Assembly (NCBI GenBank): GCA_964558415.1
Contig: CAZLDI010000016.1
Location: forward strand, 538 to 64,537
Length of the DNA stretch: 64,000 nucleotides
Source: an uncultured Dehalococcoidia bacterium
Lineage (GTDB): Bacteria; Chloroflexota; Dehalococcoidia; SM23-28-2; RBG-16-64-32
Reading direction: 5' to 3'
In this document: positions 1-64,000 of the stretch, piece by piece
Layout of the letters: each line of letters starts with the position of its first letter
Position numbering within the stretch: the first letter of the stretch is position 1
Made by a program: the position numbers and the translations under genes
The notes under the pieces: generated by a model
Databases searched by the model: none
The model's input: only the letters and a program-made list of their open reading frames with translations
What the model was told of the DNA's origin: nothing

Positions 1-526
1 GAGCAAACTCTCCTTCCGCCCATCCCGCGGCGAAGGTACCTATGGCCGTCTCCGTAAACGTCTGCCAGTCCAAGTCTGCCAGTGCAAGGACTCCCTGTAC
101 CACCGGCGACCCGTACCAGTCAGAGGCCCGCGCATACGCGCAACACAGGGCCAGATGAGACACTCTTTCAGGATGACGCGCAGCGTAAGCAATGGCGACT
201 GGACTGCTGTGAAGCGGCGCGTACAGAGCAAACTTTTCAAGTTTGAGGCAGTCTACAACCGCCTCCAGGTCCAGGAGGCGCGCGTCCACCGTGAAATCCG
301 TCACGTCGTGGTCAGAGAGCCCGCCTCCTCTTCCGTCGAAGCGCACCAGCATCCTACCTTCGGCCAGCCGCTCGCGCCAGCGGCGGATCTCAGGGACACG
401 CCACTCCGCCTGCAGATGACTCAAAGGAAACCACGGCAGATGCACCAGCGGCGCACCTTCGCCGATCACGGAATAGGCGATGCTTACGCCATCGCTCGTT
501 GTGGCGTACTGGATGCGCGGCTCCAT
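1..526 (-). CDS. alpha/beta hydrolase fold protein (3' end runs off window start)
   Basis: Manual reverse-strand translation from ATG at 526: [125 protein letters not shown]... This pattern is typical of alpha/beta hydrolases. It is absent from the ORF track because no stop lies inside the window. Confidence 0.6.
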
Positions 527-598
527 GATGCGGCTATTCTACTCCTGTCGGCGTCAGGCGCTGAGCTTGACCCTCGGCGCACACAGAGGTGAGGGGGG

Positions 599-1402
599 TT
601 ACCGTCCGCTGAACTGCGGCTCGCGTTTCTCCATGAACGCCTTCACACCCTCAGCGAAGTCCTTGCTGCCGAACAGCGGCAGCAACTGCAGGAACACGTG
701 GTGTACGCTTGCCTCGAACGACTCCTCCAGGCCCAGGCGCATCATCCGCTTCGTCGCCTGCACCGCCAGTGGCGCGTTGGCCGCGATCTCCGCCGCCATC
801 TCACGCGCTACCGGCATCAACCGCTCGTGCTCGACGACCTGGTTCACAAGCCCGGCAGCCAGCGCCTCCTCCGCGCCCAGCGTCTGCCCACGGAAGGCGA
901 TCTCCGTCGCCTTCGCCCAGCCGACCAGCCGCGGCAGCAGCCACGCGCCGCCGCTCTCCGGCAGGATGCCCCGCTTCGTGAACACCGCCGCCAGCTTGGC
1001 CTCTGTAGAGGCGATACGGATGTCCGCGCCCAGCGCCAGGTCCATCCCGTACCCGGCGGCCGGGCCGTTCAATGCGCAGATCACCGGCTTGTCCGTTGTG
1101 TGCAGCACCACTGGCGGGCTATTGACGAGATCGAACCGCGCCTGCGCCAGCCCACCCGCCCCGTTCGCCCCGATCCCCGTTCCGGCCGTCAGATCTTTCA
1201 GGTCGAGGCCCGCGCAGAAACCGCGACCCGCGCCGGTCAGTATGATCACACGCACCCCTCGGTCGGCGTCGGCGTCGCGAAGCGCCCGGCTGAACGACTC
1301 CAGCATGGGCCCTGTGATCGCGTTCAGCCGGTCCGGGCGGTTCAGGGTAATCGTAGCGACATTGGAGTCGACTTCGTACAGCAGGTCAGCGTATTCAGGC
1401 AT
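599..1402 (-). CDS. enoyl-CoA hydratase/isomerase (crotonase family)
   Basis: 267 aa with [11 protein letters not shown]...[15 protein letters not shown] crotonase motifs. Confidence 0.85.
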
Positions 1403-1562
1403 TGGACACCTCCTGCGGGACAGTTTACCGCGAAGCGCCCGAGAATGCTCGACACCAGCACTTCGCCTCTCCCTTGTAAATCGTCGATGTTCCCGCTACG
1501 CTGAACCCAGATACGGAACCAATCCGCCGCTATCGGCGTTTATTTCCCAGGAGCCGCTCCCT

Positions 1563-2513
1563 TTGGACCATCGAGCAACCGCCCAGCGCATCGCCGAAAA
1601 CGTCGAGCGCGTCATCGTCGGCAAGCGTTCCCAGGTCGAGCTGGCGGTGATGACGCTGATGTGCGGCGGTCACCTGCTGATCGAGGACGTCCCCGGCGTC
1701 GGCAAAACGATGCTCGCGCGCAGCCTCGCGCGCTCCAGCGGCTGCACCTTCAGCCGCATCCAGTTCACTCCGGACCTCCTGCCCAGCGACGTCACCGGCG
1801 TCTCCGTCTACAACCAGAGAACAGGCGACTTTGAGTTCAAGCCCGGACCCGTGCTCTCACAGGTCGTGCTCGCGGACGAGATCAACCGCGCAACACCAAA
1901 AGCGCAGTCTGCTTTGCTGGAGAGTATGGAGGAGCGCCAGATCACGGTTGACGGCGTGACTCACCCCGTGCCGGATCCCTTCATGGTGATGGCGACTCAG
2001 AACCCGATTGAGTACGAAGGCACATTCCCTTTGCCCGAGGCTCAGCTCGACCGCTTCCTCATCCGCCTCGATCTGGGCTACCCGTCGAAGCAGGACGAAC
2101 GCGCCATCATGCAGCGCCAGATGCACGGCCACCCGGTCGGCGAGCTGGCAGAGGTCTGCGAGTCGGGTGACGTCCTGGGACTCCAGGCCGCCGTCCGCGA
2201 GATATACGTCGACATATTGGTCCAGGAGTACATCGTGAATGTCGTCGAGTCGACCCGCAGGCACGACGCCGTATACCTCGGCGCGTCGCCGCGAGGTTCG
2301 CTCGCCCTCCAGCGACTCGGGCAGGCACGCGCGATCCTCGACGGCCGCGACTTTGCGCTCCCTGACGACGTTAAGGCCCTGACCTATCCGGCCCTCGGAC
2401 ACCGGATCATCCTGAACGCCCAGGCCCGGGTGAAGGGCCTGACCCCCCGCGACGTCGTGGAGGACTGCCTGTCGCGCCTGCCGGTCCCCGGGGTGCGGGC
2501 CCGGAGCGCGTAA
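1563..2513 (+). CDS. MoxR-family AAA+ ATPase
   Basis: Walker [15 protein letters not shown] and Walker [10 protein letters not shown], about 317 aa from TTG 1563. The 677 aa track ORF is an N-terminal over-extension overlapping the crotonase gene. Confidence 0.85.
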
Positions 2514-2524
2514 AGAGCCTCCAC

Positions 2525-3811
2525 GTGCGGCGCGCATCACGCGACCTGCGAGACCTCGTCGGCCTTATTCACCGCAATCACAGCCTGCTGCTCGTGCTTG
2601 CGGCCTTCGCTACAACCGTCGCGCTGGCAGCGATCAGCGGGAACTGGTTCTTCTACCGCGGCGCGTACGTTTTGGGCGCGCTTATCCCGCTGTGCCTCAT
2701 CTGGGCCCGCATCAACATCCGCGGCCTGGAAGTGACCGTAGCGCGCGCCAACGACCGGTTACAGGTCGGCCAGGAAGTCGAGGCGCGAGTCCGGCTCCAG
2801 AGTCGCAGCGCTATCACCAAACTGTGGCTCGAAGTCGAAGACGAGACCGACATGCCGGGCGTCCCGCCCCGCACCGTCGTCACCCTGCCGGCGAAAAGCA
2901 GCCGCAACTGGAAAGTGAACATGACGTGCGCTCGCCGCGGCGTCTACTCCACCGGCCCCGTGCGCCTGACCAGCGGAGACCCCTTCGGCCTCTTCCGTTT
3001 CAGCCGCACCTTTGGCGCAAGCGAGACGCTCGTCGTGCTCCCGCGGCCGCAAGAGCTTCCTTATTTCTGGTCGCCCGCTGCTCAACTGCCCGGCGAAGGC
3101 ATCGTGCGCCGCCGCACGCATTACGTGACGCCCAACGCCTCCTCCGTCCGGGAGTACTACCCTGGTGACAGCTACAACCGCATCCACTGGCGCAGCACAG
3201 CCCGCCTGCGCCGCCTGATGGTGAAAACGTATGAGATGGACCCCACGAGCAACGTCTGGATCGTCCTGGACCTCCACCGCGACGTCCAGGCCGGCAGCGG
3301 TGACGACGGCACGGAGGAGTACGCGGTCAGCATCGCGGCTTCACTGGCCTATCACTTCGCGCAGGCCAACCGGATGCTCGGTCTCATCGCCTGCGGACGC
3401 GAAACCGTGGCCATGGATCCGGCTCGCGGCTCCACACAGTACGGTCGTATCCTGGAGGCGCTCGCCACCGCGCGCGCCGAAGGCCCCACGCCGCTGGCGA
3501 GGCTGCTGGAGCAGGAGGGACGGAGGTTTGGGCGTCACACGACTGTGATAGTCGTGACTCCTTCCCCGGACGCAGAATGGACGGCCGCGCTACACACCAC
3601 CGTCCGCCAGGGTGCGCGCGCGGCCGCCGTCCTGCTGGAGCCCGGAAGCTTCGGTCTGGATGGCACCCCCCCACTACCGTTGGAAGAGCTCGCGGCAAGT
3701 AACGTCCTGACTTACGTCGTGCCCTGTGGATCAGACATCTCTCTCATGCTCGGTCCGGCGGGGCTGGCCGCGATAAGTGCGCCCGAGCGGCGCATGGCAG
3801 GGGTGCGCTGA
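2525..3811 (+). CDS. DUF58 (vWA-like) protein, MoxR partner
   Basis: 428 aa with N-terminal TM segments and a central DUF58 region (REYYPGDSYNRIHWRSTARLRRLMVKTYE). It sits immediately downstream of the MoxR gene. Confidence 0.8.
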   Translation: MRRASRDLRDLVGLIHRNHSLLLVLAAFATTVALAAISGNWFFYRGAYVLGALIPLCLIWARINIRGLEVTVARANDRLQVGQEVEARVRLQSRSAITKLWLEVEDETDMPGVPPRTVVTLPAKSSRNWKVNMTCARRGVYSTGPVRLTSGDPFGLFRFSRTFGASETLVVLPRPQELPYFWSPAAQLPGEGIVRRRTHYVTPNASSVREYYPGDSYNRIHWRSTARLRRLMVKTYEMDPTSNVWIVLDLHRDVQAGSGDDGTEEYAVSIAASLAYHFAQANRMLGLIACGRETVAMDPARGSTQYGRILEALATARAEGPTPLARLLEQEGRRFGRHTTVIVVTPSPDAEWTAALHTTVRQGARAAAVLLEPGSFGLDGTPPLPLEELAASNVLTYVVPCGSDISLMLGPAGLAAISAPERRMAGVR

Positions 3812-3812
3812 G

Positions 3813-6365
3813 ATGGCCACTCGCGAGTGGATGAGGCCCATACCCGTGGCGGCGCCGGCGGCGCCACCGCTGACCAGGCGCATCTTCGGCCGCTACGGCG
3901 ACTGGGAGGACTGGCTCACGTTTCTCCTGGCTCTGGGCGCGACTCTCAGCGTATCCGCGTCACTGGAAGCAGGCGGCTGGTCCCAGAATATGCCGCCGCT
4001 TACGCTCGTTTCTGTGCTCGCCCTGCTGGGCGCGCTGATTATCTCGCGTTCCGGTCTGCCCGTCGTCGCCGCCTGGCCGCTGGCAGTTCTCGTTGGGGCG
4101 CTTGTCCTCGGCTGGTTGACGTTAGACGCGGTGGGTCCGGGCGACCTGGAACAGCGTCTGGACGCGGTGTATTACCGGTTTCGGGATTGGTTCCGGCTGG
4201 CCTTTGGCGGTGGCGTGAGCAACGATGATCTGCCGTTCGATACCCTTGTGCTCGGCCTCACCTGGCTCGGTGTCTTTCTGTTCGGTTGGAGCGTCTTTCG
4301 CTGGCACATCTCATGGCTCGGACTGATTCCCGGCGGAGTCGGACTGTTCGTCGACCTCGCCTTCGTGGGCGACGAGCTTTCGGGTTCCATCGCCTTGTTC
4401 ATGCTCTTCGGGTTCCTGCTGGTGATGCGCACGAACCTGATGGTGCGAATGGCGCGCTGGAGGGCAGAGGGAACATCGTACCCACCCCTCATCAGCCTCT
4501 CTTTCATCAACTTCACAGGCTGGGCCCTCCTCGTCGTCATGGCCGGCGCCTGGGTGGCTCCCGTGGGGCCTTTCGCAACGCCCGGCATCGTAAAGGCTGC
4601 GACCGAGGGCATCGCGGAGATCGGGGCCAATTTCGTTCGGCTAGCGGGCCCGCTGGAAGTGAAGAAGGTCGTCCCGGTGCACAGCTACACCGGCGTCCTC
4701 CCCTTCCAGGGCTCCGTCAAGCTAGGCACCCGCGAACTACTGCTCGTCACCGTCAACGAAGAGACGTCGGTGACCGGTCCAATCCCCCTCCGCGGCGCTG
4801 TGTACGATATTTACTCCCCCGGTGGCTGGCAGGCCGGCGAGCGCGTTTCCGTCCAACTGCCGCCGTGGACCGACGAGGAGGTAGACAAGGCAGTCGCCAA
4901 TGGCGACTTGCAAGGAACCGTGATCACGCTAACCGTGCGCGTGGAGCGGAAGAGCGTCGTCGGGACAGTGCTCTTCTCACCCGGGGACACGCTCGCCAGC
5001 AGCTCACACTTCCAGATCGAGGCTGCATCGGACGGCGTCGCCGAAGTGGAACGGAGGGAGGGCCGCCGCGCCAACTTCCTCGTCCCGAACGCGGGCGCCG
5101 AGCTTTCGAACCAGGAGGTGCTTACGGCCGCGGTCGATCAATACCTGAACGGAGACGGGGTGGGGCTCACAGTCCGCAGGGACCCGGACGGGCGCGTCCT
5201 GGGCGTGACGCTTCTGCGCAGCACTACAGGCGTGCCTGATGGCCTCGTGACCAAACCACCACAACGCATCCAGGAAGGTAACACCTACACAGTCACGGGT
5301 TTCATCTCCTCGCCCTCGGCTGAGGAACTCAGACTCGCCGGCAGCGACACCCCTCCGGGTGATTACCTGCAACTGCCTGACGATCTCCCATCACGCATCA
5401 AGGACAGGGCACTGGAGATCATGTGGCTCTCCCCCATAGCCAACGATGATCAGAACCGACTCCTGGCCGCGGGAGGCAGGCCTACACCATACGACACCGC
5501 GAAGGCGATCGAGGACTATCTTCGTCAGTTCCCGGTCGACTTCAACGTGAAGAAGGCGCCGCCCGGCGAGGACGCCGTGGACTATTTCCTGTTCGAGTCG
5601 CAGCGCGGTTACTTTGACTACCACGCTTCGGCCATGGTCGTCATGCTGCGCTCGCTCGGTATCCCCTCCCGCCTCGCGGTCGGTTTCGTCGTGGACGACG
5701 CCGACCGCACTCGCACCGGCGGCCCTTACCTCGTCCGCGACCTCAACGCCTACGCCTGGACAGAGGTCTACTTCCCCGGATATGGCTGGATAGCCTTCAA
5801 CCCCTCACCCGATCGACAGGCGGACCTGCGTCCTGTCGTCTCCGCGGCGCCGGAGCCTGTGGAGCCGCTCGGACCCGAAGACATCCGCGACGTGGGCCTC
5901 GGCGGCGACGCCAATATCGACTTCGGGTTCGAGGGGCTGGGAGGAGGCGGGCCATCAGCGACTACCGGCGGACGGGACTACAACCCCCTGATCACCCTCG
6001 GCGTCCTCAGCGTGATCGCACTGCTCGCCGGATCGGTGTTCCTCGGCTGGCAACGCTCCGTCGCCGGACTCCCCTATTCGCAGCAACTCTGGGAGAAAAC
6101 CGTCCGCCTCGCCGGCTGGGCCGGGCACCCACCGCAACCCGGCCAGACACCACGCATCTACGCTGAGCACATCGAGCGCACGTTCGTAGATACGCGAGGC
6201 GTCCGCGAGCTGGCACGCGCCTATAATCGCTCTCGCTTCGGCAGGCGCGAAGTCGAAGGCGAGGACCGCGAACGAATCCGTGATTCGTGGCCGGACACAC
6301 GGAACGCCCTGCTTCGCGGCATCGTCGGCCGCGTGTTGCGACGACGGCGCGTGACGCCGGAATAA
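3813..6365 (+). CDS. transglutaminase-like domain membrane protein (TgpA-like)
   Basis: Multi-TM N-terminus and a C-terminal transglutaminase core (YFDYHASAMVVMLRSLGIPSRLAVGF...DLNAYAWTEVYFPGYGWIAFNPS). Start moved to ATG 3813, just after the DUF58 stop. It completes a classical MoxR-DUF58-TGase triad. Confidence 0.8.
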   Translation: MATREWMRPIPVAAPAAPPLTRRIFGRYGDWEDWLTFLLALGATLSVSASLEAGGWSQNMPPLTLVSVLALLGALIISRSGLPVVAAWPLAVLVGALVLGWLTLDAVGPGDLEQRLDAVYYRFRDWFRLAFGGGVSNDDLPFDTLVLGLTWLGVFLFGWSVFRWHISWLGLIPGGVGLFVDLAFVGDELSGSIALFMLFGFLLVMRTNLMVRMARWRAEGTSYPPLISLSFINFTGWALLVVMAGAWVAPVGPFATPGIVKAATEGIAEIGANFVRLAGPLEVKKVVPVHSYTGVLPFQGSVKLGTRELLLVTVNEETSVTGPIPLRGAVYDIYSPGGWQAGERVSVQLPPWTDEEVDKAVANGDLQGTVITLTVRVERKSVVGTVLFSPGDTLASSSHFQIEAASDGVAEVERREGRRANFLVPNAGAELSNQEVLTAAVDQYLNGDGVGLTVRRDPDGRVLGVTLLRSTTGVPDGLVTKPPQRIQEGNTYTVTGFISSPSAEELRLAGSDTPPGDYLQLPDDLPSRIKDRALEIMWLSPIANDDQNRLLAAGGRPTPYDTAKAIEDYLRQFPVDFNVKKAPPGEDAVDYFLFESQRGYFDYHASAMVVMLRSLGIPSRLAVGFVVDDADRTRTGGPYLVRDLNAYAWTEVYFPGYGWIAFNPSPDRQADLRPVVSAAPEPVEPLGPEDIRDVGLGGDANIDFGFEGLGGGGPSATTGGRDYNPLITLGVLSVIALLAGSVFLGWQRSVAGLPYSQQLWEKTVRLAGWAGHPPQPGQTPRIYAEHIERTFVDTRGVRELARAYNRSRFGRREVEGEDRERIRDSWPDTRNALLRGIVGRVLRRRRVTPE

Positions 6366-6414
6366 GCGCGCCCCTGCGAATCCACCCGCGATATGATGAG
6401 GCGCAAAGCCTCAC

Positions 6415-7710
6415 ATGACACGCCTCGCGACCGCCCTGACAGACCGCACCGGATTCTTCTACGGTTGGTGGGTTGTCGCCGCTTCCGCCGCCATCGTTTT
6501 CCTGACCGGCGGAACGTTCTTTTACGGCTTCGGCGCGCTCTTCAACCCCATCGTGAACGAGTTCGGCTGGAGCCGCGCCAGCGTATCGTTCGCGTTCTCA
6601 CTGCGCTCCGAAGTGGGCGGCCTCGCCGCCCCGGTAATCGGCTTCACGGTAGACCGCTTCGGTGCGCGCCGGCTGATGATGACCGGCGTTCTTCTGGTCG
6701 CGCTGGGCTTCGTTCTCCTGAGCAAGATTGAGTCGCTGGCCGGGTTCTACGGCGCGGTGATCGTCATCGCGATCGGCATGAGCGCGACCGGTGGCCCGAT
6801 AGGGATGGTGGCGATCACCCACTGGTTCCACAGGCGGCGCGGCCGCGCTCTGGCGGTGATGACCGTCGGGGCGGGTGCCAGCGGTGTGATGGTGCTCGTC
6901 CTCTCAGCGTTGATCTCCGCGTTTGGCTGGCGAGACGCATTGGTGATCATCGCCGCGCTGCAGGTAATCATCTGCCTGCCCCTCGCAGCCAGCGTCCGCA
7001 ACCGGCCGGAGGAGATGGGGCTGCAGCCGGACGGGGAGGCACCCCCGCGCGCCGACGAGCTTTCAACGGCCGGCGCGCGCGTCCGAGACGCACACTGGGG
7101 TCTCACGGTTCGCGAGACGTTGCGAACCAGCACCTTTTGGAAGCTCTCCTTCGCTGTAATGCTGGCCAACCTGGGCACCACGGCGATCATCGTCCATCAG
7201 ATCCCGTTCCTCACGTCAACGGTTGGCTTCTCCGACGGCCTTGCGGCCGCTTCCGTGGCGATAATGACCTTGCTTAGCCTCATCGGGCGACTCGGCTTCG
7301 GACAGTTAGCGGACGTGATGGACAAGCGGCACGTCATGGCCGTGGCGTTCGCCATCTCGGGACTCTCCCTGCTGCTCTTCGCGACGGTCTATGAGAGCTG
7401 GCAGGTACTGTACGCTCTCCCTCTGTTCGCCATCGGCTTCGGCGGCGCGATCCCCGTCCGGCCGGCGCTTCAGGCTGACTACTTCGGCCTCAGGGCGTTC
7501 GGAGCGATACAGGGCCTCACGTTCGCGATAGCCACGATTGGCGTCCTTCTCGGGCCGGTCTTCGCCGGTTGGGTGTATGACGAGACGAACAGCTACAGGA
7601 CGGCGTTTGTCGTTCTCTCCCTGTGTTCGCTGCTGGCCGCTCCGCTCATCCTGACGACCCGCACGGCCGCCGGGCAGCCGCCCGCTCCGCTCAGTACTGT
7701 TCCAGACTAA
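6415..7710 (+). CDS. MFS transporter
   Basis: 431 aa with about 12 predicted TM helices in two halves and a central cytoplasmic loop. Confidence 0.8.
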   Translation: MTRLATALTDRTGFFYGWWVVAASAAIVFLTGGTFFYGFGALFNPIVNEFGWSRASVSFAFSLRSEVGGLAAPVIGFTVDRFGARRLMMTGVLLVALGFVLLSKIESLAGFYGAVIVIAIGMSATGGPIGMVAITHWFHRRRGRALAVMTVGAGASGVMVLVLSALISAFGWRDALVIIAALQVIICLPLAASVRNRPEEMGLQPDGEAPPRADELSTAGARVRDAHWGLTVRETLRTSTFWKLSFAVMLANLGTTAIIVHQIPFLTSTVGFSDGLAAASVAIMTLLSLIGRLGFGQLADVMDKRHVMAVAFAISGLSLLLFATVYESWQVLYALPLFAIGFGGAIPVRPALQADYFGLRAFGAIQGLTFAIATIGVLLGPVFAGWVYDETNSYRTAFVVLSLCSLLAAPLILTTRTAAGQPPAPLSTVPD

Positions 7711-9731
7711 GGAAGGTAGGCCACCGGGTCCACTGGCGATCCGTTGATCCACATCTCGAAGTGCAAGTGCGTCCCCGTGGACGCGCCGGCGCACCCGAGC
7801 CCTCCGACACGCTCCGAGGTCAAGACTTTCTGACCTTCGGAGACGTATATCTCCGAGAGATGCGCGTATATCGTCTGTGATCCGTCGCCGTGCGTGATAC
7901 GGACATACCTGCCGAAATCGCGGTCGTCGTAGCTTACCGTGTCCACTACACCCGAGGCGGCAGCCAGAACAGGCGCTCCGTAGTAGCCGAGGCCGCCCAC
8001 GTCGATCGCCCCGTGGATGTAGCCCGGGCGCTCCTCACCGAAACCGCTCGTGATCGGACCGTAGAACGGCCAGACATAGCCCGTGGACGACGGTACGTGC
8101 ATCGCCTTGTAGCCGCTCAACTCCTGAATGAACGCCGATGCGGGAACACCCCCTGGGATCAGAATTCGCATATCATCGTCGAGCTCGTCTGCTGAGCTCA
8201 GGTGATTGCCCGGGTACGCGACAATGTCGTCTGGATCGGCGCTGTAGGTCGCGGCGATCCCCTCAACGGTCTCGCCGGGCTCAACCTCATGGATGATCCC
8301 CGCTACCCCCGGCAGAAGTAGCCTGCGGCCTACCAGTAACCTGTCGTCAATGCCGTAGTCCGGATTATTCCAGAGGATGTGGTCCGGGCAAACGTCGAAC
8401 TCTTTGGAGATGGACATCAAGCTATCGCCGGACTTGATCGTGTAGGAGAAAAACGCCGGTGCCCTCACGCCGAAACGCATTGGTGCCGCGGACGGAGTGG
8501 GTGTGGGGGCAATGAACGCGAACACCGGCGCCGCAGAGGGGGTCGGCGCGGGCGTTTCGCTCACCACGGTCTCGAGGACGGCGGGAGAGTGAAGGTAACC
8601 CAGTACCGCCTGCTGCGAATCTACCCCATAGGCTTCCGCCGTTGGCCCTTCGCCCCCTCCCGCGCTTCGGACTCCAAGGCCGGCTGCCAGCATTAGTGAC
8701 AGGCCGAAAAACAGAACGTGAAGCAGATAGCGCTGGACGGATGGACGCCTTGGCTGGTCTGAACCGGCATCATCGCTACGCAGCTCAGCCGCCGTTCGAA
8801 TCACCGTGGGTTTCTCAATATCGGGTACTTCTTCTTCGTTGCGGACGGTGCGGACAACCACTGGCGCCAAGTCCGGTTCTTCGTCGGTGCCGGGGGTTGG
8901 CGGAAGCGGCGCATCCGCAGCGGGGGTGCCAATGGATTGCTGCGGAGGCTCGTTCGCGGCCTCGGGCGAAGGCTGGGTGCGCGGGCTATCACTTATTTCC
9001 GAATCCGCGGTGTATTCCAGAGGACCCGCGTCTGGTGGCGTGGGTCCTGGCTCCGCCGTGGCCGCAGCCGTCGCCTGCCCCGTATCTGACACCGCCCCAG
9101 GCGGTAACGACGCATCGGCCGGCGCAGCATCTACTCGCACAACCACTGCGTCTGAGCGCTCCACCGTCGCGGCCGCTTCGGCCTCCGGCTCCGGCTCCCT
9201 CGGAGCCCCGGCCACAATGGTGAGGCCCAATCTCCTTCCGATATCAGTCACATCACCCAGGAGTTCTGCTATCGGTATATCTTCGACTTCGGACGCCAGA
9301 CTTCCCTCTTGGGCTTCCTCCTTCGCGTCTCGGAACAGGTCCAGCAGGTCGTCGCCCAGCGCATCATTGGACTCAATGCTGAGTCCCACCAGTGCGTCCA
9401 GCGGCGACGTCATCGCCTGTTCTTTAGCAGGGTCCGCCGCGCTCTGCGCCCCGGGCTCAAGCGCGGTGGCTGCCGGCGGCGTTTCCACCGAGGGGTCGTG
9501 TATCCTACCGACTTCCGTCAGCGCCTCGAGAGGGTCCGGTACCACCTCCGGCAGGGTAGGTGGCTCATCAAGCGACACCGGAGCGACTGGCTCAGTCGTC
9601 GCTTCCCGGCGCGCGCGCGCCTGTGCCATCACCTGCTCCCGTGCCAGAAGCAACTGGTCACCCGCCTCAGACTTGGCAGGCCCGCCATTCGGCGACGCCT
9701 TCTTGAAGGGAAGTATCCTCGGAAGTCTCAT
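7707..9731 (-). CDS. M23 family peptidase with LysM domain and long N-terminal Pro/Ala/Glu-rich region, single TM
   Basis: C-terminal M23 motifs (HGAIDVGG...GTHLHFEMWINGSPVDP) and LysM (YTIKSGDSLMSISKEF). TM segment YLLHVLFFGLSLMLAAGLGV. The start codon is 7 nt downstream of the flaJ stop, with GGAGGG inside the flaJ 3' end. The true start could lie further downstream. Confidence 0.75.
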   Translation of the reverse strand: MRLPRILPFKKASPNGGPAKSEAGDQLLLAREQVMAQARARREATTEPVAPVSLDEPPTLPEVVPDPLEALTEVGRIHDPSVETPPAATALEPGAQSAADPAKEQAMTSPLDALVGLSIESNDALGDDLLDLFRDAKEEAQEGSLASEVEDIPIAELLGDVTDIGRRLGLTIVAGAPREPEPEAEAAATVERSDAVVVRVDAAPADASLPPGAVSDTGQATAAATAEPGPTPPDAGPLEYTADSEISDSPRTQPSPEAANEPPQQSIGTPAADAPLPPTPGTDEEPDLAPVVVRTVRNEEEVPDIEKPTVIRTAAELRSDDAGSDQPRRPSVQRYLLHVLFFGLSLMLAAGLGVRSAGGGEGPTAEAYGVDSQQAVLGYLHSPAVLETVVSETPAPTPSAAPVFAFIAPTPTPSAAPMRFGVRAPAFFSYTIKSGDSLMSISKEFDVCPDHILWNNPDYGIDDRLLVGRRLLLPGVAGIIHEVEPGETVEGIAATYSADPDDIVAYPGNHLSSADELDDDMRILIPGGVPASAFIQELSGYKAMHVPSSTGYVWPFYGPITSGFGEERPGYIHGAIDVGGLGYYGAPVLAAASGVVDTVSYDDRDFGRYVRITHGDGSQTIYAHLSEIYVSEGQKVLTSERVGGLGCAGASTGTHLHFEMWINGSPVDPVAYLP

Positions 9732-9738
9732 CGGCTTG

Positions 9739-11304
9739 TTATTGACCCTCCGGCGGAGCCAGCGTGTCGGAGAACATCATTTGCGCCAGGGGCGGCACGC
9801 CCATCAGCAATAGTCCGCTCGTTATGAGCGTTAGCCCGCCGAACAGCGCTACCTTGTATGAGTGGCCACCTGATGCCGCCTTCGGTGCGAAGGCATTGAT
9901 CGCTGTAAGAGCAAGGATCACGCCGATTACCATCATCCTGATGAATCCCGTATCAAACGACTGGAACGAAAGCGCGCCCGGTATGCCGATGTCCTCCGGC
10001 CTGATCGTGGAAGCGTTCTCGGTGTTGGCGATCGCCTGCGCTTCCACAAGCTTCACATTGAACGCGCTGACGACTTCGCTCACGAAGACCATCGTGCCGA
10101 TCAGCGCCACGTGCATAGGAATGACCACATAGTTGAATGTCGATGCCACGAGCTTCCGCTTCGCCCTCAACAACCACACTCTCAATGCCATGTCTGAGGA
10201 GAATCGCCCAACCTTCTCAGGCTCGCCGCCCCAGTCGTTGCCATCCCAGAATGCGCGTACGGTCCTGTGCACCAGTTCACTACCCGTCTCCGCCATGAAC
10301 CGGCTCCAGCACAACCCCGTGTTAATACCGCAGGCCACCCGCTTCAGCAGGTTTATCAGCTCTGGCTCCAGGGAACCGATGGCGCGCGCGTCGATGTGAC
10401 CGAGGCTCTCTATCACCGTGCTGCCACGAGCGGCCGTAACACCGCCCAGCGCGCGCAGGAAGTCCGCGATATCGCGGTCCCGAGCGTCTATCTTCTGTTC
10501 GAGGAGGGTCGTGGTGACGCCCACGGGCAGTACGATGATGCCGGCGACGATAAGCGCAAGGCCCATGCTGCCCAGGACGCCAAAGGTGACAAGACCTACC
10601 AGCAGCGCCGTCGGAAGCAGAATCCTTGCCATCTTCGTCATGCGCTTCTGTTCCTCCGACCTGTGTTCCAGCTTGTGGACCACGGGGTCATAGGGAGCTA
10701 TCCGGTAGATCAGGTACGCCCCCATCGCTGCCGCTAAGATCGCCACCAGTTCCACCACAACCATGAACAGCAACCCCAGGTTGTAGATCATGTTGGAGAT
10801 CAGCGCCACGAGGACAATTAGGTTGCAGGACACCATCAACGCCACAAAGGCATCGGTCCATTTGCGTAGCGCCTCTATCGCCCGCTCGTACTCGTTCGTA
10901 TAGTCGTCCATCATTACCTGTGTCTCGCGCGCCAGGAAGACCGTCTCGGGCTCGCCGGAGGCCATTGAGTTACCGAAGCGCAGAAGGAACTGACGCATGA
11001 CCTCGTCCTTTGTCGTCTTTGAGACGACGTGGCACGCGTGAGAGTAGTCGTAGCCCAGGCTCTGGACCAGGTTCGCCACCCGCGCGAAGTACGGTGACGG
11101 CAGGTAACCCAGCTCCGAGGCGCTGTCGAAAATCTGCTCGCGGCTCAGGTTGGCCGTGGAAACGGACGAAAGATACGTCAGGACAGTGAGCAGGTCGAAC
11201 TGGCTCTGGTTCATGTCAAGAAGCATGGAGTTCTTGACGGCAGACAGAGCCGGGGACCGGCCGGAGCCGATGGGGGTACTAGAAGAGTCCTTGTTTCCTG
11301 GCAT
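9739..11304 (-). CDS. flaJ: archaellum membrane platform protein FlaJ-like (double T2SSF/TadC-like domains)
   Basis: 521 aa polytopic membrane protein with two repeated T2SSF-like halves. It sits immediately downstream of a FlaI-like ATPase. An alternative start at 11226 avoids the 26-nt overlap with flaI. Confidence 0.75.
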   Translation of the reverse strand: MPGNKDSSSTPIGSGRSPALSAVKNSMLLDMNQSQFDLLTVLTYLSSVSTANLSREQIFDSASELGYLPSPYFARVANLVQSLGYDYSHACHVVSKTTKDEVMRQFLLRFGNSMASGEPETVFLARETQVMMDDYTNEYERAIEALRKWTDAFVALMVSCNLIVLVALISNMIYNLGLLFMVVVELVAILAAAMGAYLIYRIAPYDPVVHKLEHRSEEQKRMTKMARILLPTALLVGLVTFGVLGSMGLALIVAGIIVLPVGVTTTLLEQKIDARDRDIADFLRALGGVTAARGSTVIESLGHIDARAIGSLEPELINLLKRVACGINTGLCWSRFMAETGSELVHRTVRAFWDGNDWGGEPEKVGRFSSDMALRVWLLRAKRKLVASTFNYVVIPMHVALIGTMVFVSEVVSAFNVKLVEAQAIANTENASTIRPEDIGIPGALSFQSFDTGFIRMMVIGVILALTAINAFAPKAASGGHSYKVALFGGLTLITSGLLLMGVPPLAQMMFSDTLAPPEGQ

Positions 11305-13000
11305 TTCCCAGTACCCTGTACAGTTCGTAGAAGTCAGAGATGTTGGACGATTTGTGTAGCTTCTCCAGCACCTTCGCCCGCCGGTCTATCTCCTGGTAGA
11401 TGCGGCGACGCTGGTTCGGTGGGATTCCGCGCGCCGGTGCCACCTTGTTCTCCAGCAAATAGCTGTTCATGTAACCCGTGAACTCGTGGACATCCGTGAT
11501 TGGGTCCCAGTGGAACGTCTCGGCATACGAGAACGAATCGGTTACGGAGTCGTAGCCGAACAGCTCGTTGATCGAAAGAATTCGCCGCCCCACCTTGCCG
11601 TTCGGCAGCTTGACGGCGCTGGCGATGACCACGAGGTTCAGGTTATCGATGTAGGACTTCGGGACGCTGATCGGTGCAGCCGTCACACGCTGTATCAGCT
11701 TCTCCACCGTAGCCGCGTGGAACGTCGCCATCACAGCATGGCCGGTCTGCATAGCCTGGAACGCGATATTCCCCTCTTCGCCGCGGATCTCACCAACGAT
11801 GATCTCGTTAGGCCGCTGCCGCAGCGCCGCTTTCAACAGGTCGAACATGGTCACGCTGGCCGCTTCGCCGGCCGCTCCACGTACCACTTCTCGTAGCCAG
11901 TTCGGATGCGGGACCTGCACCTCTGGCGTGTCCTCCACCGTCACAATTTTGGCGCCCGCATCAATGAACGTGGTCAGCGCATTGAGCAGCGTCGTCTTGC
12001 CTGATGCCGTCTCTCCGGAGACCCACATGTTCATGCCCTCTTCAATCATGATCGAGAGGTAGGCGATCATCTGGTACGTGCAGGCGCCGCCGGCAACAAC
12101 GTCCATCACGCTCAGGGGCGTCGCGGTGAACTTGCGGATCGTAAAGTTGCTGCCCCGCTTGGAGACCTCTTCGCCGTAGACTATGTTCACGCGCGAACCG
12201 TCCGGCAGGGTTGCGTCGACGATCGGTTTTCGGTAGGTGACCGGCTTGTTGATGCGCTCCGAGGTGCGCCGCAGGAACGCGTCAAGGTCGTCATGCTTGT
12301 CGAAGATGATCGCGGACTTGAGCGCCTTCAGCACCTTGTGCTCGATGAAGACCGGTCCCAGTCCCGCGCAGCTAATGTCCTCAATATTCGGGTCCAGGAT
12401 CAGCGGCTGCAGGATGCCCAGGCCAACCTTGTCTCGCAGCAGCAGATAGCGCACCGCGTCCAGGTCTACCTGCCCCAGCGTCATGCGGGAACCCCGTCGC
12501 GGCTTTTTCCAGCCGCTATCTGCGGGACGCAGGCTCCCATCGCTCCCTACCGTGACTACGCGGTCCAGGGCGTTCAAGAGGACCTCTCGCTGCTCTTCAT
12601 TGTTCTCCGGTTGGTGATACTTGTGCACGGCGTCCACCAACAGCTCTTCGACGATCTCCATGAGCGAGTCGTAGTCGCTGAGGATCGTCGGCTCAATCGG
12701 GATGTAGTAGTTGCGCGCGTCGTGCGCGTCCGCCAGGATGTGCGCAAAGGTAGCGTTGCCAACTGGATAGATGAGGTTCGGGGACTCGTTCGCCCCCGCC
12801 TTCCGGTCCAGCTTTGCGTGGTATTCCGGCGAACCCGTCTCGGCCACTGGAAGCGTGTGCAGGTAACGTCGCAGGTGCGCGTGCTCATCAACCAGTTCAC
12901 GCAGCTCAGCGGGAAGCGGCCCGCAGACGGCGCAGCTCGAGGAGACATGCGAGCCGTCCGACCAACCGATGTCCGGGAAGGGTAACGCAACGTACGGCAT
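11279..13000 (-). CDS. flaI: archaellum ATPase FlaI-like (type II/IV secretion ATPase superfamily)
   Basis: 573 aa with Walker A GETASGKTTLLNAL, Walker B/Asp box IIVGEIRGEE and His box TGHAVMATFHA. Length and N-terminal domain fit archaeal FlaI rather than the shorter bacterial CpaF/TadA. Confidence 0.85.
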   Translation of the reverse strand: MPYVALPFPDIGWSDGSHVSSSCAVCGPLPAELRELVDEHAHLRRYLHTLPVAETGSPEYHAKLDRKAGANESPNLIYPVGNATFAHILADAHDARNYYIPIEPTILSDYDSLMEIVEELLVDAVHKYHQPENNEEQREVLLNALDRVVTVGSDGSLRPADSGWKKPRRGSRMTLGQVDLDAVRYLLLRDKVGLGILQPLILDPNIEDISCAGLGPVFIEHKVLKALKSAIIFDKHDDLDAFLRRTSERINKPVTYRKPIVDATLPDGSRVNIVYGEEVSKRGSNFTIRKFTATPLSVMDVVAGGACTYQMIAYLSIMIEEGMNMWVSGETASGKTTLLNALTTFIDAGAKIVTVEDTPEVQVPHPNWLREVVRGAAGEAASVTMFDLLKAALRQRPNEIIVGEIRGEEGNIAFQAMQTGHAVMATFHAATVEKLIQRVTAAPISVPKSYIDNLNLVVIASAVKLPNGKVGRRILSINELFGYDSVTDSFSYAETFHWDPITDVHEFTGYMNSYLLENKVAPARGIPPNQRRRIYQEIDRRAKVLEKLHKSSNISDFYELYRVLGNARKQGLF

Positions 13001-13007
13001 CTCTGCA

Positions 13008-13922
13008 TCAAGCTTTTGTCTTGGATATCGGGATGCTCTTCAGCCCCAGCCCGGTGGCAACGCTGAAGCTAACGGAGTTGCCCACCGTCTTTGTAGCGCC
13101 GCGGATCTTGGACACCTCCAGCGTCCGCACCACCTGACCGCCCAGCTCCTCAATGCTCAACTTCAAGTGCGCGTCCACAATGGAGCCGGCGCGCAGGCGC
13201 AGGGATTCGTTAATCGCGTAGGAGTGCAGCGTCACGATGATCGTCCGTCCCAGCTCCGCCAGCTCCTTGCACGTCGCCAGAAATGACAGGACGAACCGAG
13301 CGTCGAACTGAAAGAGAAGCGGCGTGATGGAGTCCACAATCAGCAAGTCATACTTGTCGCCCTTCTCCACGAATTTGAGCAGATTCCGCGTCATCTGCTC
13401 CGCGCGTTCCTGGTCGACGCGCAAGTTTGATTGAAAGAGCGAGAGCCGGCCGACCAGATAGTAGTCCATTACGGGCATGCCCAGGGTCTCCATGGAATCC
13501 ATGAGCTCCCGCGCCGTGCATTCCGAAAGAAATACGCCCGCCCTCAAGCCCTCCTTTAGCGCCCCGTACATGAGCTGCTGCACAACAACGCTCTTACCGG
13601 CTTCTGGATCTCCCTCCACCAGGGTGACTGTGTTCAGCGAGAGGCCGCCCCCCAGCTTCTTGTCCATATCCATGACGCCCAGGGCTATGACCCGCGGTAT
13701 GGCCTCTTCGGGCTCTTCCTCCTCGGACATCTCATCGTCCGCCTCCGCGTGACTCTCAAGTCCCGCCATAGGGTCCGGCGCTGGGGCCACATCCCCCTCA
13801 GAAGCGACCGGAGGCTGAGTCAGCTCCGCCAGCGGGTCAGGAACGGGGGCCACCTCAGGCGCCGTATCAGCAACCGCAGTCGCGCCGGGCGTCAGGAGTT
13901 CGGTTGTGGCTTCAGCTTCCAT
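13008..13922 (-). CDS. flaH: FlaH-like RecA/KaiC-family ATPase with acidic N-terminal extension
   Basis: Walker A GDPEAGKS, Walker-B-like LLIVDSITPL, KaiC/RecA-like core of about 230 aa. It is preceded by about 75 aa of Pro/Ala/Glu/Asp low-complexity sequence. Its position directly upstream of flaI is as in archaella operons. Confidence 0.75.
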   Translation of the reverse strand: MEAEATTELLTPGATAVADTAPEVAPVPDPLAELTQPPVASEGDVAPAPDPMAGLESHAEADDEMSEEEEPEEAIPRVIALGVMDMDKKLGGGLSLNTVTLVEGDPEAGKSVVVQQLMYGALKEGLRAGVFLSECTARELMDSMETLGMPVMDYYLVGRLSLFQSNLRVDQERAEQMTRNLLKFVEKGDKYDLLIVDSITPLLFQFDARFVLSFLATCKELAELGRTIIVTLHSYAINESLRLRAGSIVDAHLKLSIEELGGQVVRTLEVSKIRGATKTVGNSVSFSVATGLGLKSIPISKTKA

Positions 13923-13940
13923 TCCTCAATCCGCTCCAGA

Positions 13941-14444
13941 TCAGAAGTAGACCGTGTATGAAACACCGGTATCGGATGTCAGCACGAACCAGCGGTCGGC
14001 GCTCGCCACCGTTGCCGGGCCAAGCTGTATGCGGATCGTCATCAATTCGCCGGTGTCCAGCTTGCCGGGGTTGCGGGCGTCCGGCGCGATCGCCGTGATC
14101 GTCCACGTGTTATCCGGCTGGATCGCGTCCTCCGTGTAGGGCAGCCACGTGCTGTGGCGCTGCAGGTCCGCACCGTTGTAACTGATTATCATGTCCATGT
14201 GGGCGAAGTCCTCCAGCACTGTCCTCCCGTCGTTCGCGACGACTGCGGTCACATCCACGCCGGTCGCGCCCACCACACTGGAGACGACCGACAGGTCTGT
14301 GCCGAGGCGCTCTTCAGAGATCGCCTCCATCTCGCGCCACGACTCGTTCACCGTGGTCAGCGAATTATGCGTTACATCCGCGATCAACACCCCTGCCAGG
14401 ACCATGATCGCTGCGATGAGAAGCGCGGGAATCGTGTGTTCCAC
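13941..14444 (-). CDS. flaG: FlaG-like archaellum accessory protein (N-terminal TM + beta-rich domain)
   Basis: 167 aa with N-terminal hydrophobic helix MEHTIPALLIAAIMVLAGVLIA. Size and position (between the flaF-like gene and flaH) match euryarchaeal flaF-flaG. Assignment is by synteny and architecture only. Confidence 0.5.
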   Translation of the reverse strand: MEHTIPALLIAAIMVLAGVLIADVTHNSLTTVNESWREMEAISEERLGTDLSVVSSVVGATGVDVTAVVANDGRTVLEDFAHMDMIISYNGADLQRHSTWLPYTEDAIQPDNTWTITAIAPDARNPGKLDTGELMTIRIQLGPATVASADRWFVLTSDTGVSYTVYF

Positions 14445-14453
14445 AACAGTAAC

Positions 14454-14957
14454 CTAAAGCGAAAACGTCCTACTGGCCGTGATACCGTTGGGCAGCACGA
14501 TGGTGCTGATGTAGTCGGTCCCGGCGGCCAGGTTGTAGTCCAGATAAACGGTGATTCGGAGCGTCGCGAAGGGCGTCCACTCCGTGTCGTTCTCAAGTTG
14601 GTATTGCCAGCAGGGTTCAGTCCGTGGCGGTGGCACCGGATTAGGGCACGTTGGCAAACTGTCATAGTCGATGCGTTCGAAGGCATCGACCTCTCCGAAG
14701 AAAACGTCGATCTTGTTCAGCGACGGTATGTTGATCGCGCCAACGTTCTTCGCCCAGATCTGGACACTGTCCTGTCCATCGATGCCGGCCGTCTCAATGA
14801 CCTTGACATCACTCCGCAGGCGCGTGCCCACAACGTCGCTCGCGGCCACGATGTCGCTGCTCGTCCGCTGGATAGCCGGCAAGACGGAGTTGATCACGAC
14901 CACCGTCGCTACGATCGCCGCGATCATTAGCAGCAGGGAGGTTATGACCTTGTCCAC
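14454..14957 (-). CDS. flaF: FlaF-like archaellum accessory protein (N-terminal TM + beta-rich domain)
   Basis: 167 aa with N-terminal helix MDKVITSLLLMIAAIVATVVVINSV. It is a paralog-like neighbour of the FlaG-like gene. Assignment is by synteny only. Confidence 0.5.
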   Translation of the reverse strand: MDKVITSLLLMIAAIVATVVVINSVLPAIQRTSSDIVAASDVVGTRLRSDVKVIETAGIDGQDSVQIWAKNVGAINIPSLNKIDVFFGEVDAFERIDYDSLPTCPNPVPPPRTEPCWQYQLENDTEWTPFATLRITVYLDYNLAAGTDYISTIVLPNGITASRTFSL

Positions 14958-14998
14958 GACTTACCTCCAGTTGTCCGGGCCGTGGGGGCATGATCGAT

Positions 14999-15736
14999 TC
15001 AGAGCGAGGCCAGCCTGTCGAGGTCCTGCATGACCTTGATCCAGGCAAGCCTTTCTTCGTCAGATGTCTTGAGCAGTTCCTGCAAGTGGGCGAGGGCGCG
15101 AATGATGTTGGGGGGAAGCGCGCCCCAGAGTCTGTGCATCGCGATCACATGCTCAAGATTCTCAGCGCCGATCGTCGCTAACGCCTCCGTCACCCAGGAC
15201 GACAGACTGGCGCCCGCGGTTATCGGCGGCAGGTTCGCCATGTACATCGTTGGTATCTCCGTATCTAGTGCAGGCCGATCGAACTCAGGCTCGGAGCGCC
15301 TCTTCCGGCGACCCGCAGCGGCTGCCGCCTCGCGGTCGGACTGCCTTGACCCGGCGGCGTCGCGAGGATCACCTGATTCGGGCGCGTCCTCAATCAGCGG
15401 CGCGTCCGCTCCCTCCGCCACCGCAACCGGATTCGCGTCCACCGTCGCAACGCCTGTCTCCGCCTCGTCAATTCCCAGCGCGGAAGCGGGTATCGTCTTG
15501 GTGTTTGCCGGCGCCGAATCGGCGGCAGTCGCCGCCTCGTGAGCAGCAACCTCGGAGGCCATGGCGCGCGCCGTCGTATTCAGGTCCATGCGGATGAACG
15601 CTGACTGGTTGTCTTCGCCCAGAGGGTTCACCTTCTCCAGGACGACCTCACGGATATCGAGGAGGACATTGCGTATCTCCGCCTTGAGGACCTTTAACTC
15701 GTCCTCCAGCTCTTTGATCTTCGCGTTGACTTCCAT
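14999..15736 (-). CDS. putative FlaC/D/E-like archaellum accessory protein (coiled-coil N-term, Ala-rich linker, conserved C-terminal domain)
   Basis: 245 aa with N-terminal coiled coil EVNAKIKELEDELKVLKAEIRNVL and a low-complexity linker. The C-terminal block (...MYMANLPPITAGASLSSWVTEALATIGAENLEHVIAMHRLWGALPPN) is reminiscent of the FlaD/E domain. Its position is between the archaellins and the flaF-like gene. Confidence 0.4.
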   Translation of the reverse strand: MEVNAKIKELEDELKVLKAEIRNVLLDIREVVLEKVNPLGEDNQSAFIRMDLNTTARAMASEVAAHEAATAADSAPANTKTIPASALGIDEAETGVATVDANPVAVAEGADAPLIEDAPESGDPRDAAGSRQSDREAAAAAGRRKRRSEPEFDRPALDTEIPTMYMANLPPITAGASLSSWVTEALATIGAENLEHVIAMHRLWGALPPNIIRALAHLQELLKTSDEERLAWIKVMQDLDRLASL

Positions 15737-15762
15737 GGCCTGAGCTGCTCCTGATTCAGGCC
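15737..15762 (-). promoter_or_regulatory. stem-loop (7 bp stem GGCCUGA/UCAGGCC) abutting the start codon of the FlaD/E-like gene, with the SD (AGGAG) in the loop
   Basis: Inverted repeat GGCCTGA(15737-15743)...TCAGGCC(15756-15762) lies between the archaellin array and the accessory genes. There is no U-tract. Confidence 0.4.
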
Positions 15763-15811
15763 CCGATTACGCCCCTACCATTTGGTGGCTCGTCGGGGGC
15801 GCCATCAAGGA

Positions 15812-16402
15812 CTAGTGAAGGTCCATTACCAGATCGATCGACGGAGGCATCGTGCGGTTGATAAGCAGCGTGCCGCCCTGCGGAGGAACGACTTCCAGAG
15901 TGAATATCTCGTTGGCGACGAGAGTGGAGGCTGCTGGAGGAGCAACGTTGATCTCGAATAGCTCCCCGTTCTCCAGCAGATCGTCGGCGTCGCCCTGGAT
16001 CTTGAGGACGGTGTACGTAGCGTCAGCCACGCGCGCCTGCGCATCGATGTAGTTGATGATGACCGAGTTCGTCGCGGCAGCCGGGTCGACCAGGACCGGG
16101 AAGCCGCCGGCGGCGTTCGCCAGATTGAACTCGATGTTGTCAAGAGTGGTGATCGTGCCACTGGCGTTAGTGTCCGTGACCGTGAGTGCACCGCGGACTT
16201 CGAGGTTGCCGCGGGCCTTCTCCAAACCGGCGAAGACGGTCTCCTTGCCGCGCTCAGCGCTGAACAGACCGGTGCTGAGGACCACGAAGGCGAACACCGA
16301 GGCCACGATGACGAACGCGATCAGGATGATCGCCGTCTCCAGACCGGTGATGCCCTCTTCTTTCTTGTGCAGGCTGCCAAACAGCCGCGTAAGCCTCGAC
16401 AT
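15812..16402 (-). CDS. flaB: archaellin (archaeal-type flagellin), paralog 4
   Basis: 196 aa. Class-III signal peptide (MSRLTRLFGSLHKKEEG|ITGLE) followed by a hydrophobic N-domain (TAIILIAFVIVASVFAFVVLSTGLFSAERGKETVFAGLEKARGN). Compare Methanococcus FlaB [36 protein letters not shown]. Confidence 0.85.
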   Translation of the reverse strand: MSRLTRLFGSLHKKEEGITGLETAIILIAFVIVASVFAFVVLSTGLFSAERGKETVFAGLEKARGNLEVRGALTVTDTNASGTITTLDNIEFNLANAAGGFPVLVDPAAATNSVIINYIDAQARVADATYTVLKIQGDADDLLENGELFEINVAPPAASTLVANEIFTLEVVPPQGGTLLINRTMPPSIDLVMDLH

Positions 16403-16435
16403 TCTGTTACCCCTTCCTGCCTGTGGGCCCGTGAC

Positions 16436-17026
16436 CTAGTGGAGGTCCATGACGAGGTCGATCGACGGCGGTACTGTGCGGTTGATCAGCAGCGTGCCAC
16501 CCTGCGGAGGAACGACTTCCAGAGTGAATATCTCGTTCGCGACGAGAGTGGAGGTGCCTGGAGGCGAGACGCTAATCTCGAAAAGCTCCCCGTTCTCGAG
16601 CAGGTTGTCGCCATCGCCTTGGATCTCGGTAACGGTGTACGTAGCGTCAGCCACGCGCGCCTGGGCATCGATATAGTTGATGATGACCGAGTGCGTGGTG
16701 GCGGCCGGGTCGACCAGGACCGGGAAGCCGCCGGCGGCGTTCGCCAGGTTGAACTGGATGTTGTCAGCGGCGGTGATAGTGCCGCTGGCATCGGTGTCGG
16801 TGATGGTGAGGGCCCCGCGGACCTCCATGTTGCCCCGCGCCTTCTCCAAACCGGCGAAGACGGTCTCCTTGCCGCGCTCAGCGCTGAAGAGACCAGTGCT
16901 CAGAACCACGAAGGCGAACACCGAAGCCACGATGACGAACGCGATCAGGATGATCGCCGTCTCCAGACCGGTGATGCCCTCTTCTCTCTTGTGCAGGCTG
17001 CCGAGCAGCCGTGTAAGCGTATTCAT
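16436..17026 (-). CDS. flaB: archaellin, paralog 3
   Basis: 196 aa, about 90% identical to the neighbouring copies, with the same class-III signal peptide and hydrophobic N-terminal domain. Confidence 0.85.
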   Translation of the reverse strand: MNTLTRLLGSLHKREEGITGLETAIILIAFVIVASVFAFVVLSTGLFSAERGKETVFAGLEKARGNMEVRGALTITDTDASGTITAADNIQFNLANAAGGFPVLVDPAATTHSVIINYIDAQARVADATYTVTEIQGDGDNLLENGELFEISVSPPGTSTLVANEIFTLEVVPPQGGTLLINRTVPPSIDLVMDLH

Positions 17027-17063
17027 TTGTTACCCCTTCCTGTGTTCCGTGAGCGTGTGTGAC

Positions 17064-17654
17064 CTAGTGGAGGTCCATGATGACGTCGATCTCCGGCGGC
17101 ATCGTGCGGTTGATCAGCAGCGTGCCGCCCTGCGGAGGAACGACTTCCAGGGTGAATATCTCGTTGGCGGCGAGAGTGGAGGTGCCGGGGGGCGAGACAT
17201 TGATCTCGAACAGCTCCCCGTTTTCCAACAGATCGTCGGCGTCGCCCTGGATCTTGAGCACGGTGAACGTGGCGTCAGCCACGCGCGCCTGGGCATCGAT
17301 GTAGTTGATGATGATCGAGTTCGTCGTGGCAGCCGGGTCAATAAGGACCGGGAAGCCGCCGGCGGCGTTCGCCAGATTGAACTCGATGTTGTCGGCGCTG
17401 TCAACGGTTCCGAGCGGCGCGACGTCGGTAATGGTGAGGGCACCACGGACCTCAAGGTTGCCCCGTGCCTTCTCCAGTCCGGCGAAGACGGTCTCCTTGC
17501 CGCGCTCAGCGCTGAACAGACCGGTGCTGAGGACCACGAAGGCGAACACCGAGGCCACGATGACGAACGCGATCAAGATGATCGCCGTCTCCAGACCGGT
17601 GATGCCCTCTTCCCTCTTGTGCAGGCTGCCAAGCAGCCGGAAAAGCTTAGACAT
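17064..17654 (-). CDS. flaB: archaellin, paralog 2
   Basis: 196 aa with the same N-terminal domain. It has a divergent patch at residues 78-90 (VAPLGTVDSADN). Confidence 0.85.
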   Translation of the reverse strand: MSKLFRLLGSLHKREEGITGLETAIILIAFVIVASVFAFVVLSTGLFSAERGKETVFAGLEKARGNLEVRGALTITDVAPLGTVDSADNIEFNLANAAGGFPVLIDPAATTNSIIINYIDAQARVADATFTVLKIQGDADDLLENGELFEINVSPPGTSTLAANEIFTLEVVPPQGGTLLINRTMPPEIDVIMDLH

Positions 17655-17686
17655 GTATTACCCCCTCTCGCCTGTGAGCGAGTGAA

Positions 17687-18277
17687 CTAATGCAGATCCA
17701 TTACTGTGTCGATCTCCGGCGGCAGCGTGCGCATGATCAGCAGCGTGCCACCCTGCGGAGGAACGACTTCCAGTGTGAAGATCTCGTTGGGTGCCAGGGT
17801 GGACGTACCCGGCGGGGAAACGTTGACCTCGAAGAGTTCGCCGTTCTCCAACAGGTTGTCGCCATCGCCCTGGATCTCCGTGACGGTGTACGTGGCATCA
17901 GCCACGCGCGCCTGTGCGTCGATGTAGTTCATGACCACCGAGTTCGTGGTGGCAGCCGGGTCCACTAAGACCGGGAAACCGCCGGCGGCGTTGGCCAGGT
18001 TAAACTCGATGTTGTCCGCGGCCGTGATCGTGCCACTCGCGTCCGTGTCTGTGATCGTCAGCGCGCCTCGGACCTCCAGGTTGCCCCGCGCCTTCTCCAG
18101 ACCGGCGAAGACAGTCTCCTTGCCTCGCTCGGCGCTGAACAGACCGGTGCTGAGCACCACGAAGGCGAACACCGAAGCGACAATCACGAAAGCAATGAGG
18201 ATGATCGCGGTCTCCAGACCGGTGATACCCTCTTCTCTCTTGTGCAGGCTGCCAAGCAGCCGCGTGATCTTGCGCAT
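17687..18277 (-). CDS. flaB: archaellin, paralog 1 (first gene of operon)
   Basis: 196 aa. A strong SD (AAGGAGG) precedes the ATG, and a 660 bp AT-richer leader/promoter region lies upstream. Confidence 0.85.
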   Translation of the reverse strand: MRKITRLLGSLHKREEGITGLETAIILIAFVIVASVFAFVVLSTGLFSAERGKETVFAGLEKARGNLEVRGALTITDTDASGTITAADNIEFNLANAAGGFPVLVDPAATTNSVVMNYIDAQARVADATYTVTEIQGDGDNLLENGELFEVNVSPPGTSTLAPNEIFTLEVVPPQGGTLLIMRTLPPEIDTVMDLH

Positions 18278-18540
18278 TTTGTCCTCCTTTGGGTCCCCCT
18301 TCGCGGGAGCCCATTTGCTGAATTGATCCGTTTCTAGGTCGTGCGAACTACGTAGTCGAATAACCGACCACCTCCTCGATTTTTCGGTTTTCCACTTCTA
18401 ATCGACGGCATTGATCCGGAAATGTTACGTGTACCGCCCCGAAATCCCGCCGACTCGAAACCATCCTGAAGTAAACGGTTAAGAAACGCCGCACGCGATC
18501 AGGAAAAGGCAAGAATCGGTGAAGACGGCTGCTATCGACG

Positions 18541-18801
18541 TCAGCGGCGGGGATCTGGTGCCGCCTCGGCGTGGGAAGCTGCCGTCGCCGGCTCGGCGTA
18601 GTAAGCGTCGCCGTCCGGCAGCACGCCCGGCGTGTCCGCGCGCGCAGACCCGGCGACAGCCAGCGCCATCGTGGCAACGGCCAGTGCCACCGTAACGCCC
18701 GCGATCAGCCGCTCGACGACGGTAAGCGCCCTCGGGTGTTGCTGCTGAATCATCCTGCGCATGTTGTTGGTCACTCCAGTTGTTTTGACGGGCGTCCGCA
18801 C
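18541..18801 (-). CDS. possible small membrane/secreted protein in archaellin upstream region (doubtful)
   Basis: 86 aa ORF with a hydrophobic stretch LIAGVTVALAVATMALAVAGSA. No homology recognised. It lies inside the 660 bp leader between the archaellin operon and the MMPL gene. Confidence 0.2.
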   Translation of the reverse strand: MRTPVKTTGVTNNMRRMIQQQHPRALTVVERLIAGVTVALAVATMALAVAGSARADTPGVLPDGDAYYAEPATAASHAEAAPDPRR

Positions 18802-18937
18802 TTTTCGTTACGTCGATTTCGCACATTGATGAAGGAATGAGAAGTGTGACGCGCGTCACTGTCTGGGGCCGCTGCGGTGCTTTAGGATATGGGCGCAATT
18901 TGAGCAAGCGCCCGAATAGTGGGCAGGAGATCCTACC

Positions 18938-21190
18938 GTGAGAATTCCGCTTTCCACCGAACGCCTCGCCGTTGCGAGCGCCCGCCGCCCCTGGACCGTC
19001 ATCGCGCTCTGGATCGCCGCCATCGTGGCCTCCGTCGCCGCGATTACCCTTTTCCTCTCCGATTCGCTGACAACGGAGATCGCCCTCACCAACAACCCGG
19101 AGTCCGTGCGCGCCGAGGACTTGCTCGAGCAACGCCTGCGCGGGCCTCAATCCACAAACGAGATCATCATCGTTCGCTCTGCCGACGTCACCGTCGACGA
19201 TCCGCAGTTCCAGGCGCTCGTCGAGGGCATCTATACCGACGTCGCCGCCCTCGGGCCCGGCATCATCGCCGGAGGTACGAACTTCTACCAGTCAAACGAC
19301 CCTTCGCTCGTTTCGCAGGACCGCCGCACCACCATCCTTCCTTTCGTGATGGCGGGCGACCACGAAGAGGCGGAGGACAACGTCGGTGGGGTCATCGACA
19401 TCGTCGAAACGGCCGACGGGACGGATGACTTCGCGGTCCTCATCACCGGTGGCGCAAGCATCAGCGAGGAGATCGGCGTTCAGGCCCAGCACGACCTCGA
19501 GCGCGGCGAGTCGATCGGCATTCCGATCGCGTTGCTGGTCCTCGTGCTCGTCTTCGGGGCGCTCATCGCCGCTGGCGTGCCGCTCCTGCTCGGCATCCTC
19601 TCGATCGCCGTCGCCGTCGGCGCGACCGCGCTGTTCGGGCAGGTCTTCCAATTCTCTTTCTTCGTGACCAACGTCATCACAATGATGGGGCTGGCCATTG
19701 GCATCGACTACTCGCTGTTCATCGTCTCTCGCTACCGCGAGGAACGAAATCGCGGCCTCGCGAAGCAGGACGCGATCGCCGCGACCGGCGCGACGGCCAG
19801 CCGCGCCGTCTTCTTCAGCGGCATGACCGTCGTCTTCGCGCTCTTCGGCATGCTGCTCGTCCCATCGACGATCTTCCGCAGCCTCGGCGCGGGGGCGATC
19901 ATCGTCGTCGTCGTTTCCGTCCTCGTCTCCCTGACCCTGCTGCCCGCGCTGCTCGGCCTCCTCGGCGACAAGGTCAACGCGCTGCGCGTGCCGTTCATCG
20001 GCCGCGGCGCGATCCAGGCGGACCACGAGAAGCGCGGCGGCTTCTGGGACACCGTCACCAGCTTCGTCATGCGGAATCCCGTCATCAGCCTCATCGCCTC
20101 CGCCGCGCTCCTGATCGGCCTGGCCGTACCCTACCTCGATATCAACACGGGCTCCGCCGGCGTGAGCACGCTCCCCGAGGCCCTCCAGGCGCGACAGGGC
20201 TTCGAGATCCTCCAGGAGCAGTTCTCCTTCGGCCTCGTCTCGCCGGCGGAGATCGCGATCGAGGGCGACATCGCGGGCGACGCGGTCCAGGGCGGGATCG
20301 AACGCCTGGAGTCGACGCTCGCGGCGCACCCGGAGTTCGGCCCCGGGAAGCTCACGGTCAACGAGCCGGGTGATGTCGCGCTTTACTCCGTGCCAGTGAA
20401 CGGCGACACGACGAGCAACGACACGCTGGCCAGCGTGCGCGCCCTACGCGAGGAGTACGTCCCGCAGGCGTTCGCGGGCGTGGACGCGACGGTACTGGTC
20501 GGCGGAGAGACCGCCAAGACGATGGAGTACATCGACCAGACCGCCGAGTCGACGCCGATCGTCTTCATCTTCGTGCTGGGGCTGAGCTTCGTGCTGCTGA
20601 CGCTCGTCTTCCGCTCCATCGTGGTGCCGTTCAAGGCGATCATCATGAACCTGCTCTCGGTGGGCGCGGCCTATGGGCTGCTGGTGCTCGTCTTCCAGAA
20701 AGGCGTCGGCAACGAGCTGTTCGGCTTCCAGCAGGTGGACATCATCGAGGCCTGGGTGCCCCTCTGGACGTTCTCGATCCTCTTCGGGCTATCGATGGAC
20801 TACCACGTGTTCCTGCTCAGCCGCATCCGCGAGCGCTTCGACCGCACCGGCGACAACCGCGAGTCGGTGGCGTTCGGGGTGCGCTCGACGGCGGGGATCA
20901 TTACCGGCGCGGCGCTGATCATGGCCAGCGTCTTCGGCGGCGTGGCGCTGGGCGACCTCGTGATGTTCCAGCAGATGGGCTTCGGCCTGGCGGTGGCGGT
21001 GCTGCTGGACGCGACGATCGTGCGCTCGGTGCTGGTGCCGGCCGCGATGGAGCTGCTGGGCGACCGCAACTGGTACCTCCCGCCGTTCCTGCGCTGGCTC
21101 CCCGACCTCCGCTTCGAGGGCGAGGGCAGCGGCAAGCAGCCGGAACCCGCCTGGCGCCCGGAGGCCCCCGGAGGCGCGAAGGCGGGGTAA
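18938..21190 (+). CDS. MMPL/RND-superfamily membrane transporter
   Basis: 750 aa with two 6-TM bundles and two periplasmic domains, typical of MMPL exporters. Confidence 0.85.
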   Translation: MRIPLSTERLAVASARRPWTVIALWIAAIVASVAAITLFLSDSLTTEIALTNNPESVRAEDLLEQRLRGPQSTNEIIIVRSADVTVDDPQFQALVEGIYTDVAALGPGIIAGGTNFYQSNDPSLVSQDRRTTILPFVMAGDHEEAEDNVGGVIDIVETADGTDDFAVLITGGASISEEIGVQAQHDLERGESIGIPIALLVLVLVFGALIAAGVPLLLGILSIAVAVGATALFGQVFQFSFFVTNVITMMGLAIGIDYSLFIVSRYREERNRGLAKQDAIAATGATASRAVFFSGMTVVFALFGMLLVPSTIFRSLGAGAIIVVVVSVLVSLTLLPALLGLLGDKVNALRVPFIGRGAIQADHEKRGGFWDTVTSFVMRNPVISLIASAALLIGLAVPYLDINTGSAGVSTLPEALQARQGFEILQEQFSFGLVSPAEIAIEGDIAGDAVQGGIERLESTLAAHPEFGPGKLTVNEPGDVALYSVPVNGDTTSNDTLASVRALREEYVPQAFAGVDATVLVGGETAKTMEYIDQTAESTPIVFIFVLGLSFVLLTLVFRSIVVPFKAIIMNLLSVGAAYGLLVLVFQKGVGNELFGFQQVDIIEAWVPLWTFSILFGLSMDYHVFLLSRIRERFDRTGDNRESVAFGVRSTAGIITGAALIMASVFGGVALGDLVMFQQMGFGLAVAVLLDATIVRSVLVPAAMELLGDRNWYLPPFLRWLPDLRFEGEGSGKQPEPAWRPEAPGGAKAG

Positions 21191-21400
21191 CCTCACCCCC
21201 GGCCCTCACCCCCGGCCCCGTAATCTCGCCAATCTGTATTCCCCGAGTCGCTCACCAACGGGGGTCAGGCTCGCAGCCTGACGCGCCGGCCGGGTCGGCA
21301 ACAGCACTGCCAGTACGCAGCCACTGCGCGCACAGGGACGGGGCGAGTCACGCAGGCGTGTGCCGCCAGGACCTTGTAACTCTCGCCGAAAGGTGCAATC

Positions 21401-21631
21401 GTGAACACGGAACCAAGCAGGATATGGAGAGCTGAGACGATGAACGTATCGGAGCTGAAGGCGGGAGACAGGGTACAGACTATTGACGGGACGCTCGCAG
21501 AGGTACTCAAGGAAAGCGAAGATGGGCGCTGGATCCTCGTTCGATACGTGGCCCATGCCAGCGATCCGAAGCTGATCGGAACCGAGGATCTCTGCTCTGA
21601 GGACGAAATCGAAGTCCGAATGACTTCGTAG
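21401..21631 (+). CDS. small hypothetical protein at start of lower-GC island
   Basis: 76 aa ORF. Local GC is visibly lower than the flanks. No homology recognised. Confidence 0.3.
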   Translation: MNTEPSRIWRAETMNVSELKAGDRVQTIDGTLAEVLKESEDGRWILVRYVAHASDPKLIGTEDLCSEDEIEVRMTS

Positions 21632-21779
21632 CTGCTTACCGTGCTCCGCCATGTCGGACGCAAGCGCCGCCCTGATGCTAGACCAGTTGTCAACAATTGG
21701 GTGTCATTTCCAGGTTGACTCACCGCGCTGTACGGCCCGAACATCTTTACAAGTAGGTCACTTGGCTAGGCGCTAAGAA

Positions 21780-22979
21780 ATGTTCACGAGTGTTTCTCTG
21801 TTCTCAGGGGCCGGTGGCCTCGACCTAGGCCTTGAGTCGCATGGTTTCGCGACCCGGGTATTCGTTGAGATAAACAAGGATGCTCAGGCCACGCTCAAGT
21901 TGAATCGCGCGGCGTGGCTCGTCCCTGATGCGGTGGTGCTGGGCGACATCACCCGGGTCTCAGCCTCAGAGGTTCTGGCGGCCGCCGATCTGCAGCCGGG
22001 GGAGAGTGGCCTGCTTGCCGGGGGCGCGCCCTGCCAATCCTTCAGCACCGCTGGCAGGCGGGCATCCATCGCAGATCCAAGAGGGAGTTTGTTCGCCCAT
22101 TTCGCCCGAATCGTTGACGGCCTCCAGCCTCGATTCTTTGTTTTCGAGAACGTACGGGGGATTCTCTCCGCCGCAATAAGACATCGGCCGCTCCACCTAC
22201 GTGGTCCCGAAGCTGAACCGCTCACTGAAGATGAGGAGCTAGGGAGCGCCGTGAAGAGAGTTATATTGCCCACCCTCCGCGATGACCTCGGCTATGAGGT
22301 CGTCTATGGGCTCGTCAACGCCGCGGATTATGGCGTCCCCCAGAAGCGCGATCGTGTCCTCTTCCTTGGGAGCCGCGACAGGGAGTTCGGGAGCGATCGC
22401 TGGCCATTCTTCGAGAACGCCATCGATCGGCTCATGCCTCCTACCCACTCGCGCTCCGGCGCTTACCCACTCGGTGGGTGGTGCACATTGGGAGACGCAA
22501 TCCGCGCACTCAGGGAGGAGGATCCTGAATTCGTGCCATACTCTGCCTCGAGGAAGGCTGTCCTCGATCTGGTACCGCCTGGAAAGAACTGGCGGTACCT
22601 GCGGGACAGCCTCGGTGACGAGTATCTCAGGAGCATCATGGGCGGAGCTTACGCGGCGGACGGCGGGAAAGTCGGCTTTTGGCGGCGCCTGGACTTCGAC
22701 AGGCCATGCCCGACCGTGCCAGCGAGTCCTATACAAAAGGGGACGTCGTTATGCCATCCCAAAGAGACTCGGCCCCTGTCGGTGCGCGAATACGCACGCG
22801 TTCAACAGTTCCCGGATTCGTATCAATTCGCTGGTTCAACTGCCTCCAAGTACCGACAGATTGGGAACGCAGTGCCCATCGGACTGGGTGAAGCCGTGGG
22901 GCGCGCGCTGATCGCAGTCACGCAAGGTCAAGTCCAGGTCGCCGAAGAACGTGCCACTTACGCCACAACAGCGCGCTGA
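21780..22979 (+). CDS. DNA (cytosine-5)-methyltransferase
   Basis: Motif I FSGAGG, motif IV GGAPCQSFSTAG, motif VI ENVRG and motif X RQIGNAVP are present, so the enzyme looks complete. Confidence 0.9.
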   Translation: MFTSVSLFSGAGGLDLGLESHGFATRVFVEINKDAQATLKLNRAAWLVPDAVVLGDITRVSASEVLAAADLQPGESGLLAGGAPCQSFSTAGRRASIADPRGSLFAHFARIVDGLQPRFFVFENVRGILSAAIRHRPLHLRGPEAEPLTEDEELGSAVKRVILPTLRDDLGYEVVYGLVNAADYGVPQKRDRVLFLGSRDREFGSDRWPFFENAIDRLMPPTHSRSGAYPLGGWCTLGDAIRALREEDPEFVPYSASRKAVLDLVPPGKNWRYLRDSLGDEYLRSIMGGAYAADGGKVGFWRRLDFDRPCPTVPASPIQKGTSLCHPKETRPLSVREYARVQQFPDSYQFAGSTASKYRQIGNAVPIGLGEAVGRALIAVTQGQVQVAEERATYATTAR

Positions 22980-23700
22980 CATCCAGGCGATTTTCACCAA
23001 GACGGTCGCCAATGCGTTCGATCGTTTGGGAAATTTGACTCTCCAAGCTCAGGCAATCAACCCCTTTCTGGCAGTTCTCGTTGCCAGAAGGCCACGGGAT
23101 CTGGCAGAGTTCATCGTTCACCAGAGGGTAGAGCGCGGCCTAGTGACATCGTTTGGCATGCAAATCCAGAGGATCGTGCTGCTTGTGGGGGACAACCTCC
23201 ACACCAGTGGGATCGAAGGCGCTGACCTCGAACGAATTGACGATGCGGTGCACCGCCACATCCTGGCGCAGTTGAAAAGCGGTCCCGAAACCGTCAACAG
23301 CGACATCGCAGGCCAGATCCGGAGGAATTTGAATTCAGCCGAGCATCGAATTAAGATGGGGGGCCTACCCCAGGGATGGGCTACAACCAAGATGCTGGGG
23401 ATGATCTACGGAACCCCGCGGCACCGCAATAGTTGGGTGATGAAGCTGGACGCCGAAGGTTTCGATGTAGACAAGATAGGAAGTGCATTTTGGCAATTCG
23501 CATCCGGGGCGTCTGACACTCACATAGAGGTCTTCCAAATAGCGTTTGAGGTTGCTCACTCTTACCGCCACGAGACCGGGCGCACACTCCCAGAGGCAAT
23601 TCAAGAGGCAATCGGATCCCTCACCAACGAGCTGCGCACTCACTACAGTGATTCGAAGGGTGACATAGATTGGACAAGGCTTCTCCAAGAGAACATGTAG
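22951..23700 (+). CDS. hypothetical protein, candidate type II restriction endonuclease partner of the C5-MTase
   Basis: 249 aa ORF overlapping the MTase 3' end by 29 nt, with no recognisable family. It is assigned by position only. Confidence 0.35.
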   Translation: MPLTPQQRADIQAIFTKTVANAFDRLGNLTLQAQAINPFLAVLVARRPRDLAEFIVHQRVERGLVTSFGMQIQRIVLLVGDNLHTSGIEGADLERIDDAVHRHILAQLKSGPETVNSDIAGQIRRNLNSAEHRIKMGGLPQGWATTKMLGMIYGTPRHRNSWVMKLDAEGFDVDKIGSAFWQFASGASDTHIEVFQIAFEVAHSYRHETGRTLPEAIQEAIGSLTNELRTHYSDSKGDIDWTRLLQENM

Positions 23701-24380
23701 GCGACAGGAGACAAGGGGATCGCCTTCTTGGTGAGGTGCAAGACAGGAAGGCGCGGTTTGTTCGTCGGCTCCTCAAATGGGGCAGAGCCAACCCAAGGAG
23801 CTTCCCATGGCGCGACCCGGGCCGAACGCCGTACGAGGTGCTGGTAGCCGAGTTGCTGCTTAAGCGAACCACATCTAAAGCCGCGGCGCGGGCGTATCCA
23901 ATCTTCCTGAACCGATTTCCGTCCTTCTCAGCGATCGCTGAGGCCAGAGAGCCTTACCTGGCTTCAGTTCTCCAACCCGTGGGCCTCTCCAAGCAGCGCG
24001 CGAAAGGGTTCCGTGAAATGGCCAAACACGTCGAAAAGGTCCATCACGGGACATTGCCAAGCAGGATTGCAGCGTTGGAGCAGCTACCACACACAGGGCC
24101 ATACAGCGCCCGGGCCGTGGCATCTTTCGCTTACAACCAAAGGGCCGCTATCGTCGATTCAAACGTCATCAGAGTTCTCAGTCGAGTCTTTGCCAAGTCG
24201 GTTCCGGAACGGCAAAGCCTTAAGGCCTGGCAGGCTCTGGCGGACTGCCTTGTCCCCAATCGTGAGCACCGGCTCTACAACTACGCCTTACTGGATCTCG
24301 GGGCTACGGTTTGCCGGTACGACCGGCCTCATTGTTCAGAATGTCCCCTAGCCGTGATCTGCGACTCGGCTAAACCCTAA
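23670..24380 (+). CDS. HhH-GPD family DNA glycosylase with [4Fe-4S] loop (EndoIII/MutY/Mig-like)
   Basis: HhH-GPD core and a terminal Cys-X6-Cys-X2-Cys-X5-Cys cluster (CRYDRPHCSECPLAVIC). It lies directly downstream of a C5-MTase, like Mig.MthI next to M.MthTI. Confidence 0.75.
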   Translation: MDKASPREHVGDRRQGDRLLGEVQDRKARFVRRLLKWGRANPRSFPWRDPGRTPYEVLVAELLLKRTTSKAAARAYPIFLNRFPSFSAIAEAREPYLASVLQPVGLSKQRAKGFREMAKHVEKVHHGTLPSRIAALEQLPHTGPYSARAVASFAYNQRAAIVDSNVIRVLSRVFAKSVPERQSLKAWQALADCLVPNREHRLYNYALLDLGATVCRYDRPHCSECPLAVICDSAKP

Positions 24381-24454
24381 CTACTGCTCCGCCACTGCCA
24401 CTTCCCCCTTAGACCTCCGCCCCAAACCCGATACTCTGAAACCGGAGGTGTCCC

Positions 24455-24994
24455 ATGCCCTGCAGCGAACATCACTTCATACCCATCCTCGACGAACTCC
24501 GCCAAACGCCGGACCCTGAGTTGCCGCCCGGCACGCAGCCGGAGACTCCTGAGCCGCCGTCCATTGCGAAGATCGCCGGCCGCACGTGGGGTGGCCACCG
24601 CCCCGGCGCGGGCGCGCCCAAAGGCAACCTCAACGCCCTCAAAGACGGCCGCCACTCTGCCCGCTACCGCCGCCTCGTCCAGTCGCTCGCCCTCCTCCCT
24701 GAGGTCCGCGACACCCTGATCGGCCTCGGCGAGCACCGCCGTCACCGTCAGCGCCTCGCGGAAGCCGGCGCCTCAGAGCTGCTCGCGGGGCTCCTCCAGC
24801 GCGCCGGCGAGATCGTCCTCCACCCCGAAAGCAATCATGTCGAGAACAATCAAGCTCTCCTCGACTTCCTCCGCAGCGCCGAGCTCAAACTTCGCGCGCT
24901 TTCGAAAATGCAATCAAGAGAAGCTCGCCAAATCGACCGGTCAATCAAGCAGCAGGCCCGCAGACGGCCTCCGCCTCACTCCTCCGCGAAGTAG
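24455..24994 (+). CDS. hypothetical protein (basic; GGHRPGAGAPKGNLNALKDG motif, possibly phage/mobile-element DNA-binding)
   Basis: 179 aa. The last codons run into the duplicated malic-enzyme 3' fragment. Confidence 0.35.
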   Translation: MPCSEHHFIPILDELRQTPDPELPPGTQPETPEPPSIAKIAGRTWGGHRPGAGAPKGNLNALKDGRHSARYRRLVQSLALLPEVRDTLIGLGEHRRHRQRLAEAGASELLAGLLQRAGEIVLHPESNHVENNQALLDFLRSAELKLRALSKMQSREARQIDRSIKQQARRRPPPHSSAK

Positions 24995-25062
24995 TCCGGG
25001 TCGAGGTCGCGGGTGGCGAGGGCGCGGTCGACGCAGGCGCGGGCGACGGCGCGGTGGAGCGT
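24975..25062. repeat. direct repeat copy A: pseudo 3' end of malic enzyme gene (encodes ...DRALATRDLDPDYFAEE* on minus strand)
   Basis: About 69 bp identical to 25873..25941, continuing with a 12-bp indel and 2 mismatches for about 15 more bp. Confidence 0.85.
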
Positions 25063-25073
25063 ATAATTCCTGT

Positions 25074-25403
25074 ATGACCACCAGCACGCGGTTCGACCTG
25101 CCTCATGCCGCCGTCGCGGCCCTGTGCCAGCGACGTCACATCCGAAAGCTATCGCTTTTCGGATCGGTACTGCGGGATGACTTCGGCCCGGACAGTGATA
25201 TCGACGTGCTGGTTGAGTTCGAGGAGGGTCACGTCCCCGGCTTCGGCTTCGTGGCCGTTCAGCAGGAGCTGTCAGAGCTGGTCGGGCGCCCCGTGGACCT
25301 TGTGACGCCGAAGGGGCTCAACCGGCGCATACGCGAGAAGGTGCTCGCGCAAGCAAAGGTGGAGTATGCCGGCGGCGGCGTCGGTCAGCGGGCAGACTGG
25401 TAG
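25074..25403 (+). CDS. nucleotidyltransferase (MNT-type minimal NTase of HEPN/MNT toxin-antitoxin class)
   Basis: GS...D.D motif LSLFGSVLRDDFGPDSDIDVLVEF. Start at ATG 25074, with TATAAT at 25062-25067 only 6 nt upstream (possible leaderless transcript). The 188 aa track ORF is an over-extension. Confidence 0.75.
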   Translation: MTTSTRFDLPHAAVAALCQRRHIRKLSLFGSVLRDDFGPDSDIDVLVEFEEGHVPGFGFVAVQQELSELVGRPVDLVTPKGLNRRIREKVLAQAKVEYAGGGVGQRADW

Positions 25404-25606
25404 ATGGCTGGGCGGTAGCGCGGCCGCGGGATGGGCTTGCCGGCGGTACGGGCCGCATCGAGCCAGGCGGCCTTCGCCTGCTCTACTTCCGCCAGCGCTT
25501 GTTCAGGCGTGTCGCCGAAGGCTGAGCAGGAGTCGAGATCGGGGATGTCGGCGATGTAGCCGCCGTCGTCCTGGCTGTAGAAGATGTTTATGTGGTAGTC
25601 CTTCAT
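25385..25606 (-). CDS. hicB: HicB-family antitoxin
   Basis: 73 aa with an UPF0150/HicB-like N-terminal fold (MKDYHINIFYSQDDGGYIADIPDLDSCSAFGDTPEQALAEVEQA). Confidence 0.65.
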   Translation of the reverse strand: MKDYHINIFYSQDDGGYIADIPDLDSCSAFGDTPEQALAEVEQAKAAWLDAARTAGKPIPRPRYRPAIYQSAR

Positions 25607-25860
25607 GGCGCGTCTTCCATTGTTAGATTATACCGCTCGACTAGCCGCAGAAACTGGCGAATCTGGTACGGCTTAGCCTGTCCGCCTGTGTCCTGAAGGT
25701 TGATGAGCTCCGGAATGGCGGGATGGGCGAAGATGTGATGGCTTCCACTGGTCCTTATCAGGGTGAAGCCGAACGCCTCCACAAGATCGGTGAAGTCGCC
25801 GAAGCGGACGTTGCTTAGGGCGCCGCCGGTGAGTCGGCGCAGGAGCCGTCTGCGCCGCAA
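25603..25860 (-). CDS. hicA: HicA-family toxin (mRNA interferase)-like
   Basis: 85 aa with a GFTLIRTSGSHHIFAHP HicA-like motif. It overlaps hicB by 4 nt. Confidence 0.55.
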   Translation of the reverse strand: MRRRRLLRRLTGGALSNVRFGDFTDLVEAFGFTLIRTSGSHHIFAHPAIPELINLQDTGGQAKPYQIRQFLRLVERYNLTMEDAP

Positions 25861-25867
25861 GTCTTAG

Positions 25868-25967
25868 CCCTACTCCTCCGCGAAGTAGTCCGGGTCGAGG
25901 TCGCGGGTGGCGAGGGCGCGGTCGACGCAGGCGCGGGCGACCGCCCGGGCGACGGTGCGGTGGACCG
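25868..25967. repeat. direct repeat copy B: authentic 3' end of malic enzyme gene
   Basis: Same sequence as copy A. The two copies bracket an 824 bp MNT + HicAB cassette. Confidence 0.85.
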
Positions 25968-27234
25968 AGCGGTCCAGCGGGCTGGGCAGGAGCTGGCCAG
26001 CGGGGGTGACGGCGACGATCGCCTCGCTGGCGGACTGGAAGACCGCGGTCTCGGCGCGGCGCGCGCCGGCGTCGAGCAGGCCGCGGCAGGCTCCGGGGTA
26101 GCAGAGGAGGTTGTTGATGTTCGCGCCGCCCTCGGCGATGCGCGCGCCGGCGTCCATCGCTTCGCGGGCGTCGATCTCCGGCCTCGGGTTGGAGAGGGCG
26201 AAGATGATCTGACCGGCGCGCACCATCTCCGGCTTGATCAGGCCGGCCTGCCCCGTCGTCGCGATCACGATGTCGCACTTGCCGCAGATCTCCTCCAGGT
26301 CGGAGCCCGTGCCGCCGCCGGCCTCCAGGCGCTGGACGGCGTCGGGCTGCTTGTCGGCGCCGAGGACGGCGTGCCCGGTGTAGTGCATCACCGCGCGGGC
26401 GATGGCGAAACCGGCGGCGCCGAGGCCGACCTGGCCGATGCGCAGGCGGTTGGCGGGCGTCTCGACGAGCCGGCAGGCGTTGATCAGGGCGGCGAGGACG
26501 ACGGCGGCGGTGCCGTGCTGGTCGTCGTGGAAGACGGCCATGTCGACGGCGTCCTGAACGCGCGGCTCGATGTCGAAGCAGCGCGGCGAGGCGATGTCCT
26601 CGAGCTGGATCACGCCGAACGAGGGGGAGATAGCGGTGACCGCGGCGACGATCTCGTCCGAGTCCTGGCTGCGGAGGGCGATCGGAACCGCGTTCACGCC
26701 GACGAGGTGCGCGAGGAGCGCGGCCTTGCCCTCGAGCACGGGCATCGCCGCAAGGGGGCCGAGGTTGCCGAGGCCCAGCACCGCCGAGCCGTCGCTGACG
26801 ATAGCGACGGTGTTCGGGATGATCGTGTAGTGGTTGGCCAGCTCCGGGTCCTCGTGGATGCGGCGGCAGACCTCGCCGACGCCGGGGGTGTAGACGCGCC
26901 CGAGGTCGGCGAACGTCTCGATGGGGAGCTGCGAGACGATGCGGATCTTGCCGCCGACGTGCGCCGAGAGCACTTCGTCGCGCAGCTCAACGATCGTCGT
27001 CTCGTCCGACGCTTCCAGTTCAGCGACGAGCGCGTCGAGCTCGTCGAGCGACTCCACGAGGAGGTCGATGTCGCGCACCATGGACGTGCGGCTCTGGTGG
27101 ACCGTGCGGATGTCGCCGACGTTACCGCCGTGGCGGGCGATGACGCTGAGGACGGAGGCGAGGACGCCGATGCGGTTGACGTTCTTGACGCGCAGCGTGC
27201 GGGAGAACTGGGGCTTCTGGGGAGCGCGCGCCAT
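25870..27234 (-). CDS. NAD(P)-dependent malic enzyme with N-terminal ACT domain
   Basis: 454 aa with an N-terminal ACT domain, a malic enzyme core (VYTPGVG...) and a Rossmann fold. Confidence 0.9.
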   Translation of the reverse strand: MARAPQKPQFSRTLRVKNVNRIGVLASVLSVIARHGGNVGDIRTVHQSRTSMVRDIDLLVESLDELDALVAELEASDETTIVELRDEVLSAHVGGKIRIVSQLPIETFADLGRVYTPGVGEVCRRIHEDPELANHYTIIPNTVAIVSDGSAVLGLGNLGPLAAMPVLEGKAALLAHLVGVNAVPIALRSQDSDEIVAAVTAISPSFGVIQLEDIASPRCFDIEPRVQDAVDMAVFHDDQHGTAAVVLAALINACRLVETPANRLRIGQVGLGAAGFAIARAVMHYTGHAVLGADKQPDAVQRLEAGGGTGSDLEEICGKCDIVIATTGQAGLIKPEMVRAGQIIFALSNPRPEIDAREAMDAGARIAEGGANINNLLCYPGACRGLLDAGARRAETAVFQSASEAIVAVTPAGQLLPSPLDRSVHRTVARAVARACVDRALATRDLDPDYFAEE

Positions 27235-27338
27235 GGTGTTGTGCTTACGTCCGGGTTCGGCTGTGAATTACCCGCTATTCTACAGTGCGAGGCGCTTTAG
27301 GTTGTAGAGGCGGGTCCGAATGCGCGCGCGTCCCGGGG

Positions 27339-27629
27339 TCAGCCGGTGAGGACGCGGCGGGTGGCGTCGGCGTGCGTCGGGCGCTCCGGCTCCACGGCCG
27401 CTATGTGAGGGCGGATGGGGTCAGGCAGGTCTGGGAGAATTCGCGCGCGGTCGATAGGCCGCGTGCGGATGTGGCAGACGAGGCAACAGTAGTAGTCGCC
27501 CGAGAATTCGGAGCGCATCACGAGGTCGCCAAGGCAGAGCGGACAGACCTGCAGGGCGGTGGTCAGATCGTCCTTGCGGGGCCGCTGGGGGAAGTAACGC
27601 AAGCCACTCCTCCTGCTGAGTGCGGACAT
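27339..27629 (-). CDS. small Cys-rich hypothetical protein (possible zinc ribbon), doubtful
   Basis: 96 aa ORF containing CPLC...CCLVCH. Confidence 0.2.
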   Translation of the reverse strand: MSALSRRSGLRYFPQRPRKDDLTTALQVCPLCLGDLVMRSEFSGDYYCCLVCHIRTRPIDRARILPDLPDPIRPHIAAVEPERPTHADATRRVLTG

Positions 27630-27843
27630 ATCGCCGGCCGTGGGGCGCGGGGCGCCGACGATTCGCCGTTGTTTCCGGCGCCATCATTGAAGCACCGTTC
27701 AGCAGGGTTGTCAATGAGGGAGACGGAGGGAACTGTTAAGAACTCGGGGCGCTCTGTTTACGGCCAGATTTCGGGGGCCTTCGTGTTGCGCGCTCATGCG
27801 TCGCCGACTTATCCTTCAGCCGATTGACGAAATGGAGGCAGAC

Positions 27844-28767
27844 ATGAAGCTCGCCATATTCAGCGGCGGCACGAACGAGGTCGAGGGCCAGGTGCAGGCG
27901 GTTGTGGACGCGGAACGAGATGGCTTCGACGGTATCTGGTTCGGGCAGATCTTCGGTGCGGACGCGCTCACGGTACTGGCACTGGCGGGGCAACGCACCA
28001 GCCGGATCGAACTCGGTACGTCCATCGTACCCACGTACCCGCGGCACCCGCACATGCTGGCCCAGCAGGCGCTGACGGTGCAGGCGGCCTCGGGCGGGCG
28101 TTTCAATCTGGGGATCGGCCCCTCGCACGCGCCGGTGGTGGAGGGGATGTGGGGTATGTCTTACGAGAAACCGGCGGTACACATGCGGGAATACCTTTCG
28201 GTGCTCCTGCCGCTGGTCCGAGAGGGGCGCGTCAGCTTCAGCGGGGAGGTATTCCGAGTCAGCGCCTCGGTGTCCGTCCCGACGCCCAAGCCACTGCCGG
28301 TGCTGATCTCCGCCCTGGCGCCGGTCATGCTACGGCTGGCAGGGGAGATGGCGGACGGCACGATCACCTGGATGGCGGGCCCGCGGACGATCGAGTCGCA
28401 CATTGCGCCGCGGATCATGCGCGCCGCGGAGGGCGCAGGGCGTCAGAGGCCGCGCATCGTGGTGGGCCTGCCGGTGGCGGTCACCGATGACGTCGCCGGG
28501 GCGCGGGAGAAGGCGGCGCGTTCGTTCGCGGTGTACGGCACGCTGCCGAACTACCAGCGGGTGCTGGCGAAGGAGGGGGCAGGCGGTCCAGCGGATGTCG
28601 CCATCGTCGGGAACGAGGCGGAGGTCGAGACGCAGCTTCGGGGTCTCGCCGCTGCGGGCGCCACGGACTTCCTCGCCGGTGAGTTTCCTGTCGGGGACGA
28701 CGCGCGGACATCGCTGGCGCGAACACGAGCCTGCCTCAAAGAACTGGTCGGGAAGATAGTGCCTTGA
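27844..28767 (+). CDS. LLM-class (luciferase-like) F420-dependent oxidoreductase
   Basis: Start at ATG 27844 with GGAGG 6 nt upstream. Typical LLM TIM-barrel sequence MKLAIFSGG...GIWFGQIFG. Confidence 0.8.
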   Translation: MKLAIFSGGTNEVEGQVQAVVDAERDGFDGIWFGQIFGADALTVLALAGQRTSRIELGTSIVPTYPRHPHMLAQQALTVQAASGGRFNLGIGPSHAPVVEGMWGMSYEKPAVHMREYLSVLLPLVREGRVSFSGEVFRVSASVSVPTPKPLPVLISALAPVMLRLAGEMADGTITWMAGPRTIESHIAPRIMRAAEGAGRQRPRIVVGLPVAVTDDVAGAREKAARSFAVYGTLPNYQRVLAKEGAGGPADVAIVGNEAEVETQLRGLAAAGATDFLAGEFPVGDDARTSLARTRACLKELVGKIVP

Positions 28768-29711
28768 TCCCGGACGACCTGGCTGAGCTCCCCAAGGCCG
28801 AACTGCACGTCCACCTGGAGGGGACGGTGCGGCCGGCGACCCGGGAGGAGTTCGCGACCCGAACAGTGGTGAGCATCCCACGCGAGTTCACGGATCTGAA
28901 CAGCTTCGTCGACGTGTATGGCCGCATCTGGGCCACGATGACGCGGCCGGGCGATTACGCGCGCATGGTCCGCGAGTACTGCGAGGACGTCGCGCGCTCC
29001 GGCGTTCGTTACGCTGAGGTGCACGTGACAACGTCCGCGAGGCCGTTCCCATGCCTGGAGGAAGCGGTGGAGGCCGCAGCGAAGCAATCTGAGGTGGTTC
29101 TGCAGTTCATCGTGGACATACCACGGACGTTTCCCATGGAGGTAGGCTGGGCGCTGATGGAGGGTGCTAGAGGCGTGCCGAGAGTTGTCGGAATTGGGCT
29201 GGGCGGGTCAGAGAAGGGATACCCGCCGGAGCCGTTCGCGCCGCTGTTCGACGAGGCCCGCAGGCGCGGGCTGCGATCGATGCCACACGCTGGAGAGGAC
29301 GCCGGACCGGACTCCGTGCGCGGCGCGCTCGGAGCGCTGAAGGCAGAGCGGATCATGCACGGCGTGCGGGCCGTCGAGGACGCGGGGCTGGTGGCGGAGC
29401 TCGCGGCGCGCCGAGTCCCGTTGGCCGTGTGCCTGCATTCTAATGTTCGATTGGGAGTCGTGCGCTCGCTGGAGGAGCACCCGATCCGCCAGTTGTGGGA
29501 GGCGGGGGTCGTGGTATCCGTGAACACGGACGACCCGGGTTACTTCGGGTACGATATGGTGGACGAGTACGAGGCCGCGGGGCGGCTGCTGGGGCTGGAC
29601 CGCCCAGGCTACGGCCGGCTGGCTCTCAATTCGGTTGAGAGTTCGTTCGCGCCGGATGCCTTGAAGGAAGAGATGCGGAGGGGGATCGCGGAGTGGGTTG
29701 GCGCAGGTTAG
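28764..29711 (+). CDS. adenosine/adenine deaminase family protein
   Basis: HVHLEG metal-binding motif and SVNTDDP motif. Confidence 0.85.
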   Translation: MIPDDLAELPKAELHVHLEGTVRPATREEFATRTVVSIPREFTDLNSFVDVYGRIWATMTRPGDYARMVREYCEDVARSGVRYAEVHVTTSARPFPCLEEAVEAAAKQSEVVLQFIVDIPRTFPMEVGWALMEGARGVPRVVGIGLGGSEKGYPPEPFAPLFDEARRRGLRSMPHAGEDAGPDSVRGALGALKAERIMHGVRAVEDAGLVAELAARRVPLAVCLHSNVRLGVVRSLEEHPIRQLWEAGVVVSVNTDDPGYFGYDMVDEYEAAGRLLGLDRPGYGRLALNSVESSFAPDALKEEMRRGIAEWVGAG

Positions 29712-29715
29712 TCGA

Positions 29716-30108
29716 TCAAGACCAGAAGGCGTCGACGGCGTAGCGGTCGTCGACTAGAAACCAGGACTCGGCTATCTTCCCGCCGCTGATCCGGCACGTC
29801 CAAGCTTGTAGCGAGCCATCCAGCTTCTTGCCCTCCCGTTCGGCGTACATCCGGACGATCGCCGTCGCGTACTGGTCGCCCGCCATCACCTCCAGGACTT
29901 GAGGCCGCGCCGTTCCGCCTGCCAGCTCCCGGACGCGGCCGAAGAACGCGGCAACTTCCGCCGGCCCGGTGTAGTCTCGCGACAACAGGTTGCGGCCGGG
30001 GACGTGCCAGACCACATCGTCGCTCATGAGCGAGCGCATCGCGTCCGCGTCGGCTCGGGCCTGAGCGGCGAACCAATCTCGAAGCAACTGTTCGTTTGGA
30101 TGGGACAC
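29716..30108 (-). CDS. SnoaL/NTF2-like small protein
   Basis: 130 aa. Pattern is consistent with NTF2-like cone fold proteins. Confidence 0.55.
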   Translation of the reverse strand: MSHPNEQLLRDWFAAQARADADAMRSLMSDDVVWHVPGRNLLSRDYTGPAEVAAFFGRVRELAGGTARPQVLEVMAGDQYATAIVRMYAEREGKKLDGSLQAWTCRISGGKIAESWFLVDDRYAVDAFWS

Positions 30109-30219
30109 GGTATTGCCCTCCCACTATGACGCGCGCCGGTCGTGTCGATTATAAACCGAGCGCCCGCGCCGTCTAATCTATGCTAACCTGTTGGTCATAA
30201 CGCCTGAGGAGGAACAAGG

Positions 30220-31098
30220 ATGGGAAAGACGGCTCTTGTACTGGGCGGCGGCGGGGCGCTGGGGGTAGCCTGGGAGACCGGGGTGCTGGCGGGGTTACTG
30301 GAGGAGGGGATCGAAATCACCGGCGCCGACCTGATAGTCGGGACATCGGCCGGATCCCTGGTCGGCGCGCACGTGGGGTCGGGAAGGCCTCACTCCGAGC
30401 TGGTGGAACAGCAGGTCGCGCCGGACGACGGACGGGTGAACGCACTGATGGCGCAGGCTGAGCTGGCGACGACGATTTCGACGTTCGCGCGCTGGGCGGG
30501 CATCACCGAAGTAACGCCGCAGGTGCGCGCCGAGATCGGCCAGATGGCGCTAGGAGCGAAGACCGCCCCCGAAGAGCACTGGGTGAGCCACTTCCGTGAA
30601 CTCGTCGACTTCGACTGGTCCGAACGGCGCTTGGTGCTGACGGCAGTGGACGCCGGCAGCGGCGATTTCCAGCCGTGGGACAGGGACTCTGGCGTGCCGC
30701 TGCATCGTGCGGTGGCTTCTAGTTGCTCCGTGCCCGCGCTATTCCCGCCGGTCACCATCAACGGCCGCCGCTACACGGACGGCGGGGTCCGCTCCGGTAC
30801 CAACGCGGATCTCGCGAGCGGGTACGAGGCGGTTCTGATCGTCGCGCCCATCGGGGCGCGCGCTGACGGCATCGACCCCGTCCTCGGCAGCCAGGCCCGC
30901 AGCGAAGCCGAGGCGCTGAGGGCGGCAGGTAGTCGGGTGGAACTCGCCTTCCCGGACGCCGGTTCGCTGGACGCGATCGGCATCAATCGGATGGATGCCA
31001 CGCGCCGGGCGCAGACAGTGGAGGCGGGACGCGTACAGGGTAGGTCTCTGTCATCGCGACTCACCGAGAGCTGGGCGAAGGCCGCCGCCACGTCTTAG
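30220..31098 (+). CDS. patatin-like phospholipase
   Basis: GGGGALG oxyanion motif, GTSAG nucleophile elbow and a DGG catalytic Asp motif. Confidence 0.85.
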   Translation: MGKTALVLGGGGALGVAWETGVLAGLLEEGIEITGADLIVGTSAGSLVGAHVGSGRPHSELVEQQVAPDDGRVNALMAQAELATTISTFARWAGITEVTPQVRAEIGQMALGAKTAPEEHWVSHFRELVDFDWSERRLVLTAVDAGSGDFQPWDRDSGVPLHRAVASSCSVPALFPPVTINGRRYTDGGVRSGTNADLASGYEAVLIVAPIGARADGIDPVLGSQARSEAEALRAAGSRVELAFPDAGSLDAIGINRMDATRRAQTVEAGRVQGRSLSSRLTESWAKAAATS

Positions 31099-31162
31099 CG
31101 GTCCACGTCCCAACGGGAATTCGTGCCGGGCGCCGCCCGAGCCGCGCGCCCTGTGCTAGTCT

Positions 31163-32224
31163 TTGGTTCCAGTGATGGACACGAGCGCCCGCATGACCGA
31201 GGCCGCCGCCGCATTGCTGGACGGCCTCACACCGGACCAACGCGCGAAAGCCTCGTTCCTCTTCGATGTTGTCGAAGAGCGAACCAGCTGGGCGTACTTC
31301 CCGCGTAACCACGCAGGCCTCCCGTTGCTGGCGATGGACCCTAAGCAGCAGAAGCTGGCGCACGCGTTGATCGCAGGCGGCCTCAGCGTCCACGCCTACG
31401 CCAAAGCCACAGCAATCATGGCGCTGGAGAGCCTGCTGAACCTGCTGGAGGAACGCCGGCTCGATGTGGCGCGAGACCCCGGCCGCTACTTCATCAGCGT
31501 CTTCGGCGAGCCGGGGGCAGACCGCTGGGGATGGCGCCTGGAAGGCCACCACGTCTGCCTCAACTACACATTCGCTGGCGGGGAGCTCGTTTCCCCGACG
31601 CCGCTGTTCCTGGGCGCGAACCCTGCCGAGGTGCGCCACGGCGATACGCGTGTCATCAGACCCTGTGGAGAGGAGGAGGACGCCGCGTGGACGCTGATGG
31701 CGTCGCTGGACCGTGAGCAGCGGAGCGCGGCGGTGATCTGCGAAGTTGCGCCACCGGATTTCGTGCTGATGAACCTGCCGCGTGTGCCGGACGAGCAAAC
31801 GCCGGGCGGGGCGGGTGGCCTGGCGGTTATCCAGCAGCAGTTCGCCACGATGAACGCTCAGCATCGCGAGGCGCTGCGCTTCGAGCGAGCGCGGCCACGC
31901 GGGCTGGCGGCGACGGCGATGAGTACGCCTCAGCGCGCGCTGCTGTCCCAGCTGATCGATGTTTACGTCGAGCGGCTACCGGGCCCGCTGGCAGACATCG
32001 AGAAGGCGAAGATCCAACGGGCGGGCGGTGATGCGGTGCATTTCGCCTGGGCGGGCGAAGTCGAACGTCAGGGCCCACACTATTACCGGCTACAAGGGAC
32101 CTCGTTCCTAGTGGAGTACGACAACGTGCAGGACGAGGCAAACCACGTTCACGCTGTGTGGCGCGACCCGGCCAACGACTTCGGCGCGGACGTGCTCCGA
32201 GAGCACGTGAGGGGGGCGCACTAG
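31163..32224 (+). CDS. DUF3500-like protein
   Basis: 353 aa. The pattern resembles the DUF3500 family, recalled from memory. Confidence 0.45.
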   Translation: MVPVMDTSARMTEAAAALLDGLTPDQRAKASFLFDVVEERTSWAYFPRNHAGLPLLAMDPKQQKLAHALIAGGLSVHAYAKATAIMALESLLNLLEERRLDVARDPGRYFISVFGEPGADRWGWRLEGHHVCLNYTFAGGELVSPTPLFLGANPAEVRHGDTRVIRPCGEEEDAAWTLMASLDREQRSAAVICEVAPPDFVLMNLPRVPDEQTPGGAGGLAVIQQQFATMNAQHREALRFERARPRGLAATAMSTPQRALLSQLIDVYVERLPGPLADIEKAKIQRAGGDAVHFAWAGEVERQGPHYYRLQGTSFLVEYDNVQDEANHVHAVWRDPANDFGADVLREHVRGAH

Positions 32225-32233
32225 GCTAGGAGT

Positions 32234-32256
32234 CTGCGGGTTGAAACCCGCAGTTT
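32234..32256 (+). terminator. intrinsic terminator-like hairpin (8 bp stem ctgcgggt/acccgcag, UGAA loop, then UUU)
   Basis: Lies 10 nt after the stop of the DUF3500-like gene. Confidence 0.5.
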
Positions 32257-32435
32257 GGGCCGGGCGGCGGGCCCCGCCGAAGTCGGTGATCGCCCGGGCG
32301 GGAGATGGTCCGGGTCCGGGGCGTTCTCCGGGGCCTGGCGGGTGCATGGACGGGCCCCTCCGCTGCGGTCGGGGTGACAGTGACTCTCCGCGACGTGCTT
32401 GACGAATGAAATCCGTATGTCCTCTGTGCTAATCT

Positions 32436-32936
32436 GTGGCTCTGATGCCGGACTTTGACCCCGCCAGCCACCGGTTGCTGCCCAAAGGCCACACTTTCGA
32501 GGACTTCTTCCCGGGAAAGACGTTCGAACACCACTGGGGCCGCACCCTGAACGAGGGAGACAATTCGCTCTTCACGACCACCACGCTCACCTACAATCCG
32601 CTGTACTACAACGCCGAGTACGCGAAGGCTCACGGTCATCCAAGTGCGGTCGTAAACCCCTTTCTGGTGCTTTGCACCGTCGTCGGGCTTAGCGTGGAGG
32701 ACCTCAGTGAGGCAGGGGGGCCGTTCCTGGGGATCGATGAGCTGACGTTCCACCAGCCGGTGTATCCGGGCGACACTCTCACCGCGCGCAGCAGCGTCGT
32801 TTCGGCCCGTGACTCCGACTCGCGACCGTCCTTCGGCATCGTGACCTGGCATACGGAGGGCTTCAATCAGCGCGGGGAGCTTGTGATTGACTACAAGCGC
32901 TCTAACCTCGCCGCCAAGAGGCCAGGGTCAGCGTGA
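32436..32936 (+). CDS. MaoC-like (R)-hydratase / hotdog fold
   Basis: 166 aa with a MaoC dehydratase pattern. Confidence 0.8.
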   Translation: MALMPDFDPASHRLLPKGHTFEDFFPGKTFEHHWGRTLNEGDNSLFTTTTLTYNPLYYNAEYAKAHGHPSAVVNPFLVLCTVVGLSVEDLSEAGGPFLGIDELTFHQPVYPGDTLTARSSVVSARDSDSRPSFGIVTWHTEGFNQRGELVIDYKRSNLAAKRPGSA

Positions 32937-34132
32937 GCACTGCGAACCCATACCTCAGTGAGGAACGTCTGGCAATTCAGGACGCCGCGCGCCGCTTCTC
33001 GATGGAGGAAGTGCTGCCCCTCGCCAATGAGCTCGATCCGAAGAAGGCCGACATACCGGACGGATTCCTCGTCCGGATCGGCGAGATGGGCTACTTCGGC
33101 ATCATGATCTCCGGCGAGTGGGGGGGGATGGGGCACGGTGTGTTCGAGTACGCGCTGATCACGGAGGAGCTGGCACGGAGCTGGATGAGCGTCGCCAGCA
33201 TCATCGCCAGGGGCAATGGCATGGGCACAAACGTGCAGGACCCGGAGCGCCGAGCGGGGCTGCTGCGTCGCAGCGCGCGCGGTGACTGGATCGGCGCAGC
33301 CGCTCTATCGGAGCCGGGCGCGGGCTCGGACCTCGCGAACGTCCAGTGCCGCGCCGTACGTGAAGGTGATGAGTACGTCATCAGCGGGGAGAAGCGCTGG
33401 TGCGGGAACGCGCTGAACGCGGACTTCATCATGCTGCTCGCGCGCACGCAGGACGCTTCCGATTCCGGCCAGCGGTCGCGCGGGCTCGAAAGCCTGCTGA
33501 TAGAGAAGGAGCGCGGCATCTTCCCGAAGGGCCTGACCGGATCGCCGATCGATAAGATCGGCTACCACGGAATAACCACGTTCCACCTGGTCTTCGACGG
33601 TCTGCGCGTGCCGGCTGACAACCTGCTGGGCGCGCGCATGTATCAGGGTGGGCCGCAAGGCGGCCAGGGCCGTGCCTTCAACGCGACGATGCACGGCCTG
33701 AACGTCGCGCGCATCCACACCGCTGCGAGGGCGATCGGCCTCGCCCGGGGCGCACTGGAGGACTCGCTCGCCTACGCCCAGGAGCGCGTGCAGTTCGGGC
33801 AGGCGATCGCGATGTTCCAGGCGATCCGCTTCAAGCTGGCCGACATGGCGACACAGTTGGCCGCCGCCCGCGCGCTGATGTACGATGCGGCCCACCGCTG
33901 CGACGCCGGAGATCCGATCGAGATAGAAGCCGCGCAGGCGAAGCTCTTCGCTACGGAGATGGCCGAGCGCGTCACCAGCGAAGGTATTCAGGTACACGGC
34001 GGCAACGGCTACACGACCGAGCGCGCCGTCGAACGCTACTGGCGCGACGCCCGCCTGACGACGATCTTCGAGGGGACGTCGGAGATTCAGCGCAAGATCA
34101 TATCGGACCGCCTGATTGGACGGGGGCGATGA
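32933..34132 (+). CDS. acyl-CoA dehydrogenase (canonical catalytic Glu, TIFEGTSEIQR)
   Basis: 399 aa with the full ACAD N/M/C domain pattern. Confidence 0.9.
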   Translation: MSTANPYLSEERLAIQDAARRFSMEEVLPLANELDPKKADIPDGFLVRIGEMGYFGIMISGEWGGMGHGVFEYALITEELARSWMSVASIIARGNGMGTNVQDPERRAGLLRRSARGDWIGAAALSEPGAGSDLANVQCRAVREGDEYVISGEKRWCGNALNADFIMLLARTQDASDSGQRSRGLESLLIEKERGIFPKGLTGSPIDKIGYHGITTFHLVFDGLRVPADNLLGARMYQGGPQGGQGRAFNATMHGLNVARIHTAARAIGLARGALEDSLAYAQERVQFGQAIAMFQAIRFKLADMATQLAAARALMYDAAHRCDAGDPIEIEAAQAKLFATEMAERVTSEGIQVHGGNGYTTERAVERYWRDARLTTIFEGTSEIQRKIISDRLIGRGR

Positions 34133-34617
34133 GCCGACCCACAAGTGACGCCCTCACCGGGAGCGAGAACTACTTCGAGGACTTCAACCCCGGCGACCGA
34201 TTCCGCCACGCCCGGGGCACAACCGTGGGCGAGGTCGAGAACCAACTGCTGACGAAGCTGGTGATGAACACCGCTCAGGCCCACTTCAACGAACACGCGA
34301 TGCAGGGCGGGCCGTTCGGACGGCGACTCGTGTTTGGGCTGGTCACCGGCTCGATCGTGATGGGGCTTGCCACGCAGGACGTGGCCGAAAACGCGCTGGC
34401 GGAGCTCGCGCTCGACAAGCTGCGGTTCACGGCTCCCGTTTTCCACGGCGACACGCTCTACGCGTACAGCGAGGTGCTGTCGAAGGCGGACGGGGAGCGC
34501 GAAGACGCGGGTACCGTGCGCTTCAAACATTGGGGGGTCAACCAGGAAGGGAAGGTAGTGTTCGAGGGCGAAAGAACCGTGCTGCTGAAGCGCCGGAGCC
34601 ACTGGGAGAAGACGTGA
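34129..34617 (+). CDS. MaoC-family dehydratase (hotdog)
   Basis: 162 aa hotdog protein whose start overlaps the upstream stop. Confidence 0.8.
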   Translation: MSRPTSDALTGSENYFEDFNPGDRFRHARGTTVGEVENQLLTKLVMNTAQAHFNEHAMQGGPFGRRLVFGLVTGSIVMGLATQDVAENALAELALDKLRFTAPVFHGDTLYAYSEVLSKADGEREDAGTVRFKHWGVNQEGKVVFEGERTVLLKRRSHWEKT

Positions 34618-35825
34618 GCGGGGTCAACGCACCGCGAGTGGGGCCGCTGGCGGGGGTCCGCGTGCTGGATCTCACGCAGGCCCTGGCCGGGCCATACTGC
34701 ACGATGCTGCTGGCGGACCTGGGGGCGGACGTGATCAAGGTTGAACCGACGCGGGGCGAGATGACACGCTTCTCAGGGCCCTTCACGGAAGATGACACGG
34801 AACACGCCTTCGGTGGGTATTACGCCAGCCTCAACCGCAACAAGCGCAGCCTTACACTGGACCTGAAGTCGGCCGCGGGCAAGGAGGCGGCGCTCCGCCT
34901 GGCCGACAAGTCCGATGTCCTCGTCGAAAACTTCGCTGTGGGCGTAATGGACAGGCTGGGCCTGTCTTATGAGACGCTCGCCGAGCGAAACGCCCGGCTG
35001 GTCTACGCCGCGATCCGAGGCTTCGGAGACCCGCGGACGGGTGAGAGCCCATACGCAGAGCGGCCGGCGTACGATGTGGTGGCGCAGGCGATGGGCGGGC
35101 TCGTTGGGGTGACAGGCACGCCGGAGATCGGCGGCCTGCGCTGCGGGCCCAGCGTGGGCGACATCATGCCCGGAAGTCTGGCGGCAGTGGGGATCCTCTC
35201 GGCGGTCCTCCACGCGCGGCAGAGCGGTCAGGGCCAGTTCCTGGATGTGGCGATGTATGACGCCGTCCTCAGCCTCTGCGAGCACTACGTCTACCTCTAC
35301 TCCTACGGCGGCGAGAACCCCGGCCCGCTGGGCAACGCTCACCCGTTCCTGTGCCCCTTCGACGTCTTCGATGCGAAGGATGGTCAGATCGCTATCGCCG
35401 CGCCCACGGACAAGCACTGGCGCATCCTCTGCGCGATCATTGGCCACCCTGAGCTGGGCCAGGATGAGCGCTATGCGCGCAACGAGGGGCGACAGGCGCA
35501 CGCCGCAGAGATCCGCGCGATCATGGGCGAATGGACCGCCCTGCGCACGCGCCAGGAGATCGTCGACGCGCTGTCCGATCTCGTTGCGGCGGGACCCGTG
35601 AACACGATGGAGGACATCTTCGCCGACCCCCACGTGGCGGCGCGCGATATGCTGCCGGAGATCGAGCAGGCCGGCGCGCGCCCGGTGAAGTTGGCCGGGC
35701 AGCCGATCAAGCTGACGCGCACGCCGTCTCGCATTTATCACCGCGCGCCGACCCTCGGGGAGCACAGCGAGGAGATCCTGGCGGAGATCGGAATGTCGCC
35801 GGCGGACATGGAGGCGGCGAAGTGA
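34614..35825 (+). CDS. CoA transferase family III (CaiB/BaiF)
   Basis: GTG 34614 overlaps the upstream stop. Motif VRVLDLTQALAGPYCTMLLADLGADVIKVE. Confidence 0.85.
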   Translation: MSGVNAPRVGPLAGVRVLDLTQALAGPYCTMLLADLGADVIKVEPTRGEMTRFSGPFTEDDTEHAFGGYYASLNRNKRSLTLDLKSAAGKEAALRLADKSDVLVENFAVGVMDRLGLSYETLAERNARLVYAAIRGFGDPRTGESPYAERPAYDVVAQAMGGLVGVTGTPEIGGLRCGPSVGDIMPGSLAAVGILSAVLHARQSGQGQFLDVAMYDAVLSLCEHYVYLYSYGGENPGPLGNAHPFLCPFDVFDAKDGQIAIAAPTDKHWRILCAIIGHPELGQDERYARNEGRQAHAAEIRAIMGEWTALRTRQEIVDALSDLVAAGPVNTMEDIFADPHVAARDMLPEIEQAGARPVKLAGQPIKLTRTPSRIYHRAPTLGEHSEEILAEIGMSPADMEAAK

Positions 35826-36730
35826 CGACCAGGCTGCGAAGGTCGGAACTGGCTGTCCCCGGCTCCAACGACCGTATGATCGAGAAGTCGGCATCCAGCG
35901 CCGCCGATCTCGTCTTCCTCGATCTCGAGGACGCGGTTGCGCCGGCGCAAAAGGAGGCTGCGCGCGAGAAGGTGATCGAAGCGCTCAACCACCTCGACTG
36001 GGGCCGGAAGGTGCGCGCGGTGCGGATCAACAACGTGAACACCGTTTGGGTGCTTGACGACATCATGCAGGTGGTAGAGCGGGCCGGGCAGAACCTGGAC
36101 GTGATCATCGTCCCGAAGGTGAAGGCGCCGCGCGATGTTTGGTTCGTCGAGACGCTGCTCGACCAGCTTGAAGTGAAGGCCGGGCTGGGGCGGCGCATCG
36201 GACTGGAGCTACTCATTGAGGAGGTGGAGGCGCTCGCCCGTGTGGACGAGATTGCGGCCTGCTCGCCGCGGCTGGAGGCGCTCATCCTCGGTGTCGGCGA
36301 CCTCTCAGCCAGCCAGGGGGTGCGCATGGGACACGTCAGCGACCCGGCGCTTCGCTATCCGGGCGACATCTGGCACTACGCCCGCGTGCGGATGATCGTC
36401 GCCGCGCGTGCCAACGGACTCGATGCGATCGACGGTCCGTTCGCCGACTACCGTGACGCAGACGGCTATCGGCGCGAGGCGACGCAGGGGAGTACGCTGG
36501 GCTGCGTGGGCAAGTGGGCGATTCACCCGGACCAGGTGCCGATCGCGAATGAGGTTTTCGCTCCCACGGAGAAGGAGATCGCCCTGGCGCAGCGTATGGT
36601 TGAGGCCTACGAAGCGGCGCAGACGGGAGGGGCCGGCGCGGGCAGCGCCGCCGGCGTCCTCGTGGACGCGGCCACCGTACGCATCTTCGAGGCAGTGCTC
36701 GCCCGCGCGCGCCTGACGACCGGTGCGTAG
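35822..36730 (+). CDS. HpcH/HpaI aldolase / citrate-lyase beta (CitE)-like acyl-CoA lyase
   Basis: GTG 35822 overlaps the upstream stop. Motif ELAVPGSNDRMIEKSASSAADLVFLDLEDAV, typical of CitE/malyl-CoA lyase. Confidence 0.8.
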   Translation: MTTRLRRSELAVPGSNDRMIEKSASSAADLVFLDLEDAVAPAQKEAAREKVIEALNHLDWGRKVRAVRINNVNTVWVLDDIMQVVERAGQNLDVIIVPKVKAPRDVWFVETLLDQLEVKAGLGRRIGLELLIEEVEALARVDEIAACSPRLEALILGVGDLSASQGVRMGHVSDPALRYPGDIWHYARVRMIVAARANGLDAIDGPFADYRDADGYRREATQGSTLGCVGKWAIHPDQVPIANEVFAPTEKEIALAQRMVEAYEAAQTGGAGAGSAAGVLVDAATVRIFEAVLARARLTTGA

Positions 36731-36755
36731 GGGCCAGCGCTTCCTCAGCGCCTTC

Positions 36756-37379
36756 TCACGAAAGCTGCACTCGCCCCGCGGGCGTCTCCAGAGTGCCGAT
36801 CAGCGCCGGCGAATCCGCCCATTCCATCTGTAGATCTATTCCGAGAGCGACGAGCGCCGTCGCGACAGATTCGAGGTCCGGGTGGCGTCCCTGAAGGCTT
36901 ACGAGGGTGCAGCCGAGCGGCGCCGTCTCCGAGGGGTGCGGCGCGCCGGGAAGCCATTCGATTAGGAACGGGACCAGGCCGTCGCCGGGACGGTCCGGAT
37001 TCAGTGCGAGCTTCCACTCGAGCCGTGCTCCCGCGGGCAGGTCACGGTGTCCCTGGACTACCGGGCCAGCGTTGTAACCGGCGGCCCGCAGCGCGTCAAC
37101 GAGGCGCTCGATATCCGGCGCTTTCGCCGCCCACGTAACGAGGCGCGGAGCCGAGAGCGCATCGAGGCCGAAGGCGCGCGGCTGTTCCGGGTCCAGCTGC
37201 TGGGGGTCGGGCGCGATGATCTCCAGGTACGCGCCGGGCCCCAACGACAGCAAGGCGTTGTGTGTGCCTCGACCGGTGTGCTTGCCGCCCGCCACAGGCC
37301 GGACGCCGGTGAGCGTCTCGATCGCATCCATGGCTCTGCTGAGGTCCGGTGCGGCGTAGACGAGGTGATCGATCGTCAT
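36756..37379 (-). CDS. VOC (glyoxalase/dioxygenase) family protein
   Basis: 207 aa from ATG 37379, with two beta-alpha-beta-beta-beta modules. The 422 aa track ORF is an over-extension. Confidence 0.65.
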   Translation of the reverse strand: MTIDHLVYAAPDLSRAMDAIETLTGVRPVAGGKHTGRGTHNALLSLGPGAYLEIIAPDPQQLDPEQPRAFGLDALSAPRLVTWAAKAPDIERLVDALRAAGYNAGPVVQGHRDLPAGARLEWKLALNPDRPGDGLVPFLIEWLPGAPHPSETAPLGCTLVSLQGRHPDLESVATALVALGIDLQMEWADSPALIGTLETPAGRVQLS

Positions 37380-37420
37380 ACATCTTCCCTCGCTGCGTTC
37401 ATCGAATCTTAGGGGCCGAT

Positions 37421-38590
37421 TCAGAATCCCCAGCGCGTAGCGTAGATCACGAACAGGGCGCCCATAAAGACGATGGACGTTGGGAGGAGGACCTGGTGCA
37501 CGCCGGGGGAGCGGCCGAGGCGAGCGAGGACGAGGAAGAGTGGGAAGATGCCGAAAATGTAGCGTGGCAGGCTGATGGGAAAGGTGGTCGATAGCATCAG
37601 AAGCAGCGACAGCCAACCGTATACCTGATATGACGGACGCAGCCAGCGCACTCCGATCACCAGCAGTGCCGCAGTGAGGATGATCGCGCCGAGAATCAGC
37701 TCGTGAGTGGACGTGCGGGTGGGCCCGGGTCCGGAGGTGGCGATCGCCTGACGGATGTCCTCCAGCGACTGCCAGGGCCAGACAGATGTGTGATACCAGT
37801 GGTCTCTCTGGATCTCGAGGAACTCGAAAGGGTCTCCCAGGACGTGCCAGTTGAGGCCGAGATACGCGAGGAAGCCGAGCGGGAGGAGGGCGAGCCAGAA
37901 GGCGCGCAGCGGCGCCGTCCACCTGTGAGCGAGCAAGGCTTCGACAGCGAGAGCGGGCCCCAGCATAACACCCTGCATTCGCGTCAAAACGGCCAGCATG
38001 CCGAACACGCCGGACCAGGCCCAACGGCGACGTCGAGCCGCTACGAAGGAGGCCAGTGAGGTTGCCAGAAAGAGGGACTCAGTGTAGGGAAGGGCCATGA
38101 AGAAAGCTGTAGGAAAGAAGGTCATGTACCAGAGGCCGCGGTCAGCTTCCGCGTCGTCCCCGCCGTCGATGGCGATCAACGTCTGGATCAGATAACCCGC
38201 AGCGGCTGCCGCCAGGGCGGACACGAGAAGGCCGGAGAGGAAGTAGCTGTGCAGAACAACGTTGACGATCGCGATCAGTAACGGGTAGAGGGGGAAGAAG
38301 ACGATGAAGAGCCGGTCACCCTCTTCGTCGCGATAGCCCACTTCCGCTATGCGAAGGTAGTGCGAGGCGTCCCAGCGGTTGAAAGTTTCATAAAGGATGT
38401 CCGGGATGGATGCGTGCTCGCGCCCGATAATGAGATAGCCCGTGACGTACGCCGCGAGGATGAGCCCGATGCGGAAACCCAGGGCGACGAACAAAGAGCG
38501 ACGCAGGAAACGTCGGGATTCTTCGTTCAGGTGAAATCGGCTGCGCAGTTGCCGCCAGTCGATCCGGGACAAGCGCTCCGCGAAGGCCAT
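37421..38590 (-). CDS. PIG-V/Gpi18-like mannosyltransferase family integral membrane protein
   Basis: Multi-TM protein with an NRWDASHYLRIAEVGY motif, characteristic of the Mannosyl_trans2 family as I recall it. Confidence 0.55.
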   Translation of the reverse strand: MAFAERLSRIDWRQLRSRFHLNEESRRFLRRSLFVALGFRIGLILAAYVTGYLIIGREHASIPDILYETFNRWDASHYLRIAEVGYRDEEGDRLFIVFFPLYPLLIAIVNVVLHSYFLSGLLVSALAAAAAGYLIQTLIAIDGGDDAEADRGLWYMTFFPTAFFMALPYTESLFLATSLASFVAARRRRWAWSGVFGMLAVLTRMQGVMLGPALAVEALLAHRWTAPLRAFWLALLPLGFLAYLGLNWHVLGDPFEFLEIQRDHWYHTSVWPWQSLEDIRQAIATSGPGPTRTSTHELILGAIILTAALLVIGVRWLRPSYQVYGWLSLLLMLSTTFPISLPRYIFGIFPLFLVLARLGRSPGVHQVLLPTSIVFMGALFVIYATRWGF

Positions 38591-38663
38591 CCTGCGGGTT
38601 AGTGTACCTGCTGAACCCCGCGTGGCGACAACCGGGCCGCCCGTAGCGACGATGTGAACGCCG

Positions 38664-39866
38664 TTAGGGCGTAGGGGCGGACGCGGTCTCAGGCGGGATG
38701 AGTCGCCTGATCTCCATCAGATTGCTGTAGTAGGCGATGCCGTCGGGGCTTACCGCGATGTCCCACCAGCAGTCGTTGGCGAGAACATCGCCGCCGGTCA
38801 CCTGATCGAAGCCCGGACCCGACAGCACGAGGCGGCGCATCAACTGAGTGCGCGATTCGCAGACGAGCAGGGAATCTCCGAGCGTTGGGTAGGCGCTTCC
38901 GGAGATGAACTCCATTCCTGTAACGGCAACCGCGGACTCGAACGAATCGGCAGCCCGTCCGTCGAATGAAAAGTAGTGGATCGCCGGCACCTGCTCTCGC
39001 AAGTCGCAATCGACGTACGGGAATTGGCCCTGAGGCCAGCCGTGGTTGCCCCCCGACTTGACGATGTTGAGCTCTTCGCAGGTGACGCCTGCATTGTTGT
39101 CGCCGCCGTACATCCGTCTGGACTGCGGGTGGAAGGTGAAGTCGAAAGGCTGCCGGAAACCGTAGGCGTAGATGCGTTCGTCCACACCGGTCTGTCCGAG
39201 GAACGGATTTCCAGGGGCGGCTGAGCCATCTTCCTTGTTGACGCGAAGGACCTTGCCGATTGGCGTGCCCAGGTCTTGAGGGAGCTCCAGCCCGAGAGGA
39301 CCCCGGTCGTCTGGGACATCGTAGTCACCCAAAGTCAGGTAGAGGAAGCCGTCGGGTCCGAAATGCAGCGCCCCATTGACGCTGAACGGATGCTCCGAGC
39401 CCTTTTCCGGGAGCTTGTCCACTATCACGGTCTCATCTTCGCCCACGTTCGCGGAGTCCGTGAAGCGAACGACCATCGGCGATCCGGTGAGCGACCCTGG
39501 GGCCGTCAGATGGAAGAAATAAGCGTAAACGTAATGATTGCTCTCGAACTCCGGGTCGATCGCCAGGCCGCTGAATCCGAGCTGGTTGATGCCCCCCGAC
39601 TCTACGTGGGCGAACGGCTGGGTGAGTAGGTTGCCATCCGGCGTCAGGATCCGGATGTTGCCGGTCCAGTGCTCCGCGTAGAAGAGACGGCCGTCCGGCG
39701 CGAACGCCATAGCGTCAACCTGACCGGAAGTGGGTGTGACAAGCTCTGACTTGATGCCAAACGGGTTATCGTCACCTCCCCCATCACCACAGCCGAAAGA
39801 GACGAGCAGCGCAGAGCAGAGCAGAGCGACGAGCGCGGATTGTCTGACCGCGATCTGCCGGCGCAT
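38664..39866 (-). CDS. PQQ-dependent sugar dehydrogenase-like beta-propeller lipoprotein
   Basis: Lipoprotein signal LLVSFGC followed by an SGDH-like propeller (FAPDGRLFYAEHWTGNIRIL). Start chosen at ATG 39866. Confidence 0.65.
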   Translation of the reverse strand: MRRQIAVRQSALVALLCSALLVSFGCGDGGGDDNPFGIKSELVTPTSGQVDAMAFAPDGRLFYAEHWTGNIRILTPDGNLLTQPFAHVESGGINQLGFSGLAIDPEFESNHYVYAYFFHLTAPGSLTGSPMVVRFTDSANVGEDETVIVDKLPEKGSEHPFSVNGALHFGPDGFLYLTLGDYDVPDDRGPLGLELPQDLGTPIGKVLRVNKEDGSAAPGNPFLGQTGVDERIYAYGFRQPFDFTFHPQSRRMYGGDNNAGVTCEELNIVKSGGNHGWPQGQFPYVDCDLREQVPAIHYFSFDGRAADSFESAVAVTGMEFISGSAYPTLGDSLLVCESRTQLMRRLVLSGPGFDQVTGGDVLANDCWWDIAVSPDGIAYYSNLMEIRRLIPPETASAPTP

Positions 39867-39886
39867 CGATTGGTGGGCGACCATAC

Positions 39887-41329
39887 ATGACGAAGGATAT
39901 GACGGCTGGTAGAGACGCGTCCAGTGCAGTCTCGGCCCTCTGGGTTCAAGTTGCCGCCGTAAACGGCCCTCACTATGCTTGCCTGGTGGAGAAAGACACG
40001 ACGAAGGCAAGCGCCGGAGGCCCCGATCGCCGCTCTGAGGAGGTCGTCAGGGACCCGTCGAGGCTGTATTCCCGGCTATCTATCTCCCCGCTGATCCCGG
40101 TGCTGGTGTCTGCGCTTGTCCTGCGGCTGCTGCTGGCGGCTTTGCCCGGTTTCGAAATCGATATTGGCTTCTTTCGCAGCTGGAGTGAGCAGCTGGGTGC
40201 AGATCACCCCTGGAATTTCTACGATGCCGCGCACGTCGCCAACTATACGCCCGCGTACTTGTACGTCCTCTGGGGGATCGGCGAGCTGCACGGCGTGTTG
40301 CATTTCAGCGCGGGAGAGTTCGAGTACCTGCTGAAGTTGCCACCCATCGCTACCGACCTCGCCTCGGGGTATCTCCTTTACCGGATGCTGGAAGGGCGGA
40401 GGAGTTGCGTCCGAGCGGCGGCTGCAGCAGCTTACCTGTTCTTTCCGGCAACTCTTTTCATCGGGGCGGTCTGGGGTCAGGTGGACAGCCTGGTAGCCTT
40501 TCTAATTCTGCTTTCTGTCTACTTCATCGGCCGGGGACGTCCGCTGGCAGGCGCGCTCGCGTTCACTGTGGGCTTCCTCGTGAAGCCGCTGGTTATAGCG
40601 GCTCTGCCCTTCCTGGCGATCTGGATCATGAGGCGGCACCCGCCCGGAACATGGCTGCGGATCGCAGGCGCCTCCACGGCGTTGGTCTTGCTGGTGATAC
40701 TTCCGTTCTTCCTGCTTAGACCCTGGGAGTTCATCGAACAGTTGCGCGAAATGAGCAACGTCGACGAATCGAACTCGTACTGGGCCTACAACTTCTGGAA
40801 CGTGTTCGGCTTCTTCGACTCCGGGTTCCGGGGCGACGACGCTCAACACTTCGGGCTGGCGAACCGATACTGGGGGTTTTTGATGTTTGCAGCGGGCGCC
40901 GGACTGACGATCGCCGCCACCTGGCGGAGTGAGGGCATGGGCGCGCTGGCACTCGGAACGGCGTTGTCGATGTTCGTGTTCTATCTGTTCGTGACCCGCA
41001 TGCACGAGAGATACGTCTTTCCTGTGTTCCTACCGCTGCTCGCGGCGGCTGTGCTGACACAGAGCCGGCTCATATTCGTGGTGTACGCCGGTCTGGGGGT
41101 GGTACATCTAGCGAACCTCTACTGGGTGTACTACTACTTCAACGACAACGAACTGAGGGTGGATTGGCTCTACCGCTGGTTCTCGGACGGCGACGCTCTG
41201 GGCCTTAGCGCCGTCGTGGGGCTGAGCCTGGAGACGACCCAGTTGTTCTCCATAGCGATGGTGGCGGCGCTCCCTGTCCTGCTTGCCGCGGGCGCCCTGC
41301 TCCGGCCGCGGGGACGGGTTGGCAGCTAG
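39887..41329 (+). CDS. GT-C-type glycosyltransferase-like polytopic membrane protein (PMT/ArnT/DUF2079-like)
   Basis: About 12 TM segments and a first loop carrying an acidic motif. The start is uncertain, since a GAGGAGG lies at 40037-40043. Confidence 0.45.
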   Translation: MTKDMTAGRDASSAVSALWVQVAAVNGPHYACLVEKDTTKASAGGPDRRSEEVVRDPSRLYSRLSISPLIPVLVSALVLRLLLAALPGFEIDIGFFRSWSEQLGADHPWNFYDAAHVANYTPAYLYVLWGIGELHGVLHFSAGEFEYLLKLPPIATDLASGYLLYRMLEGRRSCVRAAAAAAYLFFPATLFIGAVWGQVDSLVAFLILLSVYFIGRGRPLAGALAFTVGFLVKPLVIAALPFLAIWIMRRHPPGTWLRIAGASTALVLLVILPFFLLRPWEFIEQLREMSNVDESNSYWAYNFWNVFGFFDSGFRGDDAQHFGLANRYWGFLMFAAGAGLTIAATWRSEGMGALALGTALSMFVFYLFVTRMHERYVFPVFLPLLAAAVLTQSRLIFVVYAGLGVVHLANLYWVYYYFNDNELRVDWLYRWFSDGDALGLSAVVGLSLETTQLFSIAMVAALPVLLAAGALLRPRGRVGS

Positions 41330-41437
41330 AACGCCCGGTCCATCAGCCGACGGCTGGGGGCCTGCAATTTTGGCGAGCCAGTTCGCGTTATCCACTCCCG
41401 CCGTCAGCCTGCCCCGGAGATAGGCGCTCAGCAGCCG

Positions 41438-42073
41438 TCAGTCCGTGAGTGTCAATTCGTAGTCTGCCGTCACATCGATTCCCTCGGATGCGGACTGGTA
41501 GACGGTCTTTCCATCACATTTCTGCACCCGCAACTGGTTGCTCCCGCTGGCGATCTGGAAGGCGCCCGTTTCACCGGGCTCGAGAGACTCGCCTGAGCTC
41601 AACTCGTTTTGGCCCCAATAGCCAGCGACAGTAGGAGCCAGGTTCACCACGCAGATTTCCAGACTCGAGGAGTTGACCAGAGAGAACTCGACGGTCTGGC
41701 GATCGCTGCCGACGACAACCGCATCGTCGATCAGCGGATTCTCGCTTTTGCCGACGAAGAGTGCTACCTCGTAGACGCCGTCCGAAAAGCCGCGGTCGTC
41801 GATTATGCAGGTCGCGTGCGTTCCGTCTGGACCCTTTGTCCAGGACTGATCAGCCAGCCCCTTGCTGAGGTCGGCCTTGCCGTCGATCAGCCAGACTACT
41901 GTCCAGGTGAAGCTTTCGGACATTCCGTCAAAGTCCCACGCGACGCAGAGGTTCGTGACGCCGGAGGGCAGCAACCCGGCCTCTGCTGCCACTATGGGCT
42001 CGTCGGGAGATGGCTTGGTGGCGAAGATTCGCTCATCACTCACCTCTTGATTCGTCGGCATTGACTTGCGCAC
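41438..42073 (-). CDS. hypothetical protein
   Basis: 211 aa, beta-rich, with no recognisable family. Confidence 0.4.
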   Translation of the reverse strand: MRKSMPTNQEVSDERIFATKPSPDEPIVAAEAGLLPSGVTNLCVAWDFDGMSESFTWTVVWLIDGKADLSKGLADQSWTKGPDGTHATCIIDDRGFSDGVYEVALFVGKSENPLIDDAVVVGSDRQTVEFSLVNSSSLEICVVNLAPTVAGYWGQNELSSGESLEPGETGAFQIASGSNQLRVQKCDGKTVYQSASEGIDVTADYELTLTD

Positions 42074-42164
42074 CTCCCGGTCAGCCGACAGCCCGCCAAA
42101 CGGCAGGCTTAGCCTATGCCGCGGCCGCGCCGGTCGTCAACCGAGTGCACCGGACCTGCTGCCC

Positions 42165-43019
42165 TCAGGCGCCCGCCTTCGCGTAGCTCTCCTTCAGCTC
42201 GGCATAGCGATCGAGGAGCACCAGCGCGTGGTCCTCTATCACGGGCGCGATGAAAAAGACGCAACGCTCAACGCCGATCTCCTCGAAGTGGCTCACAACC
42301 TCCGGCCGCGGTTGCGTGCCAAAGGTGGTGACAGGAATGGAGCCGCGTCCCGCTTCGGCTGCCATCTCCTGCAGTTCCTTTATGCGCCCCTCCAGGGGCG
42401 GGCCGCCCGGCAGCGGGATGGGCATCCAGGCGTCACCGTACTGCACCACACGATCGAGTGTGTGGCTGCCCATCCCTCCGATGTAGACGGGCGGGTGCGG
42501 CTTCTGGACCGGCTTGGGCCAGGACCAGACGGGGTCAAAGTCCACGTACTTCCCGTGGAACTCAGCGTCCTCCTTCGTCCAGATCTCTTTCATAGCCTGC
42601 ATGCGCTCGCGCAGGATGCCCCAGCGCTTCTTCGGATCGGTGCCGTGGTTCTCCATCTCCTCCAGGTTCCAGCCGCCGCCGATCCCGAAGAGGAAGCGGC
42701 CGTTGGAGAGCAGGTCGACGCTGGCGACCTCCTTCGCGAGCGTGATCGGGTCGCGCTCAATGACGAGACAGATGCCGGTGCCCAGCAGCAGGTTCTTCGT
42801 TGTCGCGGCAACGGCGCCCAATGCGACGAACGGATCGTGCGTGTGCGAGTACTCGCGTGGGAGTTCCGCACCGCCTGGCCATGGCGTCCGGCGGCTCGTC
42901 GGGATGTGGGTATGCTCCGGGAACCAGAGGGAGTCGAAGCCCCGCTCCTCGCACGCTTTGCCGAGCGCCACCGGATCGATGGCGTAGTCGGTGGGGAACA
43001 TCGTGATGCCGAACTTCAT
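42165..43019 (-). CDS. LLM-class F420-dependent oxidoreductase
   Basis: Start at ATG 43019 with GAGGAGG 6 nt upstream. Sequence MKFGITMFPTD... is typical of F420-dependent LLM enzymes. Confidence 0.8.
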   Translation of the reverse strand: MKFGITMFPTDYAIDPVALGKACEERGFDSLWFPEHTHIPTSRRTPWPGGAELPREYSHTHDPFVALGAVAATTKNLLLGTGICLVIERDPITLAKEVASVDLLSNGRFLFGIGGGWNLEEMENHGTDPKKRWGILRERMQAMKEIWTKEDAEFHGKYVDFDPVWSWPKPVQKPHPPVYIGGMGSHTLDRVVQYGDAWMPIPLPGGPPLEGRIKELQEMAAEAGRGSIPVTTFGTQPRPEVVSHFEEIGVERCVFFIAPVIEDHALVLLDRYAELKESYAKAGA

Positions 43020-43065
43020 GCGCGTCCTCCTCGTGAGTGTAGCCACAGACTAGCATAACTGCGTC

Positions 43066-44247
43066 GTGAATGAAGGCTTAAGATTTAACCGAATTCACTC
43101 GGGCGTCGTTTATCTCATTAACGTGGCCAAACGCAGATACGGATACAACTACAGCCCCCGCCGCGAAAATCCCGAGCGACGGGCGAACCCATGGGCGCTC
43201 CTGGCGATCGCCGGTGCAATCGCATTCGCACTTATCCTCGTGGTCGCTTTGCAGGAGGCGTGGGGGGACAGCGATGGCCGGCCGGAAGAACCGGCAACGT
43301 CTGCGGGCGAGCCGGATGACGACGCGCGCGAATCTGACGGCAGCGTGGCCGAGACAGAGAGCACGCCACGGGCGACTCCTACCCTGATCTACGGCCAGGA
43401 AGACACCTCGAGCCCCTCGCGGGGAGGGCGCATCCCCGGCGCGTACGCCGACTTCGCCGCCGGGGACGATCCTCCGCTGATTACGGCGGTCGCCGCGGCC
43501 GTCATTGAGGCGCCGTGCGGAGCGCTGCTCCAAGGTCAGAACCACCACCTGCGCCTGCCACCCGCCAGCCTCACCAAGATCGCGACCGCGCTCGTCGCGG
43601 CCGATAGGACGAACGAGTCTGATCTGGTGACGGTGACAGTGGACGGCGGCCTGCTATCACAGGAGACGGACTCCACCGTGATGGGTCTGACGCCGGGCCA
43701 GACGTTGCCGATGCGCGATCTGATCTACGGGATGATGCTGCCGTCCGGCAACGACGCCGCCATCGCGATAGCGGAGTACGTGGGGGGAACAGTCTCAGCC
43801 TTCACACAGATGATGAACGACAAAGCGACCGCGCTGGGCTTGCTGGACAGCCAGTTCACGAACCCGCACGGGCTGGACGACGCCGGCCTATATACCTCCG
43901 CCTACGACATGGCAGTGCTCGGGGCTCAGCTCCTGGCGAATCCGACGCTGGCTGAGGTCGTGAGCACGCAAGTCTACCAGCCTTCATGGCAGGGGCCGAG
44001 CATTGAAAACAAGAACTTGCTGCTGGGCCAGTACCCGGGGTCGCTGGGGGTCAAGATCGGGTACACGGACCAGGCGGGACAGACGATAGTGGCAGCGGCC
44101 GAGCGTGGAGGGCGGCGAATAGTAGTCTCCGTGCTGGGGAGCCAGGACCTGTACGTCGACGCGATGTCGCTCCTGGACTGGGCGTTCGCGGCAACGGAGA
44201 CGGCGTGTGGGACAGGGGCGGCGGCGAGTCAGATCAGCGGCAGATAG
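43066..44247 (+). CDS. D-alanyl-D-alanine carboxypeptidase (peptidase S11)
   Basis: SxxK motif (PASLTKIATA), SGN motif (LPSGNDAA) and KTG motif (VKIGYT). An N-terminal TM segment and an acidic linker are present. Confidence 0.8.
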   Translation: MNEGLRFNRIHSGVVYLINVAKRRYGYNYSPRRENPERRANPWALLAIAGAIAFALILVVALQEAWGDSDGRPEEPATSAGEPDDDARESDGSVAETESTPRATPTLIYGQEDTSSPSRGGRIPGAYADFAAGDDPPLITAVAAAVIEAPCGALLQGQNHHLRLPPASLTKIATALVAADRTNESDLVTVTVDGGLLSQETDSTVMGLTPGQTLPMRDLIYGMMLPSGNDAAIAIAEYVGGTVSAFTQMMNDKATALGLLDSQFTNPHGLDDAGLYTSAYDMAVLGAQLLANPTLAEVVSTQVYQPSWQGPSIENKNLLLGQYPGSLGVKIGYTDQAGQTIVAAAERGGRRIVVSVLGSQDLYVDAMSLLDWAFAATETACGTGAAASQISGR

Positions 44248-44294
44248 CGCGACCAAGGCCGCGGCGTCTGGAGGGGTCCGCCAAATGTGTGGGA

Positions 44295-45416
44295 TCAGCC
44301 GGTAGTTGACGTGGGCAGGCCTTCCGCCATCCCGGAGATCGTCTCAACGTACTCGGTTACCATTTCGTAGATCACGTCGCGCACGGCGCGGACTGAGTTC
44401 ATGCTGCCGACGATCTGACCGACGGGGGAGCCAGCCAGCTCCTTCGCGCGGCTGGTCTCCACGTGGGCAAAGCGATGGACGCGGGATTGGGCGCCGGCAT
44501 TCACCATGTACTGTAGGGGCATCGGCAGGGTGCCGGGCGATTCGGGGCCGTCCCAGGCTTCGGTCCATGCGGTCTTCAGGAGGCGCGCCGGTTTCCCGCT
44601 GAGCGACTTCGAACGCACTGTGTCGCGAGAGCTCGCGGTGAGGAGCTTCTCAACGATCACGGGGTTGGTGTCGGACTCACGGACGGTCAGCCAGATCGAG
44701 CCTGTCCAGACGCCGTCGGCGCCCAGGGCCATCGCGGCAGCCATCTGGCGGCCCGAGCCGATGCCGCCGGCGGCGAGGACGGGCGCGGGGTGGACCGCAC
44801 GAACGACCTCGGGCACAAGGACCATCGTGGCAACCTCGCCGGTGTGCCCGCCGGCCTCGTAACCAGAGGCGATGACGATGTCGGTACCGCCTTCCACCTG
44901 CTTGAGCGCCTGGTCCGCCCGCCCGACGAGGGCGGCGATGTGCACACCCTTCGCATGAACCTTCTCGACGACGTCGGGAGGTGGGGTGCCTAACGCATTG
45001 GCGAGCAGTTTGATGGGGTGGGCGAGGGCGATATCCACCTGCGGGCGCGCGCCTTCGTAGGTCCACGAGAGAAGACCGCGCGGCTGCGGCTCGCCCTCCG
45101 GCAGCTCGGGGACGGCGTACTTGTCCAGAATGCCGCTGACGAAAGTGCGGTGCTCTGCCGGTATCATCGCCTCGAGCGCCGAGAGGTCAGCGCCGACGTA
45201 CGAGGCCGGCATGACGACGTCGACGCCGTAGGGCTTGCCGTCGACGTGCGCATCAATCCAGTTGAGCTCGACCTCGAGCTGCTCCGGCGTGAAGGCGACC
45301 GCGCCGAGGACGCCCATACCGCCGGCCCGGCTGACTGCGGCCACCACGTCGCGGCAGTGGCTGAAGGCGAAGATGGGGAACTCTATCCCGAGCATGTCGC
45401 AGATTCGCGTTCGCAT
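44295..45416 (-). CDS. nitronate monooxygenase / NAD(P)H-dependent flavin oxidoreductase (NMO family)
   Basis: 373 aa with a TIM-barrel FMN-binding pattern. Confidence 0.85.
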   Translation of the reverse strand: MRTRICDMLGIEFPIFAFSHCRDVVAAVSRAGGMGVLGAVAFTPEQLEVELNWIDAHVDGKPYGVDVVMPASYVGADLSALEAMIPAEHRTFVSGILDKYAVPELPEGEPQPRGLLSWTYEGARPQVDIALAHPIKLLANALGTPPPDVVEKVHAKGVHIAALVGRADQALKQVEGGTDIVIASGYEAGGHTGEVATMVLVPEVVRAVHPAPVLAAGGIGSGRQMAAAMALGADGVWTGSIWLTVRESDTNPVIVEKLLTASSRDTVRSKSLSGKPARLLKTAWTEAWDGPESPGTLPMPLQYMVNAGAQSRVHRFAHVETSRAKELAGSPVGQIVGSMNSVRAVRDVIYEMVTEYVETISGMAEGLPTSTTG

Positions 45417-45474
45417 GATTAGCTCCTTGTGGGTGACAGGAAGAAGGAAGAAGGAAGGGGGAAGAAGATAGACA

Positions 45475-46230
45475 CTAGACTACGGTCCAGCCGGCGTCCA
45501 CGGGGAGAACTACTCCGGTGATGCAGCGCGCCTCGTCTGACGCCAGAAACAACGCGGCGTAGGCGATGTCCTCCGGCTCCGTCACGCGTCGCAGTGGGTG
45601 AATCTGGGCCATCGCGCGGATCGCGCGGCTCGTCGCGCCGGCGCCGCGGATGAGCGGGGTGTCTGTGGAGGTAGGGCAGACGCAGTTGATGCGCACGTTG
45701 CTGGGGCCGTAGTCCAGGGCCATCTGGCGCGAGAGACCGACGATCCCTGCTTTGGAGGCGTTGTATGCCGCGTGCGCCATGATCCCCACCAGGCTGCCGA
45801 TGGAGGCGACGTTCACGAGCGCCCCGCCGCCCTGCCGGATCATGTGGGGAATCGTGTGTTTGCTGCAGAGAAAGACGCCGCGCAGATTGACGTTGAGGAT
45901 GCGGTCCCAGTCTTCGATCTTCGTGTCGATCGCTCCGGCCATGTGGACGATGCCGGCGTCGTTGACAAGCACGTCAAGCCGGCCCATCTGGTCGACGGCG
46001 GCCCCGATCGCCGCGCTGACGTCGTCCTCACTGGACACGTCGGTACGCTGGAAGGACGCCTCGCCGCCCGCCTCGCGGACCAGGCGAACCGTCTCCTCCG
46101 CGCCCGCCTCATCGCGGTCGAGCACGAATACGCTGGCACCTTCGCGGGCGAACGTGCAGGCGATCGCCCGTCCGATGCCGGAGGCGGCCCCGGTGATGAC
46201 CGCGGCTTTGCCTTCGAGCCTGCCGGCCAT
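45475..46230 (-). CDS. SDR family oxidoreductase
   Basis: TGAASGIGRA cofactor motif and a YxxxK catalytic pair. Confidence 0.9.
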   Translation of the reverse strand: MAGRLEGKAAVITGAASGIGRAIACTFAREGASVFVLDRDEAGAEETVRLVREAGGEASFQRTDVSSEDDVSAAIGAAVDQMGRLDVLVNDAGIVHMAGAIDTKIEDWDRILNVNLRGVFLCSKHTIPHMIRQGGGALVNVASIGSLVGIMAHAAYNASKAGIVGLSRQMALDYGPSNVRINCVCPTSTDTPLIRGAGATSRAIRAMAQIHPLRRVTEPEDIAYAALFLASDEARCITGVVLPVDAGWTVV

Positions 46231-46232
46231 GC

Positions 46233-47474
46233 CTACTTGCGCTCCGGCGTGAACCGCACCGGCATGTGCTTAATGCCGTTGATGAAGTTGGAGCGGAGAC
46301 GCTGGACGTCGCCGGCCAGCTCGAGATCAGGCAACCGGCGCAGCAGTGTCTCGAACATCACACGAATCTCGAGCCGCGCCAGGTTTGCGCCGAGGCAGAA
46401 GTGCGGCCCGCCGGGGCCGAAGGCGATGTGCTCGTTGGGGGAGCGGCCGACGTCGAAGCTATCCCCGTCGGCGAAGATGTCTTCGTCGCGGTTGCCGGAC
46501 GGGTAGTACATCACCACCTTATCGCCCTTGCGGATCTTCTGACCGCGGATCTCCGTATCGCGCATTGCGGTGCGCCGGAACTGCATGACCGGTGTAACCC
46601 AGCGGAGCATTTCGTCCACCGCGGTGGGCAGCAACGACGGGTCGGCTTGCAGTCGAGCCCGCTGATCCGGGTTCTCGAAGAGGGCGAGCATGCCGCCGGA
46701 GATCAGGTTGCGTGTGGTCTCGTTCCCTGCGACGGCGAGGAGAAGGAAGAAGGCGTTGAACTGCGGATCCGTGAGGGCTTCGCCGTCGATGTCCGCCTGC
46801 ATCAGAACGCTGATGATGTCATCTCGCGGGTTGGCCTTGCGCTCGACGGCGAGCTGGCTGGCGTACATGTACAGCTCCATCGCCGCGATGCGAGGGACTT
46901 CCGGCGTCGTCGCGTACTCCGGGTCTTCGTTGCCGATCATCTTGTTGCTCCAGTCGAAGACTTTGTGCCTGTCCTCAACCGGGACGCCCATCATCTCCAC
47001 GATCGCCTGCAAGGGCAGCTCCGCCGCGATCTCCGGGACGAAGTCACACTCGCCCCTCGGCGCAACGCGATCGATGATCTGACTGGCGACCTCCCGGACG
47101 TGCGTTTCCATCTGGAGCACCATCTTGGGGATGAAGCCGCGGCTGACGAGCCGTCTGTAGGTTGTGTGCATCGGGGCGTCCTGGTTGATGAGGATGCCGC
47201 GGTTCACCTCTACGTGATCGGGCGGCGGGTCCATGAGCAAGGCGCCCTTCTCTCCCGAAGAGTATGTCGCAGGGTCGAGTGACACCGTCACGATGTCGTC
47301 GTACTTGGTGAGCGCCCAGTAGCCGCCACCGTCCGGCTCCTCCTGCCAGAACACCGGGGCTTCTCTGCGCAGGATCTTGAAGAAGTGGTGCGGAACGCCC
47401 TGGACGTAGATGTCCGGGCTGTACAGGTCTACGTCTGCCAGCGCTGGTTCGACCGCGGAGTTCGCTTGTGTCAT
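46233..47474 (-). CDS. cytochrome P450
   Basis: Heme-binding loop FGPGGPHFCLGANLA and the ExxR motif. Confidence 0.9.
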   Translation of the reverse strand: MTQANSAVEPALADVDLYSPDIYVQGVPHHFFKILRREAPVFWQEEPDGGGYWALTKYDDIVTVSLDPATYSSGEKGALLMDPPPDHVEVNRGILINQDAPMHTTYRRLVSRGFIPKMVLQMETHVREVASQIIDRVAPRGECDFVPEIAAELPLQAIVEMMGVPVEDRHKVFDWSNKMIGNEDPEYATTPEVPRIAAMELYMYASQLAVERKANPRDDIISVLMQADIDGEALTDPQFNAFFLLLAVAGNETTRNLISGGMLALFENPDQRARLQADPSLLPTAVDEMLRWVTPVMQFRRTAMRDTEIRGQKIRKGDKVVMYYPSGNRDEDIFADGDSFDVGRSPNEHIAFGPGGPHFCLGANLARLEIRVMFETLLRRLPDLELAGDVQRLRSNFINGIKHMPVRFTPERK

Positions 47475-48124
47475 TACTTTCCTCCTTGTTCCACCGGCAG
47501 GCCGGCGATCTTGGGATCGAGTCCCAGAAGCAACGCGACCGCCACCTTGAGGAAGCGGCGCTGACGGTCCACCGCTGCGGGGCTGAGCGGGTCTTCGCCC
47601 ACGACATGGCGCAGCAGCTCCGCGTTGGCGAAGTAGCCGAAGATCACGTTATACAGTCCGGCGGCCAGGTGCGGCATCTCGTCGCGACCCCAGATCGGCT
47701 CGGCTTCCGCCAGGGCGCGGCGGCCCTGGCTGTACAGCGGGCGCAGGAGCCGAGTCATCGCCGTCTTCAGGTGACGGCTATCGTCAAGCGCCGCCCGCTG
47801 GATCAGCCGCGCGAGGTGTGGGTGCGCGGCCAGGTAGTCCAGCAAAGCGTCAATGTTCGCGTCAACGTCTCGCCACCTGCCGGAAGCCGGCATCAGCGCG
47901 ACGAGATGGTCCAGTCCGCGCTCCAGCACCGCCTCGTAGAGGGCGCGCTTGTTTTCGAAATGATGATAAAGGCTGGCCTGGTTTTTCAAGCTCGTGTCCG
48001 CCACGATGTCGCGCACGGAGACGCCGGCGTAGCCACGTTGCGCGAACAGCCGTTCCCCGGCGTCCAGGATAAAGTCTCGCGTCGAACGCTGGGAGTCGAG
48101 TTCCAGCGTGGCTTCGGTCGTCAT
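47474..48124 (-). CDS. TetR/AcrR family transcriptional regulator
   Basis: N-terminal HTH (RDFILDAGERLFAQRGYAGVSVRDIVADTSLKNQASLYHHF). Confidence 0.85.
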   Translation of the reverse strand: MTTEATLELDSQRSTRDFILDAGERLFAQRGYAGVSVRDIVADTSLKNQASLYHHFENKRALYEAVLERGLDHLVALMPASGRWRDVDANIDALLDYLAAHPHLARLIQRAALDDSRHLKTAMTRLLRPLYSQGRRALAEAEPIWGRDEMPHLAAGLYNVIFGYFANAELLRHVVGEDPLSPAAVDRQRRFLKVAVALLLGLDPKIAGLPVEQGGK

Positions 48125-48134
48125 GCGCGCTCCA

Positions 48135-49331
48135 TCAGTATGACCTCGGCAGACCGAGGGTCCACTCCGATACGTAGTTCAGGATCATCTCGCGGCTCAC
48201 GGGCGCGGTCTTGAACAGGCGCGCGCCGGTCCACTGCGTGATGAGGCCCGTCTCCTCGACGAAGCCCATGCCGCCGTGAACCTCAATCGCGGCGTCTACC
48301 GCCTTTATCGCCAGGTCGGCGCCGAGGAACTTCGCCATGTTCGCGTAGTTCCCGACTTCCGCCGGGTTGTGGTTGTTATCGAACGCCCAGGCCGCACGGT
48401 AGGTCATGAGCTTGACGGCCTCAAGCCAGATCTTCACCTCCGCCAGGGGGTGGGCGAGCGACTGGTAGGCGCCGATTGGCGTGTCTTTGAACACCTTGCG
48501 CTGTTTCGCGTAGTCGACTGCTTTCTTCAGCGCGGCCTCGGACATCCCGGCGCAGATCGCTGCCGCCAGGATGCGTTCCGGATTGAGCGAGTTGAACATG
48601 GCGAAGGTGCCGTTGTCCTCCTCACCGACGAGCTGGTCCGCGGGCACTTCGACGTCGTCGAAAAACAGGTGGAATTGCGTCAACTCTTCGCTCAGGCCGA
48701 TCTTAATGGGCTGCATCCCCAGCCCTTTCGACTTCGTGTCCACGAGGAAAAGAGAGAGGCCCTGCGACTTCGGCCGGCCCTGCGCCTCCAGCTCGTCGAT
48801 CGAGGTCGTGCGGGCGACGACGAGCATATAGTCGGCGACGTCTACGCCGGAGATGAAGGTCTTCTGACCGTTGAGCAGGTAGACATCCCCGTTACGCCGC
48901 GCCGACGTGCTGATCCGGAACGTGTTCGTCCCGGCATCCGGCTCCGTAATCGCGAAGCAGAGTTTCAGCGACCCATCCGCGACCTTCGGCAGGATGCGCT
49001 GCTTCAACTCGTCCGACCCGTTCTTGAGGATGCAGGCCGAGTCCATGGCAGTCACGAGGAGCAATCCCGGTGAGAAGCCCTGGGCGCATATCTCCTCGAA
49101 GCCGATCGTCAGGCAGAGCAGGCCCGCGCCATTGCCGCCATACTCCTCCGGCACCAGACAGCCCATCAGGCCGACCTCGGCGAAGCCGTCCCACAGCTCC
49201 TGAGGGAAGCGCTTCTCCTTCACGGCCAGGTCTCGGAACTCCTCACGTTTGCCGTCGAAGCGTTGGAGCATGGAACGCACGGAGGTGCGCACGAGGTTGT
49301 GCTCGTCGGCGAGTGCGAAATTCGTGTCCAT
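48135..49331 (-). CDS. acyl-CoA dehydrogenase family protein (non-canonical catalytic-base region)
   Basis: 398 aa with an ACAD fold. The C-terminal ARLFKTAPVSRE replaces the canonical ARIYEGTNEIQR. Confidence 0.8.
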   Translation of the reverse strand: MDTNFALADEHNLVRTSVRSMLQRFDGKREEFRDLAVKEKRFPQELWDGFAEVGLMGCLVPEEYGGNGAGLLCLTIGFEEICAQGFSPGLLLVTAMDSACILKNGSDELKQRILPKVADGSLKLCFAITEPDAGTNTFRISTSARRNGDVYLLNGQKTFISGVDVADYMLVVARTTSIDELEAQGRPKSQGLSLFLVDTKSKGLGMQPIKIGLSEELTQFHLFFDDVEVPADQLVGEEDNGTFAMFNSLNPERILAAAICAGMSEAALKKAVDYAKQRKVFKDTPIGAYQSLAHPLAEVKIWLEAVKLMTYRAAWAFDNNHNPAEVGNYANMAKFLGADLAIKAVDAAIEVHGGMGFVEETGLITQWTGARLFKTAPVSREMILNYVSEWTLGLPRSY

Positions 49332-49337
49332 GTCCTG

Positions 49338-50159
49338 CTACTTTCCTTTGAACTCAGGCGCGCGCTTCTCCTTGAAGGCCTTTGGCCCCTCGCGCGCGTC
49401 TTCGCTGGCGAATACCGGCTGCCCGATGCGGAGCTCGACCTCCAGCGCGTCTTTCTCAGGCAAGCCTTCGGTCTCCTGGACAGAGCGTTTGATCGCCTGC
49501 ACGGCGAGCGGGCCGTTGGCGGCGATCCGCGCCGCGACTTCGCGCGAGACAGCGAGCGCCTGTCCTCTCGCAACGACCCGGCCGATGAGGCCGATGCGCA
49601 GGGCCTCCTCCGCGGGCATATGATCACCGGTGAGCAGCATCTCCATCGCCCGGGTGTAGGGGATCTGGCGGCGGAGGCGCACGGTGGAACCGCCCATCGG
49701 GAAGAGGCTCCAGCACACCTCCGAGATGCCGAAGCTGGCGCCCTCGCCGGCGACGCGTATGTCGGTGGATTGAAGGATTTCTGTCCCGCCGGCGATGCAT
49801 GGCCCCTCGATCGCGGCGATGAGCGGTTTCTTGAGCTGGTAGTTGCGGAGCAGTCCTTTGAAGATGACCGCTGGGTCCTTCCGGCAACGATCCTCGAATT
49901 CGTTCTCCGGCGGAAGACCTCGAATCGATCGGATCACGAGCTGGTCCAAATCCGCTCCGGCGCAGAACGCGTCGCCGCGGCCGGTTAGTATCACGACTCG
50001 CACGTCGTCGTCGCCGTCGATCATGTCGTAGGCGTCGGCCAGGCGGCAGAGCATCTCCGGGTTGATCGCGTTCTTGACGTCGGGGCGGTTCATCGTGAGC
50101 GTCACGGTATGGCCGTCACGCTCCACGAGCACCGCCTTGGTCCCAGCAACCATCGTCAC
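49338..50159 (-). CDS. enoyl-CoA hydratase/isomerase
   Basis: 273 aa with the crotonase fold motif FCAGADL. Confidence 0.9.
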   Translation of the reverse strand: MTMVAGTKAVLVERDGHTVTLTMNRPDVKNAINPEMLCRLADAYDMIDGDDDVRVVILTGRGDAFCAGADLDQLVIRSIRGLPPENEFEDRCRKDPAVIFKGLLRNYQLKKPLIAAIEGPCIAGGTEILQSTDIRVAGEGASFGISEVCWSLFPMGGSTVRLRRQIPYTRAMEMLLTGDHMPAEEALRIGLIGRVVARGQALAVSREVAARIAANGPLAVQAIKRSVQETEGLPEKDALEVELRIGQPVFASEDAREGPKAFKEKRAPEFKGK

Positions 50160-50164
50160 GCCCC

Positions 50165-51769
50165 TCAGGCTCCCTGCGCGCTCGCCAGCGACTTCGCCCA
50201 GCGGTAGTCAGGCTTGCCGCTGGGCTGGCGGACCATCTCTTCAACGAGGTGCAGCTCGCGCGGCACCTTGTAGCCGGACACCTTCGTCCGGCAATACGCA
50301 TCCAGTTCCTCGAGCGTTGCAACCATACCGGGGCGGGCCTGCACTACGGCCGCGATCCGCTCCCCCCAGCGCTCGTCCGGGACCCCGACGACGATCGCGT
50401 CGAAGACCGCCGGATGCGACTTGAGCGCGGCCTCCACCTCCTCCGGAAAGATCTTCTCGCCGCCGCTGTTGATGCAGACGGAACCGCGTCCCAGCAGAGT
50501 GATAGTCCCGTCCGCCTCCAGGATGGCCATGTCGCCGGCCATCACCCAGCGCACGCCGTCAACCTCGACGAAGGTCCTGGCAGTCTTTTCTTCGTCTTTG
50601 TAGTAGCCGAGGGGAATGCGTCCGCGACGGACCAACCAGCCGGCCCTGCCCGTGCCGGGCTCGATCGGCCGCAGGTTGTCGTCCAGCACGGTGCTGGTGC
50701 CGTCGGCGCGGAAACGGGGAGCGCTCTCGGCGCCGGGCCCGCCGCGGCCGACGTAAGTTCCCGCGTGGCCACCCTCGGAGCCGCCGAAGGTGTCCATTAC
50801 CATCACGCCGGGCACGCGTTCGCGGAGCTGGTCTTTCACTGCCTCCGTGAACATCGCCCCACCAGAGCCGATAACGCGCAGCGATGAAAGGTCGTACGAG
50901 ACGCCCGGTTCCGCCAGAGCTTCAGCCAGCGGGCGCGCCATAGCATCGCCCACGAGAGCGATGGTATTTGCCTTCTCTTGCTCGACGAGCCGCCAGACGA
51001 GATGGGGGTCGAATTTCTTGCTGGCGACGAGGACTATCTTGGCGCCCTGGAACAGCCCGATCCACGTTGCCCACTGCGCGGCGCCGTGCATCAAAGGGGC
51101 GGCGGGCAGCATGACCAATGGGCCGCGCTTCGTCGCTCGTTCGGCTACCGTTTCCGGGTTGTCCGGGGGTCCGGCATAGGGATCACCTCCCATGAGCGCG
51201 GTGAAGAAGAGGTCCTCCTGGCGCCACATGACGCCCTTGGGCATCCCCGTTGTGCCACCCGTGTACAGAATGTAGAGGTCGTCGCCGGAGCGCGGCGCAA
51301 AGTCCCGTTCGGCCGAGCTTGCGGCGAGAGCTGACTCATACTCGGCCGAACCTAGTGCGTTCTCACCGCTGCCGTCCTCCACGAGGACGAACGTCCTGAG
51401 TCGAGGCATATCGCCGGCGACCGCGGCGATGCGCGGGGCGAACTCGCGGTGGTGGACGAGCGCGACGAGATCGGCGTTGTCGAACAGATAGCGCAGCTCT
51501 TCCTCCACGTAGCGATAGTTGATGTTGATGGGTATCGCGCGAACCTTGTGGCAGGCCAGCGACGCCTCCATGTACTCCGTGCAGTTGTACAGGTACAGTC
51601 CGACGTGTTCGCCGGGTTTGATGCCTCTTGATTCGAGGTAGTGAGCGAAGCGCGTGGCACGCTCGTCCAACTTCGCGAAGGTAAGCCGACGCTTACCGCA
51701 GATAAGCGCCTCGCGATCCGGGATGGCGTCTGCGACGCTTTCGAAGAGGTCTGCCAGGTTGAACTCCAA
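50165..51769 (-). CDS. acyl-CoA synthetase (AMP-binding, FadD-like)
   Basis: AMP-binding motifs YTGGTTGMPKG and a C-terminal GKPDY/K. Confidence 0.9.
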   Translation of the reverse strand: MEFNLADLFESVADAIPDREALICGKRRLTFAKLDERATRFAHYLESRGIKPGEHVGLYLYNCTEYMEASLACHKVRAIPININYRYVEEELRYLFDNADLVALVHHREFAPRIAAVAGDMPRLRTFVLVEDGSGENALGSAEYESALAASSAERDFAPRSGDDLYILYTGGTTGMPKGVMWRQEDLFFTALMGGDPYAGPPDNPETVAERATKRGPLVMLPAAPLMHGAAQWATWIGLFQGAKIVLVASKKFDPHLVWRLVEQEKANTIALVGDAMARPLAEALAEPGVSYDLSSLRVIGSGGAMFTEAVKDQLRERVPGVMVMDTFGGSEGGHAGTYVGRGGPGAESAPRFRADGTSTVLDDNLRPIEPGTGRAGWLVRRGRIPLGYYKDEEKTARTFVEVDGVRWVMAGDMAILEADGTITLLGRGSVCINSGGEKIFPEEVEAALKSHPAVFDAIVVGVPDERWGERIAAVVQARPGMVATLEELDAYCRTKVSGYKVPRELHLVEEMVRQPSGKPDYRWAKSLASAQGA

Positions 51770-51783
51770 CGTTTCCTTCCCCC

Positions 51784-52941
51784 CTAGGCCGCTTGACTGC
51801 TAACGATCCACATGCTGAAGAACTGCGACCCGCCGCCATAGGCGTGTCCCAGCGCCGTTCTCGCGCCGTCCACCTGGTGCTCGCCCGCCTGGCCGCGCAC
51901 CTGAAGCGCCGCCTCCGCGAAGCGGAGCATGCCCGATGCGCCTATGGGGTTTGAGGAGAGCACGCCACCGGAAGGGTTGACGGGCAGGTCGCCATCGAAC
52001 GCGGTTACGCCGTCCCGCGTCATCTTCCACCCTTCGTTCAGCTCCGCGAAGCCCAGGTTCTCCATCCACATCGGTTCGTACCAACTGAACGGCACGTACA
52101 CTTCGGCGACGTCGATCTGCTTCAGCGGGTTGGTTATGCCCGCCTGGCTGTACACATCCGCGGCGCAATCCCGTCCGGCCTGGGGACTGACCTTGTTCCG
52201 ACCGGCGAACATGATCGGCTCGGAGCGCATCGCCGTCCCGCGTATCCAGGCAGGCGGACGGGGAGCGCGCGCGGCTCGCGACTTGTTCGTCAAGACCATG
52301 GCGCAGGCGCCGTCTGACGAAGGGCACGCTTCAAGGTAGCGGATCGGATCCCAGAGCATTGGGGACTGGGAGACCGTTTCCATGTTGATGTCCGGCATGT
52401 TCAGGTGCGCGTACGGGTTGCGGACAGCGTTCTTACGGTCCTTCACCGCCACCATCATGCCGATATCTGCCGGCGCGCCGGAGCGTTTAATGTAGGCCCT
52501 GATGTCCGGCGCGAAGTAGCCACCCGCTCCCGCTACGATGGCGGGCTGGAAGGGCAGGCGGATGGTCAACGCCCACATCGCGTTACTCTCCGATTGCTTC
52601 TCGAAGGCGACGGTGAGGACGGTGTCATGGACGCCTCCCTGGACGAGGCTCGCCGCGACGATCGCGGTGGACCCGCCGACGCTGCCGGCTGTGTGGACGC
52701 GCATCATCGGCTTGCCGACCGCGCCGAGGGCGTCGGCAAGGAAGAGCTCCGGCATCATAATGCCTTCGAACATGTCCGGCGCCTTGCCAACGACCAGTGC
52801 GTCGATGTCCCTCCAGGTCACGCCGGCGTCCTCCAGCGCGCGCAAGGCGGCCTCGCGCACCAGACCGGGGAGCGAGACATCGCCGCGTTTGGCGGCGTGT
52901 TTGGTCTGACCGATGCCGATCACGGCGCAGGGCTGCGCCAT
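51784..52941 (-). CDS. SCP2/Ltp-type thiolase-like protein
   Basis: Start at ATG 52941 (ATGA overlap with the upstream gene). Thiolase-like fold. Confidence 0.75.
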   Translation of the reverse strand: MAQPCAVIGIGQTKHAAKRGDVSLPGLVREAALRALEDAGVTWRDIDALVVGKAPDMFEGIMMPELFLADALGAVGKPMMRVHTAGSVGGSTAIVAASLVQGGVHDTVLTVAFEKQSESNAMWALTIRLPFQPAIVAGAGGYFAPDIRAYIKRSGAPADIGMMVAVKDRKNAVRNPYAHLNMPDINMETVSQSPMLWDPIRYLEACPSSDGACAMVLTNKSRAARAPRPPAWIRGTAMRSEPIMFAGRNKVSPQAGRDCAADVYSQAGITNPLKQIDVAEVYVPFSWYEPMWMENLGFAELNEGWKMTRDGVTAFDGDLPVNPSGGVLSSNPIGASGMLRFAEAALQVRGQAGEHQVDGARTALGHAYGGGSQFFSMWIVSSQAA

Positions 52942-53996
52942 CAGCGGGCCTCCAGGACGCACACGAGATTCTGCTGGAGCAGTGGGCCGGACGTGGCGTG
53001 GGCGACGGCCCTCCGGGCGCTACCGTCTGTGATGCGTTGCGCCGCCTCGCCGATACGTATCAGGCCCGCCGCCATGATAGGGTTGGCGGCCAGAGCGCCG
53101 CCGGAAGGGTTAATCTCCGTGCCGCCGTTCAACCCGATGGCATCGCGCATGATCAGCTCCTGGTGTGTGAAGGGCGCGTGCAGCTCGGCCACGTCCACGG
53201 GGCCGTCCGACACGCCGGCATTCTTCGCTGCGAGCGCGGCGGAAGGCGACTTGGTCAGGTCGCGCATGCCGGGGTAGTGGGGATCGATGCGGTGATCGAT
53301 GCCGCGAATCCAGGCCGGTCGCTCGCAGACTCTGCGCGCAAGGTCTCCGACAGCTAGGACAACAGCGGCCGCGCCATCAGAGATCGGCGGGCAATCGTGC
53401 TTGCGGAGTGGGGAGACGAGGTAGGGCTCAGCCAGGAGCGTGTCAACGTCGCCATGGGAAGCCAATTGAGCGTTCGGATTGCCGTACGCGCTGCGCCGAT
53501 TTCGGACCGCAACCTCCGCAAGGTCCCGCTCGGTGAGCCCGGTCGCCTCCAGGAACGCCCTCGCCTGCAGGGCGGCGAGGCTCACTGTATCCAGCCGGAG
53601 CGGGGCCAGATAATATGGGTCCAACTGCAGGCCGAGAACGTCTCTGGGGTCGCCGGGAGACGATTTGCCGAAGCCGTAGACGAGTGCTGAATCAAGGTCT
53701 CCGTGCTGGAGGCGCACCCAGGCCTCGTACAGTGCCCAGGCTCCATCCATCTCGACGTGGGACTCCCGGATCGGCGGCCACGCCCCCACAGCGTCCAAAG
53801 CCATCACAAACGCAAACGGCTGGCCTGCCAGGTAGTCGGCGCTGCCGGAGCACGTGAACCCTATCTCATCCCGCGGTATGCCAGACTGCTCAATAGCCCG
53901 GCGAATGACGGGCATCAGCATCTCCACCTCATTGTGCAGGTTGTCCCGGCGGACGCTCGGTGACTGGGCGAAGCCGACGACGGCGACTTCCCGCAC
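52941..53996 (-). CDS. thiolase-like protein (second subunit)
   Basis: 351 aa thiolase-like protein adjacent to the DUF35 genes. Confidence 0.7.
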   Translation of the reverse strand: MREVAVVGFAQSPSVRRDNLHNEVEMLMPVIRRAIEQSGIPRDEIGFTCSGSADYLAGQPFAFVMALDAVGAWPPIRESHVEMDGAWALYEAWVRLQHGDLDSALVYGFGKSSPGDPRDVLGLQLDPYYLAPLRLDTVSLAALQARAFLEATGLTERDLAEVAVRNRRSAYGNPNAQLASHGDVDTLLAEPYLVSPLRKHDCPPISDGAAAVVLAVGDLARRVCERPAWIRGIDHRIDPHYPGMRDLTKSPSAALAAKNAGVSDGPVDVAELHAPFTHQELIMRDAIGLNGGTEINPSGGALAANPIMAAGLIRIGEAAQRITDGSARRAVAHATSGPLLQQNLVCVLEAR

Positions 53997-54475
53997 TACG
54001 AGTCTCCGTCCAGTGACATGTCCGGTTCGTCAGTGGGTCTGAAGTACCTGATGCTCTCAACGCTCGGCCGTAGCTGATCAGCCCCCACCCAGACCGCCTC
54101 GACGCGCATTCCCATCCGAACGTCCTCGGGCGGACACTCTTGAACTATGTGCATGAACGGCATGTCCGCTCCGTCCAGCAGGATGTCAGCGCAAACGTAC
54201 GGGACGGGGAACGTCAGGTTTTGCGAGGGGATATTGACGATGCAGAACGTGGTCACGGTGCCGCGATTGGAAAGTTGAACTTCTTCGTCCGTCGGGACGG
54301 CGCAGATGGAGCAGGAGCCTCTGGGCGGAACGTAGACCTTCGAACACTCGGGGCAGCGCTGGCCGACGATTCGGCCCTCTGCCATGCTGCGCAGAAAGCG
54401 CGCGGTGGCCCCGCCCACGGTGTAGGTGTATTCGAGGCGGATGGGAGTACGGATGATCCGGACCGGGTCGCTCAC
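53996..54475 (-). CDS. DUF35 OB-fold/zinc-ribbon protein
   Basis: Rubredoxin-like zinc ribbon CPECSKV...CSICAV followed by an OB fold. Confidence 0.75.
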   Translation of the reverse strand: MSDPVRIIRTPIRLEYTYTVGGATARFLRSMAEGRIVGQRCPECSKVYVPPRGSCSICAVPTDEEVQLSNRGTVTTFCIVNIPSQNLTFPVPYVCADILLDGADMPFMHIVQECPPEDVRMGMRVEAVWVGADQLRPSVESIRYFRPTDEPDMSLDGDS

Positions 54476-54936
54476 GGTGCGGGCTCCGGCTCAAAGCAGG
54501 CGATGTCCTGGATCTCGCCGTTCGTCTGCTCCCGCCAGCGAACACGCACACGCATGCCCGTTGACATTTGAGACTCATGGCCGGCATCGACCATGTGAAG
54601 CAGTGAGGTGTCCGCGCCGTCCAGCCGCACGAGCGCCCAGGCGAACGGATGGTCGAGCAGGTCGGTCTGGCGCGGCTGCCCGACCCACGCCCAGCTGGTG
54701 ACCACGCCGGACTGACCGACTTCGACGAACTCTTCCAGGGCATCGCTGGTCTCAGGGTCGTACTCCAATGGCGGGACCAGCACTTTGCCGCTCGGCGTGC
54801 GCACGCCCTCGATCCGGCGGTCGCGCAAGCCGGAGAGGAAGCGCCCGATTACAGGGCCGGTGGACCGTGTGTAAGGGAACTCCAGTACGTGTGGCGCGGA
54901 AAGGACTTCAGCGTCTGCGGTTCTGGCGTCTGTCAT
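54472..54936 (-). CDS. DUF35-like OB-fold protein (first gene of long minus-strand operon)
   Basis: 154 aa with an OB-fold pattern, paralogous to the adjacent DUF35 gene. Confidence 0.6.
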   Translation of the reverse strand: MTDARTADAEVLSAPHVLEFPYTRSTGPVIGRFLSGLRDRRIEGVRTPSGKVLVPPLEYDPETSDALEEFVEVGQSGVVTSWAWVGQPRQTDLLDHPFAWALVRLDGADTSLLHMVDAGHESQMSTGMRVRVRWREQTNGEIQDIACFEPEPAP

Positions 54937-54954
54937 GCGATCAACATTCGGTGA

Positions 54955-56295
<1,341 letters not shown>

Positions 56296-56299
56296 GGCC

Positions 56300-57214
56300 G
56301 TGGCGGGAATCCTCGAAGGCAAGGTCGCGATCGTTACCGGCGCGGGCCGGGGCCTCGGTCGCGTGGAGGCAATGGAGCTCGCCCGCCTCGGCGCGAAGGT
56401 CGTTGTGAACGACCTCGGCGTCGCCGATGACGGCTCGGGCGACGACAAGCGCCCTGCGGAGGCCGTCGTGGACGAGATCAGCGGTGCCGGGGGGCGGGCC
56501 GCCGCCAACTACGAAGACGTCGCCGACTGGAACGGATCGAAGCGTATCGTCGATCAGGCTGTCAGCACGTTTGGCGGGCTCGACATCCTCGTGAACAACG
56601 CGGGCTTCCTGCGCGACAAGATGATCTTCAATATGGAAGAGTCTGAGTGGGACGCTGTGATCCGCGTCCACCTGAAGGGACACTTCTGCATGTCTCGCTG
56701 GGCGACGGCATACTGGCGCGACAGGGCCAAGGAGGCGGACGGGCCCACTTACGGGCGCATCATCAACACCGCGTCCGAGGCGTTTCTGGTCGGCTCGATG
56801 GGGCAGCCCAACTATGCGGCGGCGAAGGCAGGGATCGCCGCGCTCACGATGTCGACAGCGCAGGCCTGTGGCCGTTACGGCGTGACGGCGAACGCGATCT
56901 GCCCACGCGCCCGCACTCGCATGACCGAGACCACAGTCCCGATGTTCGCGAAGCCGGAGCAGGGGTTCGATACGTTCGCACCGGAGAACGTCGCACCGCT
57001 GGTCGGCTTCCTCGCCTCTCCGGCGGCCGAGCGCATCTCGGGACAGGTGTTTGTGGTCTACGGTGGCACCGTGTCGGTGTTGACCGGCCCTCGCCGCGCG
57101 GAGGACTTCCAGACGGATGGCGCCTGGACGGCCGAAACGCTCAGCAACGCGATGGGGCCGTTCTACGAGAAGCGCGAGCCGATCCGCGACGGCTACGTAA
57201 TGCCGTTCGGGTAG
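56300..57214 (+). CDS. SDR family oxidoreductase (3-hydroxyacyl-CoA dehydrogenase-like)
   Basis: TGAGRGLGR cofactor motif and a YAAAKAG catalytic motif. Confidence 0.85.
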   Translation: MAGILEGKVAIVTGAGRGLGRVEAMELARLGAKVVVNDLGVADDGSGDDKRPAEAVVDEISGAGGRAAANYEDVADWNGSKRIVDQAVSTFGGLDILVNNAGFLRDKMIFNMEESEWDAVIRVHLKGHFCMSRWATAYWRDRAKEADGPTYGRIINTASEAFLVGSMGQPNYAAAKAGIAALTMSTAQACGRYGVTANAICPRARTRMTETTVPMFAKPEQGFDTFAPENVAPLVGFLASPAAERISGQVFVVYGGTVSVLTGPRRAEDFQTDGAWTAETLSNAMGPFYEKREPIRDGYVMPFG

Positions 57215-57230
57215 GCGGTGGACAGGCGCA

Positions 57231-57611
57231 GTGGCGAAGAACCTTTCCGACGACGCGCTTCCCGAGCTACGGCGAATATGCCTGGCCCTACCTGAAGCCA
57301 CGGAGAAAGAGGCCTGGGGAGAGCCGACATTCCGCGTGCGCGACAAGATCTTCGCGATGTGCGACAACGACCATCACGGCAGCGGCCATTTCGCGGTCTG
57401 GTGCAAGGCGGCGCCGGAGACGCAGGACCTGCTGGTACATGCCGATCCGGCACGCTTCTTCGTGCCGCCGTACGTGGGGCACAAGGGGTGGATCGGGATC
57501 CGCCTCAATGATCGCGCGGTCGATTGGGCGGTAGTGACGGAGCTGGCGACAGACGCCTATCGCCTGATTGCGCCAAAGCGGCTGATCGCGGTGCTGGACG
57601 CAACAGGGTAG
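57231..57611 (+). CDS. MmcQ/YjbR family DNA-binding protein
   Basis: 126 aa with the YjbR-like pattern PEATEKEAWGEPTFRVRDKIFAM. Confidence 0.65.
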   Translation: MAKNLSDDALPELRRICLALPEATEKEAWGEPTFRVRDKIFAMCDNDHHGSGHFAVWCKAAPETQDLLVHADPARFFVPPYVGHKGWIGIRLNDRAVDWAVVTELATDAYRLIAPKRLIAVLDATG

Positions 57612-57749
57612 AGGCGGGCGACAGGGAAGCGGAAGAGTAGTCGCCAGGCGGACCATTCGGGCGAGGCACGCGGGACGCGTCCTTCAGCGGTCGAGTCGAG
57701 GTGAGCAGACAGCACAATAATCTCCGCGCGTTTGTTGGCTGCCTCGCCC

Positions 57750-58142
57750 CTACGCCGGGACGAATACCGGCAGCGGTTGCCTTCCGGTGTCGTCCCATTC
57801 GATGCGTACGCGGTCGCCGATGCCGGCTCGCTCCGCGCCTCTAAGTTGCGCAACCAGGCGCGGCCCCTCCTCCATCTCCACCAGCAGCACCGTGTAAGGC
57901 GCCGGAAACGCCGGATGGGTCTGGTGGTGGACAACGGTGAAGCTGTACACCGTGCCGCGTCCGGACGAAGGCATCCACTCGAAGTCGAAGGAGAGGCACT
58001 CTGGACAGAGGGGGCCGATGGGGTAGCGCACTGTGCGGCAGGCGGCGCAATGCTGGAACACCAGCTCGCGCCGCGAAGCGGCGTCCCAGAAGGGCGCGGT
58101 GTCGCGGTCAGGGAGCGGGAACGGGCGCGGTACGTACGTCAT
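57750..58142 (-). CDS. DUF35 OB-fold/zinc-ribbon protein
   Basis: Zinc ribbon CAACRTVRYP...CPEC and an OB fold. It is translationally coupled to the upstream thiolase-like gene. Confidence 0.7.
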   Translation of the reverse strand: MTYVPRPFPLPDRDTAPFWDAASRRELVFQHCAACRTVRYPIGPLCPECLSFDFEWMPSSGRGTVYSFTVVHHQTHPAFPAPYTVLLVEMEEGPRLVAQLRGAERAGIGDRVRIEWDDTGRQPLPVFVPA

Positions 58143-59305
58143 CAGTAGGCGTCCCGCGAAAGGATCACGCCGCTGGTTGGCACCGCCGTACCGCTTGTCA
58201 CCAGGCCGATCCTGGGGTTGCGTGCCTGGTTGACGGCGGTGCCTCGCAGCTGTCGGACACCTTCCACGATGTGGCCGAAGCCGTGGAGGTAGCCCTCACC
58301 CAGGTGCCCTCCGTGTGTGTTGAGGGGCATGTCACCGTCCAGCTCCAGCCGGCCGTCGCGGAATAGCGAAGGCGCCTGGCCGCTCCCCGCGAAGCCATAG
58401 GCCTCGAGCGCCATCAGGACAAGCGGCGTGAAGTGGTCGTAGATCAGCGCGACGTCAATGTCCTTCGGCTCAAGCCCAGCGGTGCGGTACAGCTCGCGAC
58501 CGGTCGCCTCTGCCTCCTCCAACCGGGTGAGGCTCTTACGCTGGTAGCTGGTCATCATCTCTGTGCGGCTGCCCGTCCCCTGCGCCGCCGCCGCTATATA
58601 TACGGGCTTCCCACGCAGCCGTTTCGCCCCTTCTGCCGAGACGACGATCGCGGCGCAGGCGCCGTCTGTGTCGAGCGTGCAATCAAGGAGGCGCAGCGGC
58701 TCCGCTATCCAGCGGGAGGTCTGGTGTTCCTCCATGGTGATGGGACGCTGGTACATCATCGCGTGCGGGTTCGTCGCCGCGTGCTTGCGCGTGAGAACTG
58801 ACACCAGGCCGAACGCCTCCGTGGTGTGGCCGAACTCGTGGAGGTAGCGCTGGCCGAACATCGCGACCCATTGGGCGGGTGTGACGAGCCCCTGCGGCAA
58901 GTAGTACTGCATCCAGCTGCTGAGCCCGCCGCCCGCACTCGACTCCCCGAAGCGCCGCTCAGATCGCTCATTCAGCGAACGGAACACGACAACCACGTCA
59001 GCCATGCCGGACGTTACGGCAGCGACGGCGCTGGCGACCGTGCCGCAGGCCGCGCCGCCTCCGTGCGGGATCTCGCTGAAGAAGCGCAGGTTCGGGATGT
59101 TGAGCGAACGCAGCAGGTCGATTTCGAAGAGGTCATCGTTGGCACGCATCTTAACGACGCCGTCGATATCCTTTGGCTCCAGGCCGGCGTCAGCGAGGGC
59201 CTCGAGGATCACCTCCAGGGCCATGCGCAGCGTGCTGCGACCGGAGTCCTTCGAGAACTCCGTCTGACCGATGCCGACGATCGCCGCGCGGTTGCGGATC
59301 GTCAT
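58142..59305 (-). CDS. Ltp2/SCP2-type thiolase-like protein
   Basis: 387 aa thiolase-like protein. Its ATGA junction with the upstream ACAD indicates operon membership. Confidence 0.8.
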   Translation of the reverse strand: MTIRNRAAIVGIGQTEFSKDSGRSTLRMALEVILEALADAGLEPKDIDGVVKMRANDDLFEIDLLRSLNIPNLRFFSEIPHGGGAACGTVASAVAAVTSGMADVVVVFRSLNERSERRFGESSAGGGLSSWMQYYLPQGLVTPAQWVAMFGQRYLHEFGHTTEAFGLVSVLTRKHAATNPHAMMYQRPITMEEHQTSRWIAEPLRLLDCTLDTDGACAAIVVSAEGAKRLRGKPVYIAAAAQGTGSRTEMMTSYQRKSLTRLEEAEATGRELYRTAGLEPKDIDVALIYDHFTPLVLMALEAYGFAGSGQAPSLFRDGRLELDGDMPLNTHGGHLGEGYLHGFGHIVEGVRQLRGTAVNQARNPRIGLVTSGTAVPTSGVILSRDAY

Positions 59306-60417
59306 CAGACGCTGACGCGAGTCGCGCCAAGACCGAGGGTACTGAGCGTGCGGTTCACCATCTCGTTAATCGAGCCGTTGCGCGCCGCGAAGCCGGTAAG
59401 ACCCTGCGTGTAGAGGTGCAGCGGGTATTCCATGCCCACGCCGATGCCGCCGTGCAGCAGATGAGTCCATTCGTAGACCTTCTGCGAGGCGCGGATGGCC
59501 CAATGCTTGGCCAGCCAGAGTTCCGAGGCGTCGGCGTCCTGTTCGTACCGCCAGATAGCGTGGTAGGCGGCCCAACGCGTGCTCTGCGCCTGCATCAGGA
59601 TATCCGCGGCATGGTGACGGGCGGCCTGGAACTTCGCGATAGGCTGGCCGAACTGCACGCGGTTGGAGATGTACTCCGCGGTGATCTCCATCACGCGCTG
59701 GAGCATGCCGGAGAGCTCCATCAGGCCGAGCGCCGTCTGGAGCGCGTCACAGCGGTCGTGCAGAGCCGCGGCCTTGTCTCCGACAGCCAGTTTCAGTTCG
59801 ATGTTGGCTCCGTCCAGACTGACATCTGCGTAGCCCAGACGGTCCGTGTGGTGAACCACCTCGCGACGGGCGGCTTCGAGCGAGACGAGGGCAACGGCGT
59901 CGGTCCCGTCGGCGGAGACGGGAGCAATGACGAAGTCGGCGTTCTCGCCGCAAGGAACACTCGCGAGCCGGCCGCTCACCTTCTCGGCGATCAGCTCCGG
60001 CAACGGAATGCCAGTTGCCCCGGTGTTCGACTCGCGTCCGCGACGTCGAGTTGTCTCAGCCACGGTGTACAGCTTGCGGCCGGCAACCAGGTCAGGAAGG
60101 TAGCCGTCCGCACCCGGCACGCCGGTCAACAGGGCCGCCGCTACGTTGCTCACTGTGATCGGCGCCGGGACTCCCGCGTAACCGATCTCTTCCGCGACGA
60201 CTGCAGTTTCGAGCAGCGATAGTCCTCCACCTCCGGCGGATTCGGGTGCAAGCAGGCCGAGCCAGCCCAGATCAGCGAACTCCTTGAGGTCCGCGGCGGA
60301 AAGCTGCGCATCGCCGTCCTCCAGAGCGTACAGACGGTCGACCGGGAACTTGTCCCTCAGGTAGGAGCGGGCCGTATCGCGAAGTAGCTTCTGGGTCTCG
60401 GAGTCGGCGTAACGCAC
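59305..60417 (-). CDS. acyl-CoA dehydrogenase family protein lacking canonical C-terminal catalytic Glu (FadE28-like beta subunit?)
   Basis: 370 aa with an ACAD fold. LHLYTQGLTGF replaces the IYEGT motif. Confidence 0.75.
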   Translation of the reverse strand: MRYADSETQKLLRDTARSYLRDKFPVDRLYALEDGDAQLSAADLKEFADLGWLGLLAPESAGGGGLSLLETAVVAEEIGYAGVPAPITVSNVAAALLTGVPGADGYLPDLVAGRKLYTVAETTRRRGRESNTGATGIPLPELIAEKVSGRLASVPCGENADFVIAPVSADGTDAVALVSLEAARREVVHHTDRLGYADVSLDGANIELKLAVGDKAAALHDRCDALQTALGLMELSGMLQRVMEITAEYISNRVQFGQPIAKFQAARHHAADILMQAQSTRWAAYHAIWRYEQDADASELWLAKHWAIRASQKVYEWTHLLHGGIGVGMEYPLHLYTQGLTGFAARNGSINEMVNRTLSTLGLGATRVSV

Positions 60418-60420
60418 CGG

Positions 60421-61578
60421 CTATCTCGCGAGGCCGAGGCCGTGCGTGGCCATGATGTCTCGCTGCACGTCGTTGCTGCCGCCGCCGAAGATCAGCACCA
60501 ACGAGGACTTGAGCGCGCGCTCGATCTGTCCGCTCAGCCGCTCACCCGGACTGCCTCGCTTGATCAGGCCGGAGGCGCCGAGCATCTGCAGCGCGTCGTT
60601 CAGCATCCGCACCTGCATCTCGCTGGACTGCACTTTGAGCAGCGACGCCTCGTAGTAGGGGACTTCGCCGTCGTGGACCATTGCTGCCATCTTCAGGTCC
60701 ATCACCTTGAGGGTGTTGAGGTCTGCCGCTATCTCCACGAGCTTGGAGGCTGTCCAGCCTTCGTCTTCGGCGAGCCCCTCCGCACGGAACAGGTCGCAGA
60801 GGGCGTCGAAGACGCGCTCGATGTGGGGTATCGGGCTGATGGCGATGCGCTCGAAGTCAAGCTGCGTCGTGATGTAGCGCCAGCCGGCGTTTTCCTCGCC
60901 GACGAGCGCGTTCAACGGCACGCGGACGTTATCGTAGAAGGTGATGTTCGTGCGGTAGCCACCCATCGTGCGGAAGGGGCGAATCTCCACGCCCTCGGCA
61001 TCGAGAGGGCAGATCAGGATCGAGATGCCCCGGTGCTTCGGCGCATCCGGGTCAGTGCGCACCGCCAGCCAGACGTAGTCCGAGTGGTGCGCTCCGGAAG
61101 TGAAGACTTTCTGGCCGTTGATCACGTAGTTGTCGCCATCGCGGACGGCCCGTGTCTGGAGGGCGGCGAGATCGGTCCCCGCGCCGGGCTCGCTGTAGCC
61201 GATTGCGAACTCGACCTCGGCGCGCAGGATCTTCGGCAGGTACTCCTTCTTCTGCTCCTCGCTACCGATGCGCATCAGCGTGGGGCCGACGGTGTTGAGG
61301 GTGACGACAGGCACGGGCAGGCGGCGGTACATCATCTCGTAGTTGAAGGAGTGCAGGTACCAGAGCGACCTACCGCCGCCCCCGTACTCAACGGGCCAGC
61401 CGAGCCCGAAGTAGCCGTCCTCGCCGAGCGTGCGCCAGAAGGCCTTGGTGAGCGGCCCGGTCGTCTCGCCGCCCGTGCTCTCCATCTCTTTGCGAAGGTC
61501 CGGCGTGACGACGGAGTCCAGGTATTTCCCGAACTCCCTTCGCCAGGCCAGCACTTCCGTTGGGTACTGAAAGTCCAT
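60421..61578 (-). CDS. acyl-CoA dehydrogenase (alpha subunit-like; LIFGGGSNDVQRD in place of IYEGTSEIQR)
   Basis: 385 aa with the full ACAD pattern. It is the first gene of a minus-strand operon. Confidence 0.85.
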   Translation of the reverse strand: MDFQYPTEVLAWRREFGKYLDSVVTPDLRKEMESTGGETTGPLTKAFWRTLGEDGYFGLGWPVEYGGGGRSLWYLHSFNYEMMYRRLPVPVVTLNTVGPTLMRIGSEEQKKEYLPKILRAEVEFAIGYSEPGAGTDLAALQTRAVRDGDNYVINGQKVFTSGAHHSDYVWLAVRTDPDAPKHRGISILICPLDAEGVEIRPFRTMGGYRTNITFYDNVRVPLNALVGEENAGWRYITTQLDFERIAISPIPHIERVFDALCDLFRAEGLAEDEGWTASKLVEIAADLNTLKVMDLKMAAMVHDGEVPYYEASLLKVQSSEMQVRMLNDALQMLGASGLIKRGSPGERLSGQIERALKSSLVLIFGGGSNDVQRDIMATHGLGLAR

Positions 61579-61590
61579 GATTATGCTGCC

Positions 61591-61604
61591 AAACGCTTGT
61601 TTGT
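61591..61604. promoter_or_regulatory. second copy of the AAACG[T/C]TTGTTTGT operator-like motif, 13 bp upstream of the ACAD start codon
   Basis: AAACGCTTGTTTGT has one mismatch relative to 55035-55048. It lies in the divergent region between the ACAD operon (-) and the MaoC pair (+). Confidence 0.35.
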
Positions 61605-61667
61605 GTGGAGACGATTATGCACGGTGAAACGCTGGACTTCAATCCGATATCTCCGTAGGCTTTACGC

Positions 61668-62183
61668 ATGCCCACGATCACCGACGCACACCGAGCGCTT
61701 GTCGAGCGCGAGACCGAGCCGCGCACCGCGCCCTACGCCATCAACGAGGTGATGGCGCGCTTCTGGTGCGAGATGGTGGAGGATGCGAACCCCGTCTACT
61801 TCGACGAGACGTACGCGGGCGGGACGTGGCTGCAGGGCCGCTTCGCGCCGCCGGCGATGTTGTTCACGTGGGGGATGCAGCCTGTCTGGGCGGAGACCGC
61901 ACGCCCGCCGAGCATGGTCTCGCGGCTGGAACTGGACGGCTGCACAAACACGGTCGCCGTCAACTCTGTGCAGGACTATCACGTGCCGCTTCGCTACGGC
62001 GACACGCTGACGATCACGCACCAGCTCACGTCCATCAGCGACGAGAAGACGACGCGGCTGGGCTGCGGGCACTTCGTGAGCACGAAAGACACCTTTCGGA
62101 ACCAGTCCGGCGAGGTGGTGGGGACACATACGTTTACGCTCTTCATCTACCGGCCCGCGCCCGGCGAGGCCAGCGCGAAGTGA
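61668..62183 (+). CDS. hotdog-fold hydratase subunit (HadA/ChsH1-like)
   Basis: 171 aa with a MaoC-like N-terminal hotdog domain. It is paired with the downstream MaoC gene. Confidence 0.65.
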   Translation: MPTITDAHRALVERETEPRTAPYAINEVMARFWCEMVEDANPVYFDETYAGGTWLQGRFAPPAMLFTWGMQPVWAETARPPSMVSRLELDGCTNTVAVNSVQDYHVPLRYGDTLTITHQLTSISDEKTTRLGCGHFVSTKDTFRNQSGEVVGTHTFTLFIYRPAPGEASAK

Positions 62184-62593
62184 ACTGGAATGCCGGAGAC
62201 AGGCTCGCGCGCATCTCCCTGCCGCTGACGCTGCGGCGGGCGGTGCAGGCGGTGGCAGGCACGCGTGACTACTACCCGGTACATCACGACGAGCAGTTCG
62301 CGAGGGAGAGCGGCGCGGAGGGGATCTTCTTCAATACGATGTTCCTGCAGGCGTTCGCGGGGCGGGCAGCCTGCGAGTGGTTCGGGAACGATGCCTTCTT
62401 GCGGCGCATGGAGGTCGCGATGCGCGGTCCCAACTACGTCGGCAAGACGCTGTATGCCGAGGGGACCGTGGCAGCCGTGCGCGCAGCGGACGGGCGGACG
62501 CTGCTGGATGCGGACGTCACGCTAGGCACAGAGGACGGGCCGACGACGGACGTCAAGCTAACGGTGCAGTTGCCGGCCGTGAGCGCCCAATAG
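62180..62593 (+). CDS. MaoC-like (R)-specific enoyl-CoA hydratase subunit (HadB/ChsH2-like, no DUF35 tail)
   Basis: GTG 62180 overlaps the upstream stop. 138 aa with a MaoC active-site region (YYPVHHDEQFARESG). Confidence 0.7.
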   Translation: MNWNAGDRLARISLPLTLRRAVQAVAGTRDYYPVHHDEQFARESGAEGIFFNTMFLQAFAGRAACEWFGNDAFLRRMEVAMRGPNYVGKTLYAEGTVAAVRAADGRTLLDADVTLGTEDGPTTDVKLTVQLPAVSAQ

Positions 62594-62609
62594 GCCCAAA
62601 GGAGGCTAA

Positions 62610-62882
62610 ATGCTGTTCATGGTGATAGAGCGATTCAAGAACCGAGATGCGAAGCCGGTCTATCGACGGCTCCGAGACGAGGGCCGCAGCCTGCCCGATG
62701 GGTTGGCGTACGTCGGGAGCTGGGTCGAGGCGAATTTCGACCGCTGTTTTCAGCTGATGGAGTGTGAGGACGCCCGGCTCCTGCAGGAATGGGCTCTCAA
62801 GTGCCAGGACCTCGGTGAATTCGAGTTCGTACCGGTGGTTCCCTCAAAGGAGACCGTGGAGATGATCACCCCGCTGCTCTGA
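62610..62882 (+). CDS. DUF3303-like small protein
   Basis: 90 aa starting MLFMVIERF, recalled as a DUF3303 signature. Confidence 0.5.
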   Translation: MLFMVIERFKNRDAKPVYRRLRDEGRSLPDGLAYVGSWVEANFDRCFQLMECEDARLLQEWALKCQDLGEFEFVPVVPSKETVEMITPLL

Positions 62883-63349
62883 TGCCTGACGAACTGCAAC
62901 GACTCTCCGACCTCGAAGCCATCCGCGATCTCGCGCGGCGGTATGCGCACTGCGTCTGGCAGAAGGACCCTGAAGGATGCGCGGCGCTGTTCACGGAAGA
63001 CTGCGAGATGGACGCGGGACTGGGCGGGACGCCGATCCTGGGGCGCGAGGCGATGGTGAAGGTCTACGGCCGCACGTTCCCGAACGTAGACCTGCAGCCG
63101 TTCGTGCACAACCACATAGTCGAACTCGCGGGGGACAGCGCTACCGGCACCGTGTACCTGGACCTTCGGGCGACGATGGACGGCAGGGCGATGATCGGCT
63201 CCGGCTACTACGAAGACCGCTACGTGCGCACGCCGGAGGGCTGGCGATTCAAGTCCAGGAAGCTGACTCTGCGCTTCCTCGTACCGCTCAGCGAGGGCTG
63301 GGCGAAGTCAGGATACGAAGTTCGGCAATCGGAGGAAGCCGGGGAGTAA
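62882..63349 (+). CDS. SnoaL-like/NTF2-like domain protein
   Basis: 155 aa. N-terminal LSDLEAIRDLARRYAHCVWQKD is typical of the SnoaL_4/DUF4440 group. Confidence 0.6.
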   Translation: MPDELQRLSDLEAIRDLARRYAHCVWQKDPEGCAALFTEDCEMDAGLGGTPILGREAMVKVYGRTFPNVDLQPFVHNHIVELAGDSATGTVYLDLRATMDGRAMIGSGYYEDRYVRTPEGWRFKSRKLTLRFLVPLSEGWAKSGYEVRQSEEAGE

Positions 63350-63353
63350 TGTA

Positions 63354-63986
63354 TTATCTGATGGCGGCCAGCGCGCGCCGGCGCAACAAGTCGCGGAGCT
63401 CACGCCCACCTTCCTCCAAACGAAGCTGAGCGAGTTCCCCTGGCGTTCGACCGCTGACGAAATCGGTGCGGTCTGATATTCGAATCAAGCCGGGAGACCC
63501 GGAAAGGTTGGACCCTAGGATAACGTCTTTCAGAAAATCGTAGAACGCTCGCTGTCGATGTCGGCACTCGCCGGGTGATGTCGGACACCTGAACTGTTCA
63601 TGAGCGGAGCGGTTGTGTGCCCGCCCGGATCCCTCCGGCATTGGGAAGGTACCACAGACAGCCAAATACGCGGATCGGTCGAACCCAACCTTGATTTCCG
63701 AGTAGATAGGAGACTCTAGCGTCGCCTTCCGGAACGTGGAGAAATGGAGAACTTCGTCGTACTCCACTACGAAGGATCGCCCGTCTACATCAATACAGTC
63801 ATCTGAGCCGAGACGCTTAACAAGTGAGGTAAGGCGTGATCGCGACATATCTCCGATTCCGCCGATCTTCCGGAAGACGTTGCCCACTTCGCGAATTACC
63901 GGATCCGGCAGGACCTCTGCCGCTTGGGTCCCGAAGATCGAGAATTTGAAGGGAGTGCTCAAAGTTATCTCGGGATCTTGACACAC
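63354..63986 (-). CDS. hypothetical protein (lower-GC patch at window end)
   Basis: 210 aa ORF. Local GC appears lower. No family recognised. Confidence 0.35.
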   Translation of the reverse strand: MCQDPEITLSTPFKFSIFGTQAAEVLPDPVIREVGNVFRKIGGIGDMSRSRLTSLVKRLGSDDCIDVDGRSFVVEYDEVLHFSTFRKATLESPIYSEIKVGFDRSAYLAVCGTFPMPEGSGRAHNRSAHEQFRCPTSPGECRHRQRAFYDFLKDVILGSNLSGSPGLIRISDRTDFVSGRTPGELAQLRLEEGGRELRDLLRRRALAAIR

Positions 63987-64000
63987 AGCTTGGACGAACG

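Follow-up and report, generated by a model that had tools for sequence, protein, structure and literature searches.

A LysM-M23 protein encoded directly after arlJ, a candidate motor-tethered wall anchor and endopeptidase of a bacterial archaellum

Wall-lytic enzymes dedicated to inserting motility and secretion machines through murein include FlgJ, SltF, PleA, VirB1, IpgF and EtgA; how might an archaellum be installed in such a wall? It was not until 2025 that bacterial archaella were shown to work, and for most murein-containing lineages their anchoring is described as unknown (PMC13319060). A single published proposal deals with contact between a bacterial archaellum and peptidoglycan, and it concerns a PilO-LysM protein of Litorilinea aerophila (PMC12488501, PMC13319060). 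The question is raised anew by the window studied here (the whole 64,000-nt stretch of DNA, from an uncultured Dehalococcoidia bacterium), in which a gene for a putative wall hydrolase follows the archaellum gene arlJ (flaJ). Peptidoglycan synthesis is encoded by 235 of 244 archaellated Chloroflexota (PMC13319060), and the window itself encodes a D-Ala-D-Ala carboxypeptidase, so that a murein wall is likely in this host.

The archaellum operon lies entirely on the minus strand. Four tandem archaellin (arlB) genes (15812-16402, 16436-17026, 17064-17654 and 17687-18277, block 15812..18277; PF01917, E 2.8e-21) are followed by a gene for a 245-aa protein (14999..15736) that matches no family in Pfam or NCBIfam and is assigned to the arlCDE position by location; homologues occupy this place in 10 of the 11 loci inspected, with no match in the remaining one, L038. 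The two putative stator genes come next, arlG (14454..14957; PF01917 archaeal flagellin-like, E 4.1e-7, its position kept in all loci) and arlF (13941..14444; a weak NCBIfam ArlF match, E 1.8e-4, together with gene order), in the arlG-then-arlF order of the arl2 type (PMC12488501). They are followed by arlH/flaH, encoding a KaiC-like protein (13008..13922; PF06745, E 5.3e-19), the ATPase gene arlI/flaI (11279..13000; PF00437 T2SSE, E 4.9e-37), which overlaps arlJ by 26 nt, and arlJ/flaJ itself, encoding the membrane platform protein (9739..11304; NCBIfam NF004703 ArlJ/FlaJ, E 1.1e-129, with more than 100 homologues annotated FlaJ). The gene of interest (7707..9731, minus strand) is an ORF of 674 codons for a fusion of a cytoplasmic motif, a TM helix, two LysM domains and an M23 domain, with eight homologues that share this architecture (E 1e-99 to 1e-126). 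Spacing between genes from the 245-aa arlCDE-position gene through this fusion gene ranges only from -26 to +41 nt.

At the junction, the spacer of 7 nt claimed by the original prediction is exact (CAAGCCG, 9732..9738, minus strand), both genes being on the same strand, and the start codon is backed by an N-terminus, MK/RLPRLLPF, common to the eight homologues. A Shine-Dalgarno-like GGAGGG (9746..9751, minus strand; anti-SD duplex -10.0 kcal/mol) does fall within the 3' end of arlJ as had been noted, but it stands 14-15 nt from the ATG, against ~4-5 nt for the operon's archaellin genes, so that GGAGG(G) is a poorly spaced SD; ribosomes might plausibly re-initiate across the 7-nt gap and so couple translation to that of arlJ. 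Scanning of the junction revealed no terminator-like and no promoter-like site, either of which, placed between the two genes, would speak against the predicted linkage, and a sigma-70-like match within the fusion gene (8391-8364) is at chance level, one being found where 2.3 are expected. At the other end a convergent MFS transporter gene (6415..7710, plus strand; PF07690, E 1.7e-43) marks the operon boundary, its stop overlapping that of the fusion gene by 3 nt and its ORF end coordinate by 4 nt. The short gap to arlJ and this convergent neighbor agree with the claim that the gene is the last of the archaellum operon, and we infer that it is co-transcribed as the terminal cistron.

The protein was described at the outset as having a cytoplasmic, disordered, Pro/Ala/Glu-rich N-terminal region of about 330 residues. 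Composition (residues 1-334: A 15.6%, P 13.5%, E 10.5%, D 8.4%, net charge -36) and predicted side both bear this out, and the N-terminal half is modeled only at low confidence (pLDDT <50); yet the region is not featureless. It starts with a basic, cytoplasmic peptide, MRLPRILPFKK (9699..9731, minus strand), in which M1 and F9 are invariant in the homologue alignment, and it carries a conserved cytoplasmic motif of ~45 aa at residues ~120-172 (DDLLDLFRDAKEEAQEGSLASEVEDIPIAELLGDVTDIGRRLG; 9216..9374, minus strand). Residues L129, D131, F133, R134, D135, A136, K137, E139, G143, L145, E148, I154, L157, L168 and G169 of the motif are invariant in a nine-sequence alignment, its pattern can be written D-L-L-x-I-F ... 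D-V/I-x3-D/E-L-L, and two helices are predicted within it at low confidence. Hydropathy finds the one TM helix that had been proposed, at aa ~335-357 (8661..8729, minus strand; maximum 2.15 at aa 336, with an AF2 helix at 330-349), and RR/R on its N-side places the N-terminus inside. An extracytoplasmic Ala/Pro/Gly/Thr-rich linker (aa 358-427; 8451..8660, minus strand), recognized by composition and by pLDDT <50, leads to the wall-directed domains.

These domains, LysM and M23, are indeed both C-terminal of the TM helix and thus predicted to lie outside the membrane, although the LysM count is two where a single domain had been noted. The first (aa 428-474; 8310..8450, minus strand) matches PF01476 over aa 430-474 (E 1e-7, 32.2 bits versus a cutoff of 20.9), while the second (aa 478-527; 8151..8300, minus strand) is more divergent and scores 19.2 bits alone against the same cutoff of 20.9; both are modeled with the beta-alpha-alpha-beta fold, and Pfam recognizes two LysM stretches in each of the homologues L006, L007 and L011. 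The M23 (LytM-type) metallopeptidase domain (aa 548-674; 7710..8090, minus strand) matches PF01551 over aa 583-669 (E 2.9e-24, 85.5 bits versus a cutoff of 28.7) and has the complete active-site set, HxxxD (H573, D577), H624 and HxH (H655, H657). The catalytic residues are invariant in nine of nine sequences that are only 40-45% identical overall. In the structural model (pLDDT 70-94 for aa 550-674), the best Foldseek match is 9gy1, the active hydrolase StM23 (E 1e-11, 38% identity, rmsd 1.9 A over 122 columns), with further matches to LytM, lysostaphin, ShyA and the LytM domains of DipM and EnvC; phmmer against the PDB gives E 1.9e-18 for the domain. By motifs and modeled fold, the M23 domain is apparently catalytically competent.

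This bears on whether the domain cuts at all, or acts instead as a regulatory LytM factor that activates an amidase or other autolysin without itself cutting, as EnvC, NlpD, ActS and DipM do. Weak NCBIfam matches to DipM, ActS, NlpD and EnvC, the DipM and EnvC hits in the Foldseek search, and the pairing of the archaellum operon with an amidase in other clades all lean in that direction, but the regulatory class is defined by degenerate metal-binding sites, whereas here HxxxD, H and HxH are present and invariant, and the operon of the window has no amidase gene. The equivalog scores moreover fall below their cutoffs (in bits, DipM 88 of 740, MepM 65 of 341, ShyA 57 of 700, NlpD 48 of 311 and EnvC 25 of 270). 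We therefore rejected identity with a degenerate LytM factor, and regard a purely regulatory role as very improbable. Identity with FlgJ was likewise rejected: at E <= 0.01, Pfam finds no glucosaminidase, muramidase or SLT domain in the protein. The domain grammar is that of MepM/YebA, ShyA and DipM, namely (TM), LysM or LysM-like, and C-terminal M23, and similarity to these proteins is detectable (NCBIfam) in the C-terminal 260 aa; they are, however, without the ~330-aa cytoplasmic region and its arlJ-associated motif, and their genes lie outside motility operons.

By its genomic distribution, this motif links the protein to the archaellum. In other Chloroflexota it ends a small acidic protein whose gene comes directly after arlJ and which runs from a basic N-terminal peptide through an acidic linker to the ~45-aa two-helix motif, and the stand-alone proteins start much as the window protein does (MKLFRLRRK, MRFLNRLLK, MAMFTKNK). 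Aa 128-168 of the window protein match an iterated HMM of the motif with E 3.2e-15. The motif gene lies directly 3' of arlJ in 66 of the 81 loci (58 by iterated HMM and eight by eye), and two motif proteins picked out purely by their sequence, P0143 and P0145, likewise turned out to be encoded directly after arlJ. No Pfam or NCBIfam family matches the motif, and it is, judging by these searches and this distribution, previously undescribed and archaellum-specific. Its predicted location is cytoplasmic in every layout, whether soluble, TM-motif or motif-TM. Because the N-terminus is homologous to the small arlJ-downstream protein, the window gene can be read as an archaellum-specific part fused to a wall-directed part.

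Is the linkage to arlJ itself conserved, as the original prediction needed it to be? The full architecture forms 14 clusters among 1.84 billion representatives. The full-length homologues with readable context (L001, L002, L004, L005, L077 and L081-L086) make up, with the window, 10 genomes, and in 10 of 10 the gene for the fused protein comes next after arlJ, the two being either separated by 1-11 nt or sharing 1-11 nt (gaps of -11, -4, -4, -1, +7, +8, +9, +11 and +11 nt in the homologous loci). Downstream of the fused gene, the seven genomes with enough sequence have either a same-strand ORF at least 75 nt off or a next called gene that is convergent. All 10 M23 genes detected in 1.27 Mb of archaellum-centered loci lie beside the archaellum cluster, with none in the flanks; two of these loci (L033 and L038) have an orthologous M23 gene ~1.3 kb upstream of arlB. 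A housekeeping wall hydrolase might adjoin the operon by chance, given how widespread M23 and LysM proteins are among bacteria (a LysM/M23 profile matches 157,664 library proteins at E <= 0.001), but synteny kept in every genome at gaps of -11 to +11 nt, the fusion to an arlJ-associated motif, and the lack of any other M23 gene in the 1.27 Mb of flanking sequence leave this explanation close to refuted.

Wall enzymes recur at the same position in other forms. Sequence 3' of arlJ suffices for judgment in 70 loci, and in 38 of these a peptidoglycan module is encoded no more than two genes away from arlJ: a TM-anchored Amidase_3 in 25, M23 in eight (six fused as in the window protein and two as a separate gene) and LysM only in five. 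The 25 amidase loci have the order arlJ, motif gene, TM-anchored Amidase_3, with the H/E/H/E catalytic residues intact; since the amidase has its own TM helix and is unfused to the motif, its tie to the motif is operonic only. The separate M23 genes are arranged correspondingly, as arlJ, motif gene, TM-M23 gene (L019 and L021). No wall module was detected within two genes of arlJ in the other 32 loci, where hybrid histidine kinases or Ig-like membrane proteins come after the motif gene, so the motif protein should have a function independent of wall enzymes. The type of wall module tracks the ArlJ clade, and the loci thus offer a comparative framework.

Amidase_3 and LysM-M23 proteins are also the classical septum-splitting enzymes, and the best NCBIfam matches here are to DipM, MepM, CwlD and AmiA, so that one might see in these genes hydrolases of cell separation or pole maturation, co-expressed with motility, that split septal murein and free single motile cells or poles. 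The archaella of L. aerophila do sit at remodeled poles formed after filament breakage (PMC13319060). We find this explanation unlikely: a general septal role leaves unexplained the fusion to a motif that otherwise occurs only beside arlJ, and the NCBIfam scores are all far under the equivalog cutoffs (DipM, for example, at 88 versus 740).

A more serious contender arises from the sister clade (ArlJ 65-68% identical), which keeps the motif, the TM helix and both LysM domains and has lost M23, with a stop codon and the decayed start of an M23 domain retained in L006. Hydrolysis is thus dispensable in this LysM-only clade, and anchoring appears to be the retained function there. By extension, the window protein could be mainly a wall anchor, a stator tether that uses its LysM pair to hold the motor or stator to murein, with M23 as an optional extra, in parallel to the peptidoglycan-binding domain of MotB in the flagellar stator; archaeal ArlF/ArlG hold the S-layer instead. 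The PilO-LysM fusion encoded near the archaellum genes of L. aerophila has been proposed to be just such an anchor (PMC12488501, PMC13319060). Nonetheless, invariance of the M23 catalytic residues in nine divergent sequences of the window's own clade points to a selected enzymatic function, and the largest clade has a catalytically intact amidase and no LysM. We consider a mainly anchoring role rather doubtful for the window protein, and note that it is compatible with, not exclusive of, the combined anchor and endopeptidase that we favor.

Comparison with known systems helps to place such a combined protein. The PilO-LysM protein of L. aerophila (with PilN) resembles it in carrying LysM on a bitopic membrane protein encoded near arl genes, but it occurs in three of 244 genomes, has its gene upstream of the locus, and is built on PilO without any enzyme (PMC12488501, PMC13319060), whereas the window protein has another motif, includes M23 and is encoded as the cistron after arlJ. 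A Pfam search of the window protein and of its N-terminal 183 aa found no PilO or PilN match even at E <= 1, and identity with PilO-LysM was rejected for lack of PilO similarity. TagX of the Acinetobacter T6SS is closer in kind: like TagX, the window protein is predicted to be a peptidoglycan endopeptidase that is anchored in the inner membrane and belongs to the LAS metallopeptidase superfamily, encoded in the cluster of a trans-envelope machine, with its catalytic domain outward from the TM helix (PMC5061870). It is unlike TagX in that the latter, an L,D-endopeptidase, has a VanY/Ply500-type domain rather than M23, has no LysM and serves the T6SS of a diderm (PMC5061870); TagX also has no cytoplasmic adaptor motif, and for TagX experiments have established the activity, the requirement for it and its part in wall crossing by the machine (PMC5061870), all of which are proposed from sequence for the window protein. 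PrgK of the enterococcal pCF10 T4SS is likewise a machine-dedicated wall enzyme, in a monoderm, whose extracellular hydrolase domains include LytM/M23; its LytM is degenerate and metal-free, however, so that the muramidase cuts, and it is targeted to its machine via the partner PrgL (PMC11323569), whereas in the window protein the M23 site is intact in the sole catalytic domain and targeting would be via the fused cytoplasmic motif. With FlgJ, SltF and PleA of the flagellum, and VirB1, IpgF and EtgA of T4SS and T3SS, only the concept of a machine-dedicated wall-lytic enzyme is shared (review PMC6403190): those are glycosidases or lytic transglycosylases, secreted or periplasmic, and the machine here is the archaellum. 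Being encoded in the machine's cluster and keeping that linkage across genomes are two marks of a machine-dedicated hydrolase, and both are found here. The best reading is that the window protein would be a new variant among such hydrolases, beside FlgJ, VirB1, TagX and PrgK.

We propose, with moderate confidence, that it is a motor-tethered wall anchor and endopeptidase, encoded by the last cistron of an archaellum operon that a peptidoglycan-containing Chloroflexota bacterium of Dehalococcoidia type acquired horizontally. Its first part, residues 1 to ~180, would be the counterpart of the small acidic arlJ-downstream protein, and its second the TM helix, flexible linker, two LysM domains and M23 metallopeptidase with complete active site. 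The cytoplasmic motif may dock on the motor (ArlJ, ArlI, ArlH or the ArlCDE-like protein) and so place the protein at the basal body; there the LysM pair would grip murein directly above, and M23 would cut peptide cross-links locally, allowing filament and stator to get through the wall and to be held there. The initial idea of a wall-breaching enzyme recruited to a bacterial archaellum thus gains from the intact M23 motifs, the conserved linkage and the other wall enzymes at the same place, but breaching is now just one among the live mechanisms, given the sister clade without M23. In many bacteria, related type IV filament machines traverse murein with no dedicated hydrolase known, which counts against the proposal.

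More tentatively, the motif and basic N-terminal peptide could together represent an unrecognized, possibly bacteria-specific archaellum component, a universal adaptor that docks on the motor and takes up whichever envelope module suits the lineage. On this tentative view its partners would be M23/LysM or Amidase_3 in lineages with murein, Ig-like membrane proteins in those of Dehalococcoidales type, where murein may be missing, and hybrid histidine kinases for control. Were this so, the window gene would be the fusion that gives the partnership away, and an example of the way in which a rotary motor from archaea was adapted to a bacterial wall once it had crossed between domains. The bacterial-archaellum literature that we searched (PMC12488501, PMC13319060) mentions neither M23 peptidases nor amidases nor a fusion of the window type. 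The loci described here supply candidates within the operon itself, namely a putative motor-tethered LysM-M23 protein, a TM-anchored amidase and a small motif protein after arlJ, and these make the installation of an archaeal motor in a murein wall directly testable.

The fusion gene is a single ORF (7707..9731, minus strand, 674 aa) and the final member of eleven co-directional genes. Pfam and NCBIfam matches, with the published arl2 gene order (PMC12488501), assigned the others, all on the minus strand, as four tandem archaellins (15812-18277), a 245-aa protein in the arlCDE position (14999-15736), arlG (14454-14957), arlF (13941-14444), arlH (13008-13922), arlI (11279-13000) and arlJ (9739-11304); arlG and arlF, at first labelled the other way round, were exchanged because of an NCBIfam ArlF match to 13941-14444 and the published order. 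Spacing between genes from the 245-aa gene to the fusion gene is -26 to +41 nt, with 7 nt separating the latter from arlJ. At that junction a promoter and terminator scan found neither a terminator-like nor a promoter-like site, and counts of such sites over 7000-19000 did not exceed shuffle expectation, on which ground a promoter-like site inside the fusion gene (8391-8364) was dismissed as chance. A convergent MFS transporter gene (6415-7710, plus strand) shares overlapping stop codons with the fusion gene (7707-7710), which leaves zero intergenic room for a terminator between them. By position, the fusion gene closes the archaellum operon, as the original prediction had held for an M23/LysM gene starting 7 nt after arlJ on the same strand. 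The Shine-Dalgarno sequence that it had placed within the arlJ 3' end is present (GGAGG(G), 9746-9751), but ends 14-15 nt ahead of the ATG, vs. ~4-5 nt from the start in the archaellin genes; because of this spacing, translational coupling to arlJ is only plausible, by re-initiation.

The fusion protein is bitopic, joining a cytoplasmic arlJ-associated motif to an external LysM-LysM-M23 portion with a complete active site. Its one hydrophobic helix (aa ~335-357) has Arg residues on the N-side, placing the N-terminal 334 residues in the cytoplasm, and is followed by an Ala/Pro/Gly/Thr linker of ~70 aa, LysM 1 (aa 430-474), LysM 2 (aa ~478-527; 19.2 bits alone, clear in homologues) and Peptidase_M23 (aa 583-669; 85.5 bits, Pfam). 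The N-terminal region, which had been described as Pro/Ala/Glu-rich, is A/P/E/D-rich with a net charge of -36, but it is not featureless: alignment of nine homologues revealed a conserved N-terminal peptide, MK/RLPRLLPF, and a stretch (aa ~112-169) with many invariant positions, LLDxFRDAKxExxxGxLxxExxxxxIxxL...LG. The M23 zinc and catalytic residues (H573, D577, H624, H655, H657) are all present, and are invariant in these homologues, which are only 40-45% identical overall. A degenerate LytM factor was rejected because these residues are intact, and a LytM-factor role, in which the protein would serve other than as an enzyme, is a less likely reading. In the full-length AF2 model (mean pLDDT 45) the usable parts are M23 (pLDDT 70-94) and LysM, while the N-terminal half falls below 50, too low to show how the motif folds or whether it makes autoinhibitory contacts. 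Among PDB structures the M23 domain matched StM23, an active hydrolase, best (9gy1; E 1e-11, rmsd 1.9 A, 38% identity); DipM, EnpA, EnvC, LytM, lysostaphin and ShyA came next.

Scanning species-representative genomes with an ArlJ alignment gave 80 loci, which were analysed with purpose-built HMMs. Almost all of them come from MAGs of Dehalococcoidia or Chloroflexota, though one record (L014) bears the label Acidobacteriota. The fused protein was found in five of them (L001, L002, L004, L005 and L077, with ArlJ 70-75% identical) and in four homologues looked up singly (L081-L086). It always lies -11 to +11 nt from arlJ, so that the linkage seen in the window is conserved in other archaellum genomes; in the seven fused-protein loci with enough downstream sequence, either no same-strand ORF follows for 75 nt or more, or a convergent gene is called next. 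MoxR AAA+, DUF58, transglutaminase and MFS genes and an MMPL transporter flank the operon (window 480-6365 and 18938-21190), and the same genes surround it in L085 (GCA_040960315.1); the wider neighbourhood is therefore syntenic. The full architecture is common to only 14 clusters among 1.84 billion representative proteins. That search started from a motif alignment, but sequence weighting had made profile positions of the LysM/M23 columns as well (602 altogether), and the result, swamped by generic LysM-M23 proteins, is informative on these 14 clusters only and not on the motif outside Chloroflexota.

The cytoplasmic motif, ~45 aa long, has a far broader distribution than the fusion. In 58 loci an iterated HMM detected it in the ORF immediately following arlJ, and we recognised it by eye in eight further loci, bringing the total to 66 of 81. 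Most commonly it forms the C-terminus of a small acidic protein of about 130-180 aa, with a basic N-terminal peptide and an acidic linker (L006:6563-7003, L035:5662-6069, L066:11576-11995, L067:11479-11886 and about 60 others; the window counterpart is 9216-9374), and in some loci it comes after one or two N-terminal TM helices, always on the predicted cytoplasmic side. In three loci (L015:11372-12214, L016:11524-12630, L017:10235-11149) it ends a 280-368-aa protein whose two TM helices flank an external beta-rich domain of ~120 aa, for which no Pfam match was found. P0143 and P0145, motif proteins that were identified purely from their sequence, are likewise encoded directly after arlJ. No Pfam or NCBIfam family was found for the motif, and the archaellum literature searched makes no mention of the small protein. 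When the motif alignment was used for a word-indexed homologue search, the matches were just 9 hypothetical proteins of Chloroflexi, all short; this search is uninformative on archaeal arl loci.

What follows the motif gene tracks ArlJ clade, as judged for 70 loci with enough 3' sequence on a midpoint-rooted neighbour-joining tree of ArlJ without support values that was used only for this purpose. The largest group (25 loci, all one clade) has as second gene after arlJ an N-acetylmuramoyl-L-alanine amidase, N-terminally TM-anchored, with an Amidase_3 domain (E about 1e-30) and intact H/E/H/E catalytic residues (L035:6075-7103, L023:5915-6943, L041:4893-6170 and 22 others). M23 is found in eight loci, fused in six including the window and as a separate TM-X-M23 gene in L019 and L021; a degenerate Amidase_3 domain considered for the proteins of these two loci was dropped when the amidase HMM gave no match at 1e-5. 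Other clades repeatedly have non-homologous wall enzymes in this position of the operon. The remaining loci carry a motif-TM-LysM x2 protein without M23 (5), a PAS-histidine kinase-receiver hybrid (11), an Ig-like (TIG/Big) membrane protein (8), or another module or none (13). In L033 (2542-3762) and L038 (3081-4310), two loci of the last group, the TM-X-M23 orthologue is not after arlJ but precedes arlB by ~1.3 kb in the same orientation; its ~170-residue middle domain had no Pfam match. A broadened M23 HMM placed all 10 M23 genes in the 1.27 Mb of loci next to the archaellum cluster and none in the flanks; chance adjacency, by which the wall gene would simply happen to lie beside arlJ, is the less likely explanation.

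Two clades carry modules of other kinds. In one (11 loci) the motif gene precedes a PAS-HisKA-HATPase-receiver hybrid kinase, sometimes with response regulators (L049:11901-13538, L072:11563-13152, L070:6861-8426, L087:6213-9432), which may be a dedicated archaellum control module. In the other, of Dehalococcoidales type (8 loci), TIG/Big Ig-like proteins of 510-600 aa with terminal TM helices come after a TM-plus-motif protein (L037:12095-13642, L050:12424-13971, L060:12111-13865, L064:12259-13797), and might serve as partners that span the envelope where a lineage has no murein, as may be the case here. Archaellum gene order itself varies, since in L035 (3529-5646) arlJ directly follows stator genes, and the locus has neither an ArlH nor an ArlI match in between.

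On the same midpoint-rooted tree without support values, the window's clade has the LysM-only clade as its sister. The L006 ORF ends with '...SSPIWP*', where an in-frame stop interrupts the M23-domain start WPFYGP (L006:7960-8060), and about 25 codons of decayed M23 sequence continue past it in frame, with YGPLTSHYSDRRGGNPHRVAI in place of an intact WPFYGPITSGFGEERPGYIHGAID; this clade therefore lost M23 and kept LysM. Because LysM outlives M23 there, a serious rival is that the protein acts only as an anchor, a model partly complementary to a mechanism that includes cutting.

Peptidoglycan is absent from some Dehalococcoidia, e.g., SAR202 isolates (PMC10444878). Of 244 archaellated Chloroflexota, 235 have genes for its synthesis (PMC13319060). 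A D-Ala-D-Ala carboxypeptidase gene lies in the window (43066-44247; Peptidase_S11, E 4e-54), an indication that this organism makes murein, and the strict conservation of LysM and M23 residues implies a substrate.

Elsewhere in the window, a C5 cytosine methyltransferase, an EcoO109I-like restriction endonuclease and an HhH-GPD glycosylase stand in a row (21780-24380), probably an acquired restriction-modification island, because their GC3 (0.63-0.67) is below that of neighbours (~0.8). A long minus-strand catabolic cluster (44295-59305) contains a P450, a TetR regulator, acyl-CoA dehydrogenases, an enoyl-CoA hydratase, an acyl-CoA ligase and several thiolase-like proteins. Rfam and tRNA scans across the window gave zero matches. 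A membrane glycosyltransferase (39887-41329) has GT87 and ALG6/ALG8-like matches; L. aerophila archaellins are reportedly O-glycosylated.

Dedicated wall hydrolases serve flagella (FlgJ, SltF, PleA) and the T3SS and T4SS (IpgF, EtgA, VirB1). Those of other systems include TagX of the T6SS, a membrane-anchored LAS endopeptidase (PMC5061870), and the Gram-positive T4SS enzyme PrgK, a protein with a degenerate LytM domain that PrgL targets to its site (PMC11323569). The fusion protein may resemble all of these in action, and is a member of none of their families. In the mechanism that we favor, the motif would dock on the archaellum motor, the LysM pair would bind murein above it, and M23 would cut cross-links locally, so that the wall lets filament and stator through and also holds them; a role of the enzyme in cell separation is less likely. 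The sole published envelope link of a bacterial archaellum is that of PilO-LysM and PilN of L. aerophila, which occurs in 3 of 244 genomes, and the literature searched on bacterial archaella mentions no M23, amidase or other hydrolase. The comparative evidence argues for the wall enzyme recruited to an archaellum that the original prediction had proposed, and the pattern is wider than the window gene, comprising a motif protein plus clade-specific wall modules.

Follow-up and report, generated by a model that had tools for sequence, protein, structure and literature searches.

A horizontally acquired cassette of a C5 methylase, an EcoO109I-type restriction endonuclease, and a Mig-type DNA glycosylase

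The window, i.e., the whole 64-kb stretch of DNA that was analysed, contains a horizontally acquired three-gene cassette comprised of a C5 methylase, an EcoO109I-type restriction endonuclease (REase), and a Mig-type glycosylase. The locus was read as a mobile type II restriction-modification (R-M) operon with the order methylase (M), restriction enzyme (R), glycosylase, in which the glycosylase would, by inference, repair T/G mismatches left by 5-methylcytosine deamination; this reading was given a probability of roughly 0.78. The arrangement is already known from archaea, and the locus is a well-supported further example of it, not a new kind of system. Six features were considered in and around the patch:

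21401..21631, + strand: 76-aa ORF on the left border of the low-GC patch (GC3 0.66, matching the three enzymes rather than the flanks)
21683..21700, strand not assigned: 18-nt palindrome CCAGTTGTCAACAATTGG, ~80 nt 5' of the methyltransferase start (seen in the sequence and in the terminator-like scan)
21780..22979, + strand: C5-cytosine DNA methyltransferase (MTase; M), 399 aa (Pfam, TIGR00675, motifs, PADLOC)
22951..23700, + strand: EcoO109I-family type II restriction endonuclease (R), 249 aa, GTG start (PF14511, 1WTD profile, AF2)
23670..24380, + strand: Mig-type HhH-GPD/[4Fe-4S] DNA glycosylase, 236 aa, TTG start (1KEA match, residues, PADLOC)
24455..24994, + strand: 179-aa ORF with a GAGAPxGNxNALKxG motif (GC3 0.79, host-like)

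Identity of the three cassette genes

An ORF check placed all three cassette genes on the + strand at the same coordinates as in the sequence-only reading. The 249-aa ORF overlapped the 3' end of the MTase gene by 29 nt and was itself overlapped by the glycosylase ORF by 31 nt. The sequence-only reading had described a complete C5-MTase, a candidate REase in the 249-aa ORF at its 3' end, and an iron-sulfur glycosylase behind that ORF, and all of these assignments were borne out. The MTase matched Pfam PF00145 (E=6e-61, 207 bits, cut-off 22), TIGR00675 (180 bits, cut-off 100.65), and PADLOC MTase_II (E=4e-84). Motifs I, IV, VI, VIII, IX, and X occurred in canonical order, with FSGAGG at residue 8, PCQ at 84, ENV at 123, QKRDR at 188, motif IX at 336, and GNAVP at 362.

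When the target-recognition region was searched alone against solved MTases no match was found, and the full-length homolog search returned generic names only, so that any site named for the MTase is guesswork. Going by EcoO109I (RGGNCCY) and AvaII (GGWCC), the site is probably related to GGNCC. Word-frequency analysis of the 64-kb window gave ratios of 0.93 for GGNCC and 0.83 for RGGNCCY (z=-1.5 for each); GGCC (0.84) and CTAG (0.45) were low, but these are generic signals. Clear avoidance of GGNCC-type sites was not seen in the window by this measure, and the target site was not singled out.

The 249-aa protein matched the Pfam family RE_EcoO109I (PF14511) with E=2.4e-11 and 44.2 bits (cut-off 22.5), and the same domain was present in 24 of 24 homologs. 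A direct sequence search of the PDB returned no match; EcoO109I was reached only by way of the family profile, which matched PDB 1WTD over its full length (E=8e-9), and the predicted fold. The AF2 model had a pLDDT of 91.6, and the sole structures that Foldseek matched to it at E<=0.001 were 1WTE and 1WTD (TM 0.70 and 0.65). The sequence-only reading had allowed for a non-nuclease annotation of this ORF; the assignment obtained was to the EcoO109I nuclease family. In the 1WTD profile alignment, Asp92 and Lys109 aligned with EcoO109I Asp110 and Lys126. The EcoO109I helix acid Asp77 aligned with Gln73, so the helix-acid position is not conserved, and the acidic position of the (D/E)XK motif was occupied by Gln107, opposite which EcoO109I carries Ser and no acid. 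D92, E94, Q107, and K109 were invariant in the 22 homologs of alignment A3, which are 28%-72% identical to the window protein. The GTG start is supported by 22 homologs, nearly all of them 249 aa long, that begin with MPLTP.

The glycosylase had an alternative start in one gene caller (GTG at 23736, giving 214 aa). Its [4Fe-4S] loop CRYDRPHCSECPLAVIC follows the pattern C-X6-C-X2-C-X5-C at residues 215-231 (Cys215, 222, 225, and 231), and the protein ends five residues past the last Cys, with no MutY C-terminal domain. The best PDB match was 1KEA (Mig.MthI; E=3.6e-35, 34% identity), followed by MutY (1.7e-27) and Nth (7e-15), and PADLOC PDLC03398 was matched at the same coordinates (E=5e-36). 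Equivalents of Mig F27, E42, R47, Y126, D144, N146, and D191 were kept together with the four Cys residues, and E61, Y145, D163, N165, and D209 were invariant in 120 homologs. Tyr rather than Lys at position 145 indicates a monofunctional glycosylase. Roles of the Mig and MutY active-site residues were taken from PMC2714593. Across the 120 homologs the position of Mig A50 was Ala or Ser, never the Val of MutY (V45), and that of Mig L187 was Trp, Phe, Tyr, or Leu, never the Gln of MutY (Q182). The window protein has S69 and Y205 at these positions, and with them its substrate preference could differ from that of Mig.MthI.

The best match of the glycosylase in the GTDB representative set was 54% identical. 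Approximately 45 of the 120 relatives carry an extra C-terminal helix-turn-helix (HTH) domain, which against the PDB resembled a generic XRE fold (HigA, DdrO). The controller protein C.AhdI was matched at only E=0.027, too weakly to indicate a C-protein role. The occurrence of the family across Chloroflexota, and how often it is fused to a C-terminal HTH, may merit attention in their own right.

Linkage to C5 methyltransferases and origin of the patch

A C5-MTase lay within 6 kb at 29 of 35 genomic loci encoding glycosylase relatives, usually abutting the glycosylase gene and including the locus of Pyrobaculum oguniense, vs. none of 31 control loci. Three of the six unlinked loci were full-length MutY genes of 330-354 aa. 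Locus L004 has an EcoO109I-like gene next to an HTH-glycosylase and no MTase within 6 kb; the MTase lies ~9 kb away on the same contig with transposases between, so this locus is no real exception. The pairing of MTase and glycosylase had been likened to M.MthTI and Mig.MthI from the sequence alone, and both this linkage and the rank of Mig.MthI as the best solved relative agree with that comparison.

The M-R-glycosylase order was also found at L001/L002, at 72%, 58%, and 60% identity and with other flanking genes, and again at L022 and L027. Frame overlaps as well as gene order were conserved in L001. At other loci the C5-MTase next to the glycosylase has a REase of Eco29kI type or of PLD type, which is what one would predict for a glycosylase tied to the methylase rather than to one particular nuclease. 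At many loci the glycosylase relatives stood beside a C5-MTase with no recognisable REase. Pairwise identities of glycosylases and MTases were correlated (r=0.73), a value reached by none of 2000 Mantel permutations; shared host phylogeny could lie behind part of this correlation.

The GC content of positions 21200-24400 was 0.591, while the other 3.2-kb windows had a mean of 0.646 (sd 0.021) and a minimum of 0.597. The patch is therefore the lowest-GC 3.2-kb stretch of the 64 kb. GC3 was 0.64-0.67 for the 76-aa ORF, MTase, REase, and glycosylase, vs. 0.79-0.96 for most flanking genes and 0.71 for HicA. The cassette was absent from five syntenic contigs of ~77%-identical relatives, and a homologous trio occupies an unrelated position in another genome. 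The sequence-only reading had seen lower GC than in the flanks and had taken it as a sign of horizontal origin; composition confirmed the former, and composition together with the five syntenic relatives bears out the latter. Its "archaeal flavour" stands as a description of family distribution but does not demonstrate an archaeal donor, since the closest relatives are bacterial (Chloroflexota). The cassette had no PHROGs match, leaving a phage-borne origin unmarked.

The reading frames of the putative operon overlap, and the operon would have been inserted in a variable slot flanked by the genes for an MMPL transporter and a malic enzyme. A promoter scan of the locus gave no promoter-like site. 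The palindrome at 21683..21700 is a possible operator or terminator-like element, and it is treated as a lead only, since the count in the terminator-like scan was not above shuffles. Membership of the 76-aa ORF in the system is uncertain: it had no match in Pfam, NCBIfam, PADLOC, or PHROG, and one weak relative (42% over 52 aa, E=1e-7) lies 5' of an MTase-glycosylase pair in L036. The 179-aa ORF possibly travels with the cassette, although this is doubtful; in L001 the trio is directly followed by a homolog (37% over 111 aa, E=3e-10), no other locus has one, and a TerS-like match was weak (E=0.006).

Proposed function and competing readings

Deamination of 5-methylcytosine yields thymine, to which uracil glycosylases are blind. 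In the proposed mechanism the methylase would place 5-methylcytosine at a specific site, and the EcoO109I-fold PD-(D/E)XK enzyme would, judging from its family, cut incoming DNA wherever that site is unmethylated. The glycosylase would remove T (and U) opposite G, as the biochemistry of Mig.MthI and Pa-MIG suggests, after which host AP endonuclease, polymerase, and ligase would restore C. Base excision by the glycosylase would serve the purpose that nicking by Vsr, encoded beside dcm, serves in enterobacteria, and would lower the mutational cost of the C5 methylase. Mig enzymes have been described as evolved to counter 5-methylcytosine deamination (PMC1636421). Repair of T/G mismatches from deaminated methylated cytosines is the most likely role of the glycosylase. 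Family assignment, active site, and MTase linkage support the earlier suggestion of a Vsr-like logic carried out by a non-Vsr enzyme, for which we infer activity and site.

Labels and models might suggest a housekeeping MutY or Nth gene lying beside the R-M system by chance, since the best NCBIfam model was mutY (TIGR01084, 162.6 bits) and public labels of the relatives read "A/G-specific adenine glycosylase". That score falls far short of the MutY cut-off of 286.5, and the Nth score (TIGR01083) of 69.9 bits is likewise far under its cut-off of 211.7; moreover the protein has neither the MutY C-terminal domain nor the Val and Gln of MutY, and linkage separates MTase-associated loci (29 of 35, vs. 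0 of 31 controls) from a remainder that includes full-length MutY genes. The gene is also missing from the same slot in syntenic relatives, which runs against a generic Nth/MutY ortholog conserved at this position without the MTase, the alternative named in the sequence-only reading. A chance neighbour of this kind is very unlikely. As identities, MutY was rejected (below the TIGR01084 cut-off, no C-terminal 8-oxoG domain, S and Y in the pocket), as were endonuclease III (below the Nth cut-off, Tyr145 at the position of the catalytic Lys, K120) and an END nuclease, defined in PMC12191111 as an inactivated EndoIII sensor fused to a nuclease (catalytic residues kept, single stand-alone domain).

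The glycosylase might instead be a defence arm that excises modified or unusual bases of invading DNA, as a restriction glycosylase of the R.PabI or Brig1 kind, or an END-like sensor of damage or modification. Defence-type neighbours of some relatives (DndB/DpdB-like proteins, SNF2 helicases, a BpuSI-like enzyme) and the C-terminal HTH of approximately 45 of the 120 relatives would fit such a role, and EndoIII-like domains do serve as sensors in END nucleases; those domains are inactivated, however (PMC12191111), while here none of the catalytic residues Asp, Glu, and Tyr varies. Among characterised enzymes, T/G repair glycosylases come closest, and the C5-MTase is the constant partner while the nuclease changes, which fits repair of 5-methylcytosine deamination and not one restriction mechanism. 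We regard a defence role as unlikely. Rather unlikely, too, is a decaying or solitary remnant in which the methylase may work but the REase has lost its activity, so that an orphan methylase is left and keeping down its mutational cost is all that the glycosylase does. The many relatives beside a C5-MTase with no recognisable REase point that way, as do the Gln residues at the EcoO109I D77 and (D/E)XK acid positions. All three ORFs are nevertheless intact and full length, the four REase residues D92, E94, Q107, and K109 do not vary among the A3 homologs, EcoO109I itself has no acid opposite Q107, and the gene order with its frame overlaps is kept in L001.

The preferred reading, an R-M operon with its own T/G repair enzyme, annotates a small mobile R-M island cleanly in the window. 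Carriage of a C5 methylase creates mutational hot spots, and how this cost is paid outside enterobacteria is poorly documented. Across a whole group of bacteria, Chloroflexota for the most part, and in archaea, the methylase gene is linked to one for a Mig-type glycosylase, whichever nuclease accompanies the methylase, which extends a pairing known from a few thermophilic archaea, corrects the generic label "A/G-specific adenine glycosylase" for these relatives, and supplies candidates for biochemistry, including the HTH-fused forms. A broader and speculative proposal, held with low confidence, is that Mig-type glycosylases are a standard co-inherited third component of a large class of C5-methylase systems in Chloroflexota and several archaeal phyla, filling the role of Vsr, and that the approximately one-third with a C-terminal XRE-type HTH might join repair to sequence targeting or to transcriptional control of the methylase/nuclease operon ("controller-repair"). 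If this is true, the DndB/DpdB-like or SNF2-helicase partners of some HTH-fused members imply an uncharacterised 5-methylcytosine-based defence with a glycosylase.

Comparison with known systems

The closest parallel is Mig.MthI (PDB 1KEA), which reportedly adjoins M.MthTI on plasmid pFV1 of Methanothermobacter. Both are short (~220 aa) HhH-GPD/[4Fe-4S] glycosylases that lack the MutY C-terminal domain and are encoded beside a C5-MTase R-M system, and at 34% identity E42, R47, Y126, D144, and the Cys ligands are conserved. In contrast to the Mig.MthI/M.MthTI/R.MthTI system, the cassette apparently sits in a bacterial, Chloroflexota-like host, the gene is chromosomal and part of an M-R-glycosylase operon, and S and Y replace A50 and L187 in the pocket. 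The nuclease differs as well; its EcoO109I fold makes a GGNCC-type site likely, not GGCC. Pa-MIG of Pyrobaculum aerophilum, a U/G and T/G glycosylase, belongs to the same family. The P. oguniense ortholog (35% identity; L034) lies immediately 3' of a C5-MTase, but in that case the host is an archaeal hyperthermophile, for which no EcoO109I-like nuclease was detected.

The REase resembles EcoO109I (RG^GNCCY) in fold, in the catalytic D and K positions, and in its pairing with a C5-MTase (PMC7337904), while identity is only ~20%. AvaII (G^GWCC) is a structural relative. The EcoO109I system is not known to include a glycosylase gene. MutY and endonuclease III share the HhH-GPD/[4Fe-4S] superfamily and the catalytic Asp with the glycosylase, which differs from them in scoring below both cut-offs, in lacking the NUDIX-like C-terminal domain and the Val/Gln pair, and in having Tyr for the Nth Lys.

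No ORF of the patch contained a Vsr domain in Pfam or NCBIfam, so the likeness to Vsr is functional only. As in the Dcm-Vsr pair of E. coli, a repair gene overlaps or abuts a C5-MTase gene and would deal with T/G mismatches from 5-methylcytosine deamination. The enzymes themselves are unrelated: Vsr is an endonuclease and nicks 5' of the T, whereas the N-glycosylase of the cassette would initiate base excision repair.

Gene content and family assignment

Three overlapping open reading frames (ORFs) in the same direction were found at 21780-24380 on the forward strand, confirming every detail of the sequence-only reading of a methyltransferase, a 249-aa ORF overlapping its 3' end and a glycosylase with an iron-sulfur loop:

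21780-22979, +, C5-cytosine methyltransferase (MTase), 399 aa, complete (Pfam PF00145, TIGR00675)
22951-23700, +, 249-aa ORF, predicted restriction endonuclease (REase), GTG start, 29-nt overlap with the MTase ORF
23670-24380, +, glycosylase, 236 aa, TTG start, 31-nt overlap with the 249-aa ORF

One gene caller placed the glycosylase start at GTG 23736; the full 236 aa aligned in several homologs. The MTase matched PF00145 (E=6e-61) and TIGR00675 (180 bits; cut-off 100.65), with motifs FSGAGG at residue 8, PCQ at 84, ENV at 123, QKRDR at 188 and GNAVP at 362.

From its sequence and modeled fold, the 249-aa ORF is predicted to be a restriction endonuclease of the EcoO109I family. It scored 44.2 bits against Pfam RE_EcoO109I (gathering score 22.5; E=2.4e-11). 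Searching the PDB directly with this sequence gave no match; a profile from 25 homologs reached EcoO109I (1WTD) over almost the entire length (E=8e-9), aligning D92 and K109 with EcoO109I D110 and K126. For the AlphaFold2 model (mean pLDDT 91.6), EcoO109I was the sole PDB match at E<=0.001 (TM 0.70/0.65). Residues D92, E94, Q107 and K109 were invariant in the family. The Pfam, profile and fold matches thus bore out the earlier suggestion of a restriction enzyme. Because EcoO109I cleaves RG^GNCCY and is a relative of AvaII (G^GWCC; PMC7337904), a GGNCC-related recognition site is a reasonable guess for the cassette; word frequencies, the MTase target-recognition region and homolog names did not sharpen it.

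The best solved relative of the glycosylase was 1KEA, the T/G mismatch glycosylase Mig.MthI of Methanothermobacter plasmid pFV1 (E=3.6e-35, 34% identity), followed by MutY (1.7e-27) and endonuclease III (7e-15). Scores fell far below the curated cut-offs for MutY (162.6 versus 286.5 bits) and Nth (69.9 versus 211.7 bits), and equivalents of Mig.MthI F27, E42, R47, Y126, D144, N146, N186 and D191 were all kept. The Mig-like reading therefore stood, and by homology the enzyme is assigned as Mig-type, neither MutY nor Nth. Its C-X6-C-X2-C-X5-C cluster spans residues 215-231, with the last cysteine five residues before the end, so the MutY C-terminal domain is absent. Preference of Mig.MthI for T/G or A/G is switched at two positions, A50/L187 in Mig and V45/Q182 in MutY (PMC2714593). 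The window glycosylase carries Ser and Tyr there, and 120 homologs carried A/S and W/F/Y/L, never Val or Gln. Nth has its catalytic Lys at the position of Y126; the Tyr found there in the window protein predicts a monofunctional enzyme. In PADLOC, a model of 221 positions named 'Type II nicking endonuclease' matched at E=5e-36 over the coordinates of the Mig.MthI match; Mig-like enzymes are therefore already catalogued among restriction-modification (R-M) components.

Linkage of the glycosylase to C5-MTases

When one genome per GTDB species was scanned with a glycosylase profile, 35 loci were recovered, mostly from Chloroflexota (Dehalococcoidia, Caldilineaceae, Phototrophicaceae, Thermoflexus); others included Bathyarchaeota, ANME-2, Desulfurococcales, Methanoregula and Pyrobaculum oguniense. 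A C5-MTase lay <=6 kb from the glycosylase in 29 of the 35, mostly abutting it, and 10 loci additionally contained an EcoO109I-like gene. The six loci without an MTase comprised three full-length MutY proteins (330-354 aa), a partial match (L040), a 4-kb contig (L023) and cases such as L004, where the MTase lay ~9 kb off, beyond transposases. No C5-MTase occurred in 31 control loci (249 kb) fetched by an unrelated query. Two loci, L001 (GCA_041643075.1) and L002 (Logan contig), contained MTase, EcoO109I-like REase and glycosylase in identical order and with identical overlaps, flanked by acyl-CoA dehydrogenase genes (72%, 58% and 60% identity to the window proteins, respectively).

Other nuclease partners were Eco29kI-type (L038), BpuSI-like (L026) and PLD-type (Caldicellulosiruptor plasmid pCALKR01). 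The nuclease varied and the C5-MTase was constant, as would be expected of a glycosylase that serves the methylase. Pairwise identities of glycosylases and MTases were correlated (r=0.73; 0 of 2000 Mantel permutations as high), which may come partly from shared host phylogeny. The pCALKR01 locus of C. acetigenus (L041, NC_014719.1 4313-7232) shows this logic in a cultured bacterium, with another nuclease: a PLD-domain restriction endonuclease is encoded together with a DNA cytosine methyltransferase and a protein annotated 'base excision DNA repair protein' that is Mig-like and 40% identical to the window glycosylase.

Among the 120 best glycosylase homologs, about 45 (within P0020-P0115; loci L007-L014, L016, L019-L021, L025) carried an extra C-terminal XRE/HTH_3 domain of 70-80 aa in the place of the MutY 8-oxoG-recognition domain. 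Its fold is generic XRE, matching controller protein C.AhdI at E=0.027 only, and a 2022 review of non-catalytic domains of DNA glycosylases makes no mention of HTH domains. Two neighbourhoods recurred (L009 4764-5888; L003, L011, L014, L025; L010/L013/L016/L019/L020/L021): a C5-MTase and HTH-fused glycosylase with a DndB/DpdB-like protein (DpdB E=4e-20, DndB E=6e-13), or with a divergent SNF2/ResIII helicase (570 aa) and a 394-aa protein. Both may represent 5mC-based defence systems not yet described.

Island status and flanking genes

The lower GC noted from sequence was confirmed: positions 21200-24400 form the lowest 3.2-kb stretch in the window (GC 0.591; remaining stretches mean 0.646, sd 0.021). 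Third-position GC was 0.64-0.67 in the three cassette genes and a 76-aa ORF (21401-21631), versus 0.79-0.96 in most flanking genes (HicA 0.71). JGI metagenome contig Ga0136847_11750904 matched the window at 99.95% identity. In five contigs of relatives (orthologs ~77% identical), a luciferase-like gene, malic enzyme and MMPL transporter followed one another as in the window; MTase, REase, glycosylase and toxin-antitoxin genes were absent from all five. This absence, together with the deviating base composition and the other gene neighbours in L001, supports the proposed horizontal acquisition of the cassette as an island. Of the suggested archaeal flavour, the family's presence in archaea held; the nearest relatives are bacterial, so no archaeal donor was demonstrated.

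In relatives the malic-enzyme/MMPL slot held one 643-aa secreted surface protein that has a long repeat rich in Thr and Pro and ends in a membrane anchor at its C-terminus (L048 9434-11365, -; equivalents L045, L050, L051, L053), marking it as a variable locus. An 82-nt direct repeat (95% identical; 24973-25054 and 25867-25948), whose right copy forms the 3' end of the malic-enzyme gene (25870-27234, -), brackets what looks like a small toxin-antitoxin cassette that site-specific recombination placed into this 3' end. Neighboring features were:

24455-24994, +, 179-aa ORF, GAGAPKGNLNALKDG motif, weak terminase-small-subunit-like match (E=0.006)
25074-25403, MNT-type nucleotidyltransferase, between the repeats
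25385-25606, -, HicB, between the repeats
25603-25860, -, HicA, between the repeats

The 179-aa ORF extends at its 3' end into the left repeat copy; a homolog lies downstream of the L001 trio (37%, E=3e-10) and in no other locus. The window also contains a complete archaellum-like gene cluster (9739-18277, -), presumably the other 'archaeal' element of the sequence-only reading, which fits a Chloroflexota-like host:

9739-11304, -, ArlJ-like T2SSF
11279-13000, -, ArlI-like T2SSE ATPase
13008-13922, -, KaiC/ArlH-like ATPase
14454-14957, -, archaellin-like 167-aa protein
15812-18277, -, four tandem archaeal-type flagellins, 196 aa

Proposed function and known systems

The analysis established the family of each of the three proteins, the conservation of their catalytic residues, the operon-like overlap of the genes, their conserved co-occurrence and the status of the cassette as an island. 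Judging from these families, the MTase would produce 5mC at a specific site, the nuclease, with its EcoO109I fold, would cut sites lacking that methylation, and the glycosylase would excise T (and U) paired with G once 5mC (or C) has deaminated, starting base excision repair. Mig enzymes have been described as evolved for removing T/G mismatches from 5mC deamination (PMC1636421).

A decayed or orphan system is unlikely given the sequence conservation. A defence role for the glycosylase, for which END nucleases offer a precedent (PMC12191111) and which HTH fusions and defence-type neighbourhoods among relatives would favor, is rather improbable, as the catalytic residues are kept and the constant, specific partner is a C5-MTase. 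Very improbable is a housekeeping MutY/Nth lying beside R-M genes by coincidence: scores under both curated cut-offs, the pocket residues, the missing gene in syntenic relatives and the MTase linkage statistics all contradict it.

The cassette is best read as an R-M system with its own mismatch glycosylase. Mig.MthI is reportedly arranged with the C5-MTase M.MthTI (work attributed to Noelling in 1992 and to Horst and Fritz in 1996), an arrangement shared by the window's MTase and glycosylase. The earlier comparison agrees with this, the PADLOC model reflects the arrangement as well, and the cassette is therefore counted as a further case of it. Beyond the textbook case are the family's near-obligate MTase linkage, its concentration in Chloroflexota and its frequent C-terminal XRE-HTH fusion, none of which was found reported in the literature searched. 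The MTase and glycosylase would be a functional analogue of dcm-vsr, with an enzyme unrelated to Vsr.

Follow-up and report, generated by a model that had tools for sequence, protein, structure and literature searches.

Homology-facilitated illegitimate recombination (HFIR) is reportedly connected with the names of de Vries and Wackernagel (2002), and insertion with long target duplication with that of Nobusato (2000). HFIR has been proposed as the mechanism behind the orphaned 3′ ends of T6SS, Rhs, and CDI arrays, in work on T6SS effector-immunity modules of V. cholerae (Kirchberger 2017, PMC5361080). Inserts that lack mobility genes and are flanked by long and variable target duplications are also on record (PMC2853133; PMC3874152); two of those described for H. 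influenzae have a repeat that extends over a gene 3′ end (PMC2853133), as at the locus described here. In the part of PMC6379469 that relates Hill (1989), e14 and phage 21 occupy the 3′ end of icd, where they supply a replacement end and leave 163 bp of displaced gene (icd′) as a second direct repeat. Furthermore, CIMEs and microCIMEs of the ICESt1/ICESt3 family lack an integrase, are bounded by direct repeats at a gene 3′ end, and stack in tandem (PMC7563491). Our locus lies in a 64,000-nt stretch of DNA from an uncultured Dehalococcoidia bacterium (hereafter, the window), in which the 3′ end of a malic enzyme (ME) gene occurs on both sides of a small cassette with hicAB and a nucleotidyltransferase gene (MNT), next to a restriction-modification (R-M) islet. 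A scar with a displaced gene end is an already known kind of footprint; here no integrase was found.

The arrangement resembles HFIR displacement in its conserved upstream anchor, its newly imported 3′ end, and the shift of the old 3′ fragment and older cargo downstream. An integrase is missing from both, and the process is repeatable at one locus, as the window and a related locus, L091, illustrate. In these two, an orphaned 3′ fragment lies behind a new module, and in the window microhomology at the distal joint does not exceed a few nucleotides. The HFIR arrays differ in that their anchor is a polymorphic toxin gene with a variable C terminus, whereas the anchor here is metabolic and its end was swapped for a near-identical one; moreover, what is carried here is an addiction cassette of hicAB and MNT next to an R-M islet, in an uncultured Chloroflexota lineage. 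With insertions with long target duplication (Furuta, Abe & Kobayashi 2010, PMC2853133) the locus shares a lack of transposase and integrase genes and the presence of direct repeats of ~100 bp where related genomes have the target only once; in addition, an R-M system is adjacent here. The duplication exceeds 30 bp and is set against a single copy in L081 to L088, and the insert of 805 nt is well below 20 kb and free of mobility genes. However, it departs from the first feature by which those authors define the class, as the R-M genes (21780–23700) lie outside the repeats and the bracketed DNA is a toxin-antitoxin cassette. Our comparison genomes, furthermore, are relatives of ~80% identity rather than conspecific strains, and the copies point to two alleles.

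As in the e14/icd case, a replacement 3′ end keeps the gene intact: direct repeats flank the insert, and ME reads through the copy designated B below. e14, however, is a prophage of 15 kb that encodes an integrase and has defined att sites, whereas no recombinase was found among the three small genes of the present insert. CIMEs derive from ICEs or IMEs and occur together with related integrase-bearing elements, none of which was seen at ME in related loci; in further contrast to CIME accretion, the outer R-M islet has no distal repeat. Integron cassettes, which have no promoter and often encode toxin-antitoxin pairs, are likewise compact, without a recombinase of their own, and separated by repeats, and hicAB, in the same manner, probably depends on the promoter of the upstream gene. 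Unlike attC, the repeat here consists of the 3′ coding sequence of a conserved gene and has no significant single-stranded DNA (ssDNA) fold, and no IntI was found.

The duplicated malic enzyme end and its cassette

The anchor gene encodes an ACT-domain NAD-malic enzyme (25870–27234, minus strand; PF00390, PF03949, and PF13291). Its 3′ end is present twice with an offset of 894 nt. Copy B (25867–25967, minus strand) is the in-frame, authentic end, with TAG at 25870–25872 and 3 nt downstream; copy A (24973–25061, minus strand) is a displaced, truncated relic composed of the last ~27 codons, a TGA, and 3 nt beyond. A repeat search paired 24973–25054 with 25867–25948 (82 nt, 95%) and, after a 12-nt shift, 25037–25061 with 25943–25967. 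When 24978–25061 of copy A was aligned with 25872–25967 of copy B, a single 12-nt gap and two mismatches appeared: C at 25050 against T at 25956, and G at 25059 against C at 25965. The longest exact run extends for 70 nt (24978–25047, matching 25872–25941). To the left of this core, GCC is common to both copies, and two bases distinguish their stop codons, which read TCA at 24976–24978 in copy A and CTA at 25870–25872 in copy B, that is, TGA and TAG on the coding strand. The translation of copy A ends in LHRAVARACVDRALATRDLDPDYFAEE and that of copy B in VHRTVARAVARACVDRALATRDLDPDYFAEE, each followed by a stop. Copy A is without one 12-nt ARAV unit and is truncated on the gene-body side. Overall, the repeats measure 87 and 99 nt and differ by ~4%, the differences clustering at both repeat ends, with none in the central 70 nt. 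At the distal joint (25060–25062), the copy A flank agrees with the ME sequence at no more than 2 nt (CG), which is what one would expect of an illegitimate joint.

A 51-nt core had exactly two matches in the window at up to 3 mismatches, and 0 of 100 shuffles gave any match. A generic intergenic repeat was ruled out, as only two copies occur in the 64 kb and both are ME coding. Tandem duplication or slippage was ruled out as well: the DNA after copy A is unrelated to that after copy B, and relatives have no duplication. The original prediction, a duplication of the ME 3′ end around MNT and HicAB with a 12-nt indel, two mismatches, and TGA versus TAG, was borne out by the alignment, with some corrections to its measures. 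About 27 codons are duplicated rather than ~23, and the spacer comprises 805 nt (25062–25866) rather than 824 bp. Directly beyond copy A, where the low-GC R-M patch had been placed, there is instead a 179-amino-acid open reading frame (ORF) of normal GC content (0.67), and the R-M genes follow behind it. As a separate observation, a 10-nt inverted repeat adjoins both copies and may have arisen by chance from Arg codons.

The 805 nt of unique DNA between the copies hold MNT, hicB, and hicA only. MNT (25074–25403, plus strand; PF01909, 50 bits) encodes an orphan MntA-like nucleotidyltransferase, which scored 45.8 bits against the MntA NCBIfam equivalog (cut-off, 60) and received the PADLOC label PDC-S09. 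No HEPN partner, as an MntA-HepT (type VII) toxin-antitoxin pair would include, was found among the genes of the cassette. Homologues of MNT end in QYA(A/E)G and a stop; here the native stop is lost, 8 residues are added, and the 3′ end overlaps hicB by 19 nt. Because MNT runs into hicB with its native stop gone, an internal recombination joint probably lies near 25377–25385. hicB (25385–25606, minus strand; PF15919, 28.8 bits; cut-off, 27) encodes an antitoxin of the short, 73-amino-acid form, and hicA (25603–25860, minus strand; PF07927, 33 bits; cut-off, 27) encodes the toxin. The two genes are adjacent, with hicA first and a 4-nt overlap at 25603–25606, and at the gene level the pair is a predicted HicAB type II toxin-antitoxin system. 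hicA is codirectional with ME and starts 9 nt after the ME stop, and no terminator was found between them. Since there is no room for a promoter of its own, hicA is likely transcribed by read-through from ME. On the opposite strand, a TATAAT hexamer (25062–25067, plus strand) abuts copy A and precedes the MNT ATG by 6 nt; its position suggests that the MNT transcript is leaderless. No full −35/−10 pair was detected by a consensus promoter scan. The cassette is nearly native in composition (GC3 of 0.71 to 0.82), and blastn yielded no match to it in plasmid and phage collections.

In keeping with the original statement that no integrase is present, no recombinase was found in any ORF of 21.2–25.9 kb (Pfam, NCBIfam, PHROGs, and PADLOC), across 19–31 kb of the window (precomputed Pfam of the twin contig described below), or in ten small or low-GC3 ORFs without annotation from other parts of the window. 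Searches for a tRNA or RNA-family target in or near the cassette and for inverted core-type sites within the repeat gave none. When the two strands of each copy were folded as ssDNA, z values ranged from −0.67 to +1.02, so that no attC-like fold was apparent, and no IntI was found. It had also been suggested that one element spans 21.2–25.9 kb with an internal relic. This requires a third repeat copy near 21.2 kb, but a search allowing up to 3 mismatches and blastn (word size, 7) detected none there. Of the proposed footprint of an integrating element, insertion at the ME 3′ end with restoration of the gene stands, while the repeats are not supported as integrase att sites, no recombinase having been found.

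The insertion site in related genomes

ME homologues in Dehalococcoidia/Chloroflexi MAGs are 76 to 82% identical; among GTDB species representatives, only relatives of 40% identity were obtained, which are of no use for comparing the site. Convergent with ME is an MMPL transporter gene (18938–21190, plus strand; an ORF, with PF03176 on the orthologue in relatives), which is 66 to 80% identical to its relatives by tblastn and whose stop delimits the variable site on the side away from ME. The site is empty in four related lineages (L081, L083, and L084 to L087): according to gene calls, ME is directly convergent with MMPL at a distance of 34 to 98 nt. The ME end is single copy in L081 to L088, and all relatives aligned there (L081 to L088, L091, and L099) share the long form, VARAVARA, with copy B. 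Elsewhere the slot is filled by a small ORF (L082), by a surface-protein gene of 640 to 700 amino acids (L092 to L100), or by a different R-M islet without any duplication (L088). The islets of L088 and the window were rejected as orthologues, as their methyltransferases are 28% and their glycosylases 32% identical. The relatives compared downstream of ME have an empty site, and none except L091 repeats its own ME end, which upholds the view of an insertion footprint rather than a tandem slip. Moreover, the presence of another R-M islet at the same site in L088, without a duplication, favors the stepwise insertion that had been put forward.

The structure found in the window is also present in a second assembly, JGI sample 3300010391 (L089), which is 99.97% identical over 12.3 kb and differs by 4 SNPs, one of them in ME and none in the repeats or the cassette. 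Besides this twin, the nearest ME is 82% identical, and neither a pre-insertion allele (ME-ORF179-R-M without the cassette) nor a donor allele (ME-hicAB without the R-M islet) was found among the relatives. No integrase or conjugation gene adjoins ME in the small sample of ~14 related loci (L081 to L088 and L091 to L100).

The R-M islet of the window begins with an ORF of 76 amino acids (21401–21631, plus strand; ORF call), for which Pfam, NCBIfam, PHROGs, and PADLOC gave no family match and which is 65% identical to a homologue in the nonorthologous R-M islet of L088. It is followed by genes for a C5 cytosine DNA methyltransferase (21780–22979, plus strand; PF00145, 207 bits; TIGR00675; PADLOC MTase_II; GC3 of 0.67), an EcoO109I-like type II restriction endonuclease (22951–23700, plus strand; PF14511, 44 bits; cut-off, 22.5), and an HhH-GPD glycosylase (23670–24380, plus strand; PF00730; PADLOC "Type II nicking endonuclease," E = 5e-36). 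MutY/Nth-like NCBIfam matches to the glycosylase were below cut-off; its family and position would make it a candidate repair partner of the m5C R-M system. The R-M genes look foreign, with GC contents of 0.55 to 0.61 and GC3 of 0.63 to 0.67. The last gene of the islet, ORF179 (24455–24994, plus strand; 179 amino acids; GC content of 0.67), encodes a helical protein of a conserved family with no assigned function. Its variable tail and stop fall inside copy A, so that the relic supplies its last six codons and stop.

L091 is the only one among 114 ME-homologue loci with a terminal second copy of the ME end. There, the authentic end (YFVEE and a stop) is followed by a 607-nt cassette of lower GC content (0.60) and then by a 31-nt relic (2114–2144 of L091), which has the commoner YFAEE ending and a downstream GGGCC, as in L088. 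The copies differ at 4 of their last 18 nt and are identical over the preceding 12, and this identical stretch (CCTCGACTCCGA) falls inside the 70-nt core of the window. Thus, the identical stretches of the two loci overlap, while the repeats (87/99 nt in the window and 31 nt in L091) and their outer boundaries differ, a comparison of two cases only. Because of this difference in repeat length, variable illegitimate joints fit better than one fixed att site. Furthermore, since DNA of foreign composition sits between the ends and the relic carries the commoner ending with GGGCC, the gene-proximal cassette appears to be the newcomer in L091. The L091 relic arose independently of that in the window and accompanies another cassette. 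A second relic at the same gene suggests that the process recurs; if this recurrence reflects targeting and not chance, it would point to an unrecognized mechanism of cassette capture.

Origin of the displaced end

On balance, we think it somewhat probable that ME-anchored recombination with one illegitimate joint brought the cassette in from a related lineage and placed it beside a pre-existing R-M islet. Copy A has two derived states, TGA and the 12-nt in-frame deletion, and copy B has one, an ACC (Thr) in place of the GCC present in copy A and the relatives. As each copy carries different derived changes relative to the clade, they probably stem from two diverged lineages. The change from TAG to TGA takes two substitutions that both keep a stop, which suggests that copy A once ended a working gene. 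Moreover, copy A is 97% identical to the ME end of its own genome and only 80 to 90% identical to the ends of relatives, and thus the donor was probably a close relative.

The order of events and the recombination pathway, we infer, were as follows. Copy A would be the former ME 3′ end, pushed 894 nt downstream by the incoming cassette, and hicA-hicB and the orphan MNT would have arrived together with the donor lineage's own ME end. Host recombination would account for one homologous exchange, within ME; the other exchange would be a single illegitimate joint at 25061/25062, connecting ME codon −28 to the −10 box of MNT. The DNA may have entered in linear form via homology-facilitated illegitimate recombination or, alternatively, as a small circle with ~90 nt of ME by a Campbell-type single crossover. 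The cassette would thereby have landed between ME and a resident R-M islet (m5C methylase, EcoO109I-like nuclease, HhH-GPD glycosylase, and ORF179), which would itself occupy the variable slot at which ME and MMPL converge. The 70-nt identity of the copies could permit RecA-mediated loss of the cassette, a loss that HicA addiction would penalize. Several points weigh against import of the cassette in this manner. The same end product would result from a trans-acting site-specific recombinase or from a late arrival of the R-M islet; GC3, taken alone (0.71 to 0.82 for the cassette against 0.63 to 0.67 for the R-M genes), would make the islet the later of the two; and two relic events in roughly a dozen lineages exceed the expectation for random illegitimate joints, hinting at some targeting.

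That the copies are attL and attR of a site-specific element with a replacement ME end, the cassette being an integrase-less remnant or a mini-cassette moved in trans, is possible but rather unlikely. Direct repeats, a restored gene end, and a replacement end that differs from the displaced one speak for it, as do two independent strikes on the same gene end, in the window and L091, with overlapping identical stretches; CIMEs are known to keep att sites after losing all recombination genes (PMC7563491), and e14 leaves a 163-bp icd′ pseudogene (PMC6379469). It is opposed by the lack of any recombinase in the cassette, the islet, or 19–31 kb of the window and of an integrase beside ME in the ~14 related loci, by the repeat length and outer boundaries that differ between the window and L091, and by the absence of inverted core-type sites, of an unusual fold, of a distal copy for the R-M islet, and of cassette matches in plasmid and phage collections. 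Slightly less likely still is the R-M islet as the newcomer. In that case, donor DNA from a close relative with MMPL, the R-M islet, ORF179, and ME would have recombined in or beyond MMPL and joined illegitimately, at its other end, just upstream of MNT in a recipient that already had ME-hicAB-MNT, and copy A would be an 87-nt fragment of the donor's ME. Such an event would yield the same junction anatomy with one illegitimate joint; it fits the clearly foreign composition of the R-M genes beside a cassette closer to native, the exchange of R-M islets at the ME/MMPL slot, and the ORF179 stop inside copy A. Because of the position of that stop, the islet and the ME end must have been neighbors before the joint formed. 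Nonetheless, in the parallel case of L091 the newcomer is the gene-proximal cassette, and a donor end with 87 nt of perfect-core homology to ME ought to have recombined there legitimately rather than at a distance of 805 nt.

We also doubt that the ME 3′ end is a dedicated docking site at which integrase-less mini-cassettes of 0.6 to 0.9 kb push older cassettes and the old end outward. Each cassette would then carry the last 30 to 100 nt of ME as its recombination site and might enter as a small circle or through an unrecognized trans-acting recombinase. Transcription would be borrowed from ME, possibly along with a GGAGGAG in its last codons for translation, and the result would be an integron-like accretion array without an integron, in which the ORF179 family might take part. 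Duplication in place, in which a staggered break of ~90 to 100 nt in the ME end captured the cassette, fill-in duplicated the target, and the copies then drifted, is very unlikely. The 70-nt exact core does indicate closely related copies, and repeats of >30 bp around an insert of <20 kb without mobility genes conform to the class of insertions with long target duplication (PMC2853133). Drift, however, does not account well for differences that cluster at the repeat ends and spare the central 70 nt, for a TAG/TGA change that needs two substitutions at exactly the two stop-preserving positions, or for the L091 pattern (4 of 18 nt different, the preceding 12 identical), which fits two alleles better; and the copies differ by ~4% where the twin assemblies differ by only 0.03%. 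Finally, the source is a metagenome-assembled contig, in which the common ME-end sequence could have led to the joining of two strain variants or of a chromosome with a small circle. We regard such an artifact as highly improbable, given an identical structure in the JGI assembly with 4 SNPs elsewhere and an exact repeat whose 70 nt fall below the usual read length and the top k-mer size. Moreover, the truncated ME/MNT joint must exist on a real molecule, because a repeat-mediated misjoin would not create it.

If import by ME-anchored recombination is correct, the relic end records the last arrival, namely, incoming DNA from a related lineage with its own copy of the neighboring gene's end, and gene-end relics would be useful markers for ordering insertions in defense islands. 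The locus provides a base-resolved example, from a barely studied, uncultured Chloroflexota lineage, of addiction and defense modules that accumulate at one slot without a recognizable mobility gene. For annotators, it is a caution against reading every short duplicate of a gene end as an att site.

ORF179 and the MMPL edge of the site

ORF179 has 34 homologues with 33 to 69% identity, none of which carries a Pfam domain, and no relatives were found on viral contigs. Its structure model is a helical hairpin (pLDDT of 67), with no match in the PDB by structure or by sequence. The possibility that ORF179 is a recombinase or terminase in disguise was considered and rejected: only a 28-residue TerS-like motif was detected (E = 0.006), and the protein is not identifiable as a recombinase. 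The family recurs as the last gene at the edge of defense islets, where it abuts the stop of a convergent core gene. At the opposite edge of the site, directly after the MMPL stop, the inserted DNA begins with a 13-nt sequence in tandem (CCTCACCCCCGGC, twice; 21191–21216, plus strand), which is reminiscent of a REP-like element's 5′ half. A 17-mer of this region is also found after a core-gene stop in L122.

The two copies of the malic enzyme 3' end

Read directly, the plus strand of 24700-26200 contains the motif GCC-stop-CTCCTCCGCGAAGTAGTCCGGGTCGAGG... twice. A repeat search paired 24973-25054 with 25867-25948 (82 nt, 95%); after a shift in register by 12 nt, the match goes on between 25037-25061 and 25943-25967. 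Gapped alignment of 24978-25061 with 25872-25967 gave one 12-nt gap, two mismatches, and a longest exact run of 70 nt. Copy B (25867-25967, minus strand) is the true end of the malic enzyme gene (25870-27234, minus strand), which encodes a 454-aa ACT-domain malic enzyme; copy A (24973-25061, minus strand), a displaced and truncated relic, translates as ...LHRAVARACVDRALATRDLDPDYFAEE* and then breaks off. The stop codons differ by two bases (copy A, TGA; copy B, TAG), and the 3 nt past the stop, GGC on the coding strand, are identical in the two copies. With up to 3 mismatches allowed, a 51-nt core of the repeat has just two matches in the 64 kb, and 100 shuffles yielded none. Repeat search, alignment, and core search bear out the original prediction that a duplicated malic enzyme 3' end brackets an MNT gene and hicAB; its sizes are corrected, to 805 nt of unique DNA between the copies and about 27 duplicated codons.

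The malic enzyme gene converges on an MMPL transporter gene (18938-21190, plus strand). A tandem 13-nt repeat, CCTCACCCCCGGC in two units (21191-21216), comes immediately after the stop of the MMPL gene, at the left border of the insertion. Next comes a restriction-modification (R-M) islet, composed of a 76-aa ORF (21401-21631), a C5 DNA methyltransferase, an EcoO109I-like restriction endonuclease, an HhH-GPD glycosylase, and ORF179 (24455-24994, plus strand). The glycosylase matches the PADLOC model "Type II nicking endonuclease"; its family and position suggest a repair partner of the m5C R-M system. Copy A follows, supplying the last six codons and stop of ORF179, and lies directly against a TATAAT hexamer 6 nt upstream of the MNT start. 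The cassette between the copies consists of MNT (25074-25403, plus strand), hicB (25385-25606, minus strand), and hicA (25603-25860, minus strand). In composition, the R-M genes are foreign (GC, 0.55-0.61; GC3, 0.63-0.67), and ORF179, MNT, and hicAB (GC3, 0.71-0.82) are nearer to the genome, whose core genes range from 0.8 to 0.96.

The nearest malic enzyme homologues come from uncultured Dehalococcoidia/Chloroflexi MAGs, the best of which, apart from a twin of the window, is 82% identical. The twin, a 39-kb JGI contig (sample 3300010391), is 99.97% identical over 12.3 kb, with 4 SNPs, none in the repeats or cassette, and carries the same duplication; a single-assembly artefact is therefore unlikely.

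The malic enzyme-MMPL slot in relatives

In relatives with an empty site, the malic enzyme and MMPL genes are convergent neighbors, and gene calls place 49 nt (L081), 98 nt (L083), or 34 nt (L084, L085, and L087) between them; L086 has the same sequence as the last three, with a shorter MMPL call and hence a 119-nt spacer. These short spacers indicate that all of 21191-25869 (4,679 nt) is extra in the window lineage. Elsewhere, the slot contains 417 nt with one small ORF (L082), a gene for a 640- to 700-aa Thr/Pro-repeat surface protein (L092 to L100), or a 3.4-kb m5C R-M islet with the design of the window's but different genes (L088, 9366-12775). The slot is variable between lineages, and none of these loci (L082, L088, and L092 to L100) carries an integrase annotation. 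The L088 islet encodes an HNH nuclease, a C5 methylase (28% identical to the window's), an HhH-GPD protein (32%) with an Fe-S motif, and an HTH protein; the only protein that the two islets share is that of the 76-aa ORF, whose homologue at 11937-12212 is 65% identical.

Origin of the displaced end

The long form VARAVARA is present in copy B and in the aligned relatives (L081 to L088, L091, and L099), and copy A is without one 12-nt unit; at one codon, copy B reads ACC (Thr), against GCC (Ala) in copy A and in the aligned relatives. TAG versus TGA represents two substitutions with a stop kept in both, as would be expected if copy A formerly ended a working gene in another lineage and would be improbable for relic drift. 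The middle 70 nt of the repeat are free of differences, which all lie toward its two ends, and divergence is ~4% between the copies versus 0.03% between the two assemblies. Altogether, the positions and extent of the differences, the stop codons, the 12-nt unit, and the Thr/Ala change favor two diverged alleles joined by recombination over duplication in place.

Copy A matches the malic enzyme end of the window itself at 97% identity and those of relatives at 80 to 90%. No repeat of the own end was found in L081 to L088 or L092 to L100. The exception is L091 (malic enzyme 81% identical). Its authentic end is ...CCTCGACTCCGACTACTTTGTCGAGGAGTAG (YFVEE*, stop at 1504-1506), behind which a 607-nt cassette of lower GC (0.60 versus 0.65 for its malic enzyme gene) carries two small ORFs co-directional with the malic enzyme gene, one with a weak DUF4951 match. 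Beyond lies the relic CCTCGACTCCGATTACTTCGCGGAGGAGTAG (2114-2144; 27/31 nt), with the commoner ending YFAEE* and then GGGCC as in L088; the whole structure spans 1476-2144, on a contig that ends at 2220. Among 114 loci of malic enzyme homologues with downstream sequence, only L091 had a same-strand second copy that included the very end of the gene. These two relics indicate that a new end was supplied and the old end displaced at least twice at this gene, with cargo and repeat length differing between the events.

Two events are required to form the locus structure: a homologous exchange in the malic enzyme gene and an illegitimate joint at 25061/25062, with no more than CG in common with the malic enzyme sequence. 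The simplest route would be import from a related lineage of a segment comprising the malic enzyme 3' part, hicA, hicB, and the MNT remnant, anchored in the malic enzyme gene. Such DNA could have entered in linear form via homology-facilitated illegitimate recombination, a mechanism proposed for T6SS, Rhs, and CDI arrays and their orphaned 3' ends (PMC5361080), or as a circle with ~90 nt of the malic enzyme gene via a Campbell-type crossover; either would move outward the gene end (TGA, short form) and the R-M islet that were already in place. We lean, with modest confidence, toward this import with its one illegitimate joint. No strain-level relative was found in the collections searched, so that we infer both event order and pathway. 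By description, the product also fits the insertions with long and variable target duplication that have been recorded for R-M units lacking mobility genes (PMC2853133; PMC3874152). The footprint belongs to an already known kind, made somewhat more notable by its independent recurrence at the same gene end and by the ORF179 family recurring at defense-islet edges. The 70 nt that copy A shares exactly with copy B would allow the 894-nt unit to be deleted, an event that HicA addiction would select against.

The copies had also been read as att-like sites of an integrating element. Pfam, NCBIfam, PHROGs, and PADLOC searches returned no recombinase, transposase, or relaxase among the ORFs of 21.2-25.9 kb, and none was found in the twin's precomputed Pfam annotation (window 19-31 kb) or among ten ORFs in other parts of the window that were unannotated or low in GC3. 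The window has no tRNA, 20.5-27.5 kb has no Rfam match, no third repeat copy was found near 21.2 kb, both copies fold no better than shuffles on either strand, and the cassette has no relatives in the plasmid or phage collections searched. The att reading is not supported; the reading of an insertion scar with a replacement gene end, built up stepwise, is. A decayed or trans-mobilized att-flanked element, of the e14/icd (PMC6379469) or CIME (PMC7563491) type, would also leave a gene end on either side of its cargo, and we consider it unlikely.

A slightly more doubtful alternative makes the R-M islet the newcomer, carrying along a fragment of its donor's malic enzyme gene; the islet is the more foreign part in composition. 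Duplication in place at a staggered break, followed by drift, would account for the long exact match between the copies and is improbable given the allele-like differences between the copies. An assembly artefact, with the twin carrying the same structure, is scarcely credible.

Cassette genes and edge elements

MNT homologues are 97 to 103 aa long and end in ...QYA(A/E)G*. In the window (25368-25403), the native MNT stop is gone and 8 extra residues are read into the 3' end of hicB, with a 19-nt overlap; no HEPN partner was found at the locus. The MNT gene is a remnant. The lost stop, extra residues, overlap, and missing partner point to an internal recombination joint near 25377-25385, and the cassette itself is a composite of two toxin-antitoxin remnants. 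hicA starts 9 nt past the malic enzyme stop, which leaves no space for its own promoter, and no terminator was found between the two genes; hicAB are probably transcribed by read-through from the malic enzyme gene. Within 25861-25881, the last malic enzyme codons, GCG GAG GAG, provide a Shine-Dalgarno-like GGAGGAG 12 to 14 nt upstream of the hicA TTG start. Judging from this arrangement, a promoterless gene just behind the stop might rely on the malic enzyme gene for ribosome loading as well as transcription.

The ORF179 family (34 homologues) has the invariant motif GG.RPG.G.P..N.N....G..S (consensus WGGRRPGAGAPKGNLNALKHGRYS) and no Pfam domain. ORF179 is modeled as a helical hairpin and has no relative in the PDB, whether by sequence or by fold; nothing identifies it as a recombinase. 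Members recur as the last, outward-facing genes of defense islets, with stops abutting that of a convergent core gene: one follows the m5C R-M genes in the window, and one follows NYN plus GmrSD on another contig. On contig L122, two diverged copies (4315-4887 and 436-951) flank an N4/N6-methylase, a nuclease-like gene, and a SocA_Panacea gene.

The 17-mer CCCTCACCCCYGGCCCC of the 21191-21216 tandem repeat occurs in only 3 of 123 fetched loci: L089 and L090, which represent the twin, and L122 (4874-4890), where it also lies behind a core-gene stop and makes up the 5' portion of a REP-like hairpin. Just left of the two copies lie the arms of a perfect 10-nt inverted repeat: CGCAGACGGC (24959-24968), 4 nt from copy A and within the ORF179 tail, and GCCGTCTGCG (25845-25854), 12 nt from copy B and within hicA codons 2 to 6. 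Inverted matches of ≥10 nt occur in 0.25% of random window pairs at equal spacing; the arms could be those of a split ancestral terminator or arise by chance via Arg codons.

At the right window edge, a partial ORF (63354-63998, minus strand) with low GC3 (0.61) and a DUF7255 match may represent a further patch of foreign DNA. At 13941-18277 (minus strand) lies a row of small paralogous genes, four of them tandem ~196-aa paralogues. In L082, the syntenic genes include archaeal-type flagellin (PF01917) and T2SSE/T2SSF, and the row has the look of a type IV filament or archaellum-like cluster, here in a lineage of the Chloroflexota.
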